Shown: piece by piece, positions 1 to 64,000 of the stretch
Position numbering within the stretch: the first letter of the stretch is position 1
How the letters are laid out: each line of letters begins with the position of its first letter
DNA from: an uncultured Rickettsiales bacterium
Lineage (GTDB): Bacteria; Pseudomonadota; Alphaproteobacteria; Rickettsiales; JABCZZ01
Reading direction: 5' to 3'
Assembly: GCA_964454545.1 (NCBI GenBank)
Contig: CAYVTI010000005.1
Location: 106-64,105, forward strand
DNA length: 64,000 nt
Made by a program: the position numbers and the translations under genes
Notes under the pieces: model-generated
Told to the model about the DNA's origin: nothing
Databases searched by the model: none
The model's input: only the letters and a program-made list of their open reading frames with translations

Positions 1-264
1 CCATGATGCAATCATGATGACGACCAGCGCCGAGGCAATTCCCAGCGATTGTATCAAGGGACTTGCAAGATAAGCCCCAAGCTTGCCGCCAAGATTCAGC
101 ACCGGCCGGTTGGCGGCAAGATTAGGCGAGGGGTCGGAATTGTGGAAGCTCACCAGCGCCACCGCGATGAATATGGAAAAAGCGATGAGCAAAAGCCCTG
201 CCAGTTCCCGGATGCGCTTTCCTGACCACGAGATAGTATTATTTGTTTGCGCCAGATTGCTCAT
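1..264 (-). CDS. ftsK: DNA translocase FtsK, N-terminal membrane segment only (gene continues beyond window start)
   Basis: Not in the ORF track because it runs off the window. My translation from the ATG at 264 is MSNLAQTNNTISWSGKRIRELAGLLLIAFSIFIAVALVSFHNSDPSPNLAANRPVLNLGGKLGAYLASPLIQSLGIASALVVIMIASW. It shows a TM helix, a DPS loop and an NLGGxxGA motif typical of FtsK N-termini. Confidence 0.6.
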   Translation of the reverse strand, partial: MSNLAQTNNTISWSGKRIRELAGLLLIAFSIFIAVALVSFHNSDPSPNLAANRPVLNLGGKLGAYLASPLIQSLGIASALVVIMIASW

Positions 265-390
265 GACACCAGTCTGTTATTGGGCCTGCGAGGGTATATT
301 AACGATTTTGCGAGCATTATGCAATGGGCTTGAGGGAAGGCCGATTTTAACATGCATAGGTAAATTATTCTTTCAAATATAATGACCTGC

Positions 391-1413
391 CTATTTCTTC
401 GCTAGCGCGCGTTTCTCCACCAGATGCCATGAGAGTACCGCGCACAGGGCGGTTGCGAGGAAGCTTGTGAACAGAAGTCCGGTAAAATTGCGGGAACCGA
501 GCATCTGGAGTGAGACCTGCTGCATCGGGAAGGCATAAAGGTAAAATCCGTAAGAGAAATCGCCCCATCGGCTGAGGGCAGGCAGCAGGGGCAGCTTGAG
601 AAACCCGAAATAGATCACGGCGTAGGCAAACGCGATGTCAAACAGCATATTGCCTATCGTGGCCGGCAGGAAAGGGCTCGCCGCCACCAGCATGGCGGCG
701 CCGATAAAATAGCTGATTTTGAGCGGCACGGCGTCACGTGAAAGATAGAGCAGCGAGCCGATGGCGAACTGGCTGGCAAGGCGCACCAGGAGCTCAAGCT
801 TGCCCCATTGCATGGTCAGGATCCTTTCCTTCGCGTGCGGAGAATAAATCAGGCCATAAACGCGGATGGCATAGAGGCCCACGAGCAGGATGAACATGAC
901 TCGCGGGCGCAGAATTCCCAGAATGCCAAGCAGCGCAATCGCTCCGTAAAGCCGCGTCTCGTGCTGCAGGGTCCAGAGTGAGCCATTGACCGCGTCGATG
1001 GGATTGTTCCTGAAAACACCGGGAAGCTCGTATTGCAGCGGGAAAATCAGCATGCTGCGCAGATAGCGCCAGGTGACGGAATTGGTGAAATAATCGTGCA
1101 GGGAAAGCGTGGTCATGAGCGGCCCCAGTATGAAGATGCTGAACAGGATGACTACGCACAGGGCAGGCAGAATGCGGAGCGCGCGGTTCTTGATGTAATG
1201 CAGCACATTCCGGTTATTTTCATAACTCATGGTGATGAAATAGCCGCTGATGACGAAGAAAATCGTAACGCCCAGGCTGCCAAAAGACTCGAAAGAGAAA
1301 TAGGATACTACCGGATCGGGTTCTTTCGTAAAGCCGCAGCAATGCGTGTACCATACCATGATTGCGGCGCTAAGACGCAGAAAATCAAAGTTATTGTGAT
1401 GAGAAGACTTCAT
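391..1413 (-). CDS. Acyltransferase family 3 (OafA/YrhL-like) integral membrane protein
   Basis: 340-aa multi-TM ORF. It has NFDFLRLSAAIMVWYTH, GVTIFFVISGYFI and RALRILPAL motifs typical of acyltransferase_3. Confidence 0.8.
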   Translation of the reverse strand: MKSSHHNNFDFLRLSAAIMVWYTHCCGFTKEPDPVVSYFSFESFGSLGVTIFFVISGYFITMSYENNRNVLHYIKNRALRILPALCVVILFSIFILGPLMTTLSLHDYFTNSVTWRYLRSMLIFPLQYELPGVFRNNPIDAVNGSLWTLQHETRLYGAIALLGILGILRPRVMFILLVGLYAIRVYGLIYSPHAKERILTMQWGKLELLVRLASQFAIGSLLYLSRDAVPLKISYFIGAAMLVAASPFLPATIGNMLFDIAFAYAVIYFGFLKLPLLPALSRWGDFSYGFYLYAFPMQQVSLQMLGSRNFTGLLFTSFLATALCAVLSWHLVEKRALAKK

Positions 1414-1500
1414 AGGGCGAAAATGATATTGCGATGGAAGGATTTTTTATGCAAGCTAATCATTGCTTGACCTTGTGAATATAATTATTAATAAAGCCTA

Positions 1501-2571
1501 ATGAATTTTGAAGATAAACTGGAGATGCTGATCAGGCGGCATGACGAGTTGCGTGACGCGATGGCGCGTCCGGACGCCGGTTCCGAATATGCCAAGCTGT
1601 CCAAGGAATTTGCCGAGCTTACCCCGGTAGTGGAGTCCATTACGGAGCTTAAGAAGGCGAGATCCGAGCTCGCATCCATGAAGGAAATACTGGCCGATCC
1701 CGGCTGCGATGCGGAGATGAAGCGCATGGCGGAGGAGGAGATTCGTGGGCTTGACAAGCAGATTCCGGAGCTTACGCGCCAGGTGCGGCTTGCCCTTCTG
1801 CCCAAGGACGCTGCGGACGAGAAGAACGCGATCATCGAGGTACGTGCCGGGACCGGGGGGGAAGAGGCGGCGCTTTTTGCCGCGCAGCTTTTCCGGATGT
1901 ACCAGCGTTATGCCGAAAACCAGCGCTGGAAATTCGAGATTCTTTCCATGTCCGAAACCGGCATCGGCGGTTGCAAGGAGGTAAGCGCTTCCGTCACGGG
2001 ACGGGGAGTGTTCGCCAAGCTCAAGTTCGAATCCGGCGTGCACCGGGTGCAGCGCGTGCCGGTCACCGAAGCGGGCGGGCGGGTGCATACATCGGCTGCG
2101 ACCGTGGCCGTGCTCCCGGAAGCTGAAGAGGTCGATATCGTCATCAACGACAAGGATCTGCGCATCGACGTTTTCCGGGCGAGCGGCCCGGGCGGGCAGT
2201 CGGTCAATACCACGGACAGCGCCGTGAGAATCGTGCATATTCCGACTGGGGTTACTGTGCAGCAGCAGGATGAAAAATCGCAGCACAAGAACAAGGAAAA
2301 AGCGATGAAAATCCTGCGCGCCCGGCTTTATGAGATGGAACGCGAGCGGGCGGAGGCTGAGCGTGCCGCGTCGCGCAAGGGGCAAGTCGGAACCGGCGAC
2401 CGTTCCGAGCGCATCCGCACTTATAATTTCCCGCAAGGCAGGGTGACCGATCACCGTATCAACATGACGCTCTATAAAATCGACGCGGTCATGGACGGCA
2501 GCGGGCTTGGTGAGATGATCGACGCGCTTGTCGCCCATGATCAGGCGGACAGGCTGGCGGAGTATGGATGA
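1501..2571 (+). CDS. prfA: Peptide chain release factor 1
   Basis: 356 aa. GGQ motif present ([23 protein letters not shown]) and the full length follows the RF1 pattern. Confidence 0.95.
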
Positions 2572-2619
2572 GTATGAGAATGGAGTATCTAAAACGAAAA
2601 TGCTCTAAGTGCTGTTTTT

Positions 2620-3117
2620 TTACTCAACTCTCAGCTCTAACCGCTCATCCTTAATCTTGGAACGGAATTCCTCCAGCACGTCCTTGTAAAGCTGGCGTTT
2701 GAAGGGGACGATGATATCCGGGAGGATTTCCGGTTTCACCCATTTCCATTCAGAAAATTCCGGCGTATGGGTTGCGATGTTGATGTCGCTGTCTTTACCG
2801 GTGAAGCGCATGAGGAACCATTTCTGTTTCTGCCCGCGGTAGCGCCCGCCCCAGATTGTCGGCACCAGTTCCCGCGGCAGGTCGTAGCAGTGCCAGCCTT
2901 TGCTTTGCGAGGTGATGACGGCTTTACCGGTCCCGGTTTCCTCCCGCAGTTCGCGCAGGGCAGCGTGTTCCGGGGGTTCGCCCTCGTCTATGCCGCCCTG
3001 GGGCATCTGCCAGGCTTCCGATACCATATCGATGCGCCTGGCGACGAATACGAGGTTGTGTGGATTGACCAGCATGATGCCGACGCCCGGACGGTAAGGT
3101 AAATCGAGACCGGTCAT
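2620..3117 (-). CDS. rppH: RNA pyrophosphohydrolase (Nudix)
   Basis: 165 aa. Nudix box GGIDEGEPPEHAALRELREETG and an N-terminal YRPGVGIML motif as in RppH. Confidence 0.9.
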   Translation of the reverse strand: MTGLDLPYRPGVGIMLVNPHNLVFVARRIDMVSEAWQMPQGGIDEGEPPEHAALRELREETGTGKAVITSQSKGWHCYDLPRELVPTIWGGRYRGQKQKWFLMRFTGKDSDINIATHTPEFSEWKWVKPEILPDIIVPFKRQLYKDVLEEFRSKIKDERLELRVE

Positions 3118-4316
3118 GGGTATAACTTATTGCCGATGGCGGAGACGGGCACGAGATCCACATCCTGTTTTTTCAGATCCTCAAGCCAGACCTGCAGGGC
3201 TTCGGCCGTGGTGGGATAGGAGTGGGCGATTCCTATGGCATAGCCCCGGCTTTTGGCTATGTCAGTCAGGCTCTGGAGCTGCATGTCAACGACATTGCGC
3301 GAGCTTCCTTCGTCAATTATCTTGTCGATCCCCAGCACATAAAAAGCGTTGGCCTTTGCCAGCTCTTCAATAATCCCGTTCTTATCACTCTTGATATAGA
3401 TAAAGAGCAGGCCACGCTTTTTCAGTTCGGACAGATAAGGTTTGATGGCTTCTTTGTTCGCCATGATTTTTTCTCCGCCCACTGCCAGCATCCCGATAAA
3501 ACCGGGAAATTTTTCCAGCAGAGCGTGCATGCGCGCGATATTCTGATCGGGGCTTAAATCTTCCATGATGCCGAAAGGGCCCGGATCGGAGAGCGGGTAA
3601 TTTTCGGGCTGCATGGGAAGATCAATCAGGGTTTCAAAGCCGGTTGCCCTTGCCTTCAATGCCCAGCTGGTCATATCACCTGCGTAAGGCGAGAAGCTCA
3701 GGGTATAATCATGCGGAAGCTTCAAAGAGTTTTCCGTAAGTGATTTGCTGAGGCCCAGATCGGTAAAAACAATAGCAACCATCGGACGCTGTGCTTTCTG
3801 TGCATAAGGTCGCGCATAATATTTCCACGGCAAGGTACCGTCGCTGCCAGCCACAGGCAATATGCCTTTTTCAGTTTTTTCCGCGAGCGTATCAAGCGGC
3901 GCGGACGCCAGCCCTTCGTTGTTCTTCTGCCCGGCTGACGGTGCACCGAGGTCCGGTTTTTCAGGATATGCAATGGCGCCGCCATTATTATCCATATCGG
4001 ATTTCTTGCCCGCTTTTCCCTCAATCTCCCCGGAGGCCAGGTGAATGATCGCCCTTTTTCCATTCTCTACTGTATGTTCGGCACGCTTTTCTGAATTGGC
4101 GATCTTTATCAACAGGAACACCAGGACAAGCGCCAGAAGATAAATTATGGAGCTCCATAGCCAGAACCCCAATGTGCGGTTGCCGATTTTAGTATTGGAA
4201 GACGGCAAGACAGGACGGATGGATTTACCCTTTATCAGAGCAAGAGGCTTTCCAATCTTCGCTGTAAGGCTTTGAAACAACTCTCGTGGTGACTGCATAA
4301 TTTGCTTCTGCTCCAC
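3114..4316 (-). CDS. Divergent polysaccharide deacetylase family protein (YibQ-like), membrane anchored
   Basis: 400 aa with an N-terminal TM. The C-terminal domain (VAIVFTDLG...LSFSPYA...LIDLPMQPENYP) is typical of the YibQ/DUF610 family. The stop overlaps the rppH start by 4 nt. Confidence 0.75.
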   Translation of the reverse strand: MEQKQIMQSPRELFQSLTAKIGKPLALIKGKSIRPVLPSSNTKIGNRTLGFWLWSSIIYLLALVLVFLLIKIANSEKRAEHTVENGKRAIIHLASGEIEGKAGKKSDMDNNGGAIAYPEKPDLGAPSAGQKNNEGLASAPLDTLAEKTEKGILPVAGSDGTLPWKYYARPYAQKAQRPMVAIVFTDLGLSKSLTENSLKLPHDYTLSFSPYAGDMTSWALKARATGFETLIDLPMQPENYPLSDPGPFGIMEDLSPDQNIARMHALLEKFPGFIGMLAVGGEKIMANKEAIKPYLSELKKRGLLFIYIKSDKNGIIEELAKANAFYVLGIDKIIDEGSSRNVVDMQLQSLTDIAKSRGYAIGIAHSYPTTAEALQVWLEDLKKQDVDLVPVSAIGNKLYP

Positions 4317-4356
4317 TCCAAAGCCTTCTTACTGAAAAAAACGGGCCTGATAACTC

Positions 4357-5718
4357 CTAGTTAAGCGTCCGGTACACGGATAGCGAACGCAGGAGATCAT
4401 AGGCGCGCGCCAACTGGAAATCCTCGTTTTCCGGCATATTCTCATCCGACTCGCCTGTAGAAGTCTCAGGCTTTGAGCGCTTTTTAGCTTCCGGCTTGGT
4501 CTCCGGATTGCCTTCACCCTGCGCCTTATTCTGTTCAGACTGGTTCTTTTCATCCTCCCTGCGCAACCTGTGGGGCAGGCTTGCTTCCAGGCGCTGTATC
4601 GCGGATTTTTTGACCGGTTCTATCTTGGCCTGTTCCACGGCGATATCCGGAGTGATGCCCTTGGCCTGTATGGAATGTCCGGAGGGGGTGTAGTAGCGTG
4701 CCGTAGTCAGTTTCATGGCTCCATGACCCGGAAGTGGTATAATGGTCTGCACGGAACCCTTGCCGAAGGATTTTACGCCCATGACGACGGCGCGTTTGTG
4801 ATCCTGCAGGGCGCCTGCAACGATCTCCGACGCCGAAGCGGAACCGTTATTGATCAGGACAACTATCGGGATATCCTTCCCTGCGCTGTCTTTCGCGATG
4901 TCGCCGCCATGCGCTATGTAGCGCTTGGTGTTTTCCGGATCGCGGCCGCGGGTGGAGACGATCTCCCCTCCGTCAAGGAATGCATCCGACACGGCCACTG
5001 CCTGGTCGAGCAATCCGCCAGGGTTATTGCGCAGATCGAGCACGATGCCTTTTACATCGCCGATGGCTTTTTTCTGTTTCTCCCATTCGTCCCTGAGCTT
5101 GTCTATGGTCTGCTCGTTGAACTGGGTAATGCGCAGATATACCAGATCGCCATTGGTGCGCGAGCGCACGGACTTGATGCGTATGATCGCCCGGGTGATG
5201 TTGAATTCGAGCGGCTCAGTTTCGCCTTCGCGCAACACGGTGATTTTGATCTTGGTGTCAGGCGCGCCGCGCATTTTGTCCACCGCATCGGACAGGGTCA
5301 TGCCCATGACCTGCTCGTCATTAATCGCGCTGATGTAATCGCCTGCATGGATGCCCGCCTTGAAGGCCGGTGTATCGTCAATTGGCGAAACTACCTTCAC
5401 AAGGCCGCCTTCCATAGTGACTTCTATGCCCAGCCCGCCGAACTCGCCCTTGGTCTGAACCTGCATTTCCTTGAAATTCTTTTCGTTGAGGTAACTTGAA
5501 TGCGGATCGAGGGAGGAAAGCATGCCGTTGATGGCGGCTTCGATGAGATCGCTATCCTTGACCGGTTCCACATAATCCGTGCGTACGCGCTGGAATACAT
5601 CGCTGAACAGGTTGAGAAGATCATATACGTCTCCTGCCTTGTCGGCGAGGCAGACGCCGGAAACGCTGATCAGAAATAACGCGGCGGCGGAAATACGGAA
5701 AATAGTGCGACTGCGCAT
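4357..5718 (-). CDS. ctpA: Carboxy-terminal processing protease (peptidase S41)
   Basis: 453 aa. Signal peptide, PDZ segment (GLGIEV...GLVKVVSPIDDTPAFKAGIHAGDYI) and S41 core (DLRNNPGGLL, GSASASEI). Confidence 0.9.
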   Translation of the reverse strand: MRSRTIFRISAAALFLISVSGVCLADKAGDVYDLLNLFSDVFQRVRTDYVEPVKDSDLIEAAINGMLSSLDPHSSYLNEKNFKEMQVQTKGEFGGLGIEVTMEGGLVKVVSPIDDTPAFKAGIHAGDYISAINDEQVMGMTLSDAVDKMRGAPDTKIKITVLREGETEPLEFNITRAIIRIKSVRSRTNGDLVYLRITQFNEQTIDKLRDEWEKQKKAIGDVKGIVLDLRNNPGGLLDQAVAVSDAFLDGGEIVSTRGRDPENTKRYIAHGGDIAKDSAGKDIPIVVLINNGSASASEIVAGALQDHKRAVVMGVKSFGKGSVQTIIPLPGHGAMKLTTARYYTPSGHSIQAKGITPDIAVEQAKIEPVKKSAIQRLEASLPHRLRREDEKNQSEQNKAQGEGNPETKPEAKKRSKPETSTGESDENMPENEDFQLARAYDLLRSLSVYRTLN

Positions 5719-5786
5719 TAAAAACTCCTAGAAAATTGTGGGTTGCTTTCCTCATTAAAGTAAATGCAGGCAAAGCACAAGCGCGA

Positions 5787-6521
5787 TCATGCGCTGATCG
5801 CGCTCAAGAAAGATTTTTCCAGCGTTTCACCTTTATTCGTCTGCTTGAAGTGTTGCGGGGTGCCGAGGAAGATGAGCCTGCTATTGCTTATGACCCCGAT
5901 CCGGTCGCATATCTCGTCAATGTCGGACAGAATATGCGAGCTGAAAAAAATGGTTTTGTTCCTGGCCTTGCAGTCGAGCAGCTTTTCTTTCAGCATGATA
6001 CGCGCACGCGGATCAAGGCCGCTCATCGGCTCGTCCAGGATCAGGAAGGGCGCGTCAATCAGGAATGCGCCGATTAATCCCAGTTTCTGTCCCATCCCCT
6101 TGGAGTAAGAGCCCACCTTATTTTCCAGCGCCTGCGGATCGAGATCGAGTCTCACGGCTTCCTGCCGCGCCTGTTCCATGTCGAAAGGCTTGCCGAAATA
6201 AGCCAGCGAAAGCTCCAGATATTCCTTGCCCCTCAAGTAGCGGGAAGGCTGAAATTTTTCCGGCAGATAGGATATGTTTGTCCTCGCAGATGCGTCCATG
6301 CAGGATTTGCCGAAAATCCGCGCTTCCCCGGAATCGGGGCGCGTCAGATCAAGAATATTCTTAATCAGCGTGGTCTTGCCCACGCCGTTCAATCCGATGA
6401 GGCCGAACAGTTCTCCCGGTTCCAGGGACAGGGAAATATTATCCAGCACCAGATTATCGCCGTACCGTTTTGTGATATTTTTAACCTCGAGAGGTTTCTG
6501 TAAGATATTGTTCGTGCTCAT
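5787..6521 (-). CDS. ABC transporter ATP-binding protein (ABC-2/NatA-like), no adjacent permease
   Basis: 244 aa. Walker A GLNGVGKTT, signature YSKGMGQK, Walker B FLILDEP. Starts 17 nt after the preceding gene's stop. Confidence 0.85.
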   Translation of the reverse strand: MSTNNILQKPLEVKNITKRYGDNLVLDNISLSLEPGELFGLIGLNGVGKTTLIKNILDLTRPDSGEARIFGKSCMDASARTNISYLPEKFQPSRYLRGKEYLELSLAYFGKPFDMEQARQEAVRLDLDPQALENKVGSYSKGMGQKLGLIGAFLIDAPFLILDEPMSGLDPRARIMLKEKLLDCKARNKTIFFSSHILSDIDEICDRIGVISNSRLIFLGTPQHFKQTNKGETLEKSFLSAISA

Positions 6522-6538
6522 TATTGTCTTGCCTGGAG

Positions 6539-7519
6539 TTATTTGGTGGGCGCCGCGCCAGCGGGTGATTCTTTTCCCTTTACCGCAAAGAAACTGCCGT
6601 CCGGCCTGATTAATCCTTCACGTATCTGGAGGGAACTGGAGATAAACGTCTGGTTCGGATGCATATTTAATGTAACCATGTTGTTCGCGCTGTCCACAAC
6701 AATGTTAGGTATGTGGGTCTTCCCTCCTTCCGTCATCTGATTCCACTTGTCAGGCAGATCATTGAGCGAATGAGGTTTCCATACCAGCTCCACTTCTTTG
6801 CGCGATATTTTGCTGATATAGAATTCGTTGGTTGGTGCGTTGTGGCTGGCGGATATTCTACGTCCGTTGATGGTTACTATCCATGTGCCTGGCGAAGTGT
6901 ATACAATGGAGCCGAGGTATATGTTAGGGAGTTCATGTGGCAATATCTGCTGTTCGGGCTCGTTACCGAAAATGTCGCGCAGATCTTTTTTCTGCTTCTG
7001 GTCCTGTTTGTTGCGCGCATCGTAACTGTCATAGGCTTTTATCATTGTACTGATGGTATCCATTTCATCGCTGCTGAACATGATGGTCAAGTTGGTATGA
7101 GCTGTTGCTGGCTCAGTGGCGGCAGAAGGCGCTGCTGCCTGTCCGGCTGGCGCGGATGGCACGGGTAAGGCGGATGTATTCTCTGTGGAAGGTTCGGTTT
7201 TTTCCGGGTTCTTAGCCGATCCGGGCAGCGGCATGTGCCCGGACGTATTCGGCAACGGGATAACGGGAAGAGAAACAGGCAGCGACGGCTGGACTAACGC
7301 CGGTTTTGGCATATCCGCTGATGGTTTTGCTGGCAGCTGTGGTTTGGCAGGCGGAGCGTTGTTGCTAGTGGCATTGTTGTCCGGCATGACGGGAAGTTCA
7401 AGGGTTTCTCCGGCCTTTGCAGGTGGGGCGGAGTTGTCGGAAGTCCCCCATGCAGGATGGACGGCAAGCATCGCGTACAAAGCGGCGGATAAGGCAAATA
7501 AAGACGCTTTATGTTGCAT
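6539..7519 (-). CDS. Secreted Pro/Ala/Ser-rich protein with PilP / GspC-HR-like C-terminal domain (hypothetical)
   Basis: 326 aa. Signal peptide MQHKASLFALSAALYAMLAVHPAWG, then a long low-complexity P/A/S linker. The C-terminal LGSIVYTSPGTWIVTINGRRIS...ISKISRKEVELV resembles the PilP/GspC HR pattern. Its start overlaps the upstream stop (TAATG). Confidence 0.5.
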   Translation of the reverse strand: MQHKASLFALSAALYAMLAVHPAWGTSDNSAPPAKAGETLELPVMPDNNATSNNAPPAKPQLPAKPSADMPKPALVQPSLPVSLPVIPLPNTSGHMPLPGSAKNPEKTEPSTENTSALPVPSAPAGQAAAPSAATEPATAHTNLTIMFSSDEMDTISTMIKAYDSYDARNKQDQKQKKDLRDIFGNEPEQQILPHELPNIYLGSIVYTSPGTWIVTINGRRISASHNAPTNEFYISKISRKEVELVWKPHSLNDLPDKWNQMTEGGKTHIPNIVVDSANNMVTLNMHPNQTFISSSLQIREGLIRPDGSFFAVKGKESPAGAAPTK

Positions 7520-8178
7520 TATTTTGCCCCATTCGCGTTTTCCTGATTAGAACGTATGCCGATCCATGTGAACGTCAGGTCCCCGGTCACCATCGGAACA
7601 AGCGTGTGCTGGTTCGTCGCCAGCAATACGCTGTTTTTCGATAACTCCCCGCTTTTAACTATTTTAAGTTCGGAAATCATTACGATGCCGGGCAGTTTGT
7701 GTTGCAGATCGTGGATGAGATTATATACCGAATTATCCGAAAGGGCGCCGAAGGTGATGTGTACCGTGCTTTTGACAGCCTTGCCGCTTTTTATGGTAAA
7801 TGTATTCTCGCTTACATCCGCTATGGGAGATACGGTAACTTCTATGTTGTTGGATAAATGATGGATTTTGCGTAAAGACGAAAGCAGTTCGGTCACCGTT
7901 TCACGGTTAATGGTGAAATTCTCGTTATGGTCCTTCACATAATTATCGTGGTACTTCGCCACCTCATTCTGCAGGCCGAGATTCGTTTCAATTTCTCTGT
8001 ATTCGGAACTTATCGTATTATTCTGTCCCTGCTTCAAGGATTGTTCCGCCTCCATACTGTCATTATAGTTAGACAGGTAGAATGCCGCGGAAATCAAGAT
8101 GGCAAGCGCCAGCGAAACGATAACGGCGCTTTTTACCAGCAGCTTTTTCAGTAATTTTTCTTTTGATATTGTCAACAT
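7519..8178 (-). CDS. PilO / GspM / MshJ-like bitopic inner-membrane protein (hypothetical)
   Basis: 219 aa. Short cytoplasmic N-terminus, one TM (SAVIVSLALAILISAAFYL), a polar coiled region and a C-terminal domain. The motif VYNLIHDLQHKLPGIVMISELKI resembles the PilO LPRIVTL motif. Confidence 0.5.
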   Translation of the reverse strand: MLTISKEKLLKKLLVKSAVIVSLALAILISAAFYLSNYNDSMEAEQSLKQGQNNTISSEYREIETNLGLQNEVAKYHDNYVKDHNENFTINRETVTELLSSLRKIHHLSNNIEVTVSPIADVSENTFTIKSGKAVKSTVHITFGALSDNSVYNLIHDLQHKLPGIVMISELKIVKSGELSKNSVLLATNQHTLVPMVTGDLTFTWIGIRSNQENANGAK

Positions 8179-8179
8179 A

Positions 8180-9814
8180 TCATCTGCCCGCTGCTTTGGT
8201 GGAATTTTTATCCAGATTCGGGCCAGCCATAGTTACTTTTATGATGTCGCTCTGCGTATTGGCGGAATTTGCTTTTGTGTCGTCGCTTAGAACTGCTCTG
8301 ATATCCTTATTTTCCGATATTATGCCCGGCAGATCGGAGTAGGTTATGTTATAAGCGGAAAAATGATTTTTCATACGCCTCGTAAATTCCTGCACGTCTT
8401 CAGCGAGTTTTTCCTGGGACAGTTGTGACGGCGGCGTGGTCATATGCAGTTCTATCTCGGCCTGCACCTGGCGTTTATCCGTGGCTTTTGTGACTGCCAG
8501 CGGATCAATCAGGCTCCAGTGGAAGCTGTTTGCAAGCGCGAATGTCTCTATGCTTGCGGATAGATTTTCCACCAGTGACAGAACATCCAGTTCCTTTTTA
8601 TTGATAAGCTGCGTCATGATCATGATGTCGCTATAGAGGCTTACGTTTTTGGGTAGCGTTTCTGCCCTCGCCTTGATTTTGGCCAAATCTGCATTCAGCG
8701 TTTTATGCTTGGTTTCCAGAGAGTCTATGGCCTGCTTTGCGCTGGCTATGCCTACCACACTCACGCCGATCCAGGCCAGAGCGGCCAATGTCCCCAGGAT
8801 GCCGGAAAGTTTCACAGATTTTACGGCAAGAGCCATCCAGCGGAGCTTCTTGGTATAATTGGTATATAGGGGAAGTATAAGTTTGCGTTGTTTTACGATA
8901 TAAGATGAAATAACGACATCGCCAAAATTATCGCCCACCTGCGCCGCCTCAGTGAGAGATAGCAGGCTGGCGATTTCATAGGGCGTGAAAATATGATGTT
9001 CGCCGGATTTGATATTTCTCGGATCAAGCACCTGCTTGATTTCATCGCCGCAAATAATGGTTATCGAAGTCTGCGACTGATCCTGCAGGCCGAGCCGCTT
9101 CAGGTATTCCATGGTATTGATAATTTCTTGCTCGATGTTGCCCGCCATCACACCGGGCGTGGGATCGCCGAACGGCTGTGCCATGCGTGTGAATACCAAT
9201 TTATCGCCACGCATGACAATTTGCCTGAAACCGCCTACCTTATGGTGGCTGACCAGTATTTGCCATTCGAGCGGCGACGCATCCTTACCGGTGCTTTTGA
9301 GGAGGGACTTTCTAATGGCTTTCATGAAGTTCTGAGCTTCAAGCGGCAACAGTCCCATGCCATTGAACGGGTTGGCGCGTTCCGTGGCGAACGCTATCCA
9401 TTTCTGAAGTATCTGGGTATTGGCCAGCGATACCATCATGTAATTCCAGTCCTTGCGACCAGTCTTTTCCCGATCCAGAATAATGAACCCCTTGATATCG
9501 TCCGGCGAGAAGTCCTTCGTCAGCCTGCGGTTTATAATTTTTCCGACGCTGAATGAAGAAACAGGTGGCAAGGTCTGGCGGACATAGGACTGATCCATTA
9601 TATCAAACAAGAGAGTGATGGGCACGTTGGGGGAATTCGAGAGCGCCTCCTCGAATCCTTTCACGTTCACCGGATCGGGAGATTGCGCAAACAGTCTCCT
9701 TACGACAGCGCCGCTTTGTATCTGCACCAGGACAGCGCCTTCATCCCCTATCATGAGAACGAAATGCCCGCGGCCGGATGATTTGCTTTTTGATGTTTTC
9801 GAGCGCGCTGCCAT
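8180..9814 (-). CDS. PilM+PilN fusion-like (GspL / MshI / BfpC-like) bitopic protein (hypothetical)
   Basis: 544 aa. A soluble N-domain of about 330 aa begins GHFVLMIGDEGAVLVQIQSG, like the first strands of actin-like PilM/GspL. It is followed by a single TM (LSGILGTLAALAWIGVSVVGIA), then a coiled coil and a periplasmic domain. Translationally coupled on both sides. Confidence 0.45.
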   Translation of the reverse strand: MAARSKTSKSKSSGRGHFVLMIGDEGAVLVQIQSGAVVRRLFAQSPDPVNVKGFEEALSNSPNVPITLLFDIMDQSYVRQTLPPVSSFSVGKIINRRLTKDFSPDDIKGFIILDREKTGRKDWNYMMVSLANTQILQKWIAFATERANPFNGMGLLPLEAQNFMKAIRKSLLKSTGKDASPLEWQILVSHHKVGGFRQIVMRGDKLVFTRMAQPFGDPTPGVMAGNIEQEIINTMEYLKRLGLQDQSQTSITIICGDEIKQVLDPRNIKSGEHHIFTPYEIASLLSLTEAAQVGDNFGDVVISSYIVKQRKLILPLYTNYTKKLRWMALAVKSVKLSGILGTLAALAWIGVSVVGIASAKQAIDSLETKHKTLNADLAKIKARAETLPKNVSLYSDIMIMTQLINKKELDVLSLVENLSASIETFALANSFHWSLIDPLAVTKATDKRQVQAEIELHMTTPPSQLSQEKLAEDVQEFTRRMKNHFSAYNITYSDLPGIISENKDIRAVLSDDTKANSANTQSDIIKVTMAGPNLDKNSTKAAGR

Positions 9815-11016
9815 TACAGATTCATTTTACTGAAGGATTGATATAGCGGGCCGAACACCGCAGCGATGACCCAGAATATAAGCGCGCCCATCACGATGGT
9901 AAGCACGGGCTGAATCATGCCCACCACGTTTTCGACGGCGTCATTTATTTCACGCTCATAGAAGAAATTGATATTTGCAAGCGATTCAGACATGTTGCCG
10001 CTATCTTCCCCGATTTTGAACATGCGCACCACCAGGCTTGGAAACTGGTTCGACATGCGCATGGAAGAGGTAAGGGACATGCCTTCCGACACGCTGCGGG
10101 TCATGGTGTCGATGGATTCCTTCAATACCCTGTTTGCCACCACGTTCTTGGCGGCCTGCAGCGATTCAAGTATCCCTATGCCGCTATTGAACAGCACCGA
10201 GAAGAAGTGGGTGAAACGCGCAAGGTTTATCTTACGGCTGACCTCTCCCAGTATAGGAAGCTTCAGAATAAAGCCATCCACCCGGTAGGCGAAATCTTCC
10301 GAGGTGCGGTAGAAGATGGCGAAAGTGATAATGCCTATGATCGGCAGGCCGAAGATGATATACCAGTAATTAACGAACGCGTCCGAAACCGCGATAAGCG
10401 CCCGCGTGTGCAGGGGAAGAACAAACCCTTGCGCTGTCATGAAAGCGATGAGTTTGGGCACCACGAAGGTCATAAGCGCCGTGATTACGCCGCTCATGAC
10501 GAGCAATAGGGCAATAGGATAGCGTATCGCCTTTTTTACTTTCCGGCGCAGGTCGTTCGTCCATTTCAGATGCTCGGCGATGTGCAGGAACGACTCGGAA
10601 AAGTTTCCGGTCTTTTCACCGGAAGCGATCAACCCGACAAATACTTCGTTAAAAATGTGCGGATAATGGGCTAACGCTTTGGATAGCACTTCGCCATTCT
10701 TTACGTATTCGTGCACCCCGGTCATGACATTCTTCAAGGTATTGGAGTCCGTTGTGTCGCGCACATCCGCTATGGCGTCAAGAAGCGATACGCCGGCGCG
10801 CCCCAACTGCTCCAGGTGCAGGCAGCACACGATCATATCCTGGATTTTTACTTTGCCGGAACTGCTGCCTTTTTTCTCGCGCAGCTCTTTGAAATGGACC
10901 AGATCGAGGCCTATCTGTTTGAGGCGATCCTCAAGATCCACATCATTTTCCGCCGTCACTACGCCTTTTATCGTCCGTCCTATTTCATTAACAGCGGCAT
11001 ATCTGTAATAGGGCAT
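9814..11016 (-). CDS. Type II secretion / type IV pilus platform protein, GspF/PilC family
   Basis: 400 aa. The N-terminus MPYYRYAAVNEIGRTIKGVVTAENDVDLEDRLKQIGL is typical of GspF/PilC. Two repeated GspF-type halves with 3 TM segments. Confidence 0.8.
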   Translation of the reverse strand: MPYYRYAAVNEIGRTIKGVVTAENDVDLEDRLKQIGLDLVHFKELREKKGSSSGKVKIQDMIVCCLHLEQLGRAGVSLLDAIADVRDTTDSNTLKNVMTGVHEYVKNGEVLSKALAHYPHIFNEVFVGLIASGEKTGNFSESFLHIAEHLKWTNDLRRKVKKAIRYPIALLLVMSGVITALMTFVVPKLIAFMTAQGFVLPLHTRALIAVSDAFVNYWYIIFGLPIIGIITFAIFYRTSEDFAYRVDGFILKLPILGEVSRKINLARFTHFFSVLFNSGIGILESLQAAKNVVANRVLKESIDTMTRSVSEGMSLTSSMRMSNQFPSLVVRMFKIGEDSGNMSESLANINFFYEREINDAVENVVGMIQPVLTIVMGALIFWVIAAVFGPLYQSFSKMNL

Positions 11017-11256
11017 ATCCTGGCCTTAATTCCTTGACTCTTCAGTTGCTTCGAGCCGCACGGCGTTGCTGCAGAAACCATGTGAATTATGCGGCAAATT
11101 AAGATTTTGTTCAATGATTAAATATGTTAATATCATATTAGCGCCTTACTATACTAAGGTAATGCGTGGTTTGGCAAATCATGATTTGATCTGCCAGTAT
11201 AAATCTTATGCGTGCGATGTTGGCAAGACACATGGAATAGGCCGGAAGAGGCATAT

Positions 11257-11532
11257 TTGAAGAAGAAGCTGCTGATACTCGTTTTTCTTTGCATCTGCGG
11301 ATGCAGGCCGGTGGAATTGTGGTTTTCCGAACCGGAAGGACCGCCGGAATTCAGGCTGGGATGGGAAGACGGATGCGACACCGGCCTTTCGGCGCAGGAC
11401 AGCGGTTATATGTACCGCGCGGTTTATGGCTACAAGCGGCGTCCCGAAATGGTGGACAACGAGCAGTATAAGAACGGGTGGAATGAAGGATTCAGCTACT
11501 GTCGTTTCAGCGCCGCATCTTTGCTGGACTAG
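11257..11532 (+). CDS. Small Cys-containing lipoprotein, tandem paralog 1 (hypothetical)
   Basis: The track ORF starts at GTG 11212. TTG at 11257 lies 5 nt after GGAAGAGG and gives (M)KKKLLILVFLCICGC, a lipobox signal peptide. The mature part has GWEDGCDTG...FSYCRF. Confidence 0.6.
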   Translation: MKKKLLILVFLCICGCRPVELWFSEPEGPPEFRLGWEDGCDTGLSAQDSGYMYRAVYGYKRRPEMVDNEQYKNGWNEGFSYCRFSAASLLD

Positions 11533-11556
11533 GGTGTATCTTAAGGAGGACGTGTT

Positions 11557-11826
11557 CTGAACCGAAAATTGCTGTTGATAGTGTTGTTGTGTCTCTCCGG
11601 ATGCAGGCCGGTGGAATTGTGGTGGTCACGGCCGGAAGGGCCGCCTGAATACACGGCCGGATGGGAAGACGGATGCGACACCGGCCTTTCGGCGCAGGAC
11701 AGCGGTTATATGTACCGTGCGGTTTATGGCTACAAGCGGCGTCCTGAAATGATGGACAACGAGCAATATAAGAACGGGTGGACTGAAGGCTTCAGTTATT
11801 GCCGTTTCACTGCCGCCAGCAGATAA
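11557..11826 (+). CDS. Small Cys-containing lipoprotein, tandem paralog 2 (hypothetical)
   Basis: The track start is TTG 11569, which is 18 nt from the strong SD AAGGAGGA (11543-11550). In-frame CTG at 11557 is 6 nt from the SD and gives (M)NRKLLLIVLLCLSGC, parallel to paralog 1. The start is therefore uncertain (11557 or 11569). Confidence 0.55.
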   Translation: MNRKLLLIVLLCLSGCRPVELWWSRPEGPPEYTAGWEDGCDTGLSAQDSGYMYRAVYGYKRRPEMMDNEQYKNGWTEGFSYCRFTAASR

Positions 11827-11872
11827 TGCATGATTTATAAGAATTATGTGGTAGGTTGTCTGTAAATACCCA

Positions 11873-12682
11873 ATGCATAGACGACATATGAATGAACCGT
11901 TGCAGATAGCCTGTGTGGCTGATACCACCAAGGTAGCTCAGGAAGCGTATCTTGAAATCGCCAGCCAGTATAAGCTCGTCGATGTGACGCAGAAACGGCG
12001 CGGAGCTTCCGGCAGTACCGCGGATGTCATAGTAGTGCTGGGCGGGGATGGCTTCATGCTCCAGACCATGCACCAGTATATGGCGCGCAACATACCTTTT
12101 TACGGGATGAATTGCGGCACGGTCGGCTTTCTGATGAATACCTATTCTTCCAGCAATCTTATTCAGAGGATTCAGGAAGCGCGCAGCCACATACTGCACC
12201 CGCTCAGCATGTATGCCCGCAATGTCCAGGGCAAGACCTATGAAATGCTGGCTATCAACGAAGTATCCATTTTCCGCCAGAGCAGGCAAGCCGCGAAGCT
12301 TCGGATAACGGTGGATCACGTAGTGCGGATCGCCGAAATGATCGCGGACGGTATACTGGTTTCCACTCCGGCAGGCAGCACGGCCTATAACAGTTCAGCG
12401 GGCGGGCAGATCATACCGCTGGGGGCCAACATACTGGCGCTTACTCCGTTGTCGCCGTTGCGTCCGCGCCGCTGGCGGGGCGCGCTGCTGCATCATAACT
12501 CCTCGGTCATGTTTGAAAATCTTGATCCCGCAAAGCGTCCGGTCAACGCGGTTGCCGACTTTACCGAAGTGCGCGACGTGGTTTCAGTTGCCGTGCATGA
12601 GGATCAGAAAACCAGGATCAATTTATTGTTCGACGCGGAACATAATCTCGAAGAGCGGATTATAAAAGAGCAGTTTATGTAG
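11873..12682 (+). CDS. nadK: NAD kinase
   Basis: 269 aa with VVVLGGDGFMLQ, NxGxxGFL and TPAGSTAYNSSAGG motifs. The alternative start at 11888 (MNEPLQIA) is possible. Confidence 0.9.
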   Translation: MHRRHMNEPLQIACVADTTKVAQEAYLEIASQYKLVDVTQKRRGASGSTADVIVVLGGDGFMLQTMHQYMARNIPFYGMNCGTVGFLMNTYSSSNLIQRIQEARSHILHPLSMYARNVQGKTYEMLAINEVSIFRQSRQAAKLRITVDHVVRIAEMIADGILVSTPAGSTAYNSSAGGQIIPLGANILALTPLSPLRPRRWRGALLHHNSSVMFENLDPAKRPVNAVADFTEVRDVVSVAVHEDQKTRINLLFDAEHNLEERIIKEQFM

Positions 12683-12715
12683 GGAGTGGGGAAAAGGGTT
12701 TTATATTCCTTGTCC

Positions 12716-14358
<1,643 letters not shown>

Positions 14359-14595
14359 AGTTTTTCAGAGCATGTCCTGATGGTGTTATGCATTCTGGTC
14401 TACTGATTACCGGATATCATGAAAATACACAATGAATACCTTGGCCAGCCTGGCGATAGAGAATAAAAGGATTCTATTAAGGGGAAATATTTATTATATG
14501 CAATGCATTAATGAAATATTAACCTGTGATTTAATTCAAGTATTTTCCGGAAATCGTGTTATAATAAAAAGTTGGATATTTTTACCCATGATCCT

Positions 14596-15465
14596 ATGGC
14601 CTCAGAGGTTGCAGTTCAAAAAACTAAAAAAGTCGGATTCCTGCTTACTTTTGCGGAAGTGGCGCTGGGGTTTATCATCGTTGGCCTTTGCATAGGACTG
14701 GTGTTCTGCGGCGCGGAAGTTATAAAAATATCGAAACTCAGGGCGCAGATGAGCCAGATAGCGCATTTTGATGAAGCCATTGCCCAATTTTATGAGAAGT
14801 ATGAAGGCTTGCCGGGAGATCTTCTGGCCGCCAAGGCGGAGCGCGAAGGACTGGTGACGGGGGATGGCACGCCGAGCCATAGCGACGGCGATGGGAAGAT
14901 ATCTCCGTGCAATCCGGGCTGGCAGTATCACATAGGGTGTGAAACCGCGTTGTTCTGGGCGCAGCTTGCAAGCGCCGGGTTCATCTCCGGGAATTACACC
15001 GCCGACAGCAGGCTCGCGGATGAACGCCTTGATAAGGTCAGCGTGACGATGGCTCCTTATCTGCCGGTGTCTCCTATTGATGACGGCGTCTATATCACGG
15101 TATGGAATTCCGACGAGATGCAGCCTTCGCCTGAGCCGAGGCTACCTTATGGCAATTATTTTGAAGTCACGCGGATTGCCGGCGTGCACAAGGAAAGGAT
15201 CAAGGAAAATACGGGCGCCCTGTCTCCGCTTGAGGCGCGCGCGATCGACAACAAGATGGATGACGGATCGCCCTGGAGCGGGCGCATAAAGGTAAACGGC
15301 AACACCTCCTGGCCGGACGATACCTGGGGAATGCTGTCAAGGGCGGGGGCGACCAACTGCGTCTATCTGGATCACACCTATAACAACCGTAATTATTTCC
15401 TCGCGCACCGTCCTTTGTGCCATCTGGCAATCGCGTTTACCTGCTGTGAGAACAAGGATAGGTAG
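14596..15465 (+). CDS. Pilin / pseudopilin-like protein with atypical N-terminal signal (hypothetical)
   Basis: The track ORF starts at TTG 14572; the first ATG is at 14596. The N-terminus is MASEVAVQKTKKVG|FLLTFAEVALGFIIVGLCIGL. It is followed by QIAHFDEAIAQFYEKYEGLPGDL, which is like GspG/pilin alpha1-C. Cys pairs lie in the C-terminal half. Confidence 0.4.
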   Translation: MASEVAVQKTKKVGFLLTFAEVALGFIIVGLCIGLVFCGAEVIKISKLRAQMSQIAHFDEAIAQFYEKYEGLPGDLLAAKAEREGLVTGDGTPSHSDGDGKISPCNPGWQYHIGCETALFWAQLASAGFISGNYTADSRLADERLDKVSVTMAPYLPVSPIDDGVYITVWNSDEMQPSPEPRLPYGNYFEVTRIAGVHKERIKENTGALSPLEARAIDNKMDDGSPWSGRIKVNGNTSWPDDTWGMLSRAGATNCVYLDHTYNNRNYFLAHRPLCHLAIAFTCCENKDR

Positions 15466-15591
15466 AAGATAGTGGAAGTCAGGAATACGAGAACTTAATT
15501 TCCCGGCTTCCTGATTTCTTACCCCTCCGCTTGCATCACTGTTGTTTTGCCACTATAACGCAGGGATAGTTGACTGAAGTGTATATTCGCC

Positions 15592-16698
15592 ATGATGCGC
15601 CTTACCTTTACCCTGTCCATGTACATAGGCAGAAAATTTCTGAACAGCATTGCGCTGGCTTTCGCAGGCATGCTGGTGATCGTGGCGCTTGGCGATCTGG
15701 TCGAGCTGATACGGCGCACTGCCGATGTGAAAGCGAGCGCAGCGGTCATCATGGAAATGCTTTTTCTCAAATTGCCGGAGACCGGGATACAGATCCTGCC
15801 TTTCGCGATCCTGATTGGGGGGATGGTGGCGCTCACCGGCCTCACAAGAACCAATGAGCTTGTGGTGACAAGGGCGGCGGGCGTCTCCGTCTGGCAGTTC
15901 CTCATGCCCGCGCTCATTCTTGTGCTCTTCATAGGCATAGTCTTCGTGACCGTTTTCAATCCGATATCCGCAGCCATGCTTTCGCGCTTTGAGCAGCTCG
16001 AGGCAGAGTATATCACCGGTAAAACCAGCATGCTTTCCGTGTCTTCCACGGGACTCTGGATCCGGCAGGTGGAGCATGACGGTGGAAAGGTGAAAGAGCA
16101 TATATTCCATGCCACCAAGGTGGAACAGGACGGCATGAAGCTGTCGGAAGTGATTGTGTTCAGCCTGGGGGATAACAGTAAATTCATAGGCCGCCTGGAT
16201 GCCGCCTATGCCACTCTGGAGAAGAAACAGTGGCATCTGCACGATGTCATCATCAATGAACCGGGGCATGTGCCTACCCATGCGGACGATGTGCTGCTTA
16301 AGACCGATCTTACCATGGGCCAGATACAAAACAGCTTCGCTTCGCCAGTGACGCTTTCCTTCTGGCGGCTTCCGGCGTTCATCCGGACGCTTGAGAAAGC
16401 GGGTTTTTCGGCGATACACCACCGCATGTACTGGCATGCCCTGCTTTCCAGCCCCATATTGCTCTGCGCGATGATTCTGGTGGCGGCGGTGTTTTCGTTG
16501 CGTCTGCCGCGGCGCGGCGGAGTAACGCTGCTCATCGTTGCCGGGGTGGTGATGGGGTTCCTCGTGCATTTCCTCACCAACCTGGTGTATGCGTTCGGGC
16601 AGTCCGGCGAGATACCGGTGATACTTGCCGCATGGGCGCCCGCGACGATTGCCCTTATGGTGGGGGGTGGGCTGCTACTGCATTTTGAAGATGGGTAG
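15592..16698 (+). CDS. lptG: LPS export ABC transporter permease, LptF/LptG family (LptG-like)
   Basis: 368 aa. The N-terminus LSMYIGRKFLNSIALAF...LGDLVELIRR, a 6-TM YjgP/YjgQ architecture and a central periplasmic domain. Confidence 0.8.
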   Translation: MMRLTFTLSMYIGRKFLNSIALAFAGMLVIVALGDLVELIRRTADVKASAAVIMEMLFLKLPETGIQILPFAILIGGMVALTGLTRTNELVVTRAAGVSVWQFLMPALILVLFIGIVFVTVFNPISAAMLSRFEQLEAEYITGKTSMLSVSSTGLWIRQVEHDGGKVKEHIFHATKVEQDGMKLSEVIVFSLGDNSKFIGRLDAAYATLEKKQWHLHDVIINEPGHVPTHADDVLLKTDLTMGQIQNSFASPVTLSFWRLPAFIRTLEKAGFSAIHHRMYWHALLSSPILLCAMILVAAVFSLRLPRRGGVTLLIVAGVVMGFLVHFLTNLVYAFGQSGEIPVILAAWAPATIALMVGGGLLLHFEDG

Positions 16699-16771
16699 AG
16701 TTAATTATGGGGCGCGCTGCCCCCGATTTCATTACGTGAAATCTTCCCCACGATAAATAACCATACGTTTT

Positions 16772-16873
16772 CCGTCATTGCGAGGACGGCCGCAGGCCGA
16801 AGAAGCAATCCGGTTCTTTCAATAAGATAGGGTTCTGGATTGCTTCGCTCCCGATAGTTGCTCGCAATGACGG
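16772..16873. repeat. Palindromic repeat element, copy A (GTCATTGCGAGG ... CTCGCAATGAC termini)
   Basis: A 102-bp imperfect palindrome between the convergent lptG and moeB-like genes. Its termini and inner GCAATCC/GGATTGC arms are shared with the copy at 26713-26800. Confidence 0.7.
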
Positions 16874-16900
16874 AATGTATTTTTATCTGCTGAGATGATT

Positions 16901-17650
16901 CTAGCCGCTGCAGCATTCGCATTCCGAATCGCGTATGATGCGTGTTTTCCGTACGGTGAAGGTAAGGGCATCGAGCAGCAATACGTTGCCTGCAAGCGAT
17001 TCGCCGATACCGAGCAGCTCCTTTATTACTTCCATCGCCTGCATGCTGCCGATCGTCCCGGTGAGAGCGCCCAGCACGCCGACATCGCGGCAACCGCGCT
17101 CATCGCCGGGATTGCTGCCCACAAAACAGCGGTAACAGGGATATGCGCCGCCGAGATAGGATTTGAACGCCATAACCTGCCCTTCATACCCCCTTACCGC
17201 GCCTGATACGAGGGGTTTGCGCCCGTGGCGGCAGGCGGCGTTTACCGCGAAGCGCGTGGCGAAGTTGTCGCTGCCGTCGGCCACGATATCGTAATTCCGT
17301 ATGATAGCTGTAGCATTCGAGGTATCTATTTTCTGCGGATATAGGGTTACATTCACTTCCGGGTTCATCTCATATACACGGTCCCTGGCTGCCTCCACCT
17401 TCAGGCGGTTGATGTCCCCGGTTTCAAAGAGCGTCTGACGCTGCAGGTTGGAGAGTTCGACGCGATCATAATCCACGATACCTATGTGACCGATGCCAGC
17501 TGCCGCCAGACAGGAAATCACCGGCGAGCCCAGCCCGCCCGCGCCGATAACCAGCACGTGCGCGTGCTGTAGTTTTTCCTGCCCCTCCCTGCCGATTCCT
17601 GCAAGGGAGATGTTTCTGGCGTAGCGGCGTAATTGTTCTTCTGTAAGCAT
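16901..17650 (-). CDS. HesA/MoeB/ThiF family adenylyltransferase (molybdopterin-synthase adenylyltransferase-like)
   Basis: LTEEQLRRYARNISLAGIGREGQEKL...VLVIGAGGLGSP, with CxxC pairs (CYRC, CECC). The start is taken at ATG 17650 (MLTEEQL) rather than the track's 17719. Confidence 0.8.
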   Translation of the reverse strand: MLTEEQLRRYARNISLAGIGREGQEKLQHAHVLVIGAGGLGSPVISCLAAAGIGHIGIVDYDRVELSNLQRQTLFETGDINRLKVEAARDRVYEMNPEVNVTLYPQKIDTSNATAIIRNYDIVADGSDNFATRFAVNAACRHGRKPLVSGAVRGYEGQVMAFKSYLGGAYPCYRCFVGSNPGDERGCRDVGVLGALTGTIGSMQAMEVIKELLGIGESLAGNVLLLDALTFTVRKTRIIRDSECECCSG

Positions 17651-17657
17651 AACGATC

Positions 17658-17727
17658 AGAGTTGAGAGCTGGGTGACGAGAGTTGAGCGAAGATATATTC
17701 GACTTTCAACTCTGCCCACTCAACTCT
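17658..17727 (-). other. Long imperfect hairpin filling the ftsA / moeB-like spacer
   Basis: The arms pair 17658-17666 with 17719-27 (9 bp), TGGG with CCCA (4 bp), 17679-86 with 17706-13 (8 bp), and CGAA with TTCG (4 bp). Each arm contains two AGAGTTGA motifs. The hairpin starts right after the ftsA stop. Confidence 0.35.
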
Positions 17728-18981
17728 TTAAAAATTATCCTTAAACCACTGGATGATATTCTTCAAATCAAAAGGCAGGGGCTTACGCCGCGCGCTGTCG
17801 GAATGGATTTTCTCCAGCGTGTTGCGTCGCGCGAATTCCATCATGCCGATGGAAGTGGAAAACGCCGCCCCGCTCACCGCTTCGGCGAGGCCGTTTATCG
17901 CGCGCGGCTTGACCTGTCTTACCTGCTTGCCGAGCACGCGGGTAGCGATTTCGCGCATGCCGAGCAACTGGCTTGCCCCGCCGGTCAGCACCACGCGCCT
18001 TCCTGCTATCTCATCAAGTCCCGCCATCTCCAGCTTGTTGCGTATCATCTCGAATATTTCCTCCAGGCGTGGCCGGATGATGCCTACCATGATCGAGCGC
18101 GGTATCATATTGCCGCCGTCTTCGTATTCTTCGCCGAGCGGCGGAACGTCGATCATCGTCTGGTCATCGGAAGATGTCGGGATGGCGCTGCCGTGCAGGG
18201 TCTTGAGGCGCTCCGCATGGGCGATGGAAGTGGAGAGACCCTTCGCCAGATCGCTCGTCACATGCGTGCCGCCAATGGGCGCGACGTCGGTATAGATATT
18301 CCTGCCGCCCGCGAACACCGCCATGCTGGTGATGCCCCCTCCCATGTCGATAAGGGTGACGCCGAGCTGCGTTTCATCCGGCTCAAGGCAGGCAAGGCCG
18401 GAGGCATAGGGCGAAACCACAAAATCGGCGACATTCAGGTGGCAGTTGGCCAGGCAGTTGGAAATATTGCGTATCATGGTGGCGGGCGCGGTGATGATGT
18501 GCAGATCCGCGCTCAGTTTCTCGCCGATCATGCCGCGCGGGTCGTTGATACTCCTGACGTCGTCCAGCGCGTAACTCACGGGAAAGCAATGGATGATTTC
18601 GTGTTCGTCATTCTCGACGTTTGCGCGTCCTTCCTGCAGGATATCCTCCATGTCGCGTTCGGACACCGTATCGCCGGAGACGGTCATCTCCACTTTCAGG
18701 TTATGCGAGGCAATCCCTGCGCCGCCCAGGCTCACCACGACGTTCTCTATGGTTTCCTCCGCCATCTGCTCGGCGGCGTGCACGGCTGCCAGTATCGAGG
18801 TTTCCGCCTCCACGATGTCGATGATATGGCCGCTGCGGATGCCCTTGGACAGCTGGTGGCCGATGCCGCTTACTTCCACGGTGCCGTCGGTGCCAAGCTT
18901 TGCGATGAAGCAGACAACCTTGGTGCTGCCCACGTCGAGCACGGCGAGGTTTCCGCTAAGTCTTTTCAATTTACTGGTCAT
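17728..18981 (-). CDS. ftsA: Cell division protein FtsA
   Basis: 417 aa. LAVLDVGSTKVVCFI, TLIDMGGGITSMAVF, GGTHVTSDLA and VLTGGASQL actin-like motifs. Confidence 0.9.
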   Translation of the reverse strand: MTSKLKRLSGNLAVLDVGSTKVVCFIAKLGTDGTVEVSGIGHQLSKGIRSGHIIDIVEAETSILAAVHAAEQMAEETIENVVVSLGGAGIASHNLKVEMTVSGDTVSERDMEDILQEGRANVENDEHEIIHCFPVSYALDDVRSINDPRGMIGEKLSADLHIITAPATMIRNISNCLANCHLNVADFVVSPYASGLACLEPDETQLGVTLIDMGGGITSMAVFAGGRNIYTDVAPIGGTHVTSDLAKGLSTSIAHAERLKTLHGSAIPTSSDDQTMIDVPPLGEEYEDGGNMIPRSIMVGIIRPRLEEIFEMIRNKLEMAGLDEIAGRRVVLTGGASQLLGMREIATRVLGKQVRQVKPRAINGLAEAVSGAAFSTSIGMMEFARRNTLEKIHSDSARRKPLPFDLKNIIQWFKDNF

Positions 18982-19265
18982 TGTCTGCTAAGGATGAATG
19001 TTAGAAAGAGGATTAACAAGATTCCGGCGATTAATCCAGAGAGATTTCCAAAGAACTTGTCTTAAGGAGATTTGAGTAAGAGTTTTGATTGTTTACAATG
19101 CTTAGATGCTGGGGGCTCTCACATATTAAGTATATCCTGCTGAATAATAATATTATTATATTTTAGTCCGCGATTATGCCCAGTAATTTTGGTGGTGACT
19201 GTAATAATAATTTAACGTTCGTTTGTTATAGTAGTTAGGCTACCTTTAATATATAAAGTTTTTTC

Positions 19266-20873
19266 ATGCCAAGATTGATCCCATCAGATCGCCATCCTAC
19301 AGCCGAAATACTTCATCAGCTGGTATTAAATTATATTGAGAAAGGAGATGATGGTTCACAGTATATCGTGGACAAATCAGGCGCGGGACGTCATCAGGGG
19401 GCTGCTAAGGATGGGGATAAGGTGTATCTTGGAATTGAGGCTATCAAGATGTTCATAAATCTGAATAGGAATAATATAAATGACTGGATAGCGGATACGA
19501 AACATAAACATACAGAGTTAAATCGTATATTGAGTATTTCATATTTTCCGTGGGAAGGCAGCCCGTTTGCAATTCCCTCCAGAGAGGAGCGGAATGTGCG
19601 GGCGAAAAATTTATTAAGCCTGTATGAAGCTGAAATATTTAATGATCCTCCTGATACATCTGAAAGAGTTACACCGGAAAATGAAAAAGTCACGCCGGAA
19701 AATAAAAAGAAGTTATTAACGCATTCAGACGAAAAAGGACGCAGCCTTATCAAAGTGGCGATAAAGACTGGTGAGGTTGACATATTTCGCAGAGTAATAG
19801 ATTTATTTGCCGCACATCTGGATGATCATTCCATTGTTTTAGAACTAAAGACTCGTAAGGGATTTAACCCTCTTAGTAGCGCGGTTTCATCCGGCAATAT
19901 AAAGATGGTAAAAGCAGTATCAGATTTCTTCAGAGATTTTCCGCTTGAGGAAATAAAAGAACAACTGACGATGAGATCTCAGAGTAAGCCTTCCGTCCTT
20001 ATAAGGGCTCTAAAAAGTGGTAATACGGATATGGCTAAGTTGTTAATAGATATATATGAGAAACACGGCCTTCAGGAAACATTAAAGGGACATTTAAAGG
20101 GCGATCCGAAGCAGCCCGACCTGCTAGGGGCAGCTGTAGACGGTAAAAATTCTGATATGATTGATTTATTATTAGGCAAATCCATAAAACTTGAAATGGA
20201 TGGAGTTCTCAAACTACAATTGGCAGCGAAAGATTCGAAAAATTCTACTTTACTGCAAAGGGCGGTAATCGGCGGTAATGCGGAAATAGTGGATGCGCTA
20301 CTGAAAGGATATCGTACTCCTAAATTGCAGGATTTGCTGGTACGGCAGTTGGAAGAGAAAGACACAGATGGTTCTACTTTACTGCAAAGGGCGGTAATCG
20401 GCGGTAATGCGGAAATAGTGGATGCGCTACTGAAAGGATATCGTACTCCTAAATTGCAGGATTTGCTGGCGCGGCAGTTATTAGAGCCGGATATGTATGG
20501 AAATAACATGCTTATGGCATCCGTGAGGAGTCATAACCCTGAGGTATTCAGCGCAATAAGCAAGGCGATACTTGTTGAGTATTCTCCAATCGAACTTTTG
20601 GAAGCCCTAAAAACAGCCAATCATGAAGGGATTGATCCAATTGCGAGTGTCACGGAAAGCAAGCAAGCGGCTGAAAAAAGTGGAAATGCAAATATAACAC
20701 TCGGAGATAGTGCCATAATAAAAGAAATTGGAATTTTACTAGAACATTTCGAGAAGTTAGCTGCCTCTTATGGAACTGCTAATTATACAGATACTCTTCT
20801 TACACCAAGTGAACGTAGTAATATTAACGAAGGTGCTATTCGTAGCCTTACTACAAGGTTGCCCAATCGCTGA
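19266..20873 (+). CDS. Ankyrin-repeat protein
   Basis: 535 aa. It has repeated xGxSxLxxAxxxGNxxxVxxLL units, for example [60 protein letters not shown] (twice) and [16 protein letters not shown]. The gene and its 5' flank are visibly more AT-rich than the neighbours. Confidence 0.85.
20243..20501 (+). repeat. Tandem 129-bp (43-codon) duplication inside the ankyrin gene
   Basis: 20243-20340 is identical base for base to 20372-20469 (about 98 nt). The offset is exactly 129 bp and in frame. Confidence 0.9.
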
Positions 20874-20926
20874 GTCTTAACCTCATACTTGCCAGCCTCT
20901 TAATAATCCTGTTATACAACCATACT

Positions 20927-21676
20927 ATGAAAATACTCGTCCCTATAAAGCGTGTCGTTGATTTCAACGTGAAAGTCCGCGTGAAGGCGGATGGCAGCGG
21001 GGTGGAAACTGCGAATGTCAAAATGTCGATGAACCCTTTCGACGAGATCGCACTCGAAGAAGCCGTGCGCCTCAAGGAAAAGGGCGTCGCCAGGGAAGTG
21101 GTGATTGTGTCCATCGGGCCGGATACCGTGCAGGAAACGCTGCGCGCCGGGCTTGCCATCGGCGCGGATCGCGCCATTCATATTGCGCTGGATTCCGCCA
21201 TTCAATCCCTGCATGCGGCGAAGCTGCTTAAAGTCGTGGCGGATGAGGAAAAGCCCGATCTTATCATTACGGGAAAGCAGGCGATTGACGACGATGCCAA
21301 TCAGACCGGGCAGATGCTTGCGGCGTTGCTGGACTGGGGGCAGGGGACATTCGCCTCGAAGCTGGAAATTGCGGATGGCCACGCTGTTGTGATACGCGAG
21401 ATTGACGGCGGCCATATGACAGTGCAGCTCAAGCTGCCTGCGCTGGTGACCACGGATCTCCGCCTTAATGAGCCGCGCTACCCGACGCTGCCCAATATCA
21501 TGAAGGCGCGCAGCAAACCGATTGCAAAGAAAGCGGCAAGTGAACTGGGCGTCGATCTTGCGCCAAGGATTGCGGTGCTCAAGGTTGAGGAGCCGCCGAA
21601 GCGTAAGGGCGGCGTGAAAGTGAAGACTGTGGCTGAGCTCGTGGATAAACTGAAAAACGAAGCGAAGGTGATATGA
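20927..21676 (+). CDS. etfB: Electron transfer flavoprotein subunit beta
   Basis: 249 aa. [12 protein letters not shown]...[11 protein letters not shown]...[12 protein letters not shown] pattern. Confidence 0.9.
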
Positions 21677-22602
21677 ACATTCTGGTCGTTGCCTCGCATG
21701 ATAACGGCAAACTCGCCAAAGCCACCCTGCATGTGGTCACTGCCGCGAAACGGATTGGCGGCGATATTCATGTGCTGGTTGCAGGAAAAGGTTGCGGCGC
21801 AGTGGCGGCGGAAGCGGCTAAAATTGCAGGCGTGCAGGGGGTGCTTGTTGCTGACGATGCGGCGTATGAACATGCGCTGGCGGAAAACATGGCCACGCTT
21901 GTTGCGGGCATTGCTGGGAATTATTCGCATATACTGGCCGCCGCCAATTCGGCAGGGAAAGATTTCCTGCCGCGTGTGGCGGCTTTACTTGACGTTGCCC
22001 AGATTTCCGAAGTCATTGCGGTGATTTCGCCCGATACTTTCAGACATCCCATCTATGCGGGAAACGCGATTGAAACGGTGCAATCGAAAGATAAAATAAA
22101 AATTCTCACCGTGCGCCAGACGGGATTTGACGCGGCGCCTCTGGAAGGCGGAAGTGCGGCGGTGGAAGCCATATCTGGCAAAGGCGGCAGCGGGTTGTCG
22201 CAGTTTGTCTCCAGGGAAGAAGTCAAAGCGGAACGCCCCGATTTAACCGCTGCGCGCGTAGTGGTTTCCGGCGGGCGCGGGCTGGCGTCAAAGGAAAATT
22301 TTGCTCTTATCGGGAAACTGGCTGACAAGCTCGGCGCGGCGGTAGGCTCGTCGCGCGCGGCGGTGGACGCCGGTTATATTTCGAACGACGCGCAGGTTGG
22401 GCAGACAGGGAAAATCATCGCGCCGGAGCTCTACATCGCAGTGGGAATTTCCGGGGCAATCCAGCATCTTGCGGGGATGAAGGACAGCAAGGTGATAGTC
22501 GCCATCAACAAGGATGAAAACGCGCCGATATTCGAAATCGCCGATTATGGCCTGGTAGGTGATTTGTTTCAGGTATTGCCGGAACTTACGAATGCATTGT
22601 AA
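21673..22602 (+). CDS. etfA: Electron transfer flavoprotein subunit alpha
   Basis: 309 aa. C-terminal FAD-binding motifs ([35 protein letters not shown]). There is a 4-nt overlap with etfB. Confidence 0.9.
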
Positions 22603-22632
22603 TATGAATTTCAGTAACATTTCATCTGAAAT

Positions 22633-22974
22633 ATGTTTGAACGACGCGATCAGGCACCCCTAGGCCGACCCCAGTTCTACCGTCGCCTGCTGAAAAGCGG
22701 CTTGTATGCCGGAGGCGTGGTGTCCGTTTCGCTTTTCATCGGGGTCTGCGGGTATCATTTTCTTGAGCGCCTGCCGTGGATAGACGCGCTGCTCAACGCT
22801 TCGATGATTCTGGGCGGCATGGGGCCGGTCGATCCGATGAAGACGTTCGGCGGCAAGCTGTTCGCGTCTTTTTACGCGCTTTATAGCGGGCTGGTGCTGA
22901 TTGGCCTTACGGGTATCCTGCTCGCGCCGGTCTTCCACCGCGTGCTGCATACATTCAGTTATACGAAATCATAG
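22633..22974 (+). CDS. Small membrane protein (hypothetical)
   Basis: 113 aa with 2-3 predicted TM helices. No recognisable family motif. Confidence 0.5.
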   Translation: MFERRDQAPLGRPQFYRRLLKSGLYAGGVVSVSLFIGVCGYHFLERLPWIDALLNASMILGGMGPVDPMKTFGGKLFASFYALYSGLVLIGLTGILLAPVFHRVLHTFSYTKS

Positions 22975-22981
22975 GTAGGTG

Positions 22982-24601
22982 ATGAAAATTGCCATAGCCC
23001 AATCCAATTTTACCGTAGGCGACATCGCGGGCAATATGGAAAGAATCGCCGCGCTGCACAGGCAGGCATCGAAGCAGAAGGCCGATCTGCTGATCTGCTC
23101 CGAGATGTGCATCACCGGTTATCCGCCCGAGGATCTGGTGCTGCGCAAGAGCTTCCGGCAAGCCGCCATGCAAGCGGTTTCCGGGCTTGCAAGCCTTACG
23201 AAAAAAGGCGCGGCCCTGCTCTGCGGAGGATTGTGGAATGAGGATGGGGCATTGTATAACGCGGCTTTCCTGTTTGAAAACGGCCAGGTCGTCCATCGCC
23301 AGTACAAGCATCACCTGCCCAATTACGGCGTGTTTGACGAAAGGCGGGTATTTAAGGAAGGAATCTTTCCTGCGCCTCTGTCATGGCGCGGGATGAAGCT
23401 CGGGCTCCTGATATGCGAGGATATGTGGAGCGATGATGTCGCCCGGAATTTAAGCATGCATGGCGCGGAACTGCTTGTGTCCATCAACGCCTCGCCGTTT
23501 GACGTGAAAAAGCATGACGTACGCATTGCGCAGGCGAAACAGCGCGTGTCGGAAACCGGGCTTCCGCTTATATATGTCAACCAGATCGGCGGGCAGGATG
23601 AACTGGTGTTTGACGGCAGCTCGTTCGTCATGTCGGCGGATGGGATTGTGCAGGGGCAGCTGGATAGCTTCAGGGAGGATTTTGCGATCGTAACCTGGGA
23701 TGCAGGCGGCAAGCGCCTGGAATGCGGTGCGAAAGGTGAGGCGAGGGGGGAAAAAAGAGGTGAAGATGAGCTCATCTATAACGCGCTGACGCTGGGATTG
23801 CGCGATTATGTGGAAAAGAACCGTTTCCCGGGCGTGGTTCTGGGGCTTTCCGGCGGCATCGATTCGGCGCTCACCGCAGCGGTTGCGGTCGATGCGCTGG
23901 GCAGGGAACGCGTGCATGCGCTCATGATGCCTTCGCCCTATACTTCGCGCGCGAGCCTTGAAGACGCCGCCGCATGCGCAAGGGCGCTTGATATCAGGCT
24001 GGATATCGTTCCCATCTCGCAGGCCATGCTGGTGTTTGATGAGCTTCTTGCGCCCCTGTTCGCGGGTGGGAAGCCGGATGTGACGGAGGAAAACATCCAG
24101 TCGCGCCTGCGCGGCAATATCCTCATGGCGGTCAGCAACAAGTTTAACAAGATGTTGCTTACAACGGGCAACAAGTCGGAAATGTCGGTGGGGTACGCGA
24201 CGCTTTACGGCGACATGTGCGGCGGGTTCAACGTGCTGAAGGATGTGTATAAGATGGAAGTGTACGCGCTTGCCAGATGGCGTAACCGGCAGCGCGAGGT
24301 GATCCCGGAGCGCGTTCTGACCCGTGCGCCGTCCGCCGAGCTCAAGCCCAACCAGACGGATCAGGACAGCCTGCCGCCTTACGATATACTGGACGCAATC
24401 CTCGAACGGCTTATCGAGGAGCAGATGCCGGTGAGTGAAATCATCGCGGCCGGGTATGAGCGCGAGACGGTGGAGAAAGTGTCCCGGATGCTATACCGTT
24501 CCGAATACAAGCGCCGTCAGGCCCCTCCGGGCGTGAAGATAACGACCATGTCCTTCGGCCGCGACCGCCGTTACCCGCTTACCAATGGCTGGAGCTTATG
24601 A
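22982..24601 (+). CDS. nadE: Glutamine-dependent NAD+ synthetase
   Basis: An N-terminal CN-hydrolase domain plus a C-terminal NAD synthase domain (GLSGGIDSALTAAV, TGNKSE). ATG at 22982 is preferred over the GTG at 22979. Confidence 0.9.
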   Translation: MKIAIAQSNFTVGDIAGNMERIAALHRQASKQKADLLICSEMCITGYPPEDLVLRKSFRQAAMQAVSGLASLTKKGAALLCGGLWNEDGALYNAAFLFENGQVVHRQYKHHLPNYGVFDERRVFKEGIFPAPLSWRGMKLGLLICEDMWSDDVARNLSMHGAELLVSINASPFDVKKHDVRIAQAKQRVSETGLPLIYVNQIGGQDELVFDGSSFVMSADGIVQGQLDSFREDFAIVTWDAGGKRLECGAKGEARGEKRGEDELIYNALTLGLRDYVEKNRFPGVVLGLSGGIDSALTAAVAVDALGRERVHALMMPSPYTSRASLEDAAACARALDIRLDIVPISQAMLVFDELLAPLFAGGKPDVTEENIQSRLRGNILMAVSNKFNKMLLTTGNKSEMSVGYATLYGDMCGGFNVLKDVYKMEVYALARWRNRQREVIPERVLTRAPSAELKPNQTDQDSLPPYDILDAILERLIEEQMPVSEIIAAGYERETVEKVSRMLYRSEYKRRQAPPGVKITTMSFGRDRRYPLTNGWSL

Positions 24602-25507
24602 ATTCCTGACAAAAGAACGCAGCGCCAGCATGGGGAGAAGGATTCGCTTCTCCATTTTTGATTCCTGCGGCAGGCCTTTCGCTTTATAGGCGTCCTCTGC
24701 AAGCCACGCGAGGCGGAGCGCGCCGCACAGGGAAAAGAAATTATTGATGGAGCCCAGCATATTGCCACTTGCGATTCCGGAGGCAATGTTGAAAGCCGTA
24801 CCTGCAACGATGATCATGAACGGGGTGGCGGGATTGGAAAATATGCCGGACAACAGTCCGGCGGATGAAAAGGTTGTTGCCCCGATTCCGAGAAGGGTTG
24901 CAGTAAGCGCGGGCATATTGCCGGATGGGTCTTCAAGAAGCTCCATGCCGCCGCCGGCCATCAGCCCGATGGCGGCATAGCCTACGCCGAAATAGACGGT
25001 CGGATGCGTGAGCGTTCTTACCCATCTTCCGGCCTGCATGTTGAGCTGCAATTGCGTTGCGCGCCTGCTTGCCGCCATGAAATTCCCGCAGGCGAACGCC
25101 AGCCCTGCGATGCCCGGTAAAATAGCGCCTGCCTGGAGGGAAACGAGGCCTGCGATCAGAATCCCGCACGCATTGATGAAAAGGGAAGGCGGCTGGTTTG
25201 AAATGAAGCCTTTAAGCAGTTTGGAGGCGGGCCATAATGCCGTTCCTTTTCTCTTATAATCCTGAATATTGGAAAAAATAACTCCGGATATGATGGCGAG
25301 CGCCGCCGCGCATAGCGTGATGGCGATGGCCAGCATGCTGCCGGACTGGAACATTGCAAACACGTTGGCCAGCGCGAACAGGACGCCCGGATCATAAGTA
25401 ACCTGTGGGATTTTCATGCCAGAATTTGTGTCCTGAAACCTGTATTCAGGCAATAATAATCTGCGGGAGGCATTGACGCGCGGCTTTTTATCTTTATAAG
25501 CGTTCAT
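24596..25507 (-). CDS. Polytopic membrane protein (hypothetical)
   Basis: 303-aa Gly/Ala-rich multi-TM ORF. The start at 25507 is only 4 nt from the tRNA gene, so the internal ATG at 25417 (MKIPQVTYDPG) is a plausible true start. The 3' end overlaps nadE by 6 nt (convergent). Confidence 0.55.
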   Translation of the reverse strand: MNAYKDKKPRVNASRRLLLPEYRFQDTNSGMKIPQVTYDPGVLFALANVFAMFQSGSMLAIAITLCAAALAIISGVIFSNIQDYKRKGTALWPASKLLKGFISNQPPSLFINACGILIAGLVSLQAGAILPGIAGLAFACGNFMAASRRATQLQLNMQAGRWVRTLTHPTVYFGVGYAAIGLMAGGGMELLEDPSGNMPALTATLLGIGATTFSSAGLLSGIFSNPATPFMIIVAGTAFNIASGIASGNMLGSINNFFSLCGALRLAWLAEDAYKAKGLPQESKMEKRILLPMLALRSFVRNS

Positions 25508-25510
25508 AGT

Positions 25511-25597
25511 GCCCTGGTGGTGGAACTGGTAGACGCGCTAGACTCAAAATCTTGTATCCGCAAGGATGTGTCGGTTCGAGTCCGACCCGGGGCACCA
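25511..25597 (+). tRNA. tRNA-Leu (anticodon CAA), CCA encoded
   Basis: GCCCTGG acceptor stem pairing with CCGGGGC, anticodon loop CUCAAAA, a long variable arm (ATCCGCAAGGATG), T-arm TCGGTTCGAGTCCGA and 3' ACCA. Folded by eye. Confidence 0.9.
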
Positions 25598-25617
25598 CTG
25601 GAAAATCAAAGAGTTAT

Positions 25618-25683
25618 CTGGCATCCATCTTTAATATATCGCGCCAGACGGCGCTCTTGCTGGATGCCAGATTACGCTGGCAT
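25618..25683 (+). other. Alternating CTGGCAT(CC) inverted repeats just 3' of tRNA-Leu
   Basis: CTGGCATCC (25618-26) pairs with GGATGCCAG (25662-70) and encloses a GCGCC-AGAC-GGCGC hairpin. A third CTGGCAT at 25677-83 can pair alternatively with 25664-70. Confidence 0.4.
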
Positions 25684-25743
25684 AACAAGGAAAAACAAAT
25701 ACTTATTCCTTTCCTTATCCAAAACTCAGGTTAATTTATAACA

Positions 25744-26850
25744 TCAATTAGCCGTGACCTCGACGGTAATCACATCGGAATAAGTATCACCGGCTTCACT
25801 GCCGGTGAGGTTTCCGATGGTGAATTCTATGGGAAAGCGGTTGCCGGTTGCGGGTGTTATTCCGGTGCCATTCACTGCTTCGGCGGCAATACCGGAGGCA
25901 AGATCGATTTCAGCGCCGTTCAGCGTGACGGTGTAGTTGACGGTGTCGGGAATGGCGGGCGCACGTTCATGGATCATGCGCTGGCGATTTTCCGACTGCA
26001 TGGTGACGCGGTAGCCGTTATTGCTGCGCACGACCACATCGAAACCGCGCTGCTCACCAGAGACAAGCGTACCGAAATCGATAACCTGCACCGTATTGCT
26101 GATGTCAAACGGCGCGCCGGATTCCACCAGCGATACATCAACGCTGCTTTCAGCGCGTGTCTGGAACGTGATTGTCCTGCTGTCTTCCAGCGTATTAATT
26201 CCGAGTATAAGGCCGGAGTAAAGGCTGAGCGTCAGGTTGGGATCACTGTAGGACGTAGCGGATGCGGGTACTATCTGAAGCGGATCGATAGTCCAGGCGA
26301 AGCTGTGGTCAGCGATCTGGTTAAGCCCTGCCAGCACGCCAAAACTGCCGGTGATGGTTTCACCTTGCGTTGCCGTCGGAAGGGCTTTCAGGATGCTGCT
26401 CTTGTTTGCGTTGATATAGGCGTTGTAATTCAGCGTATGGACATCGTGCATAAGCTGCCGCTGGCTGAAATTACCCGATTGTCCGGCGGAAAGGGTAATG
26501 AAATAGTCGCAGGAAGGAGCCGACACCGTACCCTGCACACGGAAATTGATCGTTTGCATGTATTCCGCCGGATCAAATACCGCGTATTGCCCGCTGCCTC
26601 CCTGGAAAGTAACAACGGAAGGCACATTGGCAAGGCTCAAGGCTACGCATGCGGCCATGGCTATATGGGGAAGGAAGAGAGAGAAGAAAAACGTTGGGAC
26701 ATAGAACGATATGTCATTGCGAGGAGCGAAGCGACGTGGCAATCCAGACTTTTCTCTGATAGTAATAACTGGATTGCTTCGGCTGCGCCTCGCAATGACG
26801 ATGTTAGAGAGATTCTTGCTCATGGCGTCATTCCTTCTTGTGCATGCCAC
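25744..26850 (-). CDS. Spore coat protein U (SCPU) domain protein, CsuE-like two-domain fimbrial tip subunit (start uncertain)
   Basis: This is the last gene after the usher. Its size and the Ser/Thr/Gly/Asn-rich beta-type sequence (two roughly 150-aa halves ending TVEVTAN) fit Csu/SCPU tip subunits. The N-terminal 45 codons read through palindromic element copy B. Confidence 0.55.
   Translation of the reverse strand: MACTRRNDAMSKNLSNIVIARRSRSNPVITIREKSGLPRRFAPRNDISFYVPTFFFSLFLPHIAMAACVALSLANVPSVVTFQGGSGQYAVFDPAEYMQTINFRVQGTVSAPSCDYFITLSAGQSGNFSQRQLMHDVHTLNYNAYINANKSSILKALPTATQGETITGSFGVLAGLNQIADHSFAWTIDPLQIVPASATSYSDPNLTLSLYSGLILGINTLEDSRTITFQTRAESSVDVSLVESGAPFDISNTVQVIDFGTLVSGEQRGFDVVVRSNNGYRVTMQSENRQRMIHERAPAIPDTVNYTVTLNGAEIDLASGIAAEAVNGTGITPATGNRFPIEFTIGNLTGSEAGDTYSDVITVEVTAN
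26713..26800. repeat. Palindromic repeat element, copy B
   Basis: GTCATTGCGAGGAGCGAAGCGACGTGGCAATCCAG ... CTGGATTGCTTCGGCTGCGCCTCGCAATGAC. It lies between the usher stop (26820) and the hydrophobic signal segment of the SCPU ORF. Confidence 0.7.
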
Positions 26851-28898
26851 ATGCCCGAAGATACCTGACCATTGTCGGGCATGATGCCAAGCGTCAACGT
26901 TCCGGCCTGGGTCGGGCCAGACGAACCTTGCGGTATGGTGAGATTCAGCGTTACACCGGGGAAACTGTAGAGTTCGGCGATATAATTTCCGGGGCGCAGT
27001 TTTTCGATGCGGAAACGTCCCTGTCGGTTGGTGAAGAAAGTGACGGCATCAACAAGGCCATTACCCGAAGCGGAGCGGATGTTGCCTGCTTGCAGCGCAA
27101 CAGGGCTGCCGTCCTGGTAGGTAAGCGTGCCGTCGAGCAGCACATTGGCGTCGCCGCCGATCTTGATGAATGTGCCGCTGCGGTAGCCGGGATGCAATGT
27201 GTAATTGGTTTCGCCGGGATCAAATCCGGTCGGCAGGCTGTTCGCGTCCACGCGCACGGTGCGGTACATATAGGGCGTCAGCTCCGGCAGCACGGCGGGG
27301 CCTAACATATCGGTTCTGGCTTCATAGTGAAGCGTGTGGTCATCGCTGTTCAGCGGGTTGACGCCGATTGGATATTGCTCGATGGCCGGGTCAGGCGCGA
27401 TCATGGCGAAGCTGCCGGAGATGGGGCGCGACATCGACCAGTGTCCGTCACTCATCGCCAGTGCGGTGCCGAAACGCATCTCGCTGCGCTCCTGGTTTGC
27501 ACCTTGCGTACCATTGCCGTCGAAAGAAGTGACCAGATCATGATTGGCGGTAATATCGCCGCGATTGCCGTAATAGGTGATGCTGCCGTTGCCTTCACTT
27601 CTGTCTCCGGTCTGCGTCACGCCCGCTGAAGCGGCGATGCTGTCGGTGCGCTCGGCCTGCGCGTAGTTCCAGTCGGCGCGAGTGGTATGGGTAGTGCTGT
27701 CATAACTGCCGCTGACAAAGTGTCGCGAGGATTGCGGCGACCAGGTGAAACTGAGAAACACGCCAAAGCTTTCCGTGCTTGCGTGATCCATGCTGACTCC
27801 CACATGCAGTCCGCCTTGGAGTTGCCTATCGAAGCTAAGGCTGCTCGTCCACACGTTACTTTGTCCGTCACGACCAACCTGATAGCGCCCGCCGATACCG
27901 AGATTAAGGGTGGGAGAAAGTTGCTGGCTGTAACGCGCTGTCGTGTCATAGGAAAACAGATTGTCCGGCAGCAGCACGCCGAGCGGTGCGAAGTCCCTGT
28001 CCTGATAGATGGTCAGCAAAGTGAAATTGCGCGCCCCCTTGAATGTGCCGTCTGCGTTCATTTGTGCCGGATCGATATACTGATACTGCCCCTGGAGTGC
28101 GAAACCGTTATCGCCGCTTTTCATCCTGCTTTCCGAGAGGTCAGCGCGTAATATGCCCCATTTGCCGCCGATTGTTGCATCCATGCCGCCCATCTGCTGA
28201 TCGCTGTCGGCCTGCAGGTTCGCTCCCACGGTCAGCCAGTCGGTGACACCGTATAAATGAAACGCGGAAAACGCAGGTTGGCTGGTGTCGTAATGCATCA
28301 TGCCGTCCGTATTGGTGGAGACGACGCCAAGATTATAGGCATATTTATGCAGGCTGCTTTCAAGCAGGCTGGCATCGCTCACAATATTAAGATTCTTGAC
28401 TTCAACACGTCCCGCCGCATCGGTGATGACGAGCCGCACATCGTTACTGCCGTTTACCACCGGGAAATTACGCACATCGAAATTGCCGGAACCAAGTTGC
28501 AATGTCTGCACCTTGCGATCATTGACGTAGATATCCACACGCGAAGGAGCATTGAGAAAGAACGAGGTCTGTCCTGTCGGCTCAGATACTCGGTAAGGCT
28601 GCAAATCGAAATCGCGCGCCACCGTCACGCCCAGCATGGACTGGAAACTCTGGAATCCTTCGATGGGATAAGACAAATCGCCTGCTGCGAGACGTACCAT
28701 GCTATCCGGCAGATCGTACACCAGTCGCGTGTTGCTGCGCTGGAAAGGGTGGTCGGCATCCTCGACGTAATTGCCGGTGCTTTCCAGCACCATGCCATGA
28801 AGGTTGATGGCACTATCGCTGCTCAGGCGCAGTGGCTGCCTGCCATCTCCGCCCGGCAGGCCGCTTTCGACATAATCCTGGCTGCCGAACAGGTTCAT
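26820..28898 (-). pseudogene. Fimbrial outer-membrane usher, 5'-truncated (no signal peptide or N-terminal domain)
   Basis: 692 aa. The usher motif LQLGSGNFDVRNFPVVNGSNDVRLVITDAAGRVEV sits at about residue 130 rather than about 250. The frame is closed by a stop 15 codons upstream of the first Met. No chaperone or major subunit genes lie upstream. Confidence 0.55.
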
Positions 28899-29134
28899 AT
28901 AGGCTGAGACCGCACTGGGTTTTGTTACGGGTTTAACCGGCTTTCAGATGACGAGGTGGAAGTCCTGTACAAAAATATGCATGTCAAATCATTCAAAACC
29001 CGTGACGAACAGGAAGTCGCCGGATATTTTGAAGTGCTGGAACGGATATTCACGCATTTTTTGCTGCAGTAAATATTCTTGAGAGGTTGATTTGCCCATT
29101 GGGGCACATCAGTAATTCATCAGTTTTATAGTGT

Positions 29135-30697
29135 CTATGATAAGGTAGCGGGCAAACGCACCGTAAATACTGATCCTTTGCCTTCCGTGCTTTCGACCGT
29201 GATGCTGCCGCCATGCAGTTCGACGACCATTCTGGCAAGATAAAGCCCAATTCCTGTCCCGGAAATATTTGAAACATTACTGCCGCGTGAATACCGCTCG
29301 AATACTTCGCTGATATCCTGCCGGGGGATGCCGATTCCGTGATCCAGCACGGTAACAACGATATGATCTGAACTGGTTCCGGCATTGACTTCTATGGGAC
29401 CGCCATCCGGCGAGTATTTAATAGCATTGGATAAAAGATTGGCAAACACCTGCCGCAGGAGCTTGGGATCGCCGAACATCCCTAATGCCCGTTCTCCGAT
29501 TTTTATTACAATTTGCGTGTCCGGCACTATCTCCCTATGTTCCTGACAGATATCGTTCAGCAATACGGTCAGGTCTATCTCCGTGGGGTGGAAATAGAGT
29601 TCGGGCTTTCCTTCGAATAACCGGGAAGAATGGATCAGGTTATCGATCAAAACAGTAATCTGCCTTACCGCGCCACGGATCTTCTCCGCACGTTCAGCCG
29701 TTGACTCAATGGGTGCCGGATGATTCATTTTCAGCAATCGCTGGGCATGGCCGTCGATAATGTTGAGTGGCGTGCGGAACTCATGCGAAGCTATGGATAT
29801 GAAATTACGTTGCACGGCCATCAGATTCTGTTCATGCTTCAGTTTTTCTTCCAGCATGGATGCCTGTTGAATCAATCCCTGACGGCTGTACGCCAGCTCG
29901 ATCATGTTATTACGGAATACCGTAAGGGCGCGCGCCATCTCGCCCACTTCGTCATGCCGTTGCGCCGCATTGATGCTTACATCCATATCATTGCCGGCCA
30001 GGCGGTGCATGTTCCTGACGAGATCGAGTATCGGCTCCGATATGGATCGCCTGATATATAAAACCCCCACTGTCACCATCATCGCTCCAAGCAGCATGGC
30101 AAGCACCGTAAGGGCGCGCACCTTGCTGTAAGTCTCCGCCGCGCGATCGCTGGCCGCCTGATCCTGCGCCACATTAAGATCCGTAAGCTGTCCGAGAGTG
30201 TCGCTCGCCGCATTATAGGCCGCCTGAGAGGCTGTTTTATACAGAGCGGCGCCTTTCTCCTTGTTATTTTCATGCATCGACTCGATCACCTGGCTGACAA
30301 TGTCTCTGTAGCGGTTCCAATCGTTGACAAAACGTTTATAGAGAATGGCCTCTTTGTCATCATGGTAAATATGCTCGTAACCCTGTTGCGCTTTGGCTAT
30401 ATTCCGGTCGAGTTCGGCCATTTCCCGCTCGCTCTTTGCGATGTCAGGCACGCTGGAAGCCAGAAGCAGGGTGCCTTCGGCCGCACGGAAATCGGAAGTG
30501 TAGTTGTTGAGATCGCCGAGGAAACGGGTATTAGGCAGCCACCGTTCGCGGAGCTGGCTGGCAACGTCTTCAAAATCATTGAGACACGCAATACTGAATA
30601 CGCCAAGAAAGACGAGCAGAAACAGGAGAAGAAAAAACCCCAGAGACAGGCGGAATCTTATAGAGAAATGATGCATGGCGTTTTGCTGGTTAGGCAC
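29135..30697 (-). CDS. Sensor histidine kinase (4-helix-bundle sensor, HAMP, HisKA, HATPase_c)
   Basis: 520 aa. TM1, a periplasmic helical sensor and TM2, then HAMP (EVGEMARALTVF), the H-box SIASHEFRTPLN, the N-box LLSNAIKYS and the G-boxes DHGIGI/GTGIGL. Confidence 0.85.
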   Translation of the reverse strand: MPNQQNAMHHFSIRFRLSLGFFLLLFLLVFLGVFSIACLNDFEDVASQLRERWLPNTRFLGDLNNYTSDFRAAEGTLLLASSVPDIAKSEREMAELDRNIAKAQQGYEHIYHDDKEAILYKRFVNDWNRYRDIVSQVIESMHENNKEKGAALYKTASQAAYNAASDTLGQLTDLNVAQDQAASDRAAETYSKVRALTVLAMLLGAMMVTVGVLYIRRSISEPILDLVRNMHRLAGNDMDVSINAAQRHDEVGEMARALTVFRNNMIELAYSRQGLIQQASMLEEKLKHEQNLMAVQRNFISIASHEFRTPLNIIDGHAQRLLKMNHPAPIESTAERAEKIRGAVRQITVLIDNLIHSSRLFEGKPELYFHPTEIDLTVLLNDICQEHREIVPDTQIVIKIGERALGMFGDPKLLRQVFANLLSNAIKYSPDGGPIEVNAGTSSDHIVVTVLDHGIGIPRQDISEVFERYSRGSNVSNISGTGIGLYLARMVVELHGGSITVESTEGKGSVFTVRLPATLS

Positions 30698-30794
30698 AAG
30701 GATATTACATTATAATAGTGACTAGGCATAAAGGAAACTGTAATAAATCACTATTTCTGTTGTCTGTGGCGGAGAATGATACTAAAAGAGCATT

Positions 30795-31412
30795 ATGACT
30801 CCATCGCCCAAGAAAATCCTGTGCATCGAAGATAACCGCGAGGCGGCAAACCTTATCAGCGAGGAACTCACCGAACGGGGCTATGAAATCAGTCTTGCCC
30901 GTAACGGGCAGGAAGGCTTCGCTGCAATCCTCAGGAATACGCCCGATCTTGTGTTATGCGATATCACCATGCCGGTCATGTCTGGGTTTCAGCTGCTGGA
31001 GCGGTTAACGGACATGGCGCCCCGCTTTGAAAACGTGCCGTTCATATTTCTTACCGCGCTCAGCGACCGTGATAACGAGATTAAGGGACGGAAATTAGGG
31101 GCGGATGACTATGTGACCAAACCAATTGATTTTGAAATACTGGATACGATTATTATCGCCCGCCTGGCTCGCGTTGCACGCAATGCGGTTTGGCCGGAAC
31201 GGGTGAAATTAAGCGACCGCGAGGTAGAAGCGCTGACCTGGGCGGCGCGTGGAAAAACTTCCGCCGAAATCGCCCAGATCCTCAATCTGAGCAAGCGTAC
31301 GGTGGACTTTCATATTGAGAACGCACGCGACAAGCTGGGGGTTTCAAACCGCATCCAGGCCGTCATCAAGGCGGCGAGCGGCCAGCTGATTGATCCTTAT
31401 TCTAATGCTTGA
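30795..31412 (+). CDS. Response regulator, REC + LuxR/FixJ-type HTH
   Basis: 205 aa. ILCIEDN...DLVLCDITMP in the receiver, and a C-terminal LSDREVEALTWAARGKTSAEIAQILNLSKRTVDFHI. Divergent from the kinase. Confidence 0.9.
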   Translation: MTPSPKKILCIEDNREAANLISEELTERGYEISLARNGQEGFAAILRNTPDLVLCDITMPVMSGFQLLERLTDMAPRFENVPFIFLTALSDRDNEIKGRKLGADDYVTKPIDFEILDTIIIARLARVARNAVWPERVKLSDREVEALTWAARGKTSAEIAQILNLSKRTVDFHIENARDKLGVSNRIQAVIKAASGQLIDPYSNA

Positions 31413-31635
31413 GGCGGATATCCGCGCCGTTGATGTTCACCGTTTTCTTTGCTGCGCCGTCTATGACAGCCGGGTTGGCGCCGCGTTGATTCGCGCTTCC
31501 AGATTTGCCCTGGTTTACAGCATGCGTTGGGCTTGGAGATGGTTTTTCCTCAGTTGCAGGAGGAACGGATTGCTGTGCAAAGCCAGCATGTGCGCTGAGT
31601 AAAATAAATATAAGCATGCATAGCAGTTTTTTCAT
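31402..31635 (-). CDS. Small secreted protein, translationally coupled to the RND pump gene (hypothetical)
   Basis: 77 aa with signal peptide MKKLLCMLIFILLSAHAGFA. Its ATG overlaps the RND stop (ATGA). Its 3' end overlaps the convergent response regulator gene by 11 nt. Confidence 0.4.
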   Translation of the reverse strand: MKKLLCMLIFILLSAHAGFAQQSVPPATEEKPSPSPTHAVNQGKSGSANQRGANPAVIDGAAKKTVNINGADIRLKH

Positions 31636-34600
31636 GACGGGCCGCCTTTCTGATCCATCCGCTTTTCCTGCGTAGCGTTATCGTCCTGCCCCAGGAATAC
31701 TAGCTGGAGCGCCGGAACCACCACAAGCAGCATCACCGGCCCAATCAGCATGCCGCCAACAACCACGGCAGCCAGAGGGCGTTGCACCTGGCTGCCAATG
31801 CCGGTTGAAAGCGCCGCAGGCAGCAGGCCTATACAGGCGGATAAGGCTGTCATTAACATCGGGCGCATCCGCTGTTCTGCGGCATAAAGCATGGCCTTAT
31901 AGGGACTCATGTGATTGTGATGCACCGTCTGATTGTAGTATGTGACAAGCAGGATGCCATTCATGACCGATACGCCGAAAAGTGAAATGAATCCAACCAT
32001 AGCCGATATGCTGAAATCGAGACCTGAAACATAGAGCGCCAGTATTCCTCCCGCAACGGCAAACGGCATTCCTGCTAATACCAGCAGACAGTCGCGCAGC
32101 GAATTAAACAGGCAATAAAGCAGCCCGATAATGAGCAGCAGGCTAATAGGCACGATAATCTCAAGCCGTTCTTTGGCAAGCTGGAGATCTTCAAATTCGC
32201 CCGCCCAGACTATCCGGTAGCCGGGCGGGAGCGGTATGCTCTTGGCGATACGCGCCTGCGCATCCGCCACCGCGCTTCCGAGATCGCGGCCACGCACGCT
32301 GAATTTGACGGGAATATAGCGCGCCCCGCTTTCGTGATAAATCCAGGCCGCACCGGTATCCAAGGTAATCGTGGCAAGCTCACTCAAAGGGATATAAGCA
32401 TCGGCGCCGCTGCTTGTCGTATAGCCAACCTTGATGTTGCGAATTTTTTCGATGCTGTCACGGTATTCCTGCGCATAACGGACAACCAGGCTGAACTGGC
32501 GATCGCCCTCCAGTACATTGGTTGCCGTCGTACCCCCCATAGCCGCCTGGATCACCGTGTTCACGTCGCCTGTATTCAGGCCATAGCGCGCTGCTTTAGC
32601 GCGATCCACCTTGATATTCAGGTTAGGCTGCCCAAGTACCGGAAAGATTCCTAAGTCGGCAATGCCTTTGACCTGACTCATCTGATCCCTGACTTGCGCA
32701 GCCAGTTTCTCAAGCATTGCCAGATTCGGCCCTAGAATCTTGACTGAGTTGGCTCCCTTGACTCCCGAAATCGCCTCTTCGATATTATCCTGAATATATT
32801 GAGAGAAATTGAAGACGACTCCGGGCAGCTCGTTCCGGAACTCGGCCTGGATCCGGGCTGTCAGTTTATCCTTGGTCATCCCTTTTGGCCATTCGCCGGG
32901 TGGCTTTAGGGGTACAAAGAGCTCGACGTTGGAGAACGGCGAGGCATCCGTCCCGTTATCGGGACGGCCATGCTGGGAAGTGACCGTAATGACTTCCGGA
33001 TGTTTCAGCAGTATCAGGCGCATTTTCCTCGTAGCCGCCTCACCATCCTGCAGAGAAAGCGTAGGAGGCATCGATGCGCGAATCCAGTAATTATTTTCTT
33101 CAAGTGCAGGGAGAAACTCGCTGCCTAATTGCGTGGCAAGCAATCCGGTAAAGAACAGAAATAACAATCCTCCCACAACTACCTGCCTGCGCTGATCAAG
33201 CGCCCAGCGCAAAACCGGCGTATAGATGGATCGCAATATCCGTACTACAATGGTCTCCGTTTCACGGACATGTTCGGGAAGCAGGAATGAGGCTAAAACC
33301 GGCGTGACAGTGAAGGTCGCAAGTAACGCGCCGACCAGCGCATAACCGTAGGTCCTCGCCATCGGGCCGAATATCTGGCCTTCGACCCCCTGCATGGTAA
33401 AAAGCGGAACAAACGCCGCAACCGTTATGGCCGTGGAGAAAAATATCGCCTTATCCACCTGCATGGCGCTGATAAGGATGAGGCGCAATCTGTCCGTCCA
33501 TACGGAACCTTGCTGTTTGTGCAGTGAATCCGTCGGATCGGTTCCCCATTCTCCGTGGGCAAGTGCTTCCAGACGCACAGCGCGGACTTCTTCCTTCGCC
33601 TCAAATTTACGGAATATATTTTCCACAAGTATTACCGCCGAATCGACGATGATGCCGAAATCAACGGCACCGACGGATAACAGGTTGCCGCTTTCTCCCT
33701 GGAGCACCAGCAGTATAATAGCAAAGAACAGCGCAAACGGAATATTCACCCCCACGATGATTGCGCTGCGGAGATCTCCCAGAAAAGTCCACTGGATGAG
33801 GAACACCAGCAGGCATCCGACAATGAGGTTATGCACAACCGTATGGGTCGTAAGCGCAATGAGATCGCCGCGATCATAAAAAGGCACTATCCTGACCCCC
33901 GGCGGCAGGCTGCCGTCGCTGTTCATTTTCGTCACTTCGGCCTTGACCTTCGGCAGCATTTTATCCGTCTGTTGCGTGCGGTTCATCACCACAATGGCCG
34001 CTGCCACGTCGTCGTCGTCATCCTTGCCGAAAATACCAAGCCTGGGCACATACCCCACTTTTACTTTCGCGACATCCTTAACCAGCAGGGGAATACCGTT
34101 TGATTGGCTAAGGACGATATTTTCAATGTCATCAACCTTGTAACCTTGCGTCAGATCATCACTACCACCATCGTCAATCAGGCCAACGCCCCGGATGTTT
34201 ATCGACTGCTGGCCCATGCGGATCTCGCGTCCCCCGACATTGATATTTGAATTTCCCAGAGCGGTGATGATTTGCGGTACGGTGATGTTGAAAGCTTCCA
34301 GTTTCCGGGGATCTATCTCGACGTTGAATTCCTTGGTGGTGCCGCCCCAGCTGTTGATATTGACGATACCGGGAATGGCCGAGAGCCGCCGCGCTACAAT
34401 CCAATCCTGAACCGTACGGAGATTAGTCAGCCCAAAATGCCTGGGGCCTTCCAGCGTATAGCGGTAAATTTCGCCGCTGCCGCTGTTCTGATTAATCTGG
34501 GGCACCTGGCCATTCGGCAGGGTGACGTTCTGTTGCAACGCTATATCTGTCTGGGCATAAGCAAAATTATAGTCAATGCCCCACTTAAACACGACACGGA

Positions 34601-34877
34601 TAAAAGATAAGCCATAGAACGAAGTGGAGCGGATGATTTCAATGCCGGGTATCGTGTAAAGCCCGATTTCCATAGGAATGGTGTAATAACGCTCCATTTC
34701 TTCTGCAGAAAGTCCCGGCGCCTGGGCAGTGATTTCCAGGATAACCGGCGTAGGGTTCGGATAGGACTCGATATTGAGTTTCTTGAAGGCAAAGAAGCCT
34801 GCACTGGCAAATGCCAGCAGCGCGAAGATAACGATCGCGCGGCGGCTAAGACAGGCTGCAATGACATATTTGAGCAT
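31632..34877 (-). CDS. RND efflux permease, CzcA/CusA (heavy-metal efflux)-like
   Basis: 1081 aa with a 12-TM RND architecture. The N-terminus has ESYPNPTPVILEITAQAPGLSAEEME. The TM4 signature is DFGIIVDSAVILVEN, a DFG...D.A...VEN type that I recall as characteristic of HME-RND pumps. Confidence 0.8.
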   Translation of the reverse strand: MLKYVIAACLSRRAIVIFALLAFASAGFFAFKKLNIESYPNPTPVILEITAQAPGLSAEEMERYYTIPMEIGLYTIPGIEIIRSTSFYGLSFIRVVFKWGIDYNFAYAQTDIALQQNVTLPNGQVPQINQNSGSGEIYRYTLEGPRHFGLTNLRTVQDWIVARRLSAIPGIVNINSWGGTTKEFNVEIDPRKLEAFNITVPQIITALGNSNINVGGREIRMGQQSINIRGVGLIDDGGSDDLTQGYKVDDIENIVLSQSNGIPLLVKDVAKVKVGYVPRLGIFGKDDDDDVAAAIVVMNRTQQTDKMLPKVKAEVTKMNSDGSLPPGVRIVPFYDRGDLIALTTHTVVHNLIVGCLLVFLIQWTFLGDLRSAIIVGVNIPFALFFAIILLVLQGESGNLLSVGAVDFGIIVDSAVILVENIFRKFEAKEEVRAVRLEALAHGEWGTDPTDSLHKQQGSVWTDRLRLILISAMQVDKAIFFSTAITVAAFVPLFTMQGVEGQIFGPMARTYGYALVGALLATFTVTPVLASFLLPEHVRETETIVVRILRSIYTPVLRWALDQRRQVVVGGLLFLFFTGLLATQLGSEFLPALEENNYWIRASMPPTLSLQDGEAATRKMRLILLKHPEVITVTSQHGRPDNGTDASPFSNVELFVPLKPPGEWPKGMTKDKLTARIQAEFRNELPGVVFNFSQYIQDNIEEAISGVKGANSVKILGPNLAMLEKLAAQVRDQMSQVKGIADLGIFPVLGQPNLNIKVDRAKAARYGLNTGDVNTVIQAAMGGTTATNVLEGDRQFSLVVRYAQEYRDSIEKIRNIKVGYTTSSGADAYIPLSELATITLDTGAAWIYHESGARYIPVKFSVRGRDLGSAVADAQARIAKSIPLPPGYRIVWAGEFEDLQLAKERLEIIVPISLLLIIGLLYCLFNSLRDCLLVLAGMPFAVAGGILALYVSGLDFSISAMVGFISLFGVSVMNGILLVTYYNQTVHHNHMSPYKAMLYAAEQRMRPMLMTALSACIGLLPAALSTGIGSQVQRPLAAVVVGGMLIGPVMLLVVVPALQLVFLGQDDNATQEKRMDQKGGPS

Positions 34878-34898
34878 GAGAGGCCTTTATCCAGTTGT

Positions 34899-35816
34899 TC
34901 AGTCCGACGGCGGCGCATAGAGTACGTTGCTGATGAAAACAGCCCCATCCGTAGCAACCAGTTCCTCAGGCTGCAGCCCTTCGAGGATCTGATCATATCC
35001 GTTCTGCTGCAGGCCCACCTTGACGGCGCGTTCTTCAAAATGTCCGCGATCCTTAGTCACCCACACCGTCATTGTTCCATCGCCTTTGCGCACCACTCCA
35101 TTCGCGGGTATAGCGACGGACACAACCGGTTCCTGAACCTGGATCACGAGAGTGGCAAGCATCCCCGGATACAGTTCGTTTCTGGGATCGTATATTTCGC
35201 AGCGCACCGCTATCCGGTGGGTATTGGGGTCTATGGCCGGGTTGCCGTCCGAGGAGTCATAGGCAGTAACCCCAAGCACGGCAACCTTGCCGTCAAAGAC
35301 GCGATCAGGATACGCCTTCACTTTTGCCGTAACCGGCTGTCCCACATGAATGAGCGGGCTGTCGGTTTCAGCAACGCTCGCGACGATGAACTTGGCGGAT
35401 GAATCAGATTCCGTACCGTCCGGCTGTTTATCGTTCCCGGCATCTTTTTCACGGTAGGCAACGCTGCCGACAGCCTCTCTTTCGATATGAAAACTATAGA
35501 TTCCTGCCGGTTCGATTGTAATAGCTTTCAATTGGCTTTGGGATAAATCCACAGCCGCTTCAAAGATATGGGAGGTGTCTTTGACTGTGTCACCAGCCGT
35601 ATTGGCATTGGGCTGCGTTTGGGGGGAAGAATGCGGCAAGCCGCCTGCGAAACCGAAATAATATAGGGAGGCCGCAACAATACATGCCGCAATCACTTTT
35701 GTTACAAAAGGCCAGAAATAGGAAGAACGTGATGATTTCCCGTGATGTTGCATAGCCAGCCCGTGATTTAGAACAAGCTTATAATGACTTGCATTGGAGG
35801 TTAACTCTACTGTCAT
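34899..35816 (-). CDS. RND efflux periplasmic adaptor (membrane fusion protein)
   Basis: 305 aa with an N-terminal TM and beta-barrel/lipoyl-type motifs (GQPVTAKVKAYPDRVFDGKVAVLG, VVRKGDGTMTVWV). The alternative start at 35753 (MQHHGK) is possible. Confidence 0.75.
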   Translation of the reverse strand: MTVELTSNASHYKLVLNHGLAMQHHGKSSRSSYFWPFVTKVIAACIVAASLYYFGFAGGLPHSSPQTQPNANTAGDTVKDTSHIFEAAVDLSQSQLKAITIEPAGIYSFHIEREAVGSVAYREKDAGNDKQPDGTESDSSAKFIVASVAETDSPLIHVGQPVTAKVKAYPDRVFDGKVAVLGVTAYDSSDGNPAIDPNTHRIAVRCEIYDPRNELYPGMLATLVIQVQEPVVSVAIPANGVVRKGDGTMTVWVTKDRGHFEERAVKVGLQQNGYDQILEGLQPEELVATDGAVFISNVLYAPPSD

Positions 35817-35825
35817 TTATGACAG
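35810..35825. promoter_or_regulatory. Perfect 7-2-7 palindrome CTGTCAT-TT-ATGACAG in the divergent efflux promoter region
   Basis: Seen directly. It lies 23 nt upstream of a perfect TATAAT (35848-35853) that faces the outer-membrane factor gene. It overlaps the first possible ATG of the adaptor gene. Confidence 0.3.
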
Positions 35826-35888
35826 TTCTTAAATCGGCAACTCTCTTTATAATCATTTGGATAATCTTAATCTGCGGGTACCCATCTG

Positions 35889-37430
35889 ATGCCCTCAAAA
35901 CGTATATTATGCGGTATTACGCTGGCGGCCGCTGCGTTGTTCGTCTCCGGTTGCGCCGTGGGTCCGGATTTCCGTAAGCCCGACGCGCCTGCAGCGAATT
36001 CCTACACAAAAGAGCCCATAGCCAATATCTATGGCAAGGATGCGCAGGCGTTCGTGAAAGACATGGATGTGCCCGGGCAGTGGTGGACATTATTTCAATC
36101 CGAACAGCTTAATGCGCTTATCGAGAAAGCGTTAAAATCAAATCCCAATATACAGGCGGCGCAAGCAGGCCTGCGGGCAGCCCAGGAAAACGTAAAGGCC
36201 CAGCAGGGGCTGTTCTATCCGTCCGTGGCAGGCAATTATTCCGCAACCCGCCAGCACATAGCGCCATCTGTTGCCGCTACCGATCCTCTGCCCTCCGGCC
36301 AGTTGCTTTTCTCGCTTTATAACGCGCAGGTCGGGGTTTCCTATGCGCCGGACGTATTCGGGCTTAACCGCAGGACAGTGGAATCATTGCAGGCACAGGC
36401 GGAAATACAGCGTTCTCAACTGTTGGCGACTTACCTGACGCTTACTTCCAATGTGGTTACGGCGGCCATTCAGGAAGCATCCCTGCGCGCGCAGATCAAT
36501 GCAGTTCATAAGATAATCGATATTGAAACCCAGATGCTCCATATGCTGCGCAACCAGTTTGCGAAAGGTTCCGCAAGCAGGCTCGATGTCGCCGCGCAGG
36601 AATCGCAGCTTGCGCAGGCCCGGGCTATGCTGCCGCCGATTGAAAACCAGCTGGCGGTGCAGCGCGACCTGCTGACGGCTCTTGCCGGTAATTATTCAGA
36701 GGATGAAATCGCTGAAAGATTTGAACTTTCCGGGCTTGCATTGCCTTCAGAACTACCGCTCAGCCTGCCTTCCAGGCTGGTCGAGCAACGTCCTGACGTG
36801 CGCGCTGCCGAAGAACAGTTGCATTCAGCAAGCGCCAGTGTCGGCATAGCGGTAGCGAACCGGTTGCCGCAATTTGCCATTAATGGCCTCGGCGGCTACA
36901 CCGGAACGAGTTTTGCCCATATGTTTAATCCGGCGGATCGTTTCTGGAGCATGGCTGAAGGGGTAACGCAGCCAATCTTTGACGGCGGCAACCTATTGCA
37001 TAAAGAACGGGCAGCCAGGGCTGCGTATGAACAGGCGAAAGCGCAATACAGAAGCGCCGTAATCACCGCTTTCCAGAATGTAGCGGATACCCTCCATGCG
37101 CTTCAATTTGATGCCGATGCGCTGAAAGCCGCCAATGCTGCCGAGCATGCCGCTGGCACCACGCTTGAACTGACGAGGCGGCAATTGCAATCCGGTTCCG
37201 CCACTTACCTTGCTGCTTTAAGTGCGGAGCAGACATATCAGCAGGCCAGAATCAGCCTGATACAGGCACAGGCCAGCCGTTATGCCGATACTGCGGCACT
37301 ATTCCAGGCGTTAGGCGGCGGCTGGTGGAACAGGCCTGATAGGGAGGCCAACGAAACGCAATCTTCCGGCATACGGTCAGAAGGCGCGGATGAACCGGCC
37401 CTTTCTGCGTCCCATGATGAAAACGATTAA
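35889..37430 (+). CDS. Efflux outer-membrane factor lipoprotein, NodT family
   Basis: 513 aa. Lipobox LFVSGCAVGPDF, and two OEP repeats ending FQALGGGW. Confidence 0.85.
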   Translation: MPSKRILCGITLAAAALFVSGCAVGPDFRKPDAPAANSYTKEPIANIYGKDAQAFVKDMDVPGQWWTLFQSEQLNALIEKALKSNPNIQAAQAGLRAAQENVKAQQGLFYPSVAGNYSATRQHIAPSVAATDPLPSGQLLFSLYNAQVGVSYAPDVFGLNRRTVESLQAQAEIQRSQLLATYLTLTSNVVTAAIQEASLRAQINAVHKIIDIETQMLHMLRNQFAKGSASRLDVAAQESQLAQARAMLPPIENQLAVQRDLLTALAGNYSEDEIAERFELSGLALPSELPLSLPSRLVEQRPDVRAAEEQLHSASASVGIAVANRLPQFAINGLGGYTGTSFAHMFNPADRFWSMAEGVTQPIFDGGNLLHKERAARAAYEQAKAQYRSAVITAFQNVADTLHALQFDADALKAANAAEHAAGTTLELTRRQLQSGSATYLAALSAEQTYQQARISLIQAQASRYADTAALFQALGGGWWNRPDREANETQSSGIRSEGADEPALSASHDEND

Positions 37431-37474
37431 AAAGCAGGATGAGCCAGCGATTACTATCATTATTACGATGCTTT

Positions 37475-37843
37475 TTAATGCGATTTTACTTTGCTTTCAA
37501 TCTTGTCTTCTAGCGCTCCGGCTTTGCTCTCAACACCATTTTCAAGCACTTTTCCGGTTTTCGCATCTACACCCACTTCGTAGATTTTGCCATTTTCCCT
37601 GATGTCAAAGGAATAACGAAGGCCGCTGCCGCCGTTTTCCTTTTCCAGATCTTCATCCGTAACCGTTCCGGGACGCGCCTTGAGAGCAATGGCACGGGCA
37701 TCAGGTAAGCTCAGTTTTGCATCCTTTGCCAGTTCCTCGCCCTTATAGGCCTGCGCGGAATTTGCCATCCCGGCCAGCGCAAGACAGAATGCGGCCAGAA
37801 AAAGCTTTCCCGAATATGAACTCTTTTGAAAGATGGTGGACAT
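37475..37843 (-). CDS. PepSY domain-containing secreted protein
   Basis: 122 aa with a signal peptide. ARAIALKARPGTVTDEDLEKENGGSGLRYSFDI...YEVGVDAKTGKVLE is the PepSY pattern. Confidence 0.75.
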   Translation of the reverse strand: MSTIFQKSSYSGKLFLAAFCLALAGMANSAQAYKGEELAKDAKLSLPDARAIALKARPGTVTDEDLEKENGGSGLRYSFDIRENGKIYEVGVDAKTGKVLENGVESKAGALEDKIESKVKSH

Positions 37844-37904
37844 AACGGACTCCTTTTGTTTTTTGAATTACTTTGGGATAAGAGCATTTTGCGGTCATTA
37901 TGAT

Positions 37905-37918
37905 TTGATCAGGATCAA
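37905..37918. promoter_or_regulatory. FNR/FixK/Anr-type box TTGATCAGGATCAA
   Basis: A perfect match to TTGAT-N4-ATCAA. Its centre is about 68 nt upstream of the PepSY ATG and about 150 nt upstream of gltD. The 14-mer is identical to the one at 54239-54252. Confidence 0.55.
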
Positions 37919-38065
37919 TTTTCCATGATTTTCAGGGGCTATCCCATACTCCCCCTCTTGACATAAGAACCTTTTATCCCGTTAAATGGCAACAGGCTAG
38001 AAAAGCAATGAGGGAGCGCGTTTGGAACATATGCAACATATAAATATAATTGCCCTGGCTTTTGC

Positions 38066-39487
38066 ATGAGCAAGCTCCTGACATTCGTTTCCATCCCGCA
38101 GGCGCTTCCTGACATCAGGCAGGCGGAGGAACGCAGGCGCGATTTCAGGGAAATTTACGGGCAATTCGAATCCAAAGCCGCCGCCGTGCAGGCTTCGCGC
38201 TGCTCGCAGTGCGGCGTGCCGTTCTGTCAGATCCACTGTCCGCTTTCCAACAACATTCCCGACTGGCTGAAGCTGACGGCGGAAGGGAGACTCGAAGAGG
38301 CCTATACGGTATCAAGCGCCACCAACACTTTTCCCGAAGTATGCGGTCGCATTTGCCCGCAGGATCGCTTGTGCGAAGGCAATTGCGTTATCGAGAAAGG
38401 ATTCGAGTCGGTCACGATTGGCGCGGTGGAGAAATACATCACCGAAACCGCCTTTGAAATGGGCTGGGTGAAGCCGCCAAAGCCTCTGCGCGAGAACGGC
38501 TTGTCGGTCGGCATCATCGGCGCAGGCCCTGCGGGGCTTGCTGCTGCTGACATCCTCCGGCGGCGCGGTTATGCCGTTACCGTCTATGATCGTCATGATC
38601 GCGTCGGCGGGATGCTGATATACGGCATTCCCAGCTTTAAGCTGGAGAAGCATATTATTGCGCGGCGGCAGGCGCTATTTGAAGAGGCGGGAATCATGTT
38701 CCATCTCAACTTTGCCGTGGGCAGAGACAGTGCGTTCTCCGATTTACGCGCCAGGCATGACGCGGTGCTCATCGCTACCGGCGTCTATAAAGCCCGCGAA
38801 ATTGACATACCCGACACATCACTTGCCGGAATCTTTCACGGGCTTGATTATCTCACTGCCAGCAACCGCGTCTGTCTGGGCGACAAAGTGGAAGAATATA
38901 AAAACGGCGCGTTGAACGCGAAGGGAAAGCATGTCATCGTTATCGGCGGCGGAGATACGGCGATGGACTGCGTGCGCACCGCCGTTCGTCAGGGAGCAAA
39001 AAAAGTCACCTGCCTCTACCGGCGCGACCGCGCCAATATGCCGGGCTCTGCACGCGAAGTGAAAAACGCTGAAGAAGAAGGCGTGGAATTCTTCTGGATG
39101 TCGGCCCCCAAAGCATTCGCAGGCACAGGCAAAATCGAAAAAATACTGGCGATCAAAATGCGTCTGGGTCCACCGGATGCAACGGGACGCCGTGCTCCTG
39201 TGCCGATTGAAAATTCGCAGTTCGCGCTCAAAGCCGACATGGTGATAAAGGCGCTTGGCTTTGACGCGGAAGATGTTCCCGCTGCTTTCGGCGCGCCGGA
39301 GCTGAAACTTTCAAAATATGGCACGATTGCCGTTGACAATGCCACGCAGATGACCTCGCTCCCCGGCGTGTTCGCCGCAGGCGATATTGTGCGCGGTGCA
39401 TCGCTCGTCGTCTGGGCGATCAAGGACGGCAGGGATGCGGCGGAAGGAATTGACGCCTGGATAAAGGCACAGCGGAGGGCGGCGTAA
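38066..39487 (+). CDS. gltD: Glutamate synthase (NADPH) small subunit
   Basis: 473 aa. Fe-S Cys clusters (CSQCGVPFC, CGRICPQDRLCEGNC) and two dinucleotide folds (IIGAGPAGLAAA, VIGGGDTAMDC). Confidence 0.95.
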   Translation: MSKLLTFVSIPQALPDIRQAEERRRDFREIYGQFESKAAAVQASRCSQCGVPFCQIHCPLSNNIPDWLKLTAEGRLEEAYTVSSATNTFPEVCGRICPQDRLCEGNCVIEKGFESVTIGAVEKYITETAFEMGWVKPPKPLRENGLSVGIIGAGPAGLAAADILRRRGYAVTVYDRHDRVGGMLIYGIPSFKLEKHIIARRQALFEEAGIMFHLNFAVGRDSAFSDLRARHDAVLIATGVYKAREIDIPDTSLAGIFHGLDYLTASNRVCLGDKVEEYKNGALNAKGKHVIVIGGGDTAMDCVRTAVRQGAKKVTCLYRRDRANMPGSAREVKNAEEEGVEFFWMSAPKAFAGTGKIEKILAIKMRLGPPDATGRRAPVPIENSQFALKADMVIKALGFDAEDVPAAFGAPELKLSKYGTIAVDNATQMTSLPGVFAAGDIVRGASLVVWAIKDGRDAAEGIDAWIKAQRRAA

Positions 39488-42400
39488 ATGTGGGGCAGTG
39501 ACTGGACAGAAAGAGCAGGGCATCTTGCTGAGCACGGCCTTTACGATCCGGCCAGCGAACATGATGCATGCGGGGTTGGCCTCATCGCGGCTATTGACGG
39601 CAAGCCACGGCGCGAAGTGGTTGAGGCAGGAATCAACGCGCTCAAGGCCGTCTATCACCGAGGTGCGATCGATGCGGACGGCAAGACCGGCGACGGCGCA
39701 GGCATCAACGTACAGATTCCCACGGGATTTTTTGCGGCGTATCTCGTGCGTATTGGTAAATCGCTGAAAAATGATCGCCTTGCGGTGGGCATGGTATTCC
39801 TGCCGCGCAAGAATATGAAGGCGCAGGAAGAATGCCGCAGCATCATTGAGGCGGAAGTGCTTCGATTCGGTTTCTCCATTTACGGTTGGCGACAGGTGCC
39901 GGTAAATCCCGGCATCATGGGCGAGGTGGCGGCGGACTCGCGCCCCGAGATCGAACAGATACTGATTTGCGGCGAGAACGGCATGCGGGAGACTGACTTC
40001 GAGCGCGGACTCTACTTCGTGCGCCGCCGCATCGAAAAAGCCGCGCGCGCGCAAGCCATCAATGATTTCTACATCTGCTCGCTTTCTGGCCGCTCTGTTA
40101 TTTACAAGGGGCTGTTCAAGGCTGAACAGCTGACAGAATTCTATCCCGACCTGCTTGATACGCGCTTTGCCTCCGCCTATGCCATTTTCCACCAGCGCTT
40201 CTCGACCAATACCGCCCCCGCCTGGCATCTGGCGCAGCCATTCCGCATACTTGCTCATAATGGCGAAATCAATACGTTGAAAGGCAATCTCAATTTCATG
40301 AAGAGCCATGAAGCGACAATGGCCTGTGCCGAATTTGAAGGATTGGAAGATGATTTGCGCCCCCTCATCCCGAGCAACACTTCTGACACCGGCGCACTCG
40401 ATGCCGTGATGGAAGTGCTGGCGCGCGCCGGCCGTCCATTGCCGCTCGCCAAGCTTATTCTTATTCCGCCGAGCTGGGCCTTCGCATCCGATATACCGCA
40501 ATCGCACAAGGACATGTTCAATTTCTGCAACTGCATCTCGGAAGCATGGGATGGTCCCGCAGCCATCGCCGCAACCGACGGCAAATGGGTGATCGCGGGC
40601 ATGGACAGGAATGGCCTTCGCCCCATGCGCTATGCGATCACTAATGACGGCATGCTGCTGGTCGGCTCCGAATCCGGCATGGTGCCGGTGGATGACGCAA
40701 AAGTATTAAAAAAAGGCCGCCTTGGGCCGGGTGATATTATTGGGGTTAATCTGGAGGAAGGCGCGCTCTATAATGACCGGGAACTGAAAGATATGCTCTC
40801 CGGCATGTATCCGTTCGCGCAATGGGTTAAAAATATCAGGCAACTCGACTCGCTGATTGCCGCGTCGCCTTCGGCTGCGCCAGGTCCGCATCTCAGTGAA
40901 GATTCCTTGCGCCGCATGCAGCAGGCCTGTGCGATCACGCAGGAAGATCTGGAACTGGTATTGCAGCCGATGGCGGAAACCGGAAAGGAAGGCGTCGGTT
41001 CCATGGGGGACGATACACCGCTTGCGATACTATCGAGAAAATATCGCGGGTTTCACCATTTCTTCCGCCAGAATTTCAGCCAGGTCACCAACCCGCCGAT
41101 TGATTCCCTGCGCGAGCGGCGCGTGATGAGTCTGAATACGCGCTTCGGCAATAACGGTAATTTTCTGGCTCTCGATGAATCACACAGCCATACGCTATTG
41201 CTGTCATCACCGGTAATTCTTGATCGTGAGCTGGCCACGCTCAAACAGCATTTCGCCGATAAAATTGCGGTCATTGATACTGTTTTTTCAGTCAGTGATT
41301 CAAAAAATGCGCTGCGCCGCGGCCTTGATCGCATCATCAGCCAAGCCAAAGATTCCATTGCAGCGGGACACCCCTACATCATCCTCACTGACGAAAAACG
41401 CGATGCGTGTCATGCCGGGATTCCCATGATCTTGGCCGTAGGGGCGTTGCATACGCATCTCGTGCATAAAAAACTGCGCAAAAGCGCTTCGATTATCGTT
41501 CGTTCAGCCGAATGCATGGACATGCATCATTTTGCCGTGCTGATTGGCGTGGGCGCAACCGTTGTCAACGCCTACCTCGCCGAAGAGGCTATTCTGCACC
41601 GTCACCGGCGCGGCCTCATGGACACACTCACCCCAGGGGAAGCGTTCGCCAACTTCAAGGAAGCCGCAGGCGCGGGAATACTCAAAATCATGTCCAAGAT
41701 GGGCATATCGGTCGTGAGCTCTTACCGCGGCGGCTGCAACTTCGAGGCTATCGGCCTGTCGCGCGCGCTGGCGAGCGAATTCTTCCTCGGCCTGCAATCG
41801 CGCATATCGGGATTGGGACTTGAAGGCATCGAAAACCGCGTGCGTGCTTTACATGAAGCCGCTTATGCAAGTGAAGATGCGCCGCCGCTTTCCATTGGCG
41901 GATTTTACCGCTACCGGGCGCACGAAGAAACCCATGCGTGGGAAGGCGAAGCGATTCATCTGCTGCAAAGCGCCTGCGCCAACGGCACTTATGCGCTCTA
42001 CAAAAAATTCGCTGAGAGAATCTATGCAGAACCGCCGGTCAATCTGCGCGATCTTCTGGATTTTAATTCTGACCGCAAGCCCGTTCAGGTTGATCAGGTG
42101 GAGTCGCTGACTGAGATCCGCAAGCGTTTTGTATCACCTGCCATGTCGCTCGGCGCGCTGTCGCCGGAAGCGCATGAGACACTGGCCATCGCCATGAACC
42201 GCATCGGTGCGATGTCAAATTGCGGCGAAGGCGGTGAAGGGTCAGAGCGTTACCAGCCACGCGCCAGCGGCGACAACGCCAATTCGCCGGTCAAGCAGGT
42301 GGCCTCAGCGCGTTTCGGCGTGACGGCAGAATATTTAAACAGCGCCGCTGAATTGCAAATCAAAATAGCGCAAGGCGCAAAACCCGGCGAAGGCGGACAA

Positions 42401-44011
42401 TTACCAGGTTTCAAAGTGACTGCCGAGATCGCGCGTCTCAGGCATTCGACGGAAGGCGTTACTCTTATCTCGCCGCCGCCGCATCATGATATCTACTCCA
42501 TCGAAGATCTGGCGCAGCTTATTTTTGATCTCAAGCAGAGCAATCCTACTGCGATTGTCTCCGTCAAACTCGTCGCGCAATCCGGTATCGGTACGATTGC
42601 AAGCGGCGTTGCCAAGGCAATGGCAGATAAGATTGTCATCGCAGGACACAGCGGCGGCACGGGGGCAAGTCCCTATTCCAGCATCAAGCATGCCGGCATT
42701 CCATGGGAAATGGGATTGTCGGAGGCGCATCAGGTGCTGACCCTCAACCGTCTGCGCCACCGCGTCAAGCTGCAAACCGACGGTTCGCTCAAGACCGGAC
42801 GCGACATCGTGATTGCCGCCATGCTGGGAGCGGAAGAGTTTGCGCTCGGTACGGCAGCGCTCGTGGCGATGGGCTGCCTGCTCGTGCGACAATGCCACAG
42901 TAATACCTGTCCGGTAGGCATTACCACGCAAAACCCTTTGCTACGCGCGAAATTTGAAGGCACCGTGGAAAAAGTCATCAACCTTTTCAGTTTCGTAGCA
43001 GAGGAAGTGCGCGAAATACTTGCCTCACTCGGCTATACATCACTTGATGAAATTACCGGCCGCACCGATCTGCTCACGCAGGTGAATTATGGCAGCGAGG
43101 ATCTGGTCGATCTCGATTTAAACCCGCTGCTTGCGCGTGCCGATCCCGAAATGCACACAAAAAGCTACAAGGATAAAATTCGCAACGAGGTTCCCGACAC
43201 GCTGGATGCGCAGATGGTTCAGGATGCGCATTGCGCGCTGGAGTACGGCGAGAAAATCCAGCTTGCCTATACGGTGCGCAATACGCATCGTGCTGTGGGG
43301 ACAAGACTCAGTTCCATGATGACGGAGCGTTATGACACCAGGATACTGCAGCCCGATCACATCACGCTCCGCCTGCGCGGTTCGGCGGGACAATCGCTTG
43401 GCGCATTTGCCGTGCGCGGCGTGAAAATCGAAGTGTTCGGCGATGCTAATGATTATGTCGGCAAAGGGCTTTCCGGCGGCATGATTACGGTGCGTCCCCG
43501 CCCTTCCAGCACACTTGCAACGCATGAAAACACCATCATAGGCAACACCGTGCTTTACGGGGCGACGGCGGGAAAGCTTTTCGCTGCCGGACAGGCGGGC
43601 GAGCGGTTCGCCGTGCGCAATTGCGGTGCGCATGTGGTCGTTGAAGGCTGTGGCTCGAACGGATGTGAATATATGACGGGCGGTATGACCGTCATTCTTG
43701 GCAAGGTTGGCGATAACTTCGCTGCCGGGATGACAGGCGGCATGGCATTCGTCTACGACGCGGAGGAACAGCTCGAACCGAGGGTCAATGCGGAAACTGT
43801 CCTCTTCCAGCGCGTCGCCTCCAGCTATTGGGAGGAGCAGCTGCGAACACTCATCGAAGAGCATGTGCGCGAAACCGGATCGCCGCGTGGTGAGGCAATA
43901 CTTTCCGGCTGGGAATGGGAGTTACCGAAGTTCTGGCAAATCTGCCCGAAGGAAATGGTAAGCCGTCTGGAACAGAATCTTTCCGACCGGAAAGTCCAGA
44001 AAACGGCGTAG
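39488..44011 (+). CDS. gltB: Glutamate synthase (NADPH) large subunit
   Basis: 1507 aa. N-terminal amidotransferase Cys (HDACGVG), FMN/3Fe-4S domain motifs and the C-terminal GXGXG beta-helix. The ATG directly follows the gltD stop. Confidence 0.95.
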   Translation: MWGSDWTERAGHLAEHGLYDPASEHDACGVGLIAAIDGKPRREVVEAGINALKAVYHRGAIDADGKTGDGAGINVQIPTGFFAAYLVRIGKSLKNDRLAVGMVFLPRKNMKAQEECRSIIEAEVLRFGFSIYGWRQVPVNPGIMGEVAADSRPEIEQILICGENGMRETDFERGLYFVRRRIEKAARAQAINDFYICSLSGRSVIYKGLFKAEQLTEFYPDLLDTRFASAYAIFHQRFSTNTAPAWHLAQPFRILAHNGEINTLKGNLNFMKSHEATMACAEFEGLEDDLRPLIPSNTSDTGALDAVMEVLARAGRPLPLAKLILIPPSWAFASDIPQSHKDMFNFCNCISEAWDGPAAIAATDGKWVIAGMDRNGLRPMRYAITNDGMLLVGSESGMVPVDDAKVLKKGRLGPGDIIGVNLEEGALYNDRELKDMLSGMYPFAQWVKNIRQLDSLIAASPSAAPGPHLSEDSLRRMQQACAITQEDLELVLQPMAETGKEGVGSMGDDTPLAILSRKYRGFHHFFRQNFSQVTNPPIDSLRERRVMSLNTRFGNNGNFLALDESHSHTLLLSSPVILDRELATLKQHFADKIAVIDTVFSVSDSKNALRRGLDRIISQAKDSIAAGHPYIILTDEKRDACHAGIPMILAVGALHTHLVHKKLRKSASIIVRSAECMDMHHFAVLIGVGATVVNAYLAEEAILHRHRRGLMDTLTPGEAFANFKEAAGAGILKIMSKMGISVVSSYRGGCNFEAIGLSRALASEFFLGLQSRISGLGLEGIENRVRALHEAAYASEDAPPLSIGGFYRYRAHEETHAWEGEAIHLLQSACANGTYALYKKFAERIYAEPPVNLRDLLDFNSDRKPVQVDQVESLTEIRKRFVSPAMSLGALSPEAHETLAIAMNRIGAMSNCGEGGEGSERYQPRASGDNANSPVKQVASARFGVTAEYLNSAAELQIKIAQGAKPGEGGQLPGFKVTAEIARLRHSTEGVTLISPPPHHDIYSIEDLAQLIFDLKQSNPTAIVSVKLVAQSGIGTIASGVAKAMADKIVIAGHSGGTGASPYSSIKHAGIPWEMGLSEAHQVLTLNRLRHRVKLQTDGSLKTGRDIVIAAMLGAEEFALGTAALVAMGCLLVRQCHSNTCPVGITTQNPLLRAKFEGTVEKVINLFSFVAEEVREILASLGYTSLDEITGRTDLLTQVNYGSEDLVDLDLNPLLARADPEMHTKSYKDKIRNEVPDTLDAQMVQDAHCALEYGEKIQLAYTVRNTHRAVGTRLSSMMTERYDTRILQPDHITLRLRGSAGQSLGAFAVRGVKIEVFGDANDYVGKGLSGGMITVRPRPSSTLATHENTIIGNTVLYGATAGKLFAAGQAGERFAVRNCGAHVVVEGCGSNGCEYMTGGMTVILGKVGDNFAAGMTGGMAFVYDAEEQLEPRVNAETVLFQRVASSYWEEQLRTLIEEHVRETGSPRGEAILSGWEWELPKFWQICPKEMVSRLEQNLSDRKVQKTA

Positions 44012-44088
44012 ATTCCCGGCACGAATTAGCTCATATAATGAATTATGTGGACTAAAAAACCTCGCGATATATTCTGTCTTCAGCAAAA

Positions 44089-46239
44089 GTGAACGAGCAT
44101 CATATGAACCGCAAGGCACGGCGTGCGCAGGGCAAGGAAGCAAGAACGGCGGAAACAATACAGCAGAAAAACGCGGTGATGCCATCCGTTCCTGTGGATG
44201 CCGCGCTGGATATACTGCTTAAGCAGGCAAACGCGCATTATACAGCCAAAAACTACGAAGAGGCATATAAGGCCTGCCTCACAATCCTCGATCGCTACCC
44301 TTACCAGGCAGGCACGCTCGCCCTCCTTGGCCTTATTTTTTCCGATACAGGCAAACCGGCGAAGGCGGAAGCATTTTTCAGGGAATCCCTCTCCCGCGAT
44401 CCTGACAACGTGCAGACGCTCCTGTACTACGGGTATGCGCTTGATCGCTGGGGGCAGATGGAGGAAGCCATCCGTTTTTACCGCAAGGTGCTTGCGCTTA
44501 GGCCCGATCACATCCCCGCCCATACTCACCTCGGGCTTATTCTGCAGAAAACAGGAAATTATCTCGAAGCCCTGCCGCATGTGCGCAAAATATTGGTACA
44601 CTCACCTGAAGTGGATCAGTGCTGGCTCAATTATGCGGCAGTGCTCAGGGCTGTATATCCTGCCCTGCAGCCAGCGCTTCTTGCAGAGGATGAGGCGTTG
44701 CATCCGCTGGTCACCCGATGCATATATCAGTCACAGGTGGCCAGAAACGGCATGGTGGTGGTGGGGCTTGAACTTGTCCTGCATACCGCCGCATTTTCAC
44801 ATCTCTTTGATTTAACAATACGGAATAATGGCACAGAGCTTGCGCAGGCTGTAAACGAAGGCACGTTTGCCCGGGTGCTTTGCACCCCTCTCATGGAAGC
44901 GCTGCTGACGCAGCATATCCTGATAAGTGAACGCATGGAGCGCGTGCTTGCTGCGGTGCGCCGGACGATATTATTTCTTACCTGCGAGCGCAGGCTTGGC
45001 GCAGAGGTGATAGCATCCCACCTGCCACTCATGAATGTGCTGGCGCAACAATGCTGCCTTAATGAATATGTGTACAATGAAACGCCTGAGGAAACGGTTG
45101 CCATAGAAACTCTGGCCAGGACACTGGATGAAATACCGTTCGACGACAAGCCGGGTCCACAGGCATGCTGGGATTTACTGGTTTACGCTTGCTACCGTCC
45201 GCTTACAATGCTTCAGCATGCGGGCAGGATCGAGGAAACCGTCCAGAAAAATGCCATCGCCATTCTGAAAGAAATAGTGGAGAGAGCCATTACCGCGCCA
45301 CGCTTTGAACTGCGCCTCAAGCGCGAGATACCTGCCCTGGATGGCGATGAGGGCGAAACCTCGCAGCAGGTGCAATCCATGTATGAAGCCAATCCTTACC
45401 CGCGCTGGCACGTGCTTGAAAAACGCCATTACCGGACATTACGCGATGTCATCCGTGCTGATCTTTCCAGCCTGTCGGAGGAAAAATTACCCCCTGCCAA
45501 TGATGCGCCGCAGGTGCTGATCGCGGGCTGCGGCACGGGAAAACAGGCGCTCTGGGCATCCCATTATACCCGCGCCGACGTGCTCGCGATCGATCTGAGC
45601 CGCAGCAGTCTTGCCTACGCGCTGCATAAGACCCGTGAGCTTGGCATACAGAACATCCACTACATGCAAGCGGATATCATGAATCTTGCGCAGCTTGGCC
45701 GGACCTTTGATGTGATTGAATGCACCGGCGTGCTGCATCACATGCAGGACCCTATGGCAGGGTGGCGCGTGCTCAACAGCCTGCTGGCCCCGGGCGGCAT
45801 GATGAAAATTGCTCTTTACAGCAGGCGGGGACGCCAGTCGATTACCGCTGCCAGGGCATATATTGCAGAGAGGGGCTATCCGCCAACCCTGGAAGGAATA
45901 CGGTCCTGCAGGCAGGACATCATGAACGGTGCACTGGGAAAATGGACGGAAGCGCTTTTGAATTTTACCGATTTCTACTCTGCATCGGAATGCCGTGATT
46001 TGCTTTTTCACATCGTGGAGCATATCTATACCCTGCCGCAGATCGGTGAAATGATCGATGCGCTCAGGCTTGAATTTCTTGGAATAAAACCGACAGGCGG
46101 CCAGTATTACACAAGAATTTATGAAGACATGTTTCCACAGGACAAAACGAAAATGTCCATCGCGCACTGGGATGCGCTGGAGCAAATATTCCCTATGGCA
46201 TTTAGCGGCATGTTCCAGTTCTGGGTGAAGAAGTCATAA
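44089..46239 (+). CDS. TPR-repeat protein fused to class I SAM-dependent methyltransferase
   Basis: 716 aa. N-terminal TPRs (YEEAYKACLTIL..., EAFFRESLSRDPDN, AIRFYRKVLALRPD). The C-terminal methyltransferase has motif I VLIAGCGTGKQ and a post-I DLS. ATG at 44104 is an alternative start. Confidence 0.7.
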   Translation: MNEHHMNRKARRAQGKEARTAETIQQKNAVMPSVPVDAALDILLKQANAHYTAKNYEEAYKACLTILDRYPYQAGTLALLGLIFSDTGKPAKAEAFFRESLSRDPDNVQTLLYYGYALDRWGQMEEAIRFYRKVLALRPDHIPAHTHLGLILQKTGNYLEALPHVRKILVHSPEVDQCWLNYAAVLRAVYPALQPALLAEDEALHPLVTRCIYQSQVARNGMVVVGLELVLHTAAFSHLFDLTIRNNGTELAQAVNEGTFARVLCTPLMEALLTQHILISERMERVLAAVRRTILFLTCERRLGAEVIASHLPLMNVLAQQCCLNEYVYNETPEETVAIETLARTLDEIPFDDKPGPQACWDLLVYACYRPLTMLQHAGRIEETVQKNAIAILKEIVERAITAPRFELRLKREIPALDGDEGETSQQVQSMYEANPYPRWHVLEKRHYRTLRDVIRADLSSLSEEKLPPANDAPQVLIAGCGTGKQALWASHYTRADVLAIDLSRSSLAYALHKTRELGIQNIHYMQADIMNLAQLGRTFDVIECTGVLHHMQDPMAGWRVLNSLLAPGGMMKIALYSRRGRQSITAARAYIAERGYPPTLEGIRSCRQDIMNGALGKWTEALLNFTDFYSASECRDLLFHIVEHIYTLPQIGEMIDALRLEFLGIKPTGGQYYTRIYEDMFPQDKTKMSIAHWDALEQIFPMAFSGMFQFWVKKS

Positions 46240-46297
46240 ACAATCCTTGCGCCGGGCTGTTCTTTTCACTCAGGAAATTCGCTCCGGTTTTACACCC

Positions 46298-46633
46298 TCA
46301 AACCATGGATGTCATATCAGACAACAGCATCGGCAATATGAACAGAAGGCCCGCCACCAATATTCTATGAATCAGGCTTAGCTCCACGGGATGCGCTTTG
46401 GCCTTATCAATCAATTCCCTTCTTTTCACGATATACAGCATGACAGGAATAAGGCCAACATAAGTGAAGGAAGCAAGCGTAGCCCATCCTCCTGCCGTCA
46501 TGTTAAAAAAACTTTTCTCTCCTTCTATTTTACCTATCTTATGATGGGTTGCGTCAAAATAGATACCCAAACCTATGACAAGAAAAATCCAGTCCGTAAT
46601 CTCGCTTCCATTCAGCATACATTCACTCCGCAA
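46298..46633 (-). CDS. Small membrane protein (hypothetical)
   Basis: 111 aa with three hydrophobic segments. No family recognised. Confidence 0.45.
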   Translation of the reverse strand: MRSECMLNGSEITDWIFLVIGLGIYFDATHHKIGKIEGEKSFFNMTAGGWATLASFTYVGLIPVMLYIVKRRELIDKAKAHPVELSLIHRILVAGLLFILPMLLSDMTSMV

Positions 46634-46830
46634 TGCATCGCAACAGTATGATGACCTTTATGGAAACGTCAAGCCGCGCAAACACGGGACAATAATAAAC
46701 ATAATATATTCAGCAGTTTATATTTATCGATATTTTTCCATAGCGCTTTTTGTCATCAAATTGTCATTTTGAATGCGGCAAAAGCCATGTCATAATGGGC
46801 ATAGCTTGAACCACTTGCATCGCATCCCTT

Positions 46831-47874
46831 ATGAGCAAAATCACACCGCCTGAAACCGCCCCCGAAAAAGACAGCGCAGAAGGAAAAGAAGCGCACAAGG
46901 GCGGATTCGTGCAAACCCTGCGGGATAAGAGCCTGAGAATCGCCGGCGCCAGTTTTCTGGTGGCCGACTCATCACTAATCGCCTATGGCTACAAGGTGGG
47001 TGAAGGCAAAATCGCGTCCGCCGGTATCATGGGACTCACAGCCGGGTTCGTGGGCACACGTTACGGCAACCCCAAGGCCGAGAAGCAGCTGGAACAGATC
47101 TACCACCGTCTCGGATCGTACCTGCGCAAGCAGGGAGTTGAGATTCCTGAAAACCCCTCCACGGAAACGCTCGCTAAAAAAGGAGGACTCCTCGATCATA
47201 TCCAGTCTTTCCTTTATTCTCATCCTTCGCAGGTCATGAACGTATTTTACGGCCTGATCGGCCTGCAGTTCGCCCGTTCTGCAATAGAACATAAGAAAAA
47301 ATCACTTTTTGCCTCCGGCTGCCTCCTGATGAGCGGCGCGCTCGGGGGTATCCTGATAGAAGAAAAAAAGCCCGATCCCAAGCATCCGCCCGAAGGCGCG
47401 GTTCAGAAAGCCTTAAGCTGGGTGCAGGAAAAACCGCTGCGCCTCACCGGCGCGCTGTTCAATGCCAACCAGGCTTTCCTTGCACTCGATGCGCTGGGCG
47501 AGCGACGTAAGAACCCGGCAGATCACAGCTATCTGCTGAAGCTGCTGGCCGTAACCGCTTTCACGTTCGGCAATACGATGGTAGCGCTCTCTTCCAAGTC
47601 GGAAGGCGGCGGCAAGTTAGATAATAAATCCTTGAGCAATCTGGCGGAAACTTCCGCCCGCGTCATCGCCGCACAGAAACCGGAAATGCAACAGGCGCTG
47701 CTTGAACATGTCGCCGGATTCCTTGCTTCGGATCCGCGCCTGCGGATGAACGCCGAGCAGATAAGCAAAATGCTGCACGAAAAAATAGAGGCAATCAAGC
47801 AGGCGCCGCTTCCCAAGGACTGGCAGGAACGTGTCAGCAACGGCCAGAATACAGAGGCAAAGCCTACGCGTTAG
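46831..47874 (+). CDS. Membrane protein of unknown function, paralog of the 63184-64000 gene
   Basis: 347 aa. It shares WVQEKPLRLTG, FGN..VALSSKSEGGG and a C-terminal helical region with the ORF at the right edge of the window. Confidence 0.6.
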   Translation: MSKITPPETAPEKDSAEGKEAHKGGFVQTLRDKSLRIAGASFLVADSSLIAYGYKVGEGKIASAGIMGLTAGFVGTRYGNPKAEKQLEQIYHRLGSYLRKQGVEIPENPSTETLAKKGGLLDHIQSFLYSHPSQVMNVFYGLIGLQFARSAIEHKKKSLFASGCLLMSGALGGILIEEKKPDPKHPPEGAVQKALSWVQEKPLRLTGALFNANQAFLALDALGERRKNPADHSYLLKLLAVTAFTFGNTMVALSSKSEGGGKLDNKSLSNLAETSARVIAAQKPEMQQALLEHVAGFLASDPRLRMNAEQISKMLHEKIEAIKQAPLPKDWQERVSNGQNTEAKPTR

Positions 47875-47900
47875 AAATAGCAATTGAAATTCTTATCATC

Positions 47901-47922
47901 GTCATCCCGTTACCGGGATGAC
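47901..47922. repeat. Short perfect hairpin GTCATCCCG-TTAC-CGGGATGAC
   Basis: A 9-bp stem 27 nt after the stop of the 46831-47874 gene. No U-tract follows it. It shares the GTCAT...ATGAC ends with the larger palindromic elements. Confidence 0.35.
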
Positions 47923-48048
47923 AAGAGGGATATTGTAAACGGACACTGTTAAGATTTATTAATTGAGCCATTGCGTTCTGCATAAATTGCGATTATTTTT
48001 CTAAAGTCCGATGATGATTGCTTATGTGATTATTCCTGAAAGGTGGCT

Positions 48049-49398
48049 ATGTCCGGAAACGCTGACCGTGTTGCTAAATATTTTAAATTAAAAAAATTCG
48101 GCGCCAACATCACAACGGAAATAATCGCAGGAATCTCCACTTATTTAAGCCTCGCTTACATCTTCATCGTCAACCCTTCCATACTGGCGCAGGCGGGCAT
48201 TGACCCCAAATCAGCCTTGTTTGCCACCGCCATCGTCGCATCTTTAGCGACACTCGCCATGGGACTCTGGGCAAATCTTCCCTTTGCCGTCGCCCCGGGA
48301 CTTACGATGAACAGCTATTTCACCTTTGTAGTATGCAAGAAAATGCATCTTTCCTGGCAGCAGGGACTTGCCACCGTATTCATATCGGGAGTGCTTTGCG
48401 TCGTTCTCACCGCGTTGCCGCTTCGTCAGGCCATCATCGATTCCATTCCGCTGGGGCTGAAACGGGCGATAGCGGTAACCATCGGCGTTTTCGTAACCAC
48501 GATAGGATTATTTCTCGCCAAAATCATTACCTTTACGTCTTCCGGATTTATTGATTTTTCTGCCATTGATGCCGCCCACCTCGCCAGCCCGCTTGCGGCG
48601 GTAATGGCGTTCGGGCTGTTCATATCCATCGTGCTGGGGCTGAAACGCCTGAATTTCCCGGCGGGCATGATCATCGCCATCATGCTTTCCGCTTTCCTTT
48701 ACCATAAGCTTATTAAAACCACCGCCACGCCTGTTGCCGACAATGGGAGTGTCCTGGCCTCCTTCATGCAGCTTGATTTCTCCGTGATTTTCCACAGCAG
48801 CTTCTGGTTGCCCGTCATCGTGTTCTTCATACTGGATTTCTTTGAAGGCATCGGTGGTTTCATTGGCATGACAGCGAATACCACCATTCAGGACAAGGAC
48901 GGCAACATCCCCAATATAAAGCAAGGACTCTGGGTGGACGGCCTGGGCACCATCGCGGGATCCATCTTTGGCACATCGAGCCTGATTATTTTCGTTGAAA
49001 GCGCCGTGGGCATAAGGGCAGGGGGAAGAACGGGCCTTACCGCCGTCATCTGCGCTATACTCATGATGCTGGCCGCCTGGGCCAGTTTCTATTTTTCCCC
49101 CCTCCTTTCATTAGTTCCCGCAGAGGCTGTTGCAGGAGTTCTCGTGTATGTCGGATACCTGCTGCTCTCAAGCTCGGTTGGCTCACGCAAGGCAGACGGC
49201 CTGTCATCTTTCGACTATGGCGTAACTCTGGTAATGGGTCTTATTTCCTTCCTGACATTCAGCCTCGACAAATCATTGGCATTCGGGCTTTGGGCTTATT
49301 TTGCGTACAGCCTTATGCCCTCGCGCAACCACGCCCCTGCCTGGTGGCTCGCGGGCATTGCCTCCGCGCTTACCGCTGCTATCGTTTGCAGCGGCTGA
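48049..49398 (+). CDS. NCS2 family purine (adenine/guanine/hypoxanthine) permease, AzgA-like
   Basis: The N-terminus YFKLKKFGANITTEIIAGISTYLSLAYIFIVNPSIL is typical of the family, and the protein is polytopic. ATG at 48049 is preferred over the GTG at 48043. Confidence 0.85.
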   Translation: MSGNADRVAKYFKLKKFGANITTEIIAGISTYLSLAYIFIVNPSILAQAGIDPKSALFATAIVASLATLAMGLWANLPFAVAPGLTMNSYFTFVVCKKMHLSWQQGLATVFISGVLCVVLTALPLRQAIIDSIPLGLKRAIAVTIGVFVTTIGLFLAKIITFTSSGFIDFSAIDAAHLASPLAAVMAFGLFISIVLGLKRLNFPAGMIIAIMLSAFLYHKLIKTTATPVADNGSVLASFMQLDFSVIFHSSFWLPVIVFFILDFFEGIGGFIGMTANTTIQDKDGNIPNIKQGLWVDGLGTIAGSIFGTSSLIIFVESAVGIRAGGRTGLTAVICAILMMLAAWASFYFSPLLSLVPAEAVAGVLVYVGYLLLSSSVGSRKADGLSSFDYGVTLVMGLISFLTFSLDKSLAFGLWAYFAYSLMPSRNHAPAWWLAGIASALTAAIVCSG

Positions 49399-49414
49399 TA
49401 ACTGAGTACGTCAC

Positions 49415-51049
49415 ATGGTAGCGAAGACCGCAGATTTGACGCCTGAACAACTGCAAAGTCTTATGAAGGCAAGCGACCATGTATTGCAATCCACCGTAAC
49501 TGAAATCGATGGCAAGTTTTGGGCGTATCCCAGTCCTGGGCTTTATCCCGGCGCCTGGAACTGGGACACTCCGCAGATAGCTGAAGGGCTTTTCCGCAGC
49601 GATAAGGAAAAAGCGGTAAAACTGCTGGAAGACTTTCTGATCATGCAGTGGGAGAATGGCATGATTCCCCATATCGTTTTCCCGCAACTGAAGCCCGGTG
49701 AACGCCTGGACAGTGAAATATATTTCCCGCCGCCTCATATCTGGTATATCAGCGATGATGCGATTCAGGATTATGCAAAAGTAGATCCCAAAGCCTATGA
49801 AAACCATCCGGCTTACAAAGCTACGGGAGGAAGAACGACAGGCATAACACAATATCCCATCTGGGCAATTAACCTGAAGAACATGTATGATTATGAGCAA
49901 CAGCAACGCGCATCCAATCCGGAAACCGCTGTTGCACTTGCTCCCGAACGGCTGGCCGGGCTTGTGGAGCATATTAACAAGTCGCATGAATGGTTTCATA
50001 AAAACCGCGACCCGCTGGGACTCGGTATCGTTGCAGAATACCATCCATGGATGGGATGCGATAACGCCCCTTGCTATGATCGCGCCATGGCGCGTATTTC
50101 CAAAGATACAACAGCGGAAGAACTGGCGCTTATCAGGCAGCAACGAAGGGATCTGAGAGCTATTATTGTCAATAAGGGGGATATTTCCGAACGTCCCGAA
50201 GACAGGGATTACGCCGCATTCATTAAAATCGCCCACAGGCTTGCGCGTGTCACCGAAAAAGAAATGAACGGGGAAAAGATAACATTGGATGACATACCCT
50301 TCGTTGTATACAGTCCGATGTTAACGGGAATGCTTATCCGGGCGGAACGGGACTTGGCCGGACTGGCGAAAGCGGCCGGAAAGGACGGCATTGCAGAGTC
50401 TGCAATAAGGCGCGCGGAAAGCATGAGCCAAAGCATGATGAAAACTCTCTGGAGTGAAAAAGACGGGCAATTCTGCTATCTTGATGCTAAAGTCACTCCC
50501 CAGGAACGTGACGCCGCAATAAAAGATCGCAGGCGTAATTTCATTGAAACCGCTGCCGGAATTATCATGGAAAAAGATCCTGCAGGATTTATTGGCACCT
50601 GTTTTCCATTGCTGGACGAAAGGCTTCCTTCTTACATACAGGACAAGGTAAGAAGCAAACTGCAGAAAGACTATGTGGACGATTTTGAGTATGGCATTTC
50701 CAGCGCCAGCAGGGATAATCCGGAACGTATCCACGGCAAGGCCGGATACGAGCCGCGTTACTGGCGCGGTCCGAGATGGGATAACATCAGCGAGATGTTA
50801 CGTCCTTATACCAGTTGCAGCGGCAATTTGCGCGATAAAGGATTGGGACTTGCCCTGGATAACGGATTCCGTGAATACACCAACCCGGAAACTGGTAAAG
50901 GCCTCGGCGGGCGCGATTTCGGCTGGACCGCAGCGGTTATACGTATAGGAGCAGAAGAAAGATTACGGGAACTGGAAAAACTACCGATGTCCTCACGATA
51001 TAAGAGATCAGATTCCAATAGATCCGAGAACTCAGAAAGAGGAAGATAG
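49415..51049 (+). CDS. (alpha/alpha)6-barrel glycoside hydrolase, GH63 / mannosylglycerate-glucosylglycerate hydrolase-like
   Basis: 544 aa. GAWNWDTPQIAEGL, MIPHIVFP, HPWMGCDNAPCYD, YWRGPRWDN and FREYTNPETGKGLGGRDFGWTAAV resemble GH63-type motifs as I recall them. Confidence 0.65.
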   Translation: MVAKTADLTPEQLQSLMKASDHVLQSTVTEIDGKFWAYPSPGLYPGAWNWDTPQIAEGLFRSDKEKAVKLLEDFLIMQWENGMIPHIVFPQLKPGERLDSEIYFPPPHIWYISDDAIQDYAKVDPKAYENHPAYKATGGRTTGITQYPIWAINLKNMYDYEQQQRASNPETAVALAPERLAGLVEHINKSHEWFHKNRDPLGLGIVAEYHPWMGCDNAPCYDRAMARISKDTTAEELALIRQQRRDLRAIIVNKGDISERPEDRDYAAFIKIAHRLARVTEKEMNGEKITLDDIPFVVYSPMLTGMLIRAERDLAGLAKAAGKDGIAESAIRRAESMSQSMMKTLWSEKDGQFCYLDAKVTPQERDAAIKDRRRNFIETAAGIIMEKDPAGFIGTCFPLLDERLPSYIQDKVRSKLQKDYVDDFEYGISSASRDNPERIHGKAGYEPRYWRGPRWDNISEMLRPYTSCSGNLRDKGLGLALDNGFREYTNPETGKGLGGRDFGWTAAVIRIGAEERLRELEKLPMSSRYKRSDSNRSENSERGR

Positions 51050-51140
51050 CAAAGGCATCCGGTATAAATTCCTTCTATCTGTCAGACTCTAATTTGCCAT
51101 ACACAAACATAACATTCAATCTGGGCAACTTATGTAGAAA

Positions 51141-51278
51141 TCATGGATGTTTTTCCGGATCCGGGATAATTCTCTGCTCTCGTGCCTTGCGCTCCAGATG
51201 CATCTCGAGCCACATGGCGTTAAGGATGCCGAACAGCACCGCGGTCCCGAGACCCAGCACCCATGAAAAATACCACAT
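51141..51278 (-). CDS. cydX: Cytochrome bd oxidase small subunit CydX
   Basis: Below the ORF-track length cutoff. My translation is MWYFSWVLGLGTAVLFGILNAMWLEMHLERKAREQRIIPDPEKHP (45 aa). The ATG is 13 nt after the cydB stop, with a GGGAGAG Shine-Dalgarno. The N-terminus matches the MWYF.W... pattern of CydX. Confidence 0.75.
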   Translation of the reverse strand: MWYFSWVLGLGTAVLFGILNAMWLEMHLERKAREQRIIPDPEKHP

Positions 51279-51291
51279 ATGTTTTCTCTCC

Positions 51292-52452
51292 CTAATAAAG
51301 ATGTTCACCGTCGGCGTTCACGACTTCTTCGCTTATCGCGTGACGCATGATGTGGAATGCCCACGACGTATAAAGGATGATAAGTGGCACGAATATCGCC
51401 GCAGCAATCGTCATGAGCCACAGCGTTAACTGCGAACTGCTCGCGTCCCATACGGTGAGGCTGTGATCGGGCTTCAGACTGCTGGGCAACATGAAAGGAA
51501 ACAAGGCTACCCCGGCGGTGGCAATCGTGCAGGCCACCATCAGTCCACTTGCGATGAATGCTGGGGCATGGCGGCGCATCCTGGTGAGCAGGACAGCGCT
51601 CGCGCAGCCCGCTATCGCAAGAAACGGTATGATAAACAGGATCGGATGGGAGGTGTAATTACGCAGCCACACGCCATGCTCCATTATGACATGCTTATGC
51701 ACAGGGTTTGACTGGCCTGCATGATCTATCGCACCGATAATCGTATAGCCGTCCATATTATGGGCCCAGATACCACCCGCTATGAACAGCAGCAACCAGA
51801 TTGCCAATCCCACATAAATTGTCGCAATGGCACGGCTCTGGACGTTACCGCGCGTTTTCGCGGCGAGATACACCGCACCATGCGTCGCAAGCATCGCAAC
51901 GCTGGTCAGGCCGCACAGCAGCCCAAACAGATTGAGCAGATGGAAAAAGCTGCCAAAATAACTGTCCGCATAATGCGGAATCTGCATATCATCCAGATAA
52001 AACGGCACGCCCTGGAACAGATTTCCGAACGCCACGCCGAACACGAGCGGCGGCACGAGGCCGGATGCGAATAACGTAAAATCCCATGCCTGCCGGTGGC
52101 CAGGCTTGTGGAACTTGTTCCGGTATTCAAAACTGACCGGGCGCAGGATAAGGCTTAAGAGCGTAAGCAGCATCGCAAGATAGAATCCCGAGAACGCTGT
52201 GGCATAAATCGCAGGCCATGCGGCAAATATTGCGCCGCCGCTTAGCAGAAGCCATACTTGGTTGCCATCCCACACCGGCCCTACCGTATTGATGATGATG
52301 CGATGCTCGTTATCCGTTCTGGCAAGCAGCGGATTGAGAAACGCAACTCCCATGTCAAACCCGTCCATGACAGCAAATCCAATAAGCAATACGCCAAGCA
52401 ACGCCCACCAGATCAGGCGCAATGTTTCATAATCAAACGGTATCGGGATCAT
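51292..52452 (-). CDS. cydB: Cytochrome bd ubiquinol oxidase subunit II
   Basis: The start is set at ATG 52452, after AGGAGG (MIPIPFDYETLRLIWWALLGVLLIGFAVMDGFDMG). The track's 52659 start would overlap cydA by about 200 nt. Confidence 0.9.
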   Translation of the reverse strand: MIPIPFDYETLRLIWWALLGVLLIGFAVMDGFDMGVAFLNPLLARTDNEHRIIINTVGPVWDGNQVWLLLSGGAIFAAWPAIYATAFSGFYLAMLLTLLSLILRPVSFEYRNKFHKPGHRQAWDFTLFASGLVPPLVFGVAFGNLFQGVPFYLDDMQIPHYADSYFGSFFHLLNLFGLLCGLTSVAMLATHGAVYLAAKTRGNVQSRAIATIYVGLAIWLLLFIAGGIWAHNMDGYTIIGAIDHAGQSNPVHKHVIMEHGVWLRNYTSHPILFIIPFLAIAGCASAVLLTRMRRHAPAFIASGLMVACTIATAGVALFPFMLPSSLKPDHSLTVWDASSSQLTLWLMTIAAAIFVPLIILYTSWAFHIMRHAISEEVVNADGEHLY

Positions 52453-52463
52453 AAGTCTCCTCC

Positions 52464-54017
52464 TTACGCCATATTCAACTGGGCTAATGAATTGGGACCC
52501 AACGCCGGGCCCTTTCTCGCATATTTTACCATGAGATATACATCGACAACGAGCAGCGAGCTGTAAAAAATTAAAAACCCCATAAGGCTGGTAAGCACTA
52601 GCTCGCCCGAGGTCGCGCTTACGCCAAGCCCGGTCGGCAGAATGCCCTGTATCGCCCATGGCTGGCGGCCGTACTCGGCAACTACCCAGCCAAGCTCCGC
52701 CGCCACCCAGGGAAGCGGCAGGCTGTAAAATGCCGTCTTAAGCATTGCCCGGTGATTGAAATCCCTTTTCACCGCCATCCAGAACGCAGCCGTAAATAAG
52801 AGGATAAACCAGAATCCGCACGCGACCATGATCCGGAAACTCCAGAAGAGCGGCGTTACGCGCGGCACCAGTGAGAGCGCCGCATTATGTATCTCGCCCG
52901 CGGAAGCATGCGCGGGATCGTAGCCTCTTGCCCTAAGCAGCAGCCCATAACCCAAATCGGTTGCATGCGCCTGCAGCTTCTTGCGTGCCTGCTGATTCTC
53001 GGGATTCCTTCTTGCTTCGGCAAGCGCCTTATATGCCTCAATTCCCGAGTGGATGCGTTTCTCGCTCTCCGCAATGATATCTTTTATGCCGGTGATTTTT
53101 TCATTGAAGCTGCGTGTTCCGATAAGCCCCATGACCCACGGGATTTTAATTTCGCTCTCATTTCGCATGTTTTTCTGATCCGGTATGGCAAACAGCGTAA
53201 AACTTGCCGGAGCGTTTTCCGTGTCCCACATCGCTTCAATCGCAGCCATTTTCATTTTCTGGTTTTCATTTACGGTGTACCCTGACTCGTCACCCAGGAC
53301 GATGACGGAAAGCGCTCCGGCAAGACCGAAAGCCGCCGCCACCGCGAAACTGCGCTTCATGATCTCCGTATGCTGGTTGCGCAGCAAGAAATAAGAGGAA
53401 ATTGCCAGCATGAACGTTGCGCCGCAGACATAGCCCGCGCTTACGGTATGCACGAACTTGGCCTGCGCGACCGGGTTGAATATCAGATCGTAAAAGCTCT
53501 TCATCTCCATGCGCATGGTATCCGGATTAAAATACGCCCCCACCGGATTTTGCATCCAGCCATTCGCAATCAGAATCCATACCGCTGAAAGATTGCTGCC
53601 AAATGCCACGCAGAACGTCGCAAAAAGATGCTGCACCTTCGACATTTTATTCCAGCCGAAGAAGAATAATCCGACGAAAGTAGACTCAAGGAAAAACGCC
53701 ATCAGCCCTTCGATGGCAAGCGGCGTGCCGAAAATATCGCCGACATAATGGCTGTAATACGCCCAGTTCGTGCCGAACTGGAACTCCATCGTGATGCCGG
53801 TCGCAACGCCCATAGCGAAATTGATGCCGAACAGCTTGCCCCAGAAACGCGTGGCGTCACGCCATATCTCCTTGCCGGTCATGACGTAGGTCGCTTCCAG
53901 TATGACCAAAAGCCAGGACAAGCCCAGAGTGAGCGGCACAAAAAGGAAATGGTAAAGCGCGGTGGCGGCGAACTGAAGACGGGAAAGAAGGAGCGGATCA
54001 AGATGGGCCATATTCAC
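52464..54017 (-). CDS. cydA: Cytochrome bd ubiquinol oxidase subunit I
   Basis: 517 aa. LSRLQFAATALYHFLFVPLTLGL, the Q-loop region and GWVVAEYGRQPW. Confidence 0.95.
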   Translation of the reverse strand: MNMAHLDPLLLSRLQFAATALYHFLFVPLTLGLSWLLVILEATYVMTGKEIWRDATRFWGKLFGINFAMGVATGITMEFQFGTNWAYYSHYVGDIFGTPLAIEGLMAFFLESTFVGLFFFGWNKMSKVQHLFATFCVAFGSNLSAVWILIANGWMQNPVGAYFNPDTMRMEMKSFYDLIFNPVAQAKFVHTVSAGYVCGATFMLAISSYFLLRNQHTEIMKRSFAVAAAFGLAGALSVIVLGDESGYTVNENQKMKMAAIEAMWDTENAPASFTLFAIPDQKNMRNESEIKIPWVMGLIGTRSFNEKITGIKDIIAESEKRIHSGIEAYKALAEARRNPENQQARKKLQAHATDLGYGLLLRARGYDPAHASAGEIHNAALSLVPRVTPLFWSFRIMVACGFWFILLFTAAFWMAVKRDFNHRAMLKTAFYSLPLPWVAAELGWVVAEYGRQPWAIQGILPTGLGVSATSGELVLTSLMGFLIFYSSLLVVDVYLMVKYARKGPALGPNSLAQLNMA

Positions 54018-54238
54018 ACCTGCTGGTTATGTTGCCCAGTATATGAAGGGCAGTTTCCGATACGCCATGCGCCACCTGATGATTCCTGACGAAGAAGAAC
54101 CATAGCGCGAGCAGCCCGGCCACTTTCAGGACTAGAAGAATGGTAACGCTTCTGGCAAGCGCGGGCTTCATGAATGCACGCATAAGGTATCCATATTATT
54201 TATAAGTCTATACCCTAGATAAATACAGCCGGATGTAC

Positions 54239-54252
54239 TTGATCAGGATCAA
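54239..54252. promoter_or_regulatory. FNR/FixK/Anr-type box TTGATCAGGATCAA upstream of cydABX
   Basis: A perfect TTGAT-N4-ATCAA in the AT-rich region upstream of cydA. Its centre is about 228 nt from the cydA ATG and about 62 nt from the ATG of the small ORF at 54183. Confidence 0.6.
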
Positions 54253-54557
54253 AAAACGCTCCTGCAACCCAGATTTAATGAAGACAGTGTCACATTTCCG
54301 CTACAGGTCGCCAAGGCTTATATTGGATGTAATATAACGGATCAAAACCAGATGGGATCATAATAGGCTGTATTTATTATATATTCAGGCATAAGGCTCT
54401 CTGACCCGCAGAGATCCTGGATCTTTCTGTTAATGCACCGCAACATAAAAGTGGCATGAGGGATTAATTTATGTTAATATAATTATATATTACATAAAGT
54501 TATTACTTGTGCATTGCACAATTAACCTGTGATATGGAAAAGAGATAATAATTATTT

Positions 54558-55298
54558 ATGTCCGCGCATGTGCCGGATGTGAAAAAGACGGGCAGGCTTA
54601 CTTATACACATCTGGTTTTATTAGTCGCCACGTTTCTGATATCCTCGTGTTCGCATCATGAGCAGCCTTCATCACCCACCTCTCAGGATGCATCTTCACG
54701 ATCGCTTTTCGGTGTAGTGGCCGACACCGTAAAGGGAAGTGTCGTCGGCGCGTTTGAAGCCGCGCAGTCCCCACTCGAGGATATTGGCCTTAAGCGCCAG
54801 TCCATCCCCGATCAATTAAAAAAACTTGAGGGCAATCCTTATTCTCTGCCCGTGCCTGCCAACTGTACAACCGTCACTGCTGAAATATCTTCCCTGGATG
54901 TGGCACTGGGGCCGGAAAGAATAAACGGCGGGTATGACAACGGTTCATTAACTGCGGCGTGGAATAACATGCATAACATTTCATGGCAGGATAAGGATCA
55001 CTATATCGATCAGGGATCATCTCTCGCGCAGCAGAAAGCGGCGGATGAAGTGCGCAGCCATGTCACCATCATTCCCTACCGCAGCTGGCTGCGTTGGATA
55101 AGCGGAGCAGATGCCCACGCCAAGAAAGTGGCTGCCGCATATGAAGCCGGAAAACTGCACCGCGCATTCCTGCGTGGCGTGGAAGCGAACCTGCACTGCT
55201 CGTTGGACTTGCAAAAAACTGCGGAGCCCGTCGAGGTGAAGAAAAGGACTCCCGGCATCGAAGAAACTGCGCTCAATGACGGTAACGAGAAGCCGTAA
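54558..55298 (+). CDS. Lipoprotein (hypothetical)
   Basis: 246 aa. Signal peptide and lipobox LVATFLISSCSHH. No family recognised. Confidence 0.6.
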   Translation: MSAHVPDVKKTGRLTYTHLVLLVATFLISSCSHHEQPSSPTSQDASSRSLFGVVADTVKGSVVGAFEAAQSPLEDIGLKRQSIPDQLKKLEGNPYSLPVPANCTTVTAEISSLDVALGPERINGGYDNGSLTAAWNNMHNISWQDKDHYIDQGSSLAQQKAADEVRSHVTIIPYRSWLRWISGADAHAKKVAAAYEAGKLHRAFLRGVEANLHCSLDLQKTAEPVEVKKRTPGIEETALNDGNEKP

Positions 55299-55342
55299 TC
55301 ATATAAGCATCAAAAGTTGCATCTTGCCTTATAGCATCTAGA

Positions 55343-56374
55343 ATGCCGCTTATGCCACATAAGCCCGCACTTTCCGATACAGACATAACCACATTCCACC
55401 GTGCGTTGCGCCAATGGTACAAAAAACACGGCAGGCGTGATCTGCCCTGGCGCAATACGTGTGATGCGTATGCCATTTATGTAAGCGAGATCATGCTGCA
55501 GCAGACGCAGGTAAAAACGGTGCTGGATCGGTATTATGCCCCGTTTCTTGAACGCTTCCCCACGCTTGCGGCGCTTGCAAAAGCGGACAGACAGGAGGTT
55601 ATCAAACGATGGGAAGGATTAGGTTATTACAACCGCGCCGCCAATCTGCATGCGGCTGCCCGGCAATGCAAAGGCGTCCTGCCGGGAACGCCGGAAACAT
55701 TGCAGGCCTTGCCCGGCATCGGGCGCAATACCGCAAATGCTATCGCCTGCTTCGCCTTCGGGTATGCCGTGCCGGTGATGGAAGCCAATGTACGGCGCGT
55801 GCTCTGCCGCGTATTCGCTCTGAGAAAAGCCGATGAGAATACGTTATGGAAAAAAGCGGAACTGCTGCTCGATGGGAAAAACCCGTTCGACTATAATCAG
55901 GCGATGATGGACATCGGCGCGCTTGTATGCACGAAGCGCGCGCCGCGCTGCGGTGCCTGCCCGCTTAGCTCCATCTGCCGGGGCAAGAATTCTCCTGCTG
56001 CCTATCCTGCGCCTAAAGCGGCCAGATCCACCCCTGTACGCCGCCGTATTATTGTAGTCCTGCGCGACAGAACAGGCGGCTATTATTTGCGCAAACGCGA
56101 ATCCAGATTTCTCCACGGATTATTTGGCTTCCCTGAATATGCGCCCGATACGGCGTTCATCATCCACGGCAACAGACGCCATCCCCTGAGGAAAACGCAG
56201 ATCATAGGACGGATAACACAAACCTACAGCCATTTTACGCTGGATGCGGTAGTCTATTTTTTGCCGGTTGCGAAAACAGGTACCGGCAACCTGTACCGGG
56301 CGATGCTAGAGGAAATGAAAGCGCTGCCGCTTTCCCGCGCAGATCACAAGATAGTGGCGTTGCTTAGGGCGTAA
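55343..56374 (+). CDS. mutY: A/G-specific adenine DNA glycosylase
   Basis: 343 aa. DLPWRNT..YAIYVSEIMLQQTQV, GLGYYNRAANL, the HhH-GPD motif, a 4Fe-4S cluster C..RAPRCGACPL...C and a C-terminal Nudix-like domain. Confidence 0.9.
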   Translation: MPLMPHKPALSDTDITTFHRALRQWYKKHGRRDLPWRNTCDAYAIYVSEIMLQQTQVKTVLDRYYAPFLERFPTLAALAKADRQEVIKRWEGLGYYNRAANLHAAARQCKGVLPGTPETLQALPGIGRNTANAIACFAFGYAVPVMEANVRRVLCRVFALRKADENTLWKKAELLLDGKNPFDYNQAMMDIGALVCTKRAPRCGACPLSSICRGKNSPAAYPAPKAARSTPVRRRIIVVLRDRTGGYYLRKRESRFLHGLFGFPEYAPDTAFIIHGNRRHPLRKTQIIGRITQTYSHFTLDAVVYFLPVAKTGTGNLYRAMLEEMKALPLSRADHKIVALLRA

Positions 56375-56497
56375 GCCCCCGTAAATTTCCTGTATGGAAA
56401 AACTTTTAACGTGGCACGTCTTTTGTCATATGGAAATTTTATGTTGTGCAAATAATGATAGGCGTTCGTTTCCACGCAACATGAGAAATGGACCCCC

Positions 56498-58360
56498 ATG
56501 CCACAGGCAAAACACACAGCATCCCACAAGAGAAGAAACATCGGACGGAAGGAACTGATACCTGTCAGTACCGAAAAGGTTCTGTCTTTTCAACCGCCGC
56601 CACGTCCTTCCCTGTCTCCCGTCGCACAGCAGCCGCAGGAGGGTAATTCGAGAAAATATTGTGAGATGCAGGACCGTCTTTATCACGCTGCTCTTGGCCA
56701 GATGGCGATGGGATTCTCTCCCGATGCACTGGCGCTTGCTTATACGGACTGGTTCGTGCACCTGATGCTCGCTCCCTACCGGCAGGCGGATCTGCTGCGC
56801 GATGCCCATGAAAGAGCGATGGTATTATACTCCAATACTTTTGCCTACCTGATCGGGAAAGAAGATGCCTGTTATCCGGAGGACACGCGTTTCAGCAAGC
56901 GCTACAAGGGGGACAGCTGGAAGCGCTGGCCCTACAACATCATGGCGCAGGCGCATCTGACCGCGGAGGATTGGTGGCAGGAAGCAAGCCATGTGCGGGG
57001 CATGACCCGCCATCATCAGGATATGATAGGCTTTTTCAATCTCCTGGTATCAAGCGCACTGTCACCGGAAAATTCTCCCTTGCTTAGCCCGGAAATCAGA
57101 GATAAAAGCTTTGCCGAGCACGGCCTGAATTATCTCAAGGGACTGGATAACGCGCTCGATGACATACAGCGCTGGCTGGCGAATAAGCCGCCTGCGGAAA
57201 CGGACCATTTCAAGCCCGGCATAAACGTTGCGGTTACGGAAGGCGAGGTTATCTTCCGTAATACCTTGTTCGAACTGATACAGTACGCGCCGAAAACAGA
57301 GAAAACCTATCCCGAGCCCGTGCTCATCATCCCCGCATGGATCATGAAATATTATATTCTTGATCTGTCCCCGCATAATTCCATGGTGCGCTATCTTGTC
57401 GAACAGGGGCACACCGTATTCATGATATCGTGGAAAAACCCGGATGCGCGTTACCGCAATACCGGGTTTACCGATTACCTGAAGGAAGGTGCGCTTGAAG
57501 CGCTTAACATCGTGCAGGAAATTATCCCCAACCGCAAGGTGCATGCGGTGGGCTATTGCATCGGCGGCACGTTGCTTGCGATGCTGACCGCACATCTGGC
57601 AAACAAGCGGCAGGATCCGCTGCAGACCGTCACCCTGTTTGCCGCCCAGATCGACTTTGCCGAAGCGGGCAGGCTCATGACGTTCATTGACGAAGCGCAA
57701 CTCACTTATCTCGAGGATGTCATGTATTCGCAAGGCTACCTGCGCGGGGATCAGATTTCCGCCGCCTTCGATCTCCTGCAGCCCAGGGAATTGATCTGGC
57801 ATCGCATAGCGCAGAAATACCTGATGGGCGAACGCCCTAGGAGCTTTGATCTCATGGCATGGGATAAGGACACGACACGCCTGCCCTACCGTATGCACAG
57901 CCAGTATCTGCGAGAGTTCTACCTGCACAATACGCTGGCTGAATACGAATTTGAAATTGACGATGAAGTCCTCGACATGGATCTGGTCGCCACTCCCATG
58001 TTCGTGGTCTCTACAGAAAATGATCATATCGCGCCGTGGAAATCGGTATATAAAATCCACTACCTGACAGACACCGAAGTCACTTTTGTGCTTGCAAACA
58101 GGGGGCATAACGGCGGCATTATCAGCGAACCCGGACATGAGGGCCGGGAATTCCGCATCGCCACCCGCGAGCAGGGCGGGCGCAGCACACAGGCAGGAAA
58201 ATGGATGAGGCAGCACACGACAAAACCCGGATCATGGTGGATAAACTGGCACGAATGGCTTGCCGCGCATTCGCATGGGCAGGATGTGCCTCCTTCCATG
58301 GGCAATATGCATTATCCGCAGCTTGAGAAAGCACCCGGCACCTATGTGCATGAACACTAG
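56498..58360 (+). CDS. phaC: Class I poly(R)-hydroxyalkanoate synthase
   Basis: 620 aa. PVLIIPAWIMKYYILDL, the lipase box GYCIGG and the C-terminal catalytic region (ENDHIAPW, GHNGG). Confidence 0.9.
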   Translation: MPQAKHTASHKRRNIGRKELIPVSTEKVLSFQPPPRPSLSPVAQQPQEGNSRKYCEMQDRLYHAALGQMAMGFSPDALALAYTDWFVHLMLAPYRQADLLRDAHERAMVLYSNTFAYLIGKEDACYPEDTRFSKRYKGDSWKRWPYNIMAQAHLTAEDWWQEASHVRGMTRHHQDMIGFFNLLVSSALSPENSPLLSPEIRDKSFAEHGLNYLKGLDNALDDIQRWLANKPPAETDHFKPGINVAVTEGEVIFRNTLFELIQYAPKTEKTYPEPVLIIPAWIMKYYILDLSPHNSMVRYLVEQGHTVFMISWKNPDARYRNTGFTDYLKEGALEALNIVQEIIPNRKVHAVGYCIGGTLLAMLTAHLANKRQDPLQTVTLFAAQIDFAEAGRLMTFIDEAQLTYLEDVMYSQGYLRGDQISAAFDLLQPRELIWHRIAQKYLMGERPRSFDLMAWDKDTTRLPYRMHSQYLREFYLHNTLAEYEFEIDDEVLDMDLVATPMFVVSTENDHIAPWKSVYKIHYLTDTEVTFVLANRGHNGGIISEPGHEGREFRIATREQGGRSTQAGKWMRQHTTKPGSWWINWHEWLAAHSHGQDVPPSMGNMHYPQLEKAPGTYVHEH

Positions 58361-58374
58361 GGAAAGAATCCGCT

Positions 58375-60681
58375 ATGGCCATGCAACGCATCAGGCGCGC
58401 CGCCGTCATTGGCGCAGGAACCATGGGAAGCCAGATTGCTTCCGTTATCGCCAACGCGGGCACAAAGGTGCTGCTGCTCGATATCGTTCCTAAGGGAGCC
58501 AACGATCGCGATGTGCTGGCCAAAGAAGCCATCGAGAAACTCAAATCCTCGCGCAGGCAAGTATCCTCCAAGGATCTGGCATTAATCCAGCCTGGCAATA
58601 TGGAGGATAATCTGGATAATATCACAGAGGCTGACTGGGTGATCGAGTGCGTGCCTGAGGATGCGCATGTCAAACATGACACGTATGAGAAAGTCGGGCA
58701 GTATTTGCAGCAAGGCGCTGTGATTTCCTCCAACACCTCCACCATTCCCCTGTATAAGCTGAAGGAAGGACTTGATCCGAAATTAAGGAAACAACTCTGC
58801 ATCGCACATTTCTTTAACCCGCCTGATCAGGCGCCATTACTCGAACTGGTGGCGGATCAGGATAATGATCCAAGAGCGATAAAGCTGCTCACCGGTTTTG
58901 CCGATCGCATGCTCGGCAGGAACGTCATACCTGCAAAGGATACGCCCGGTTTCATTGGCAACCGCATCGGCATCTTCTGGATGCTGTGCGCGTTTGAGGA
59001 AGCGAAACGAAAGAATATCCCGATAGAGGTGGCAGACGCGGTGCTGAACGGCGCGTTCGGTTTCCCGAGAACCGGCGTATTCGCGCTGGCTGATTTGATA
59101 GGCCTCAGGCTTATTCCTGAAATGGCCCGATCGCTATGCGCGCTCCTGCCGGGAAACGATGCATTTTGCCAGTTCAAAGAGGGACTGAAGCTGGTGCAGG
59201 AAGTCATAGACAAAAACCCGGGCGGCCATTCCGGTTTTTATAGGAAACTGGAGGATGGCGGCGAACAGGTATTCGATCTGCAAAACGGCGAATACCGGAA
59301 CAGGAAGAAAGCCGGTATGGAGATCGAGCACTGGCATGAATTCCTGACGCAGGACTCTCAGGAAAGCCGCTTCGCCCTGCATGTGCTTACCCAAATGCTG
59401 AGTTATACGGTACATATAGCGCCCGATATAGCGGATTCGATTCTCAATATAGATGCGGTCATGCGAGACGGCTACGGCTGGAAGTACGGCCCCTTCGAAA
59501 TGATGGACCGGCTGGGGCCCTCCTGGCTCATTGAACAGATGGAAAGGGAACATCTGCATGCTCCGGCGCTGTTGAAAGAAGCGGAAGCAAAAGGTTTTTA
59601 CCGCATCCGGCCGGGCAAGGGAGTGCAGTATCTGAGTTTTGACGGCAGGTACAGGAAATGGAGTACGGGCAAAGGCAAGTGGATGCTGGCGCTTAAAACC
59701 GCAGGGACAAAACCGCTCATGGAAAACATGGCGGCCAGATTATGGGACATCGGCAATGAGATAGTCTGCTGCGAATTCACTACAAAAATAGGCGTCATCG
59801 ACGAGCGCGTACTGGATCTGCTTGCTGATGCGACAGAAACGGTGGAAAGAAGTTTTGCCGGACTTGTCATAGGACATGACGGCAAGCATTTTTCCGCCGG
59901 GCTCGATCTGCAGGTAATCGTGAAGAGCGCGGAGACCAATGACTGGAAGCGCGTGGAAAACATCCTGAAGCAGGGGCAGAACTGCATGCTGCGTATTAAA
60001 TATGCGAAGGTGCCTGTTATCGCGGCGATCTACGGTTACACGCTGGGCGGGGCGTGCGAACTGGCGTTGCATTGTTCCGCCACGCAGGCGCATGCCAGCA
60101 CGCGGATGGGACTTGTGGAAACAGGCGTTGGCGTTATCCCCGCATGGGGCGGCGCCACCGAACTGTTACTGCGCACCGTGCGGCAAAGCGGGAAGGACAG
60201 TAATAAAATTGTAAAGCAGGGTGTGATTGCGTTCAGGCAGATTGCAGAGGCGCAAGAAACTTCCGGTGCGAAGGACGCTTTTGCCAAAGGATTCCTGAAT
60301 AAACCCTCCCGCATTACCGCCAGCCGGGAACGGTTGCTGCCGGATGCAAAAACATTATGCCTGAAATTGTCGCAGAATTACAAACCGCGGGAAAGACAAC
60401 CGGTTGAAGTGCCGGTGAAAGCGCTGCATGAACGCTTCCTGCAGGAGATCAATGCGATGTCGCAAGATACCCCGCTGATAACGCCGCACCGCCGCAAGGT
60501 ACTGGAAGTCCTGGCCGGTGTCCTGAGTAGTTACAGGGCGGCGCGGACCACCGGGTATAGCGACACCGGATGGAGCATGCTTACCGAACAGCAGATATTG
60601 CATTCCACGCGTGACGCCTTCATGGAATTGGTGCAGACGAAGGAAACCATGAATATGATCAGGAAAATAGTAGCCGGGTAG
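58375..60681 (+). CDS. Fused 3-hydroxyacyl-CoA dehydrogenase (N-terminal) / enoyl-CoA hydratase-like (C-terminal) protein
   Basis: 768 aa. NAD fold VIGAGTMGSQIA with the 3HCDH core, and a C-terminal crotonase-type segment (HFSAGLDL...GYTLGGACELALHC). Starts 14 nt after phaC. Confidence 0.85.
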   Translation: MAMQRIRRAAVIGAGTMGSQIASVIANAGTKVLLLDIVPKGANDRDVLAKEAIEKLKSSRRQVSSKDLALIQPGNMEDNLDNITEADWVIECVPEDAHVKHDTYEKVGQYLQQGAVISSNTSTIPLYKLKEGLDPKLRKQLCIAHFFNPPDQAPLLELVADQDNDPRAIKLLTGFADRMLGRNVIPAKDTPGFIGNRIGIFWMLCAFEEAKRKNIPIEVADAVLNGAFGFPRTGVFALADLIGLRLIPEMARSLCALLPGNDAFCQFKEGLKLVQEVIDKNPGGHSGFYRKLEDGGEQVFDLQNGEYRNRKKAGMEIEHWHEFLTQDSQESRFALHVLTQMLSYTVHIAPDIADSILNIDAVMRDGYGWKYGPFEMMDRLGPSWLIEQMEREHLHAPALLKEAEAKGFYRIRPGKGVQYLSFDGRYRKWSTGKGKWMLALKTAGTKPLMENMAARLWDIGNEIVCCEFTTKIGVIDERVLDLLADATETVERSFAGLVIGHDGKHFSAGLDLQVIVKSAETNDWKRVENILKQGQNCMLRIKYAKVPVIAAIYGYTLGGACELALHCSATQAHASTRMGLVETGVGVIPAWGGATELLLRTVRQSGKDSNKIVKQGVIAFRQIAEAQETSGAKDAFAKGFLNKPSRITASRERLLPDAKTLCLKLSQNYKPRERQPVEVPVKALHERFLQEINAMSQDTPLITPHRRKVLEVLAGVLSSYRAARTTGYSDTGWSMLTEQQILHSTRDAFMELVQTKETMNMIRKIVAG

Positions 60682-60683
60682 CA

Positions 60684-61379
60684 TTACAGATGTTTTTCAA
60701 ACCAGTCCGCCGCAAGTCCGGCGATAGTCTCCAGCGCCCCAGGTTCCTCAAAAAGATGTGTCGCCCCTGGTATGATTTCCAGCCGCGATTTTTCATTTAA
60801 CTGTTCCAGCGCAATTCTATTAAGCCTCAGCACTTCATGATCCTCGCCGCCCACGATAAGAAATACCGGCGCTTCCACTTTCTTGAGTAGTTTTCCGGCC
60901 AGATCCGGACGGCCTCCGCGTGAGACCACGGCCTTAACGGTTTCGGGATATTGCGCCGCCATGACCAGCGCCGCGCCGCCGCCTGTGCTGGAGCCGAAAA
61001 GCCCGAGCGACAGATTGCCTATCGTCCCATGCTGCTTTATCCAGCCGGTAATGCCATACAGACGGCTGGCCAGGAGCAGGATATTAAACCGCATATGGCG
61101 GGTCTGCGCCTCCGCTTTTTCCTCTGCAGCGGTCAGGAGATCGATGAGCAGGGTGGCAAACCGGCGCTGATAAAGCATATCGGCGACGTAATGATTTCTC
61201 CGGCTGTGGCGGCTGCTGCCGCTGCCATGCGCAAAGAGCACCATGCCCTGCGGCCGCCGGGGCACGCTTAAAAAGCCTTCTAGCGTGATCCCGCCTAAGG
61301 GCACCAGAACGTCAATGTTGTTCCTCAACGGAGTCAACGTATCCAGTTCTCCCACGGTCATGTCTGTCCTGTTTGTCAA
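60684..61379 (-). CDS. Dienelactone hydrolase family alpha/beta hydrolase
   Basis: 231 aa. VLFAHGSGSSRHSRRN, the nucleophile elbow GLFGSSTGGGAAL and the C-terminal IPGATHLFEEPG. Confidence 0.75.
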   Translation of the reverse strand: MTNRTDMTVGELDTLTPLRNNIDVLVPLGGITLEGFLSVPRRPQGMVLFAHGSGSSRHSRRNHYVADMLYQRRFATLLIDLLTAAEEKAEAQTRHMRFNILLLASRLYGITGWIKQHGTIGNLSLGLFGSSTGGGAALVMAAQYPETVKAVVSRGGRPDLAGKLLKKVEAPVFLIVGGEDHEVLRLNRIALEQLNEKSRLEIIPGATHLFEEPGALETIAGLAADWFEKHL

Positions 61380-61430
61380 ATAGGAGATTGGGGAAATAAT
61401 TAATAGCGGTGTTCGCTTTTCGCTGTCACC

Positions 61431-61516
61431 GGGGCCGGAGAATATAATTTCGATAAGCTCGCGAGAGCTTATCGCTAATTTCTCCGGTCCCGAGCCTGCT
61501 AGGCAAAGCTAGCAGG
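61431..61516 (+). other. Stacked hairpins in the DUF190-crcB upstream region (candidate structured RNA or REP-like element)
   Basis: 61431-61491 has a 12-bp outer stem (GGGGCCGGAGAA/TTCTCCGGTCCC) and a 10-bp inner stem (CGATAAGCTC/GAGCTTATCG) capped by the GNRA loop GCGA. 61495-61516 has an 8-bp stem (CCTGCTAG/CTAGCAGG). Confidence 0.3.
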
Positions 61517-61693
61517 AGATTTCAAGCTACTTCGGAAAGCATAAAAAGATAAGCCTCCGAGGCTGCACATAATATAAAAATTCGGCAAAATTTCTTGATC
61601 GAAATGCGCATGCCGGAAATCCGCTTCTCAACACCTGCCGTTTTATGCTAAGTACAAGAAATAAGAAATTGAATTTCAATCATAGAGAGCGTC

Positions 61694-62059
61694 ATGCAGA
61701 TACCTCACAATGCCATTTTACTCCGCATCTTCATCGGAGAAAACGATAAACACGATACCCTGCCGCTCTACGAAGCCATCGTGCTGAAAGCGCGCGAAGC
61801 GCATCTGGCAGGCGCGACGGTGCTCCGCGGCCCTATGGGATTTGGGCACTCAAGCCGCCTGCATACGTCAAAGATCCTCCGCCTTTCCGAAGATCTGCCC
61901 CTGGTGATTGAGATGGTGGACAGCGAAGAAAAGATCAACGCCTTTCTTCCCGCGCTCAAAAAGATGATGACTGGCGGGCTGGTAACCATCGAAAAGGTGC
62001 AGGTGCTGCAATATGGCAATGACGGCGTCGCGCAGCCCGCATCACGCGCAGGAGGATGA
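61694..62059 (+). CDS. DUF190 (UPF0166) domain protein, crcB-associated
   Basis: 121 aa. LLRIFIGENDKHDTLPLYEAIVLKAREAHLAGATVLRGPMGFG...LPLVIEMVDSEEKI is the DUF190 pattern. Confidence 0.85.
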   Translation: MQIPHNAILLRIFIGENDKHDTLPLYEAIVLKAREAHLAGATVLRGPMGFGHSSRLHTSKILRLSEDLPLVIEMVDSEEKINAFLPALKKMMTGGLVTIEKVQVLQYGNDGVAQPASRAGG

Positions 62060-62063
62060 TAGC

Positions 62064-62456
62064 ATGACCTATCTCTGGGTAGCGCTGGGCAGCGCGCTGG
62101 GCGGCATGGCGCGCTACTGGATGTCCGAAGTGGTTGCGGTTGCGATCGGCGAGACGTTTCCCTGGGGCACGCTGGTTATCAATATCATCGGATCGCTGAT
62201 CATCGGATTTTTTGCCACCTACACCGGCCCGGACGGCAGGATCCTCATTCCTTCCGACATACGCATATTCGTCATGGTCGGTATCTGCGGGGGATTTACC
62301 ACTTTTTCTTCCTTCAGCCTGCAGACGCTTAATCTTGCCCGTAGCGGTGATTTCATGCGGGCAGGAATGAATGTCATCCTCTCCGTCGCGCTATGTCTCC
62401 TGTTTGTCTGGCTTGGCCATCTGGCAGCAAGCGCGCTCAATCAGATAAAAAGCTGA
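62064..62456 (+). CDS. crcB: Fluoride ion channel CrcB/Fluc
   Basis: The start is at ATG 62064, after AGGAGGA. MTYLWVALGSALGGMARYW...FPWGTLVINIIGSLIIGF...GFTTFSSFS are CrcB motifs. Confidence 0.9.
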   Translation: MTYLWVALGSALGGMARYWMSEVVAVAIGETFPWGTLVINIIGSLIIGFFATYTGPDGRILIPSDIRIFVMVGICGGFTTFSSFSLQTLNLARSGDFMRAGMNVILSVALCLLFVWLGHLAASALNQIKS

Positions 62457-62463
62457 ACATAAA

Positions 62464-62496
62464 AACGCCCCCTGTGAAGAGGGCGTTCCGTCTTTT
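62464..62496. terminator. Bidirectional rho-independent terminator between crcB and the heptad-repeat gene
   Basis: The stem AACGCCC (62464-70) pairs with GGGCGTT (62481-87). It is followed by a T-run on the + strand (TCTTTT) and preceded by AAAAA, which gives TTTTT on the - strand. Confidence 0.6.
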
Positions 62497-62510
62497 GCAG
62501 CCTTACAGTA

Positions 62511-63056
62511 TTAACGGCCGCCTTCCATTTTATGTTCATCACGATGGATTTGGCCTTTCTCATGATGAATTTCTTTCCTGTCATGGTGAACCTGGCGCTC
62601 GTCATGACGAATCTGGTGTTCATCGTGGCGGATCTGGTGCCTGTCGCGGCCAATCTGGCGCTCATCGTGCCCTATCTGGCGTTCGTCATGGTGAATCTGG
62701 TGCCTGTCTCGATCGATCTGCTGCTCCGCAGCTTTTGCGCCGGCATAGTTGCCGTTCTTCCTATCCTGCTGTTCAACAGCGCGTTCCTGCTGGATCTGCT
62801 GGCGATCACCCTGAATCTGCTGACGATCTCCCTGGATCTGACTCTGGTCATTATGAATCTGGTTGCGATCATTCTGGATCTGGTTTTCATCACGGTGAAT
62901 CTGCTGGCGATCATGATGTATCTGGTCGCGCTGGTTATCAATGCGCTGCTGATCATTGGTAATCTGGTTCATATCCTGCTGCTCCGTCTGCGCGAAAGCG
63001 GCAGCCGCCAGACTTACGCTGGCCAGCAAGGTAAGGGTGGACAATGTTTTTTTCAT
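62511..63056 (-). CDS. Secreted His/Gln/Asp-rich heptad-repeat protein (hypothetical)
   Basis: 181 aa. Signal peptide MKKTLSTLTLLASVSLAAAAFA|Q. Two arrays of about 9 heptads each (QIxxDxx, for example QIHHDRQ QIHRDEN QIQNDRN) are split by the linker NGNYAGAKAAE. The terminator lies immediately downstream. Confidence 0.7.
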   Translation of the reverse strand: MKKTLSTLTLLASVSLAAAAFAQTEQQDMNQITNDQQRIDNQRDQIHHDRQQIHRDENQIQNDRNQIHNDQSQIQGDRQQIQGDRQQIQQERAVEQQDRKNGNYAGAKAAEQQIDRDRHQIHHDERQIGHDERQIGRDRHQIRHDEHQIRHDERQVHHDRKEIHHEKGQIHRDEHKMEGGR

Positions 63057-63183
63057 AAAAGCCCCGTATTAGGATTAAGGATGAGTAAAGATACCTTTAC
63101 ACTTAATAAAGGTAGCATACGCTACATTAAAAACGTGACTCCGCTACATTAAATTTTTGTAATAAAGATAATGGCAATAGAGT

Positions 63184-64000
63184 TCAGATAGTTGGTGAAG
63201 AAATTGCGGAGCTGGCGCTGTTGGCCACGCTGTTCTGCCATTTGTTATTCTGGGCGCTATGGTTTTCTTCTTCAGTCCTGCTTTCCGCCTTTTTCTGGGC
63301 TGGAATGCCCAGCCAGGGATTATGCTCCATGCTCTCGATTTGCCCGCGTATGCCCGATTTTATTACTTCCTTGTCCAGGTTCAGGTTATCTTTCTCTGAA
63401 AGATAACCGGATACCATCTCCAGCACCTGATCACGCCTGTCCGGAGGATTGCGCAGGATCATATCCGCCATCACCGCATAGGTGGAAGGCTCAAGGCTCG
63501 AATCGCTTTCAACGCCTTTGCCATGCCCCTTGGAGGATAATGCCATCAGAGTCTCCGCCGCCAGATTCGATCCGACGAAAACCCCTCGTGAAAATATGGC
63601 GTTTCTGTCTTTCCGCGCTTCAGTGCTTTCTTTCGCAGAGGCATTTGGATCTTTTAAAGTTTTGGTTGCATTCCTGTAGTCAATAACGGTGCTCGCCGCA
63701 TGATTTACGCTGCTCAATCCCAACAATATGCCTGCCGTCCTTAAAGGTTTCTCCTCAATCCACTGCCATATGCCTGCAAGGCCTTTCTTTCTGGGCTCTC
63801 CCGGCTTGCGCGGTTCTTCATCCACAAATACCGAGACTAGCCCGGCAAGAACGGTCATAGTGCCCAGCCCCATATCAAGAAGAATAGATTTCTTGCTGCG
63901 ATCCGGAGACTTTAATTCCTTTGCGCCCTCCCAGATCAGCATGCTCCCGGCAAGGGCGAAAAAGGAATTGGCAAGCTCAGCCGGATAACGTTCAGCCTTG
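63184..64000 (-). CDS. Membrane protein of unknown function, paralog of 46831-47874 (5' end outside window)
   Basis: The track gives 63184-63942. The frame stays open upstream of that Met to the window edge (KAERYPAELANSFFALAGS-MLIWEG...). It shares WIEEKPLRTAG and ALSSKGHGKG motifs with the 347-aa protein. Confidence 0.55.
   Translation of the reverse strand, partial: KAERYPAELANSFFALAGSMLIWEGAKELKSPDRSKKSILLDMGLGTMTVLAGLVSVFVDEEPRKPGEPRKKGLAGIWQWIEEKPLRTAGILLGLSSVNHAASTVIDYRNATKTLKDPNASAKESTEARKDRNAIFSRGVFVGSNLAAETLMALSSKGHGKGVESDSSLEPSTYAVMADMILRNPPDRRDQVLEMVSGYLSEKDNLNLDKEVIKSGIRGQIESMEHNPWLGIPAQKKAESRTEEENHSAQNNKWQNSVANSASSAISSPTI

Follow-up and report, generated by a model that had tools for sequence, protein, structure and literature searches.

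A probable, divergent pilus gene cluster of uncultured Alphaproteobacteria with a partner-less ABC ATPase gene kept in almost every relative

Background

The type IVa pilus (T4aP) machines of Pseudomonas, Myxococcus and Thermus share a PilC platform and the proteins PilM, PilN, PilO and PilP. PilM is a cytoplasmic actin-like (ASKHA) protein, PilN is bitopic and combines a coiled coil with a periplasmic domain of ferredoxin-like fold, PilO is a PilN paralogue of identical topology encoded by the adjacent gene, and PilP is a lipoprotein in which a disordered linker leads to a beta-sandwich HR domain. The type II secretion system (T2SS) set comprises the GspD secretin, GspE, the GspG-K pseudopilin block and GspC, with its HR and PDZ domains, while the hallmark of prepilins is the N-terminal cleavage/methylation motif GFxxxE. 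In Myxococcus, PilGHI is required for type IV pili (PMC3724824, PMC6060248), and pilG, pilH and pilI were each needed for piliation according to Wu et al. (1998) as cited in PMC3724824. Type IV pili have also been reported from metagenome-assembled genomes (MAGs) of basal Rickettsiales (PMC9352585, PMC10847448).

Here we describe five genes from a 64-kb stretch of DNA ('the window', meaning the whole stretch that was analysed) whose products probably make up the core, in cytoplasmic membrane and periplasm, of a retractile, type IVa-like pilus machine. A machine of this kind would be characteristic of one clade of uncultured Alphaproteobacteria. This divergent pilus cluster has one unusual feature, an ABC ATPase gene that stands without a partner and is kept in almost every relative.

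The operon and its products

The ORF calls and junctions place five co-directional, tightly coupled genes on the minus strand, where they fill positions 5787-11016. They are listed here in order of position with their flanking genes and a pilin-like gene 3.5 kb upstream of the operon:

4357-5718: ctpA, flanking the operon
5787..6521, minus strand: stand-alone ABC-2/ABCA-type ATP-binding protein, nucleotide-binding domain (NBD) only, 244 aa (Pfam, PDB, synteny)
6539..7519, minus strand: PilP-like periplasmic protein, 326 aa (AF2, Foldseek, profile)
7519..8178, minus strand: PilO/GspM-like bitopic protein, 219 aa (HHalign, hydropathy)
8180..9814, minus strand: PilM-PilN fusion of GspL/MshI-like architecture, 544 aa (AF2, Foldseek, profiles)
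9814..11016, minus strand: PilC/GspF-family inner-membrane platform, 400 aa (Pfam T2SSF, NCBIfam, hydropathy)
11212-11826: two small duplicated lipoprotein genes, flanking the operon
11873-12682: nadK, flanking the operon
14596..15465, plus strand: divergent prepilin-type (pilin/pseudopilin-like) protein, 289 aa (phmmer to relatives)

The stop of the 400-aa gene overlaps the start of the 544-aa gene as TAATG at 9814, a gap of 1 nt at 8179 leads to the 219-aa gene, a second TAATG overlap at 7519 joins the 219-aa and 326-aa genes, and 17 nt separate the latter from the ABC gene. These ORFs and junctions reproduce those of the first-pass annotation, and the neighbours it named (nadK, the lipoprotein genes and ctpA) are present as it described. 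Its GspF/PilC assignment of the 400-aa product also agrees with both profile libraries: Pfam T2SSF matches as two domains (E 6e-48), and NCBIfam models match over the full length, with GspF at the top (299 bits, cutoff 424) and the PilC models at 215-237 bits, all below their equivalog cutoffs. Hydropathy gives three hydrophobic segments, and the orthologue in one related locus (L001) is 84% identical. For the 544-, 219- and 326-aa proteins, Pfam and NCBIfam returned no significant match.

As modelled, the 544-aa protein joins a PilM-like domain of actin fold to a PilN-like part, in keeping with the GspL/MshI-type fusion that had been proposed for it. A cytoplasmic actin-like domain of ~315 aa is followed by a single TM segment (333-360 by hydropathy), then by a coiled coil and, in the periplasm, by an alpha-beta-beta unit that occurs twice; the AF2 model (pLDDT 83.5) has an actin-like pattern of secondary structure, then a helix, then alpha-alpha-beta-beta-alpha-beta-beta. 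A Foldseek search of the PDB with this model placed PilM first (5eoy, 5eou, 2ych, 3jc8_Ma; E 1e-9 to 3e-8), PilM structures from three species taking the top six ranks and ranks 9-12; after PilM came FtsA and then the cytoplasmic domain of GspL/EpsL (E 4e-7 to 1.5e-6). Target-normalised TM-scores were highest with GspL cytoplasmic domains (0.59-0.64). For the PilN-like part, the top match of the family profile among PDB sequences (hmmsearch) was Myxococcus xanthus PilN, weakly (E 0.05, residues 330-435), and HHalign of the family against one PilN-family sequence was likewise weak (Prob 41%, E 3e-4); these weak links are in register. The family numbers 1957 representatives at 50% identity.

The 219-aa protein has one TM segment at 9-38, a coiled coil and an alpha/beta domain. 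Its family profile aligns with the C-terminal half of the 544-aa family over 119 columns (HHalign Prob 95%, E 3e-8), against control probabilities of 2.3% for the reversed profile and 0.2% for the N-domain, and in related loci the 544-aa gene always precedes the 219-aa gene. The 219-aa protein is thus a paralogue of the PilN-like half of its neighbour and therefore PilO/GspM-like, which is in line with the earlier PilO-type reading; direct comparison with one Pseudomonas aeruginosa PilO sequence was not significant, the alignment being limited to the LPGIV/LPRIV motif.

The 326-aa protein comprises a cleavable signal, a Pro/Ala-rich linker, a short helix and a C-terminal beta domain at ~198-300. 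The signal-like N-terminus is its sole hydrophobic stretch, and a search for a lipobox cysteine in the protein found none. AF2 gave a pLDDT of ~80 over residues 200-290, the remainder being disordered. Against 350,542 chains, Foldseek ranked PilP first (2ivw, E 0.016, prob 0.89, below significance) and third (2lc4, E 0.099), with nothing at E <= 1e-3; the profile gave weak FN3 matches (E 0.005-0.01) and NCBIfam a weak GspB match (E 0.025). PilP is thus the best structural match of the modelled domain, short of significance, and the architecture appears PilP-like. The PilP/GspC-like label previously attached to this product agrees with its secretion, Pro-rich linker and beta domain; the fold match itself falls short of significance.

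The cluster in related genomes

The operon was compared with ~80 related alphaproteobacterial MAG loci, in which the prevailing order is pilB-pilC-544-219-326-ABC, followed by a convergent pilT-pilU-TPR group. Most of these loci have pilB as the immediate upstream neighbour of pilC and, beside the ABC gene, a pair of pilT/pilU genes and a TPR gene. The PilT/PilU proteins score 407 and 478 bits against a family cutoff of 319, and PilB, at 496 bits with the PilB model and 481 with the GspE model, carries the MshE-type c-di-GMP-binding N-terminal motif (56.6, cutoff 38). Adjacency to the motor ATPase genes has been lost only among the closest relatives of the window. Neither the window nor its four closest relatives have pilB or pilT beside the operon; a 54%-identical relative (L007) retains pilB, pilT and pilU, all within 8 kb.

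The 64-kb window carries neither pilB nor pilT and no gene for a secretin or a prepilin peptidase, and the first-pass annotation had already noted, for the operon and its flanks, the lack of a PilB-type ATPase, a secretin and a prepilin peptidase; its proposal of a stand-alone platform repurposed with a different energiser is nevertheless not supported, given the pilB and pilT/pilU genes that flank the orthologous genes in most relatives. Because they do so, the window is best seen as a derived, dispersed version of a canonical retractile cluster, and the dispersed type IV filament system offered as an alternative in that annotation fits the synteny. Across the ~80 loci, the surroundings of the cluster out to 10 kb hold neither a secretin gene nor a PilD gene; the families that recur there are housekeeping ones, none of them a secretin or prepilin peptidase.

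A pilin gene had likewise been reported as absent from the flanks, wrongly: the ORF at 14596-15465, whose 289-aa product agrees with the gene call on record, is homologous (phmmer E 1e-27) to a protein of locus L001 bearing the N-methylation motif GFTLIE. The motif of the window protein is disrupted by a two-residue insertion (GF-LL-TFAE) and passes neither Pfam N_methyl nor TIGR02532, both of which its prepilin-type relatives pass. Homologues lie inside the cluster in three loci (L016, L046 and L068), and prepilin-type genes occur within or near it in several.

The ABC ATPase

The ABC-2-type ATPase that had been noted without a permease 17 nt past the last pilus gene is reproduced here (Pfam ABC_tran, E 5e-24). 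Its best NCBIfam matches are generic ABC-2 models (drrA, GldA, NodI-like), and the nearest PDB sequences are NBD2 of ABCA1/4/7 and TM0544. The Walker A, Walker B, signature, D-loop and H-loop motifs are at least 90% conserved across 65 family members, and the protein would thus appear, from its sequence, to be a catalytically intact, conserved accessory component of the cluster. The gene is conserved in synteny, being found in 65 of the 68 loci where its position is visible: in 56 it directly follows the 326-aa gene, and in nine it is relocated but beside pilB. Its co-evolution with pilC is as close as that of the PilM-N gene (the distance-matrix correlation with PilC, r = 0.78, equals that of the 544-aa protein). 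A permease was sought as any polytopic family within 10 kb, and none was present in any of the ~80 loci.

By analogy with PilH of the Myxococcus PilGHI transporter, the protein most likely acts as the nucleotide-binding subunit of an exporter, with a membrane subunit encoded elsewhere, and this exporter would be needed for pilus biogenesis or function. Since no permease partner appears anywhere in the loci, the exporter role is proposed by analogy only.

A competing explanation, which we judge unlikely though far from negligible, is that the ATPase is a functionally unrelated passenger that serves a distant ABC-2 permease and is merely co-transcribed with the pilus genes. The protein is an unremarkable NBD of a widespread type, no locus offers a permease, and the nine relocated copies lie away from the 326-aa gene beside a squalene/phytoene-synthase-like gene. 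Yet a passenger would hardly be expected to persist in nearly all visible loci while neighbouring proteins diverge by 30-60%, to adjoin pilB still after relocation, to overlap the preceding pilus gene by 4 nt in nine loci, or to match the PilM-N protein in its co-evolution with PilC; for an ABC ATPase linked to a pilus there is, moreover, a precedent in Myxococcus PilH (PMC3724824). It is distinctly doubtful, though conceivable, that the ATPase is instead an integral subunit of the pilus machine that dispenses with a classical permease and docks on the PilC platform or the PilM-like ring, and equally doubtful that it would act there as a further element driven or gated by ATP, for instance one that extracts or loads pilin or one that switches between extension and retraction. 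If true, a single type IV filament machine would use both a PilB/PilT-type and an ABC-type ATPase.

The nature of the machine

As a retractile type IVa-like pilus core, the operon products can be given tentative places. PilC would be the platform; the 544-aa chain would supply both a PilM-like cytoplasmic ring, on which the motor ATPases dock, and a PilN-like periplasmic arm; the 219-aa paralogue would pair with this arm; and the 326-aa secreted protein, in the role of PilP, would connect the PilN/PilO-like pair through its beta domain to an outer-membrane conduit. The motor genes have presumably been relocated elsewhere in the lineage of the window, with pilB, pilT and a secretin gene expected in the source genome, so that the operon would be a dispersed piece of a machine and not self-contained.

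A type II secretion-like system is quite improbable, although several scores lean towards one, in which GspF, GspL (544 aa), GspM (219 aa) and a GspC/GspB-like secretin-binding protein (326 aa) would jointly push a short pseudopilus to export proteins. For the platform and the PilB of relatives, T2SS models score about as well as T4P models, GspF leading the PilC models for the former and GspE nearly tying with PilB for the latter; the PilM-PilN fusion is the architecture of GspL, whose cytoplasmic domains give the highest TM-scores; GspB weakly matches the 326-aa protein; and the pilin-like proteins of relatives match GspG and GspH, through the N-terminal motif only. Every T2SS model nevertheless falls below its own cutoff, no gspD, PDZ-bearing gspC or gspG-K block lies nearby in the window, its flanks or the related loci, and most relatives' clusters hold two cutoff-passing genes for retraction ATPases of the PilT/PilU family, which are not known from classical T2SSs. 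Least probable by far is that the ABC ATPase has replaced PilB as motor of the PilC and PilM-N platform in the lineage of the window: its tight linkage without a permease, where pilB and pilT have left the operon, would allow this, but in the great majority of relatives it shares the cluster with pilB, pilT and pilU and so was not acquired as a replacement, the L007 locus keeps all motor genes close by, and the 84% identity of PilC to its L001 orthologue fits a retained PilB-driven function with pilB encoded elsewhere.

Read as a type IVa-like pilus core, the operon defines three sizeable protein families outside all Pfam and NCBIfam models, the PilM-N fusion family alone having ~2,000 representatives at 50% identity, which can now be read as PilMN, PilO and PilP equivalents in uncultured Alphaproteobacteria about which little is known, among them, it appears, lineages that carry the label of basal Rickettsiales. 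A genome survey built on the usual PilM/N/O/P models would probably count such machines as incomplete. With an ABC gene linked to the cluster almost everywhere, and no permease beside it, the old, still unexplained PilGHI observation in Myxococcus now extends to a second phylum-level group; the case is also a cleaner one in which to ask what an ABC ATPase does in a type IV pilus.

Comparison with known systems

With the PilM-N-O-P and PilC machinery of T4aP the locus shares the platform and an actin fold like that of PilM, two bitopic paralogues resembling PilN and PilO in their coiled coil and doubled alpha-beta-beta domain, a secreted protein whose Pro-rich linker is disordered and whose beta domain is small, and, in relatives, clusters holding pilB, pilT and pilU. 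It differs in that PilM and PilN form one chain, the sequences have diverged beyond the reach of all PilM/N/O/P models in Pfam and NCBIfam, the PilP-like product is no lipoprotein, the position of pilQ after the PilP-like gene is taken by the ABC ATPase gene, and the order is pilB-pilC-MN-O-P, whereas pilMNOPQ is a separate operon in T4aP.

The single PilM+PilN-like chain followed by a paralogous bitopic protein recalls instead GspF-L-M-C of T2SSs and MshG-I-J-K with MshE of MSHA pili. The platform is nearest a GspF model, the PilB of relatives has the MshE-type c-di-GMP-binding motif, and the TPR protein of the cluster recalls MshN. Unlike these systems, the cluster contains PilT and PilU genes and lacks both a neighbouring secretin gene (GspD/MshL) and a PDZ domain, the 326-aa protein bears a cleavable signal in place of a TM anchor, and all family models fall below their cutoffs for the proteins here.

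The nearest precedent for the pilus-linked ABC ATPase would be PilG-PilH-PilI of M. xanthus, in which an ABC ATPase gene is likewise embedded in a type IVa pilus cluster; the likeness is one of gene context, the ~80 loci differing in that the ATPase gene has neither a gene for a PilI-like ABC-2 permease nor a PilG-like gene beside it.

Organisation of the operon

Five co-directional genes on the minus strand make up the operon, as read from the ORF listing and the sequence of the window, and the ORFs and junctions proposed in the first-pass annotation were confirmed. Neighbouring genes overlap by TAATG at 9814 and at 7519; a single nucleotide (8179) lies between the 544-aa and 219-aa genes, and 17 nt lie ahead of the ABC gene.

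Genes of the operon, with coordinates, strand, product and basis of assignment
9814-11016, -, PilC/GspF platform, 400 aa (Pfam T2SSF, NCBIfam)
8180-9814, -, PilM-like/PilN-like fusion, 544 aa (AF2 and Foldseek, HHalign)
7519-8178, -, PilO/GspM-like, 219 aa (paralogy by HHalign)
6539-7519, -, PilP-like, 326 aa (alignment, AF2, Foldseek)
5787-6521, -, ABC-2-type nucleotide-binding protein, 244 aa (Pfam, NCBIfam)

The 400-aa product carries two Pfam T2SSF domains (E 6e-48) and scores 299 bits on the NCBIfam GspF model and 215-237 bits on the PilC models, all under the equivalog cutoffs; its sequence unambiguously marks it as a GspF/PilC platform protein. None of the three middle proteins (544, 219 and 326 aa) has a significant Pfam or NCBIfam match. 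Hydropathy places a single transmembrane segment in the 544-aa protein (residues 333-360) and another in the 219-aa protein (9-38), while an N-terminal signal-like segment is the only one in the 326-aa protein. Scans for promoters and terminators at the operon boundaries did no better than chance (9 candidates, with 8.4 and 8.5 expected) and offer only a candidate -35/-10 pair at 11177-11148 and, at 5795-5780, a weak hairpin. A 247-nt tandem duplication of 86% identity occupies the stretch between nadK and the operon; each copy (11212-11532 and 11569-11826, +) encodes a small lipoprotein-like product, and the two paralogues match no family.

A probable fused alignment protein and its paralogue

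A first homology search with the 544-aa protein returned 228 homologues, none of them named and mostly from metagenome-assembled genomes (MAGs) labelled Rickettsiales or Alphaproteobacteria. Its AF2 model, built from an alignment of 32 sequences, is confident (mean pLDDT 83.5): the N-terminal ~315 residues run twice through beta-beta-beta-alpha-beta-alpha-beta-alpha, the pattern of an actin-like fold; a single long helix (319-386) traverses the membrane and then becomes a coiled coil; and the chain ends in a periplasmic alpha-alpha-beta-beta-alpha-beta-beta domain. A twofold alpha-beta-beta arrangement is that described for PilN, PilO, GspM and the periplasmic domain of GspL. Against the PDB, the highest Foldseek ranks (E 1e-9 to 3e-8) went to PilM of P. 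aeruginosa, Thermus and Myxococcus, with FtsA next and then the cytoplasmic domains of EpsL, GspL and PulL (E 4e-7 to 1.5e-6). The top match of the family profile among PDB sequences was M. xanthus PilN, over residues 330-435 (E 0.05), and HHalign placed residues 335-437 in register with a PilN-family sequence checked against 3jc8 PilN (Prob 41%, E 3e-4). On the strength of the predicted fold, the structural ranking and these PilN matches, the 544-aa protein is read as a PilM-like domain fused to a PilN-like part, an architecture it shares with GspL. Searched against 1.84 billion representatives, the family profile gathered 1957 members with no spill into the canonical PilM or PilN families; judged by sequence, this is a discrete family without a model.

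For the 219-aa protein, 76 homologues were detected in the loci and 32 of them aligned. The resulting profile matched the C-terminal, PilN-like half of the 544-aa family over 119 columns (HHalign probability 95%, E 3e-8), against 2.3% for a reversed-sequence control and 0.2% for the N-terminal half of the 544-aa family. By these profile comparisons the protein is a paralogue of the PilN-like arm, encoded directly after it, the same relationship as that of PilN to PilO (or GspL to GspM). Compared with one P. aeruginosa PilO sequence, validated against 2rjz, the family gave no significant match (23 columns, 1.6% probability); the aligned part is the PilO-like motif reported in the first-pass annotation (LPGIV/LPRIV) and nothing else. 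Searched against PDB sequences, the 219-aa profile returned coiled-coil noise only.

The PilP-like protein

Homology searches with the 326-aa protein and with its alignment yielded no more than 7 and 8 sequences; Pro-rich words probably dominated them. In the family alignment, a signal peptide ending in Ala-x-Ala/Gln-type sites, with no lipobox cysteine, precedes a linker that is variable and rich in Pro and Ala; then come a short helix and a beta-rich domain, both conserved, the domain with the motifs YLxSIVY, WxVWxNG, VxLxWKP, PNQTF and EG. The AF2 model (9 sequences) is disordered except at residues 200-290 (pLDDT ~80); with it Foldseek gave no match at E 1e-3, ranking PilP of N. meningitidis first (E 0.016, prob 0.89) and that of P. 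aeruginosa third (E 0.099). The profile has weak matches to FN3 and to GspB. Our reading, short of proof, is that the protein has a PilP-like architecture and probably a PilP-like fold.

In most 326-aa homologues a second Pro-rich spacer leads to one more conserved motif at the C-terminus, of the type GLGGLI..YKKL or R....L(I/F)..(K/M)Q, as in L035:12237-13157, L058:5414-6295 and L014:12324-13355 (L-numbers denote homologous alphaproteobacterial loci found through the 544-aa family). The window protein and its closest relatives are without this motif, a candidate docking peptide for some other component.

A retractile pilus cluster, probably dispersed in this lineage

A scan with the 544-aa alignment, at one genome per species, gave 132 loci, 80 of which were examined; all of these are MAGs, labelled Alphaproteobacteria or Rickettsiales in nearly all cases. 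Gene order, mapped by phmmer with the window proteins and with neighbour proteins from relatives, reveals synteny with pilB, pilT and pilU: the dominant arrangement is pilB, pilC, 544, 219, 326 and ABC, after which two pilT-family genes and a TPR gene run in the convergent direction. The relatives' PilB scores 496 bits on the type IVa PilB model and 481 on GspE, and both pilT-family products exceed the PilT/PilU cutoff. An MshE-type c-di-GMP-binding motif at the N-terminus of this PilB (NF053729, 56.6 bits against a cutoff of 38; L003:6883-8721 and equivalents) suggests that pilus extension in the related clusters is under c-di-GMP control.

Among the relatives, the nearest to the window, L001, L002, L005 and L006 (58-63% identity), are the only ones without adjacent motor genes; in L007 (54%) they are kept but rearranged, within 8 kb. 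The window holds no homologue of pilB, pilT or the cluster's TPR gene. Since motor genes adjoin the operon in relatives and this adjacency is missing only in the nearest of them, the apparent stand-alone state is best explained as derived, through dispersal of a retractile pilus cluster. The first-pass annotation was right in its structural intuition; its stand-alone reading finds no support, and its idea of an alternative energiser is very unlikely. PilC is 84% identical between the window and L001, which speaks for continued maintenance of the machine. Neither a secretin nor a prepilin peptidase was found within 10 kb of the cluster at any examined locus, and the families recurring in these flanks are housekeeping ones (cysNC, ccm genes, pyrD, M23 peptidase).

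By motif scan, several loci carry prepilin-type ORFs of 260-340 aa, inside the cluster in L016, L046 and L068 and 7 kb upstream in L001; the relatives' proteins pass both Pfam N_methyl and TIGR02532. The flanks of the operon, previously described as free of pilins, contain a homologue of these:

14596-15465, +, prepilin-type homologue (E 1e-27 to the relatives' prepilin-type proteins)

This product passes neither Pfam N_methyl nor TIGR02532, and its cleavage/methylation motif GFxxxE carries a 2-residue insertion (GF-LL-TFAE versus GFTLIE); the gene may be an atypical or decaying pilin.

A linked ABC ATPase

The nearest solved relatives of the ABC protein are NBD2 of ABCA1, ABCA4 and ABCA7 and Thermotoga TM0544. 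Identity as LptB was rejected (97 bits against a cutoff of 240), as was CcmA, no model of which is among the top NCBIfam matches. The gene's position behind the last pilus gene, remarked upon in the first-pass annotation, is conserved: it lies directly 3' of the 326-aa gene in 56 of the 68 loci where this is visible (with a 4-nt overlap in 9 of the 56), has moved to a divergent position adjoining and upstream of pilB in 9/68 (L021, L024, L034, L037, L040, L063, L068, L077, L080), and is absent from view in only 3/68. Across 65 ABC sequences, conservation reaches 90% or more in Walker A, the Q-loop region, signature, Walker B, D-loop and H-loop. Pairwise distances of the ABC protein track those of PilC with r = 0.78, equal to the value for the 544-aa protein and PilC, and mean identity is similar (60%, PilC 63%). 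Placement, motif conservation and this correlation together mark the ABC protein as a stable part of the cluster that co-evolves with it.

No permease partner was found in the examined loci; a short squalene/phytoene-synthase-like gene, not a permease, follows the relocated ABC gene in 7 of the 9 loci, with none found in L040 and L080. Two further ABC genes of these loci proved unrelated: a 619-aa "ABC" in L084 is an ABC-F protein, and a 669-aa one in L065 is a half-transporter, convergent in orientation and found at no other locus.

Other features of the window

A chaperone-usher-type fimbrial cluster (24596-28898, -) would give the window a second surface-fibre system, unrelated to the first, and an FtsA-family gene, outside any recognisable dcw cluster, adjoins a ThiF-family gene and an ankyrin/TPR protein (19266-20873).

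26820-28898, -, usher (Pfam Usher, E 9e-19)
25744-26850, -, weak SCPU-like protein of the chaperone-usher-type cluster
17728-18981, -, FtsA-family gene (FtsA and SHS2 domains)

The long ORF at 1501-2571 (+) encodes a peptide chain release factor with PCRF and RF-1 domains; another long one, 1498-2538 (-), overlaps it on the opposite strand and is its shadow ORF.

Proposed mechanism and comparison with known systems

Following established models of the type IVa pilus and type II secretion, the PilM-like domain would form a ring on the cytoplasmic side where PilB or PilT is recruited over PilC, the PilN-like arm fused to it would heterodimerise with the 219-aa protein, and the 326-aa protein would bridge both to an outer-membrane channel. 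For the ABC protein we favour, by analogy, the role of a PilH-like nucleotide-binding subunit; it would serve an exporter that pilus biogenesis depends on, with the membrane subunit encoded elsewhere. In Myxococcus, piliation needs all three of pilG, pilH and pilI (PMC3724824; discussed in PMC6060248). Alternatively, the ABC protein may be a direct partner of the platform, or an unrelated passenger. The lack of a membrane segment in the ABC protein makes a pairing in the manner of ExeA/ExeB, with the 326-aa protein as the GspB-like member, unlikely.

Type IV pili have been reported in basal Rickettsiales MAGs at the level of system detection (PMC9352585, PMC10847448). We found nothing specific in the literature on an alphaproteobacterial pilus-plus-ABC cluster, nor a description of a fused PilM-N, a non-lipoprotein PilP-like protein or a conserved ABC gene, and by sequence-model membership the system falls within no named subfamily. 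Its proposed mode of working is shared with the type IVa pilus, and its style of fused alignment protein with the type II secretion and MSHA systems.

Follow-up and report, generated by a model that had tools for sequence, protein, structure and literature searches.

A putative periplasmic heptad-repeat protein of an uncultured Rickettsiales bacterium and its uncatalogued family of predicted hairpins

The window analyzed here, a stretch of 64,000 nucleotides from an uncultured Rickettsiales bacterium, carries a gene on its minus strand (62511-63056) for a protein built from two arrays of Q-I-x-x-D-x-x heptads. The minus strand is the coding strand of this region, and the gene is a real stand-alone gene. 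Its product stands at the Gln/His-rich end of a family of putative periplasmic hairpins, built from Asp-centred heptads, that is missing from the protein-family catalogues searched. The account adopted here, tentatively, combines a real minus-strand gene, an exported two-helix hairpin and a stress-type role as a periplasmic buffer of protons or cations.

Coding strand

The heptad gene corresponds to the ORF at 62511-63056 on the minus strand, with its stop codon at 62511-62513, and the ORF list reproduces exactly the 181-aa product quoted in the earlier note. That note had also placed the gene on the minus strand, and both codon-position statistics and the comparison of orthologues bear this out. 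When the 18 repeat units are read in the minus-strand frame, the third codon position has an entropy of 1.46 bits, against 0.87 and 0.63 bits at positions 1 and 2. In the same frame, differences between three orthologues amount to 0.63-0.64 at codon position 3 and to 0.25-0.38 at positions 1 and 2. Of the codon changes that separate the orthologues, 34-46 are synonymous when read in the sense frame and 12-19 when read in the antisense frame.

It is extremely improbable that the region lacks a coding gene on this strand and instead either expresses the hydrophobic plus-strand ORF at 62532-63152 (206 aa) or is a non-coding 21-bp repeat. Such a view can draw on the four further open frames over the region, among them the 206-aa ORF, and on the lack of an exact or near match to the heptad protein in a collection of 5.8 billion proteins. 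All four overlapping ORFs described earlier are present, but it is the repeat that keeps these frames open. The codons of the plus-strand ORF are exactly in register with those of the minus-strand gene, and it stays open solely because that gene uses no TTA, CTA or TCA codons. It has no Pfam or NCBIfam match, and in orthologues the antisense frame is broken up, to 68 aa in genome G005 and to 135 + 93 aa in genome G184; it is a by-product and not a gene. The codon-position pattern suits the minus-strand frame alone. In 17 of the 18 units the Ile is retained through three synonymous codons, where the antisense frame would read N, D or Y, and two QIQGDRQ units are separated by three synonymous sites. 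In addition, the signal peptide, a Shine-Dalgarno-like site and the terminator all lie on the minus strand, and relatives in distant lineages retain the same protein architecture. The view that there is no minus-strand gene is thus close to refuted.

Repeat anatomy and predicted fold

The mature protein has a strict heptad periodicity. Its Ile and Val residues are spaced 7 apart eight times, then 6, 10 and 10 across the linker, then 7 apart nine times, and therefore each array consists of nine heptads. There are 16 I/V pairs at lag 7, while 20,000 shuffles gave a mean of 2.1 and a maximum of 8. Ile or Val occupies its position in all 18 units (9 + 9), and Asp or Glu follows at a+3 in 17 of them. 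The N-arm spans residues 31-93 (62778-62966, minus strand) and the C-arm residues 113-175 (62532-62720, minus strand); between them lies a central conserved segment, VEQQDRKNGNYAGAKAAEQ (residues 94-112; 62721-62777, minus strand), which contains an invariant Gly102 and the modelled turn. The periodicity of the DNA is likewise as first described: Tandem Repeats Finder located 21-bp arrays at 62580-62700 and 62790-62913 (matches 67-78%), and a separate repeat search (find_repeats) gave 9-10 copies in 21-bp register. A slipped-strand contingency locus was considered and is unlikely because the DNA of the repeat units shares only 61-86% identity.

The composition of the mature protein is strongly biased (Q 21%, R 13%, D 13%, H 11%, I 11%), with no L, F, W, C or P, only 2 Met and a GRAVY of -2.18. 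The protein has 5.7% Gly, 33 Asp plus Glu residues and a pI of 6.2, and its mature part contains neither a transmembrane segment nor a lipobox. Of its 18 His residues, the N-arm has 4 and the C-arm 14. The description of the second array as His-rich therefore stands, while the idea of a His stripe does not extend to the family, since relatives have 1-5% His.

The AlphaFold2 model of the protein has a pLDDT of 90.5 and a pTM of 0.71, values to be read with the caveat that the confidence given to helical repeats is often too high and that intramolecular pairing is the sole option for a modelled monomer. Secondary structure assigned to the model by DSSP comprises a helix at residues 16-100, a turn at 101-103 and a helix at 104-179. 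The modelled turn, N101-G102-N103, is encoded at 62748-62756 and coincides with the invariant Gly. The heptad protein is thus predicted to form one antiparallel two-helix hairpin of roughly 11 nm. The G005 orthologue is modelled with the same topology (pLDDT 89.4) even though several of its C-arm a-position hydrophobics are lost. The earlier proposals of a secreted, nearly all-helical protein made of heptads agree with the signal-peptide layout, the spacing and the model. The model departs from the same note in two respects: the proposed single long amphipathic helix is folded back as a hairpin, and the segment described as a linker contains the turn and is better conserved in the family than any other part. 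Instead of the hairpin, the protein may form a parallel homo-oligomer or be partly disordered.

According to the model, the mature protein would form an antiparallel coiled coil with nine heptads per arm, in which Ile takes position a and Asp position d. The pairing would follow the rule i + j = 205, under which each Ile of the N-arm faces an Asp or Glu of the C-arm. With the turn in this place, Ile on either arm would sit opposite Asp on its partner, and the two arms would contribute Ile in turn to a ladder along the seam, with Asp, His, Arg and Gln at its flanks; this layer geometry is inferred from the model. With a single Ile in each heptad the core is very thin, which speaks against a stable hairpin of two helices.

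Foldseek searches of the PDB with the model returned generic hairpins only, with a best E of 0.023. They include EnvC (in FtsEX-EnvC, 8tzl_E), YscO (4mh6), PspA (4whe), p85 iSH2 and Smc arms, which likewise consist of two long helices and a tight turn. Their TM-scores to the model are 0.56-0.73, at Foldseek E values of 0.02-0.5 and identities of 8-14%. This likeness is one of shape alone and speaks for neither shared descent nor shared function.

Export signals and flanking sequences

Residues 1-22, MKKTLSTLTLLASVSLAAAAFA (62991-63056, minus strand), have the n/h/c layout of a signal peptide when the sequence is read by eye, with a KK n-region, a hydrophobic core and an AFA/Q cleavage site before Gln23. 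An alignment of the heptad protein with its five closest relatives shows no variation at Ala22 and Gln23, and Ala22 is at least 90% conserved among 19 family members. The protein is not a lipoprotein, because it has no Cys. It is probably exported by the Sec pathway to the periplasm, where cleavage after AFA would leave a mature protein of 159 residues.

A Shine-Dalgarno-like GGGG (63062-63065, minus strand) lies 5 nt upstream of the ATG, and the orthologues in G005 and G001 have the same succession of GGGG, T-run and ATG. Farther upstream, in a spacer of 127 bp, two exact copies of TTTAATGTAGCG are arranged with a 22-bp period (63120-63153, minus strand). The genome contains no other exact copies of TTTAATGTAGCG. 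G000 and G005 each contain the degenerate paired pattern TTAATRTNGC-N12-TTAATRTNGC a single time, in both cases upstream of the heptad gene, and a regulon search with the direct repeat gave no further site in G000, G001, G003 or G005. The paired repeat is a candidate promoter or operator.

Downstream, a GC-rich hairpin at 62464-62487 forms a bidirectional intrinsic terminator, shared with crcB as had been noted for this tail-to-tail pair. The hairpin is flanked by A/T runs, with a T-run on either side, and folds on the two strands with -17.4 and -21.0 kcal/mol (z -2.5 and -3.2).

The crcB gene (62064-62456, plus strand) ends 54 nt from the stop codon of the heptad gene. The DUF190-crcB fluoride genes were considered as functional partners and rejected: they and the heptad gene converge, crcB adjoins the heptad gene in no orthologue, and in G001 the two are on separate contigs. 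The genes next to the heptad gene differ in every genome examined, and the adjacency of crcB is therefore incidental. An operon with the upstream gene for a 439-aa membrane protein finds no support either, as this neighbour is missing from the orthologous loci and the 127-bp spacer has its own conserved motif. In other genomes one orthologue follows directly on a gene for an LTXXQ protein whose tail is His-rich and on a gene for a secreted HMHHHHHPH protein, the gene of one relative starts 28 bp after a Gly-zipper lipoprotein gene, and that of another is about 2 kb from a P-type cation ATPase; these cation-related neighbours are anecdotes. A tblastn search against plasmids gave no match to the heptad protein, a result to which the low-complexity filter may have contributed. 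The TLC family (PF03219), used as a probe for an obligate-intracellular lifestyle, gave no match, and the control genomes gave none either.

Relatives of the heptad protein

A search of 1.84 billion representative proteins gave 109 matches at E <= 1e-3. Among the 94 matches of at most 300 residues retrieved by this search and one with the family profile, 30 combine a signal peptide, the turn and at least three heptad pairs. The plan common to these roughly 30 secreted proteins is a signal peptide, heptads, a G-[ND]-x-x-[AG]-A turn and further heptads. In the heptad protein the turn motif is G102-N-Y-A-G-A, located between the arrays at the modelled turn. Gly102 is the sole invariant mature residue in the 19-sequence family alignment (A1), and within the close clade (alignment A3) the block QD..GN.AGA.A does not vary. 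Using phmmer, the heptad protein matches relatives P0002, P0004 and P0007 with E values of 4.5e-15 to 3.6e-10. These sequence comparisons show a family of heptad-hairpin proteins scattered over several lineages. Weaker matches, especially to long coiled-coil proteins, are untrustworthy because of their biased composition.

Orthologues of the heptad gene are present in G005 (E 1.5e-31), G001 (E 4.2e-27) and G184 (E 9.5e-32, by profile), so that the search of other genomes advised in the earlier note did find the family, in neighborhoods that differ throughout. A locus search with alignment A2 retrieved the G005 locus only. Two of the orthologues carry 14 and 7 His versus 18 in the heptad protein, and most relatives are Arg/Asp-rich (Arg 15-25%, His 1-5%). 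The richness in His (11%) and Gln (21%) is specific to the lineage of the heptad protein. Some proteins join the heptad-hairpin module to glycine-zipper domains or to RcnB (PF11776, 'nickel/cobalt transporter regulator'); PF11776 is matched in relatives P0118 and P0122 with E values of 1.9e-22 and 3.2e-14.

The family had not been recognized from the sequence, and this holds in that the heptad protein has no significant Pfam, NCBIfam or PDB sequence match; its status as an orphan does not hold, given the relatives in several lineages. Pfam and NCBIfam searches with the heptad protein and 19 family members gave sub-threshold coiled-coil noise only (e.g., SMC, LPP and FlbB), and PDB sequence searches, with the single sequence and with a profile, brought up only noise from the coiled coils of vimentin and toxins (E > 0.004). 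In the word-indexed collection of 5.8 billion proteins, the single-sequence search returned nothing at E <= 1e-3, and profiles A1 and A3 returned only members already seen, whose names ('hypothetical', one 'HemX' and one 'EnvC') are uninformative. The searches of that collection did not find the heptad protein or its two best orthologues. Literature searches found no description of the heptad-hairpin family.

Small periplasmic proteins of odd composition are routinely labelled 'hypothetical' or missed outright. Here a recurrent, uncatalogued module, consisting of a signal peptide, Asp-centred heptads, a Gly turn and further heptads, is reused in RcnB-like and glycine-zipper envelope proteins, and the family is a concrete target for a family model and simple biophysics.

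Possible functions

Of the roles considered for the heptad protein, the likeliest is that of a non-enzymatic, stress-type protein of the periplasm that buffers protons or divalent cations, a role we infer. The dense Asp/Glu/His surface would take up protons or divalent cations reversibly and act as a buffer or sponge, and protonation of His could alter the stability or self-association of the hairpin. Weak leads toward an envelope or cation theme come from the RcnB and glycine-zipper fusions, from the LTXXQ, HMHHHHHPH, Gly-zipper and P-type ATPase neighbors and from the 18 His, the 33 Asp plus Glu and the pI of 6.2. A mechanism based on His cannot be the common function of the family, because His is not conserved (14 and 7 in orthologues; 1-5% in the family); with so little His in relatives, metal binding by His would be at most a lineage-specific elaboration. 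A bolder version of the buffer hypothesis, quite unlikely as it stands, makes the Ile(a)/Asp(d) hairpin a new kind of ion-handling module of the periplasm. About 18 seam carboxylates, flanked in this protein by the His stripe, would bind protons or divalent cations cooperatively over the 11-nm rod, which would zip, unzip or bundle with pH or metal, and the fusions would couple this switch to envelope homeostasis. If the Asp/His ladder is such a pH- or metal-driven coiled-coil switch, it would represent a new principle of periplasmic ion buffering and a template for switchable coiled coils; if not, the heptad protein is a further hydrophilic envelope protein of modest interest.

Proton or cation buffering has to be weighed against functions that involve no ion. 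The protein could be a periplasmic protectant of the hydrophilin/LEA type that shields components of the envelope when soil dries out, freezes or changes in osmolarity; its bulk hydration and charge would do this without a specific ligand. This is unlikely, although the low GRAVY, a Gly content of 5.7% and the absence of aromatic or large hydrophobic residues besides Ile suit it, and the relatives come from metagenomes and MAGs. Moreover, composition in the family drifts (Gln/His, Arg/Asp, Lys/Glu) while the architecture is kept, as would be expected of a function based on physical properties rather than on sites. Nevertheless, Gly falls just short of the classical criterion of > 6%, and the strict Ile(a)/Asp(d) register, together with the invariant turn, points to a defined fold and not a loose chain. 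That same defined fold might serve as a structural or scaffolding coiled coil, in which the hairpin self-associates (for example, in four-helix bundles) or docks on an envelope partner as a stalk, spacer or chaperone-like clamp, with the charged surface used for solubility and partner recognition only. The position of the module N-terminal to RcnB and glycine-zipper domains resembles that of a stalk or oligomerization element, the one-Ile-per-heptad seam would leave a half-exposed stripe that favors association, and the nearest folds are generic interaction hairpins (EnvC, YscO, PspA, p85 iSH2 and the Smc arm). Still, no conserved partner gene adjoins the heptad gene in any genome examined, the protein has no anchor in the form of a lipobox or transmembrane segment, and every Foldseek match is weak (best E 0.023), so that a scaffolding role too is improbable. 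The preferred reading is still that of a proton or cation buffer.

Comparison with known systems

CpxP, Spy and ZraP (LTXXQ, PF07813; Metal_resist, PF13801) are periplasmic proteins tied to envelope and metal stress, and members of the ZraP type have His-rich tails. Like the heptad protein as modelled, they are small, Sec-exported, all-helical hairpins. However, the heptad protein has no LTXXQ motif, its mature part lacks any Leu, and it is made of regular heptad arrays that CpxP, Spy and ZraP do not have. LTXXQ and Metal_resist gave no Pfam match at E <= 1 in the heptad protein and none at E <= 0.01 in 19 family members. Kinship with CpxP/LTXXQ was rejected, as an hhalign comparison of the family profile with an LTXXQ protein aligned the signal peptide only, with 0.5% probability. 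One RcnB-fused relative has a sub-threshold Metal_resist match (16.6 bits versus a cut-off of 29.2), which is a lead and not a match.

SilE, PcoE and the Helicobacter nickel stores Hpn and Hpn-like are small His-rich proteins that probably take up many metal ions, each with modest affinity. Metal binding adds helix to SilE and PcoE, both of which are secreted, Hpn-like combines richness in His and Gln, and the Hpn proteins are cytoplasmic and have no heptad periodicity. The heptad protein lacks the Met-containing motifs of SilE and PcoE, with just 2 mature Met, and its His content is not conserved among orthologues. The Pfam, NCBIfam and PDB searches found no sequence similarity between the heptad protein and SilE/PcoE or Hpn/Hpn-like, and Pfam gave no SilE/PcoE match at E <= 1.

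Braun's lipoprotein Lpp (PF04728) is likewise a short periplasmic coiled coil of heptads, and LPP is the top Pfam line for the heptad protein, although insignificant (E 0.23; 12.3 bits versus a cut-off of 29.1). Lpp is attached through a C-terminal Lys, whereas the heptad protein ends in Arg and has no lipobox Cys. Lpp is a parallel trimer and the heptad protein is modelled as an antiparallel hairpin. Hydrophilins are defined by compositional criteria, Gly > 6% and a high hydrophilicity index; by these the heptad protein is hydrophilic enough (GRAVY -2.18), with Gly (5.7%) just under the limit.

The RcnB-fused relatives P0118, P0122 and P0126 contain modules that score with the family profile at E values of 1e-13 to 2e-9 and repeat with the same period, x-[ILV]-R-x-D-R-x, on both sides of a G-x-D turn. 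These relatives carry an RcnB domain at the C-terminus, whereas the heptad protein, which has no PF11776 match in Pfam, is the module alone.

The heptad protein

The minus-strand open reading frame at 62511..63056 translates to 181 residues, the same sequence that an earlier note on this DNA had quoted. A signal peptide (MKKTLSTLTLLASVSLAAAAFA, followed by Q) precedes a mature chain of 159 residues that uses just 15 types of amino acid (Q 21%, R 13%, D 13%, H 11%, I 11%, and E 8%), lacks L, F, W, C, and P, and has a GRAVY of -2.18 and a pI of 6.2. The chain carries two arms of nine heptads each (N-arm, residues 31-93; C-arm, residues 113-175) with the unit Q-I-x-x-D-x-x, in which position a is aliphatic and position d is Asp. 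Aliphatic residues are spaced by 7 (eight times), then by 6, 10, and 10 over the linker, and again by 7 (nine times). Sixteen I/V pairs occur at lag 7, compared to a mean of 2.1 and a maximum of 8 in 20,000 shuffled sequences. The protein contains 34 Gln and 18 His, 14 of the latter within the C-arm. In the DNA, 21-bp arrays lie at 62580-62700 and 62790-62913, where 9-10 copies in register share 61-86% identity. The repeats are old and diverged and are not a slippage-prone tract.

Coding strand

The four overlapping open reading frames previously listed over the repeats were all found. One of them, a 206-aa plus-strand frame at 62532-63152, has its codons exactly aligned with those of the heptad gene; therefore, position 3 of a sense codon is position 1 of an antisense codon. 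Over the 18 heptad units, nucleotide entropy is 1.46 bits at the third codon position of the minus strand, against 0.87 at the first and 0.63 at the second. The Ile column is retained in 17 of the 18 units through ATT, ATC, and ATA (N, D, and Y in the antisense reading), Asp is retained through GAT and GAC, and the three sites that differ between the two QIQGDRQ units are all synonymous. The orthologues in this genome (G000), in another genus of the same family (G005), and in another member of the class (G184) differ by 0.36-0.38, 0.25-0.28, and 0.63-0.64 per site at codon positions 1, 2, and 3, and the codon differences between them are silent in 34-46 cases in the sense frame but in only 12-19 in the antisense frame. 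The antisense frame is also interrupted in these relatives (68 aa in G005; 135 + 93 aa in G184). There is a mechanical reason for the open antisense frame. The mature protein lacks Leu and contains a single Ser (AGT); TTA, CTA, and TCA codons are hence absent from the sense strand, and this leaves the antisense frame open. The mirror protein appears 'hydrophobic' because NAN codons (Q, H, D, E, N) read NTN on the opposite strand. The choice of the minus strand thus holds, given the third-position variation, the synonymous bias in the sense frame, and the broken antisense frames, and it is very unlikely that this gene is spurious. That it encodes a real exported protein, export being predicted, is close to certain.

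Relatives and distribution

The heptad protein has relatives and is not an orphan, yet its family is catalogued in no library searched. Pfam, NCBIfam, and PDB sequences gave just sub-threshold coiled-coil noise for the protein and 19 family members, in agreement with the earlier note, which did not recognise the family, and no description of a heptad-hairpin family was found in the literature searched. An exhaustive phmmer search of 1.84 billion representative proteins returned 109 matches at E <= 1e-3 and 5 at E <= 1e-10, and many of the long matches are plainly compositional. A common plan (signal peptide, heptads, G-[ND]-x-x-[AG]-A, heptads) is present in 30 of the 94 retrieved match proteins of <=300 residues, with a heptad defined by an aliphatic residue at a and Asp/Glu at a+3. 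Gly102 in the linker is the sole invariant mature residue in a 19-sequence alignment, and the best-conserved part in the closest clade is I-E-R-Q-D-x-x-S-G-N-x-A-G-A-x-A-x-Q.

A search of other genomes, as the earlier note had proposed, recovered orthologues in G005 (48% identity, E 1.5e-31 in a whole-genome search), in G001 (same genus), and in G184 (profile E 9.5e-32), along with diverged members in G003 and G022. The distribution is patchy, with a match at E <= 1e-6 in 9 of 301 genomes sampled across the class and a single copy in the genome studied here. One relative comes from a MAG labelled 'Alphaproteobacteria bacterium'. The G001 gene is interrupted by an assembly gap, a short N run exactly within the repeat region (contig C51, locus L003, about 1830-1845). 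The gap suggests that 21-bp periodic DNA is hard to assemble, and this may be why protein collections contain too few of these genes.

Most family members are rich in Arg and Asp (R 15-25%, His 1-5%; typical unit D-R-R-D-I-R-Q), and the G003 relative, from the same genus, is a Lys/Glu/Arg version. Two orthologues have 14 and 7 His, compared to 18 in the protein described here, and 43 and 54 Gln, compared to 34. The C-arms of the G005 and G184 orthologues have lost the hydrophobic residue at several a-positions. The histidine stripe proposed previously is therefore not a conserved property of the family. What family members do keep is the export signal, the turn, an extremely hydrophilic character, and, most of all in the N-arm, the Ile/Asp period.

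Predicted fold

AlphaFold2, run on the monomer with the family alignment as input, models the protein (pLDDT 90.5, pTM 0.71) as a helix at 16-100, a turn at N101-G102-N103, and a helix at 104-179, and the G005 orthologue has identical topology (pLDDT 89.4). Like the long amphipathic helix suggested earlier, the model is almost fully helical, but it has two helices instead of one. With ~75 residues per arm and a rise of ~1.5 Å per residue, the model implies a rod that would be ~11 nm long. Residues i and j are opposed at i + j of about 205, and at exactly 205 each Ile of the N-arm sits opposite an Asp or Glu of the C-arm, and vice versa. The seam would be an Ile ladder alternating between the arms, with Asp, His, Arg, and Gln along its edges, a layer geometry that we infer. 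Foldseek returned generic hairpins alone (Smc arms, p85 iSH2, the EnvC coiled coil, PspA/Vipp1, and YscO), with a best E of 0.023 and identities of 8-14%. With one Ile per heptad the core is thin, and a monomer prediction can pair the two arms only with each other; the protein may bundle as hairpins, form a parallel oligomer, or be partly disordered. The structure is probably a helical hairpin, single or bundled with others of its kind.

Genomic context

The heptad gene is convergent with crcB (62064-62456, plus strand), and the bidirectional terminator attributed to the two genes corresponds to a hairpin at 62464-62487, which folds on both strands (-17.4 and -21.0 kcal/mol; z -2.5 and -3.2) and is flanked by T-runs on both sides. 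Upstream on the same strand is a 439-aa membrane protein (63184-64000, continuing to about 64503 on the contig) for which no Pfam family was found; it is a distant paralogue of a 347-aa protein at 46831-47874 (23% identity, E 4e-21). The gene order around crcB is as the earlier note stated. The orthologues have quite different neighbours: a 313-aa multi-pass membrane protein and a 193-aa ORF in G005, a putative ftsA-like gene in G001, and apparent acetyltransferase-like and response-regulator-like ORFs in G184. A relative in Ralstonia sp. ASV6 lies by Tex and a K+ transporter, and the remaining loci examined have different neighbours again. The adjacency to crcB is therefore incidental, and the heptad gene behaves as a stand-alone unit. 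DUF190-crcB itself is a fluoride-resistance pair (61694-62456; upstream region 61380-61693). When 60500-64000 was compared with Rfam at E <= 0.1, the sole match was a spurious IRES, and no fluoride riboswitch was found for the pair.

Unlike the neighbours, the upstream region travels with the heptad gene, at least within its family. A Shine-Dalgarno-like GGGG lies 5 nt 5' of the ATG, and the arrangement of GGGG, T-run, and ATG recurs in the G005 and G001 orthologues. The sequence TTTAATGTAGCG has exactly two copies in the genome, 22 bp apart (63120-63131 and 63142-63153, minus strand), both upstream of the heptad gene, and a degenerate pair precedes the G005 orthologue (locus L002, about 2080-2115). 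The pattern TTAATRTNGC-N12-TTAATRTNGC has one site in G000 and one in G005, each preceding the heptad gene; no further sites were found in G000, G001, G003, or G005, and no regulon was found. The pair looks like a candidate promoter or operator for some regulator, moving with the gene. Past the direct repeats but ahead of the Shine-Dalgarno-like site, the 5' leader (63085-63125, minus strand) has two small inverted repeats, GTAGC-GTAT-GCTAC and ACCTTTA-N7-TAAAGGT. The upstream spacer as a whole folds no better than shuffled sequence (z -0.86).

Proposed role

The heptad module also occurs as the N-terminal part of larger proteins. In the metagenomic and Sphingobium proteins P0118, P0122, P0126, and P0138, an Asp/Arg heptad hairpin precedes RcnB domains (PF11776, 'nickel/cobalt transporter regulator'; E 1.9e-22 in P0118) or, in the glycine-zipper 2TM protein P0138, a glycine-zipper domain. 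The module is therefore reusable in the periplasm beyond the stand-alone protein. One relative is encoded 28 bp downstream of a gene for a Gly-zipper lipoprotein, and another lies ~2 kb from a P-type cation ATPase. On a JGI metagenome contig (L031, 3818-5176), three secreted proteins are encoded on one strand in the order LTXXQ (CpxP/Spy/ZraP-type) protein with a His-rich HEGHEGHKNHKNK tail, 90-aa protein with HMHHHHHPH, and heptad orthologue P0007. P0007 is apparently truncated or frameshifted past the turn. Direct kinship of the heptad family with LTXXQ proteins was tested and not found. Taken together, these weak leads suggest a place in the cell envelope, with a loose tie to cation homeostasis or stress.

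The leading reading, its structural part included, is tentative: the protein may act in the periplasm as a stress protein with no enzymatic activity. Protons or divalent cations would be taken up by its surface, which is rich in Asp, Glu, and His, and protonation of His near pH 6-6.5 could modulate the stability or association of the hairpin. A hydrophilin-like protectant is an unlikely alternative to proton or cation uptake, and a scaffold or oligomerisation module is equally so, the remainder falling to other roles. The findings do not point to an unusual mechanism. The Ile(a)/Asp(d) heptad of the protein is distinctive, and the libraries searched contain no model for its family. In kind, the heptad protein is like the small helical stress and metal proteins of the periplasm, but it shares no sequence relationship with them.
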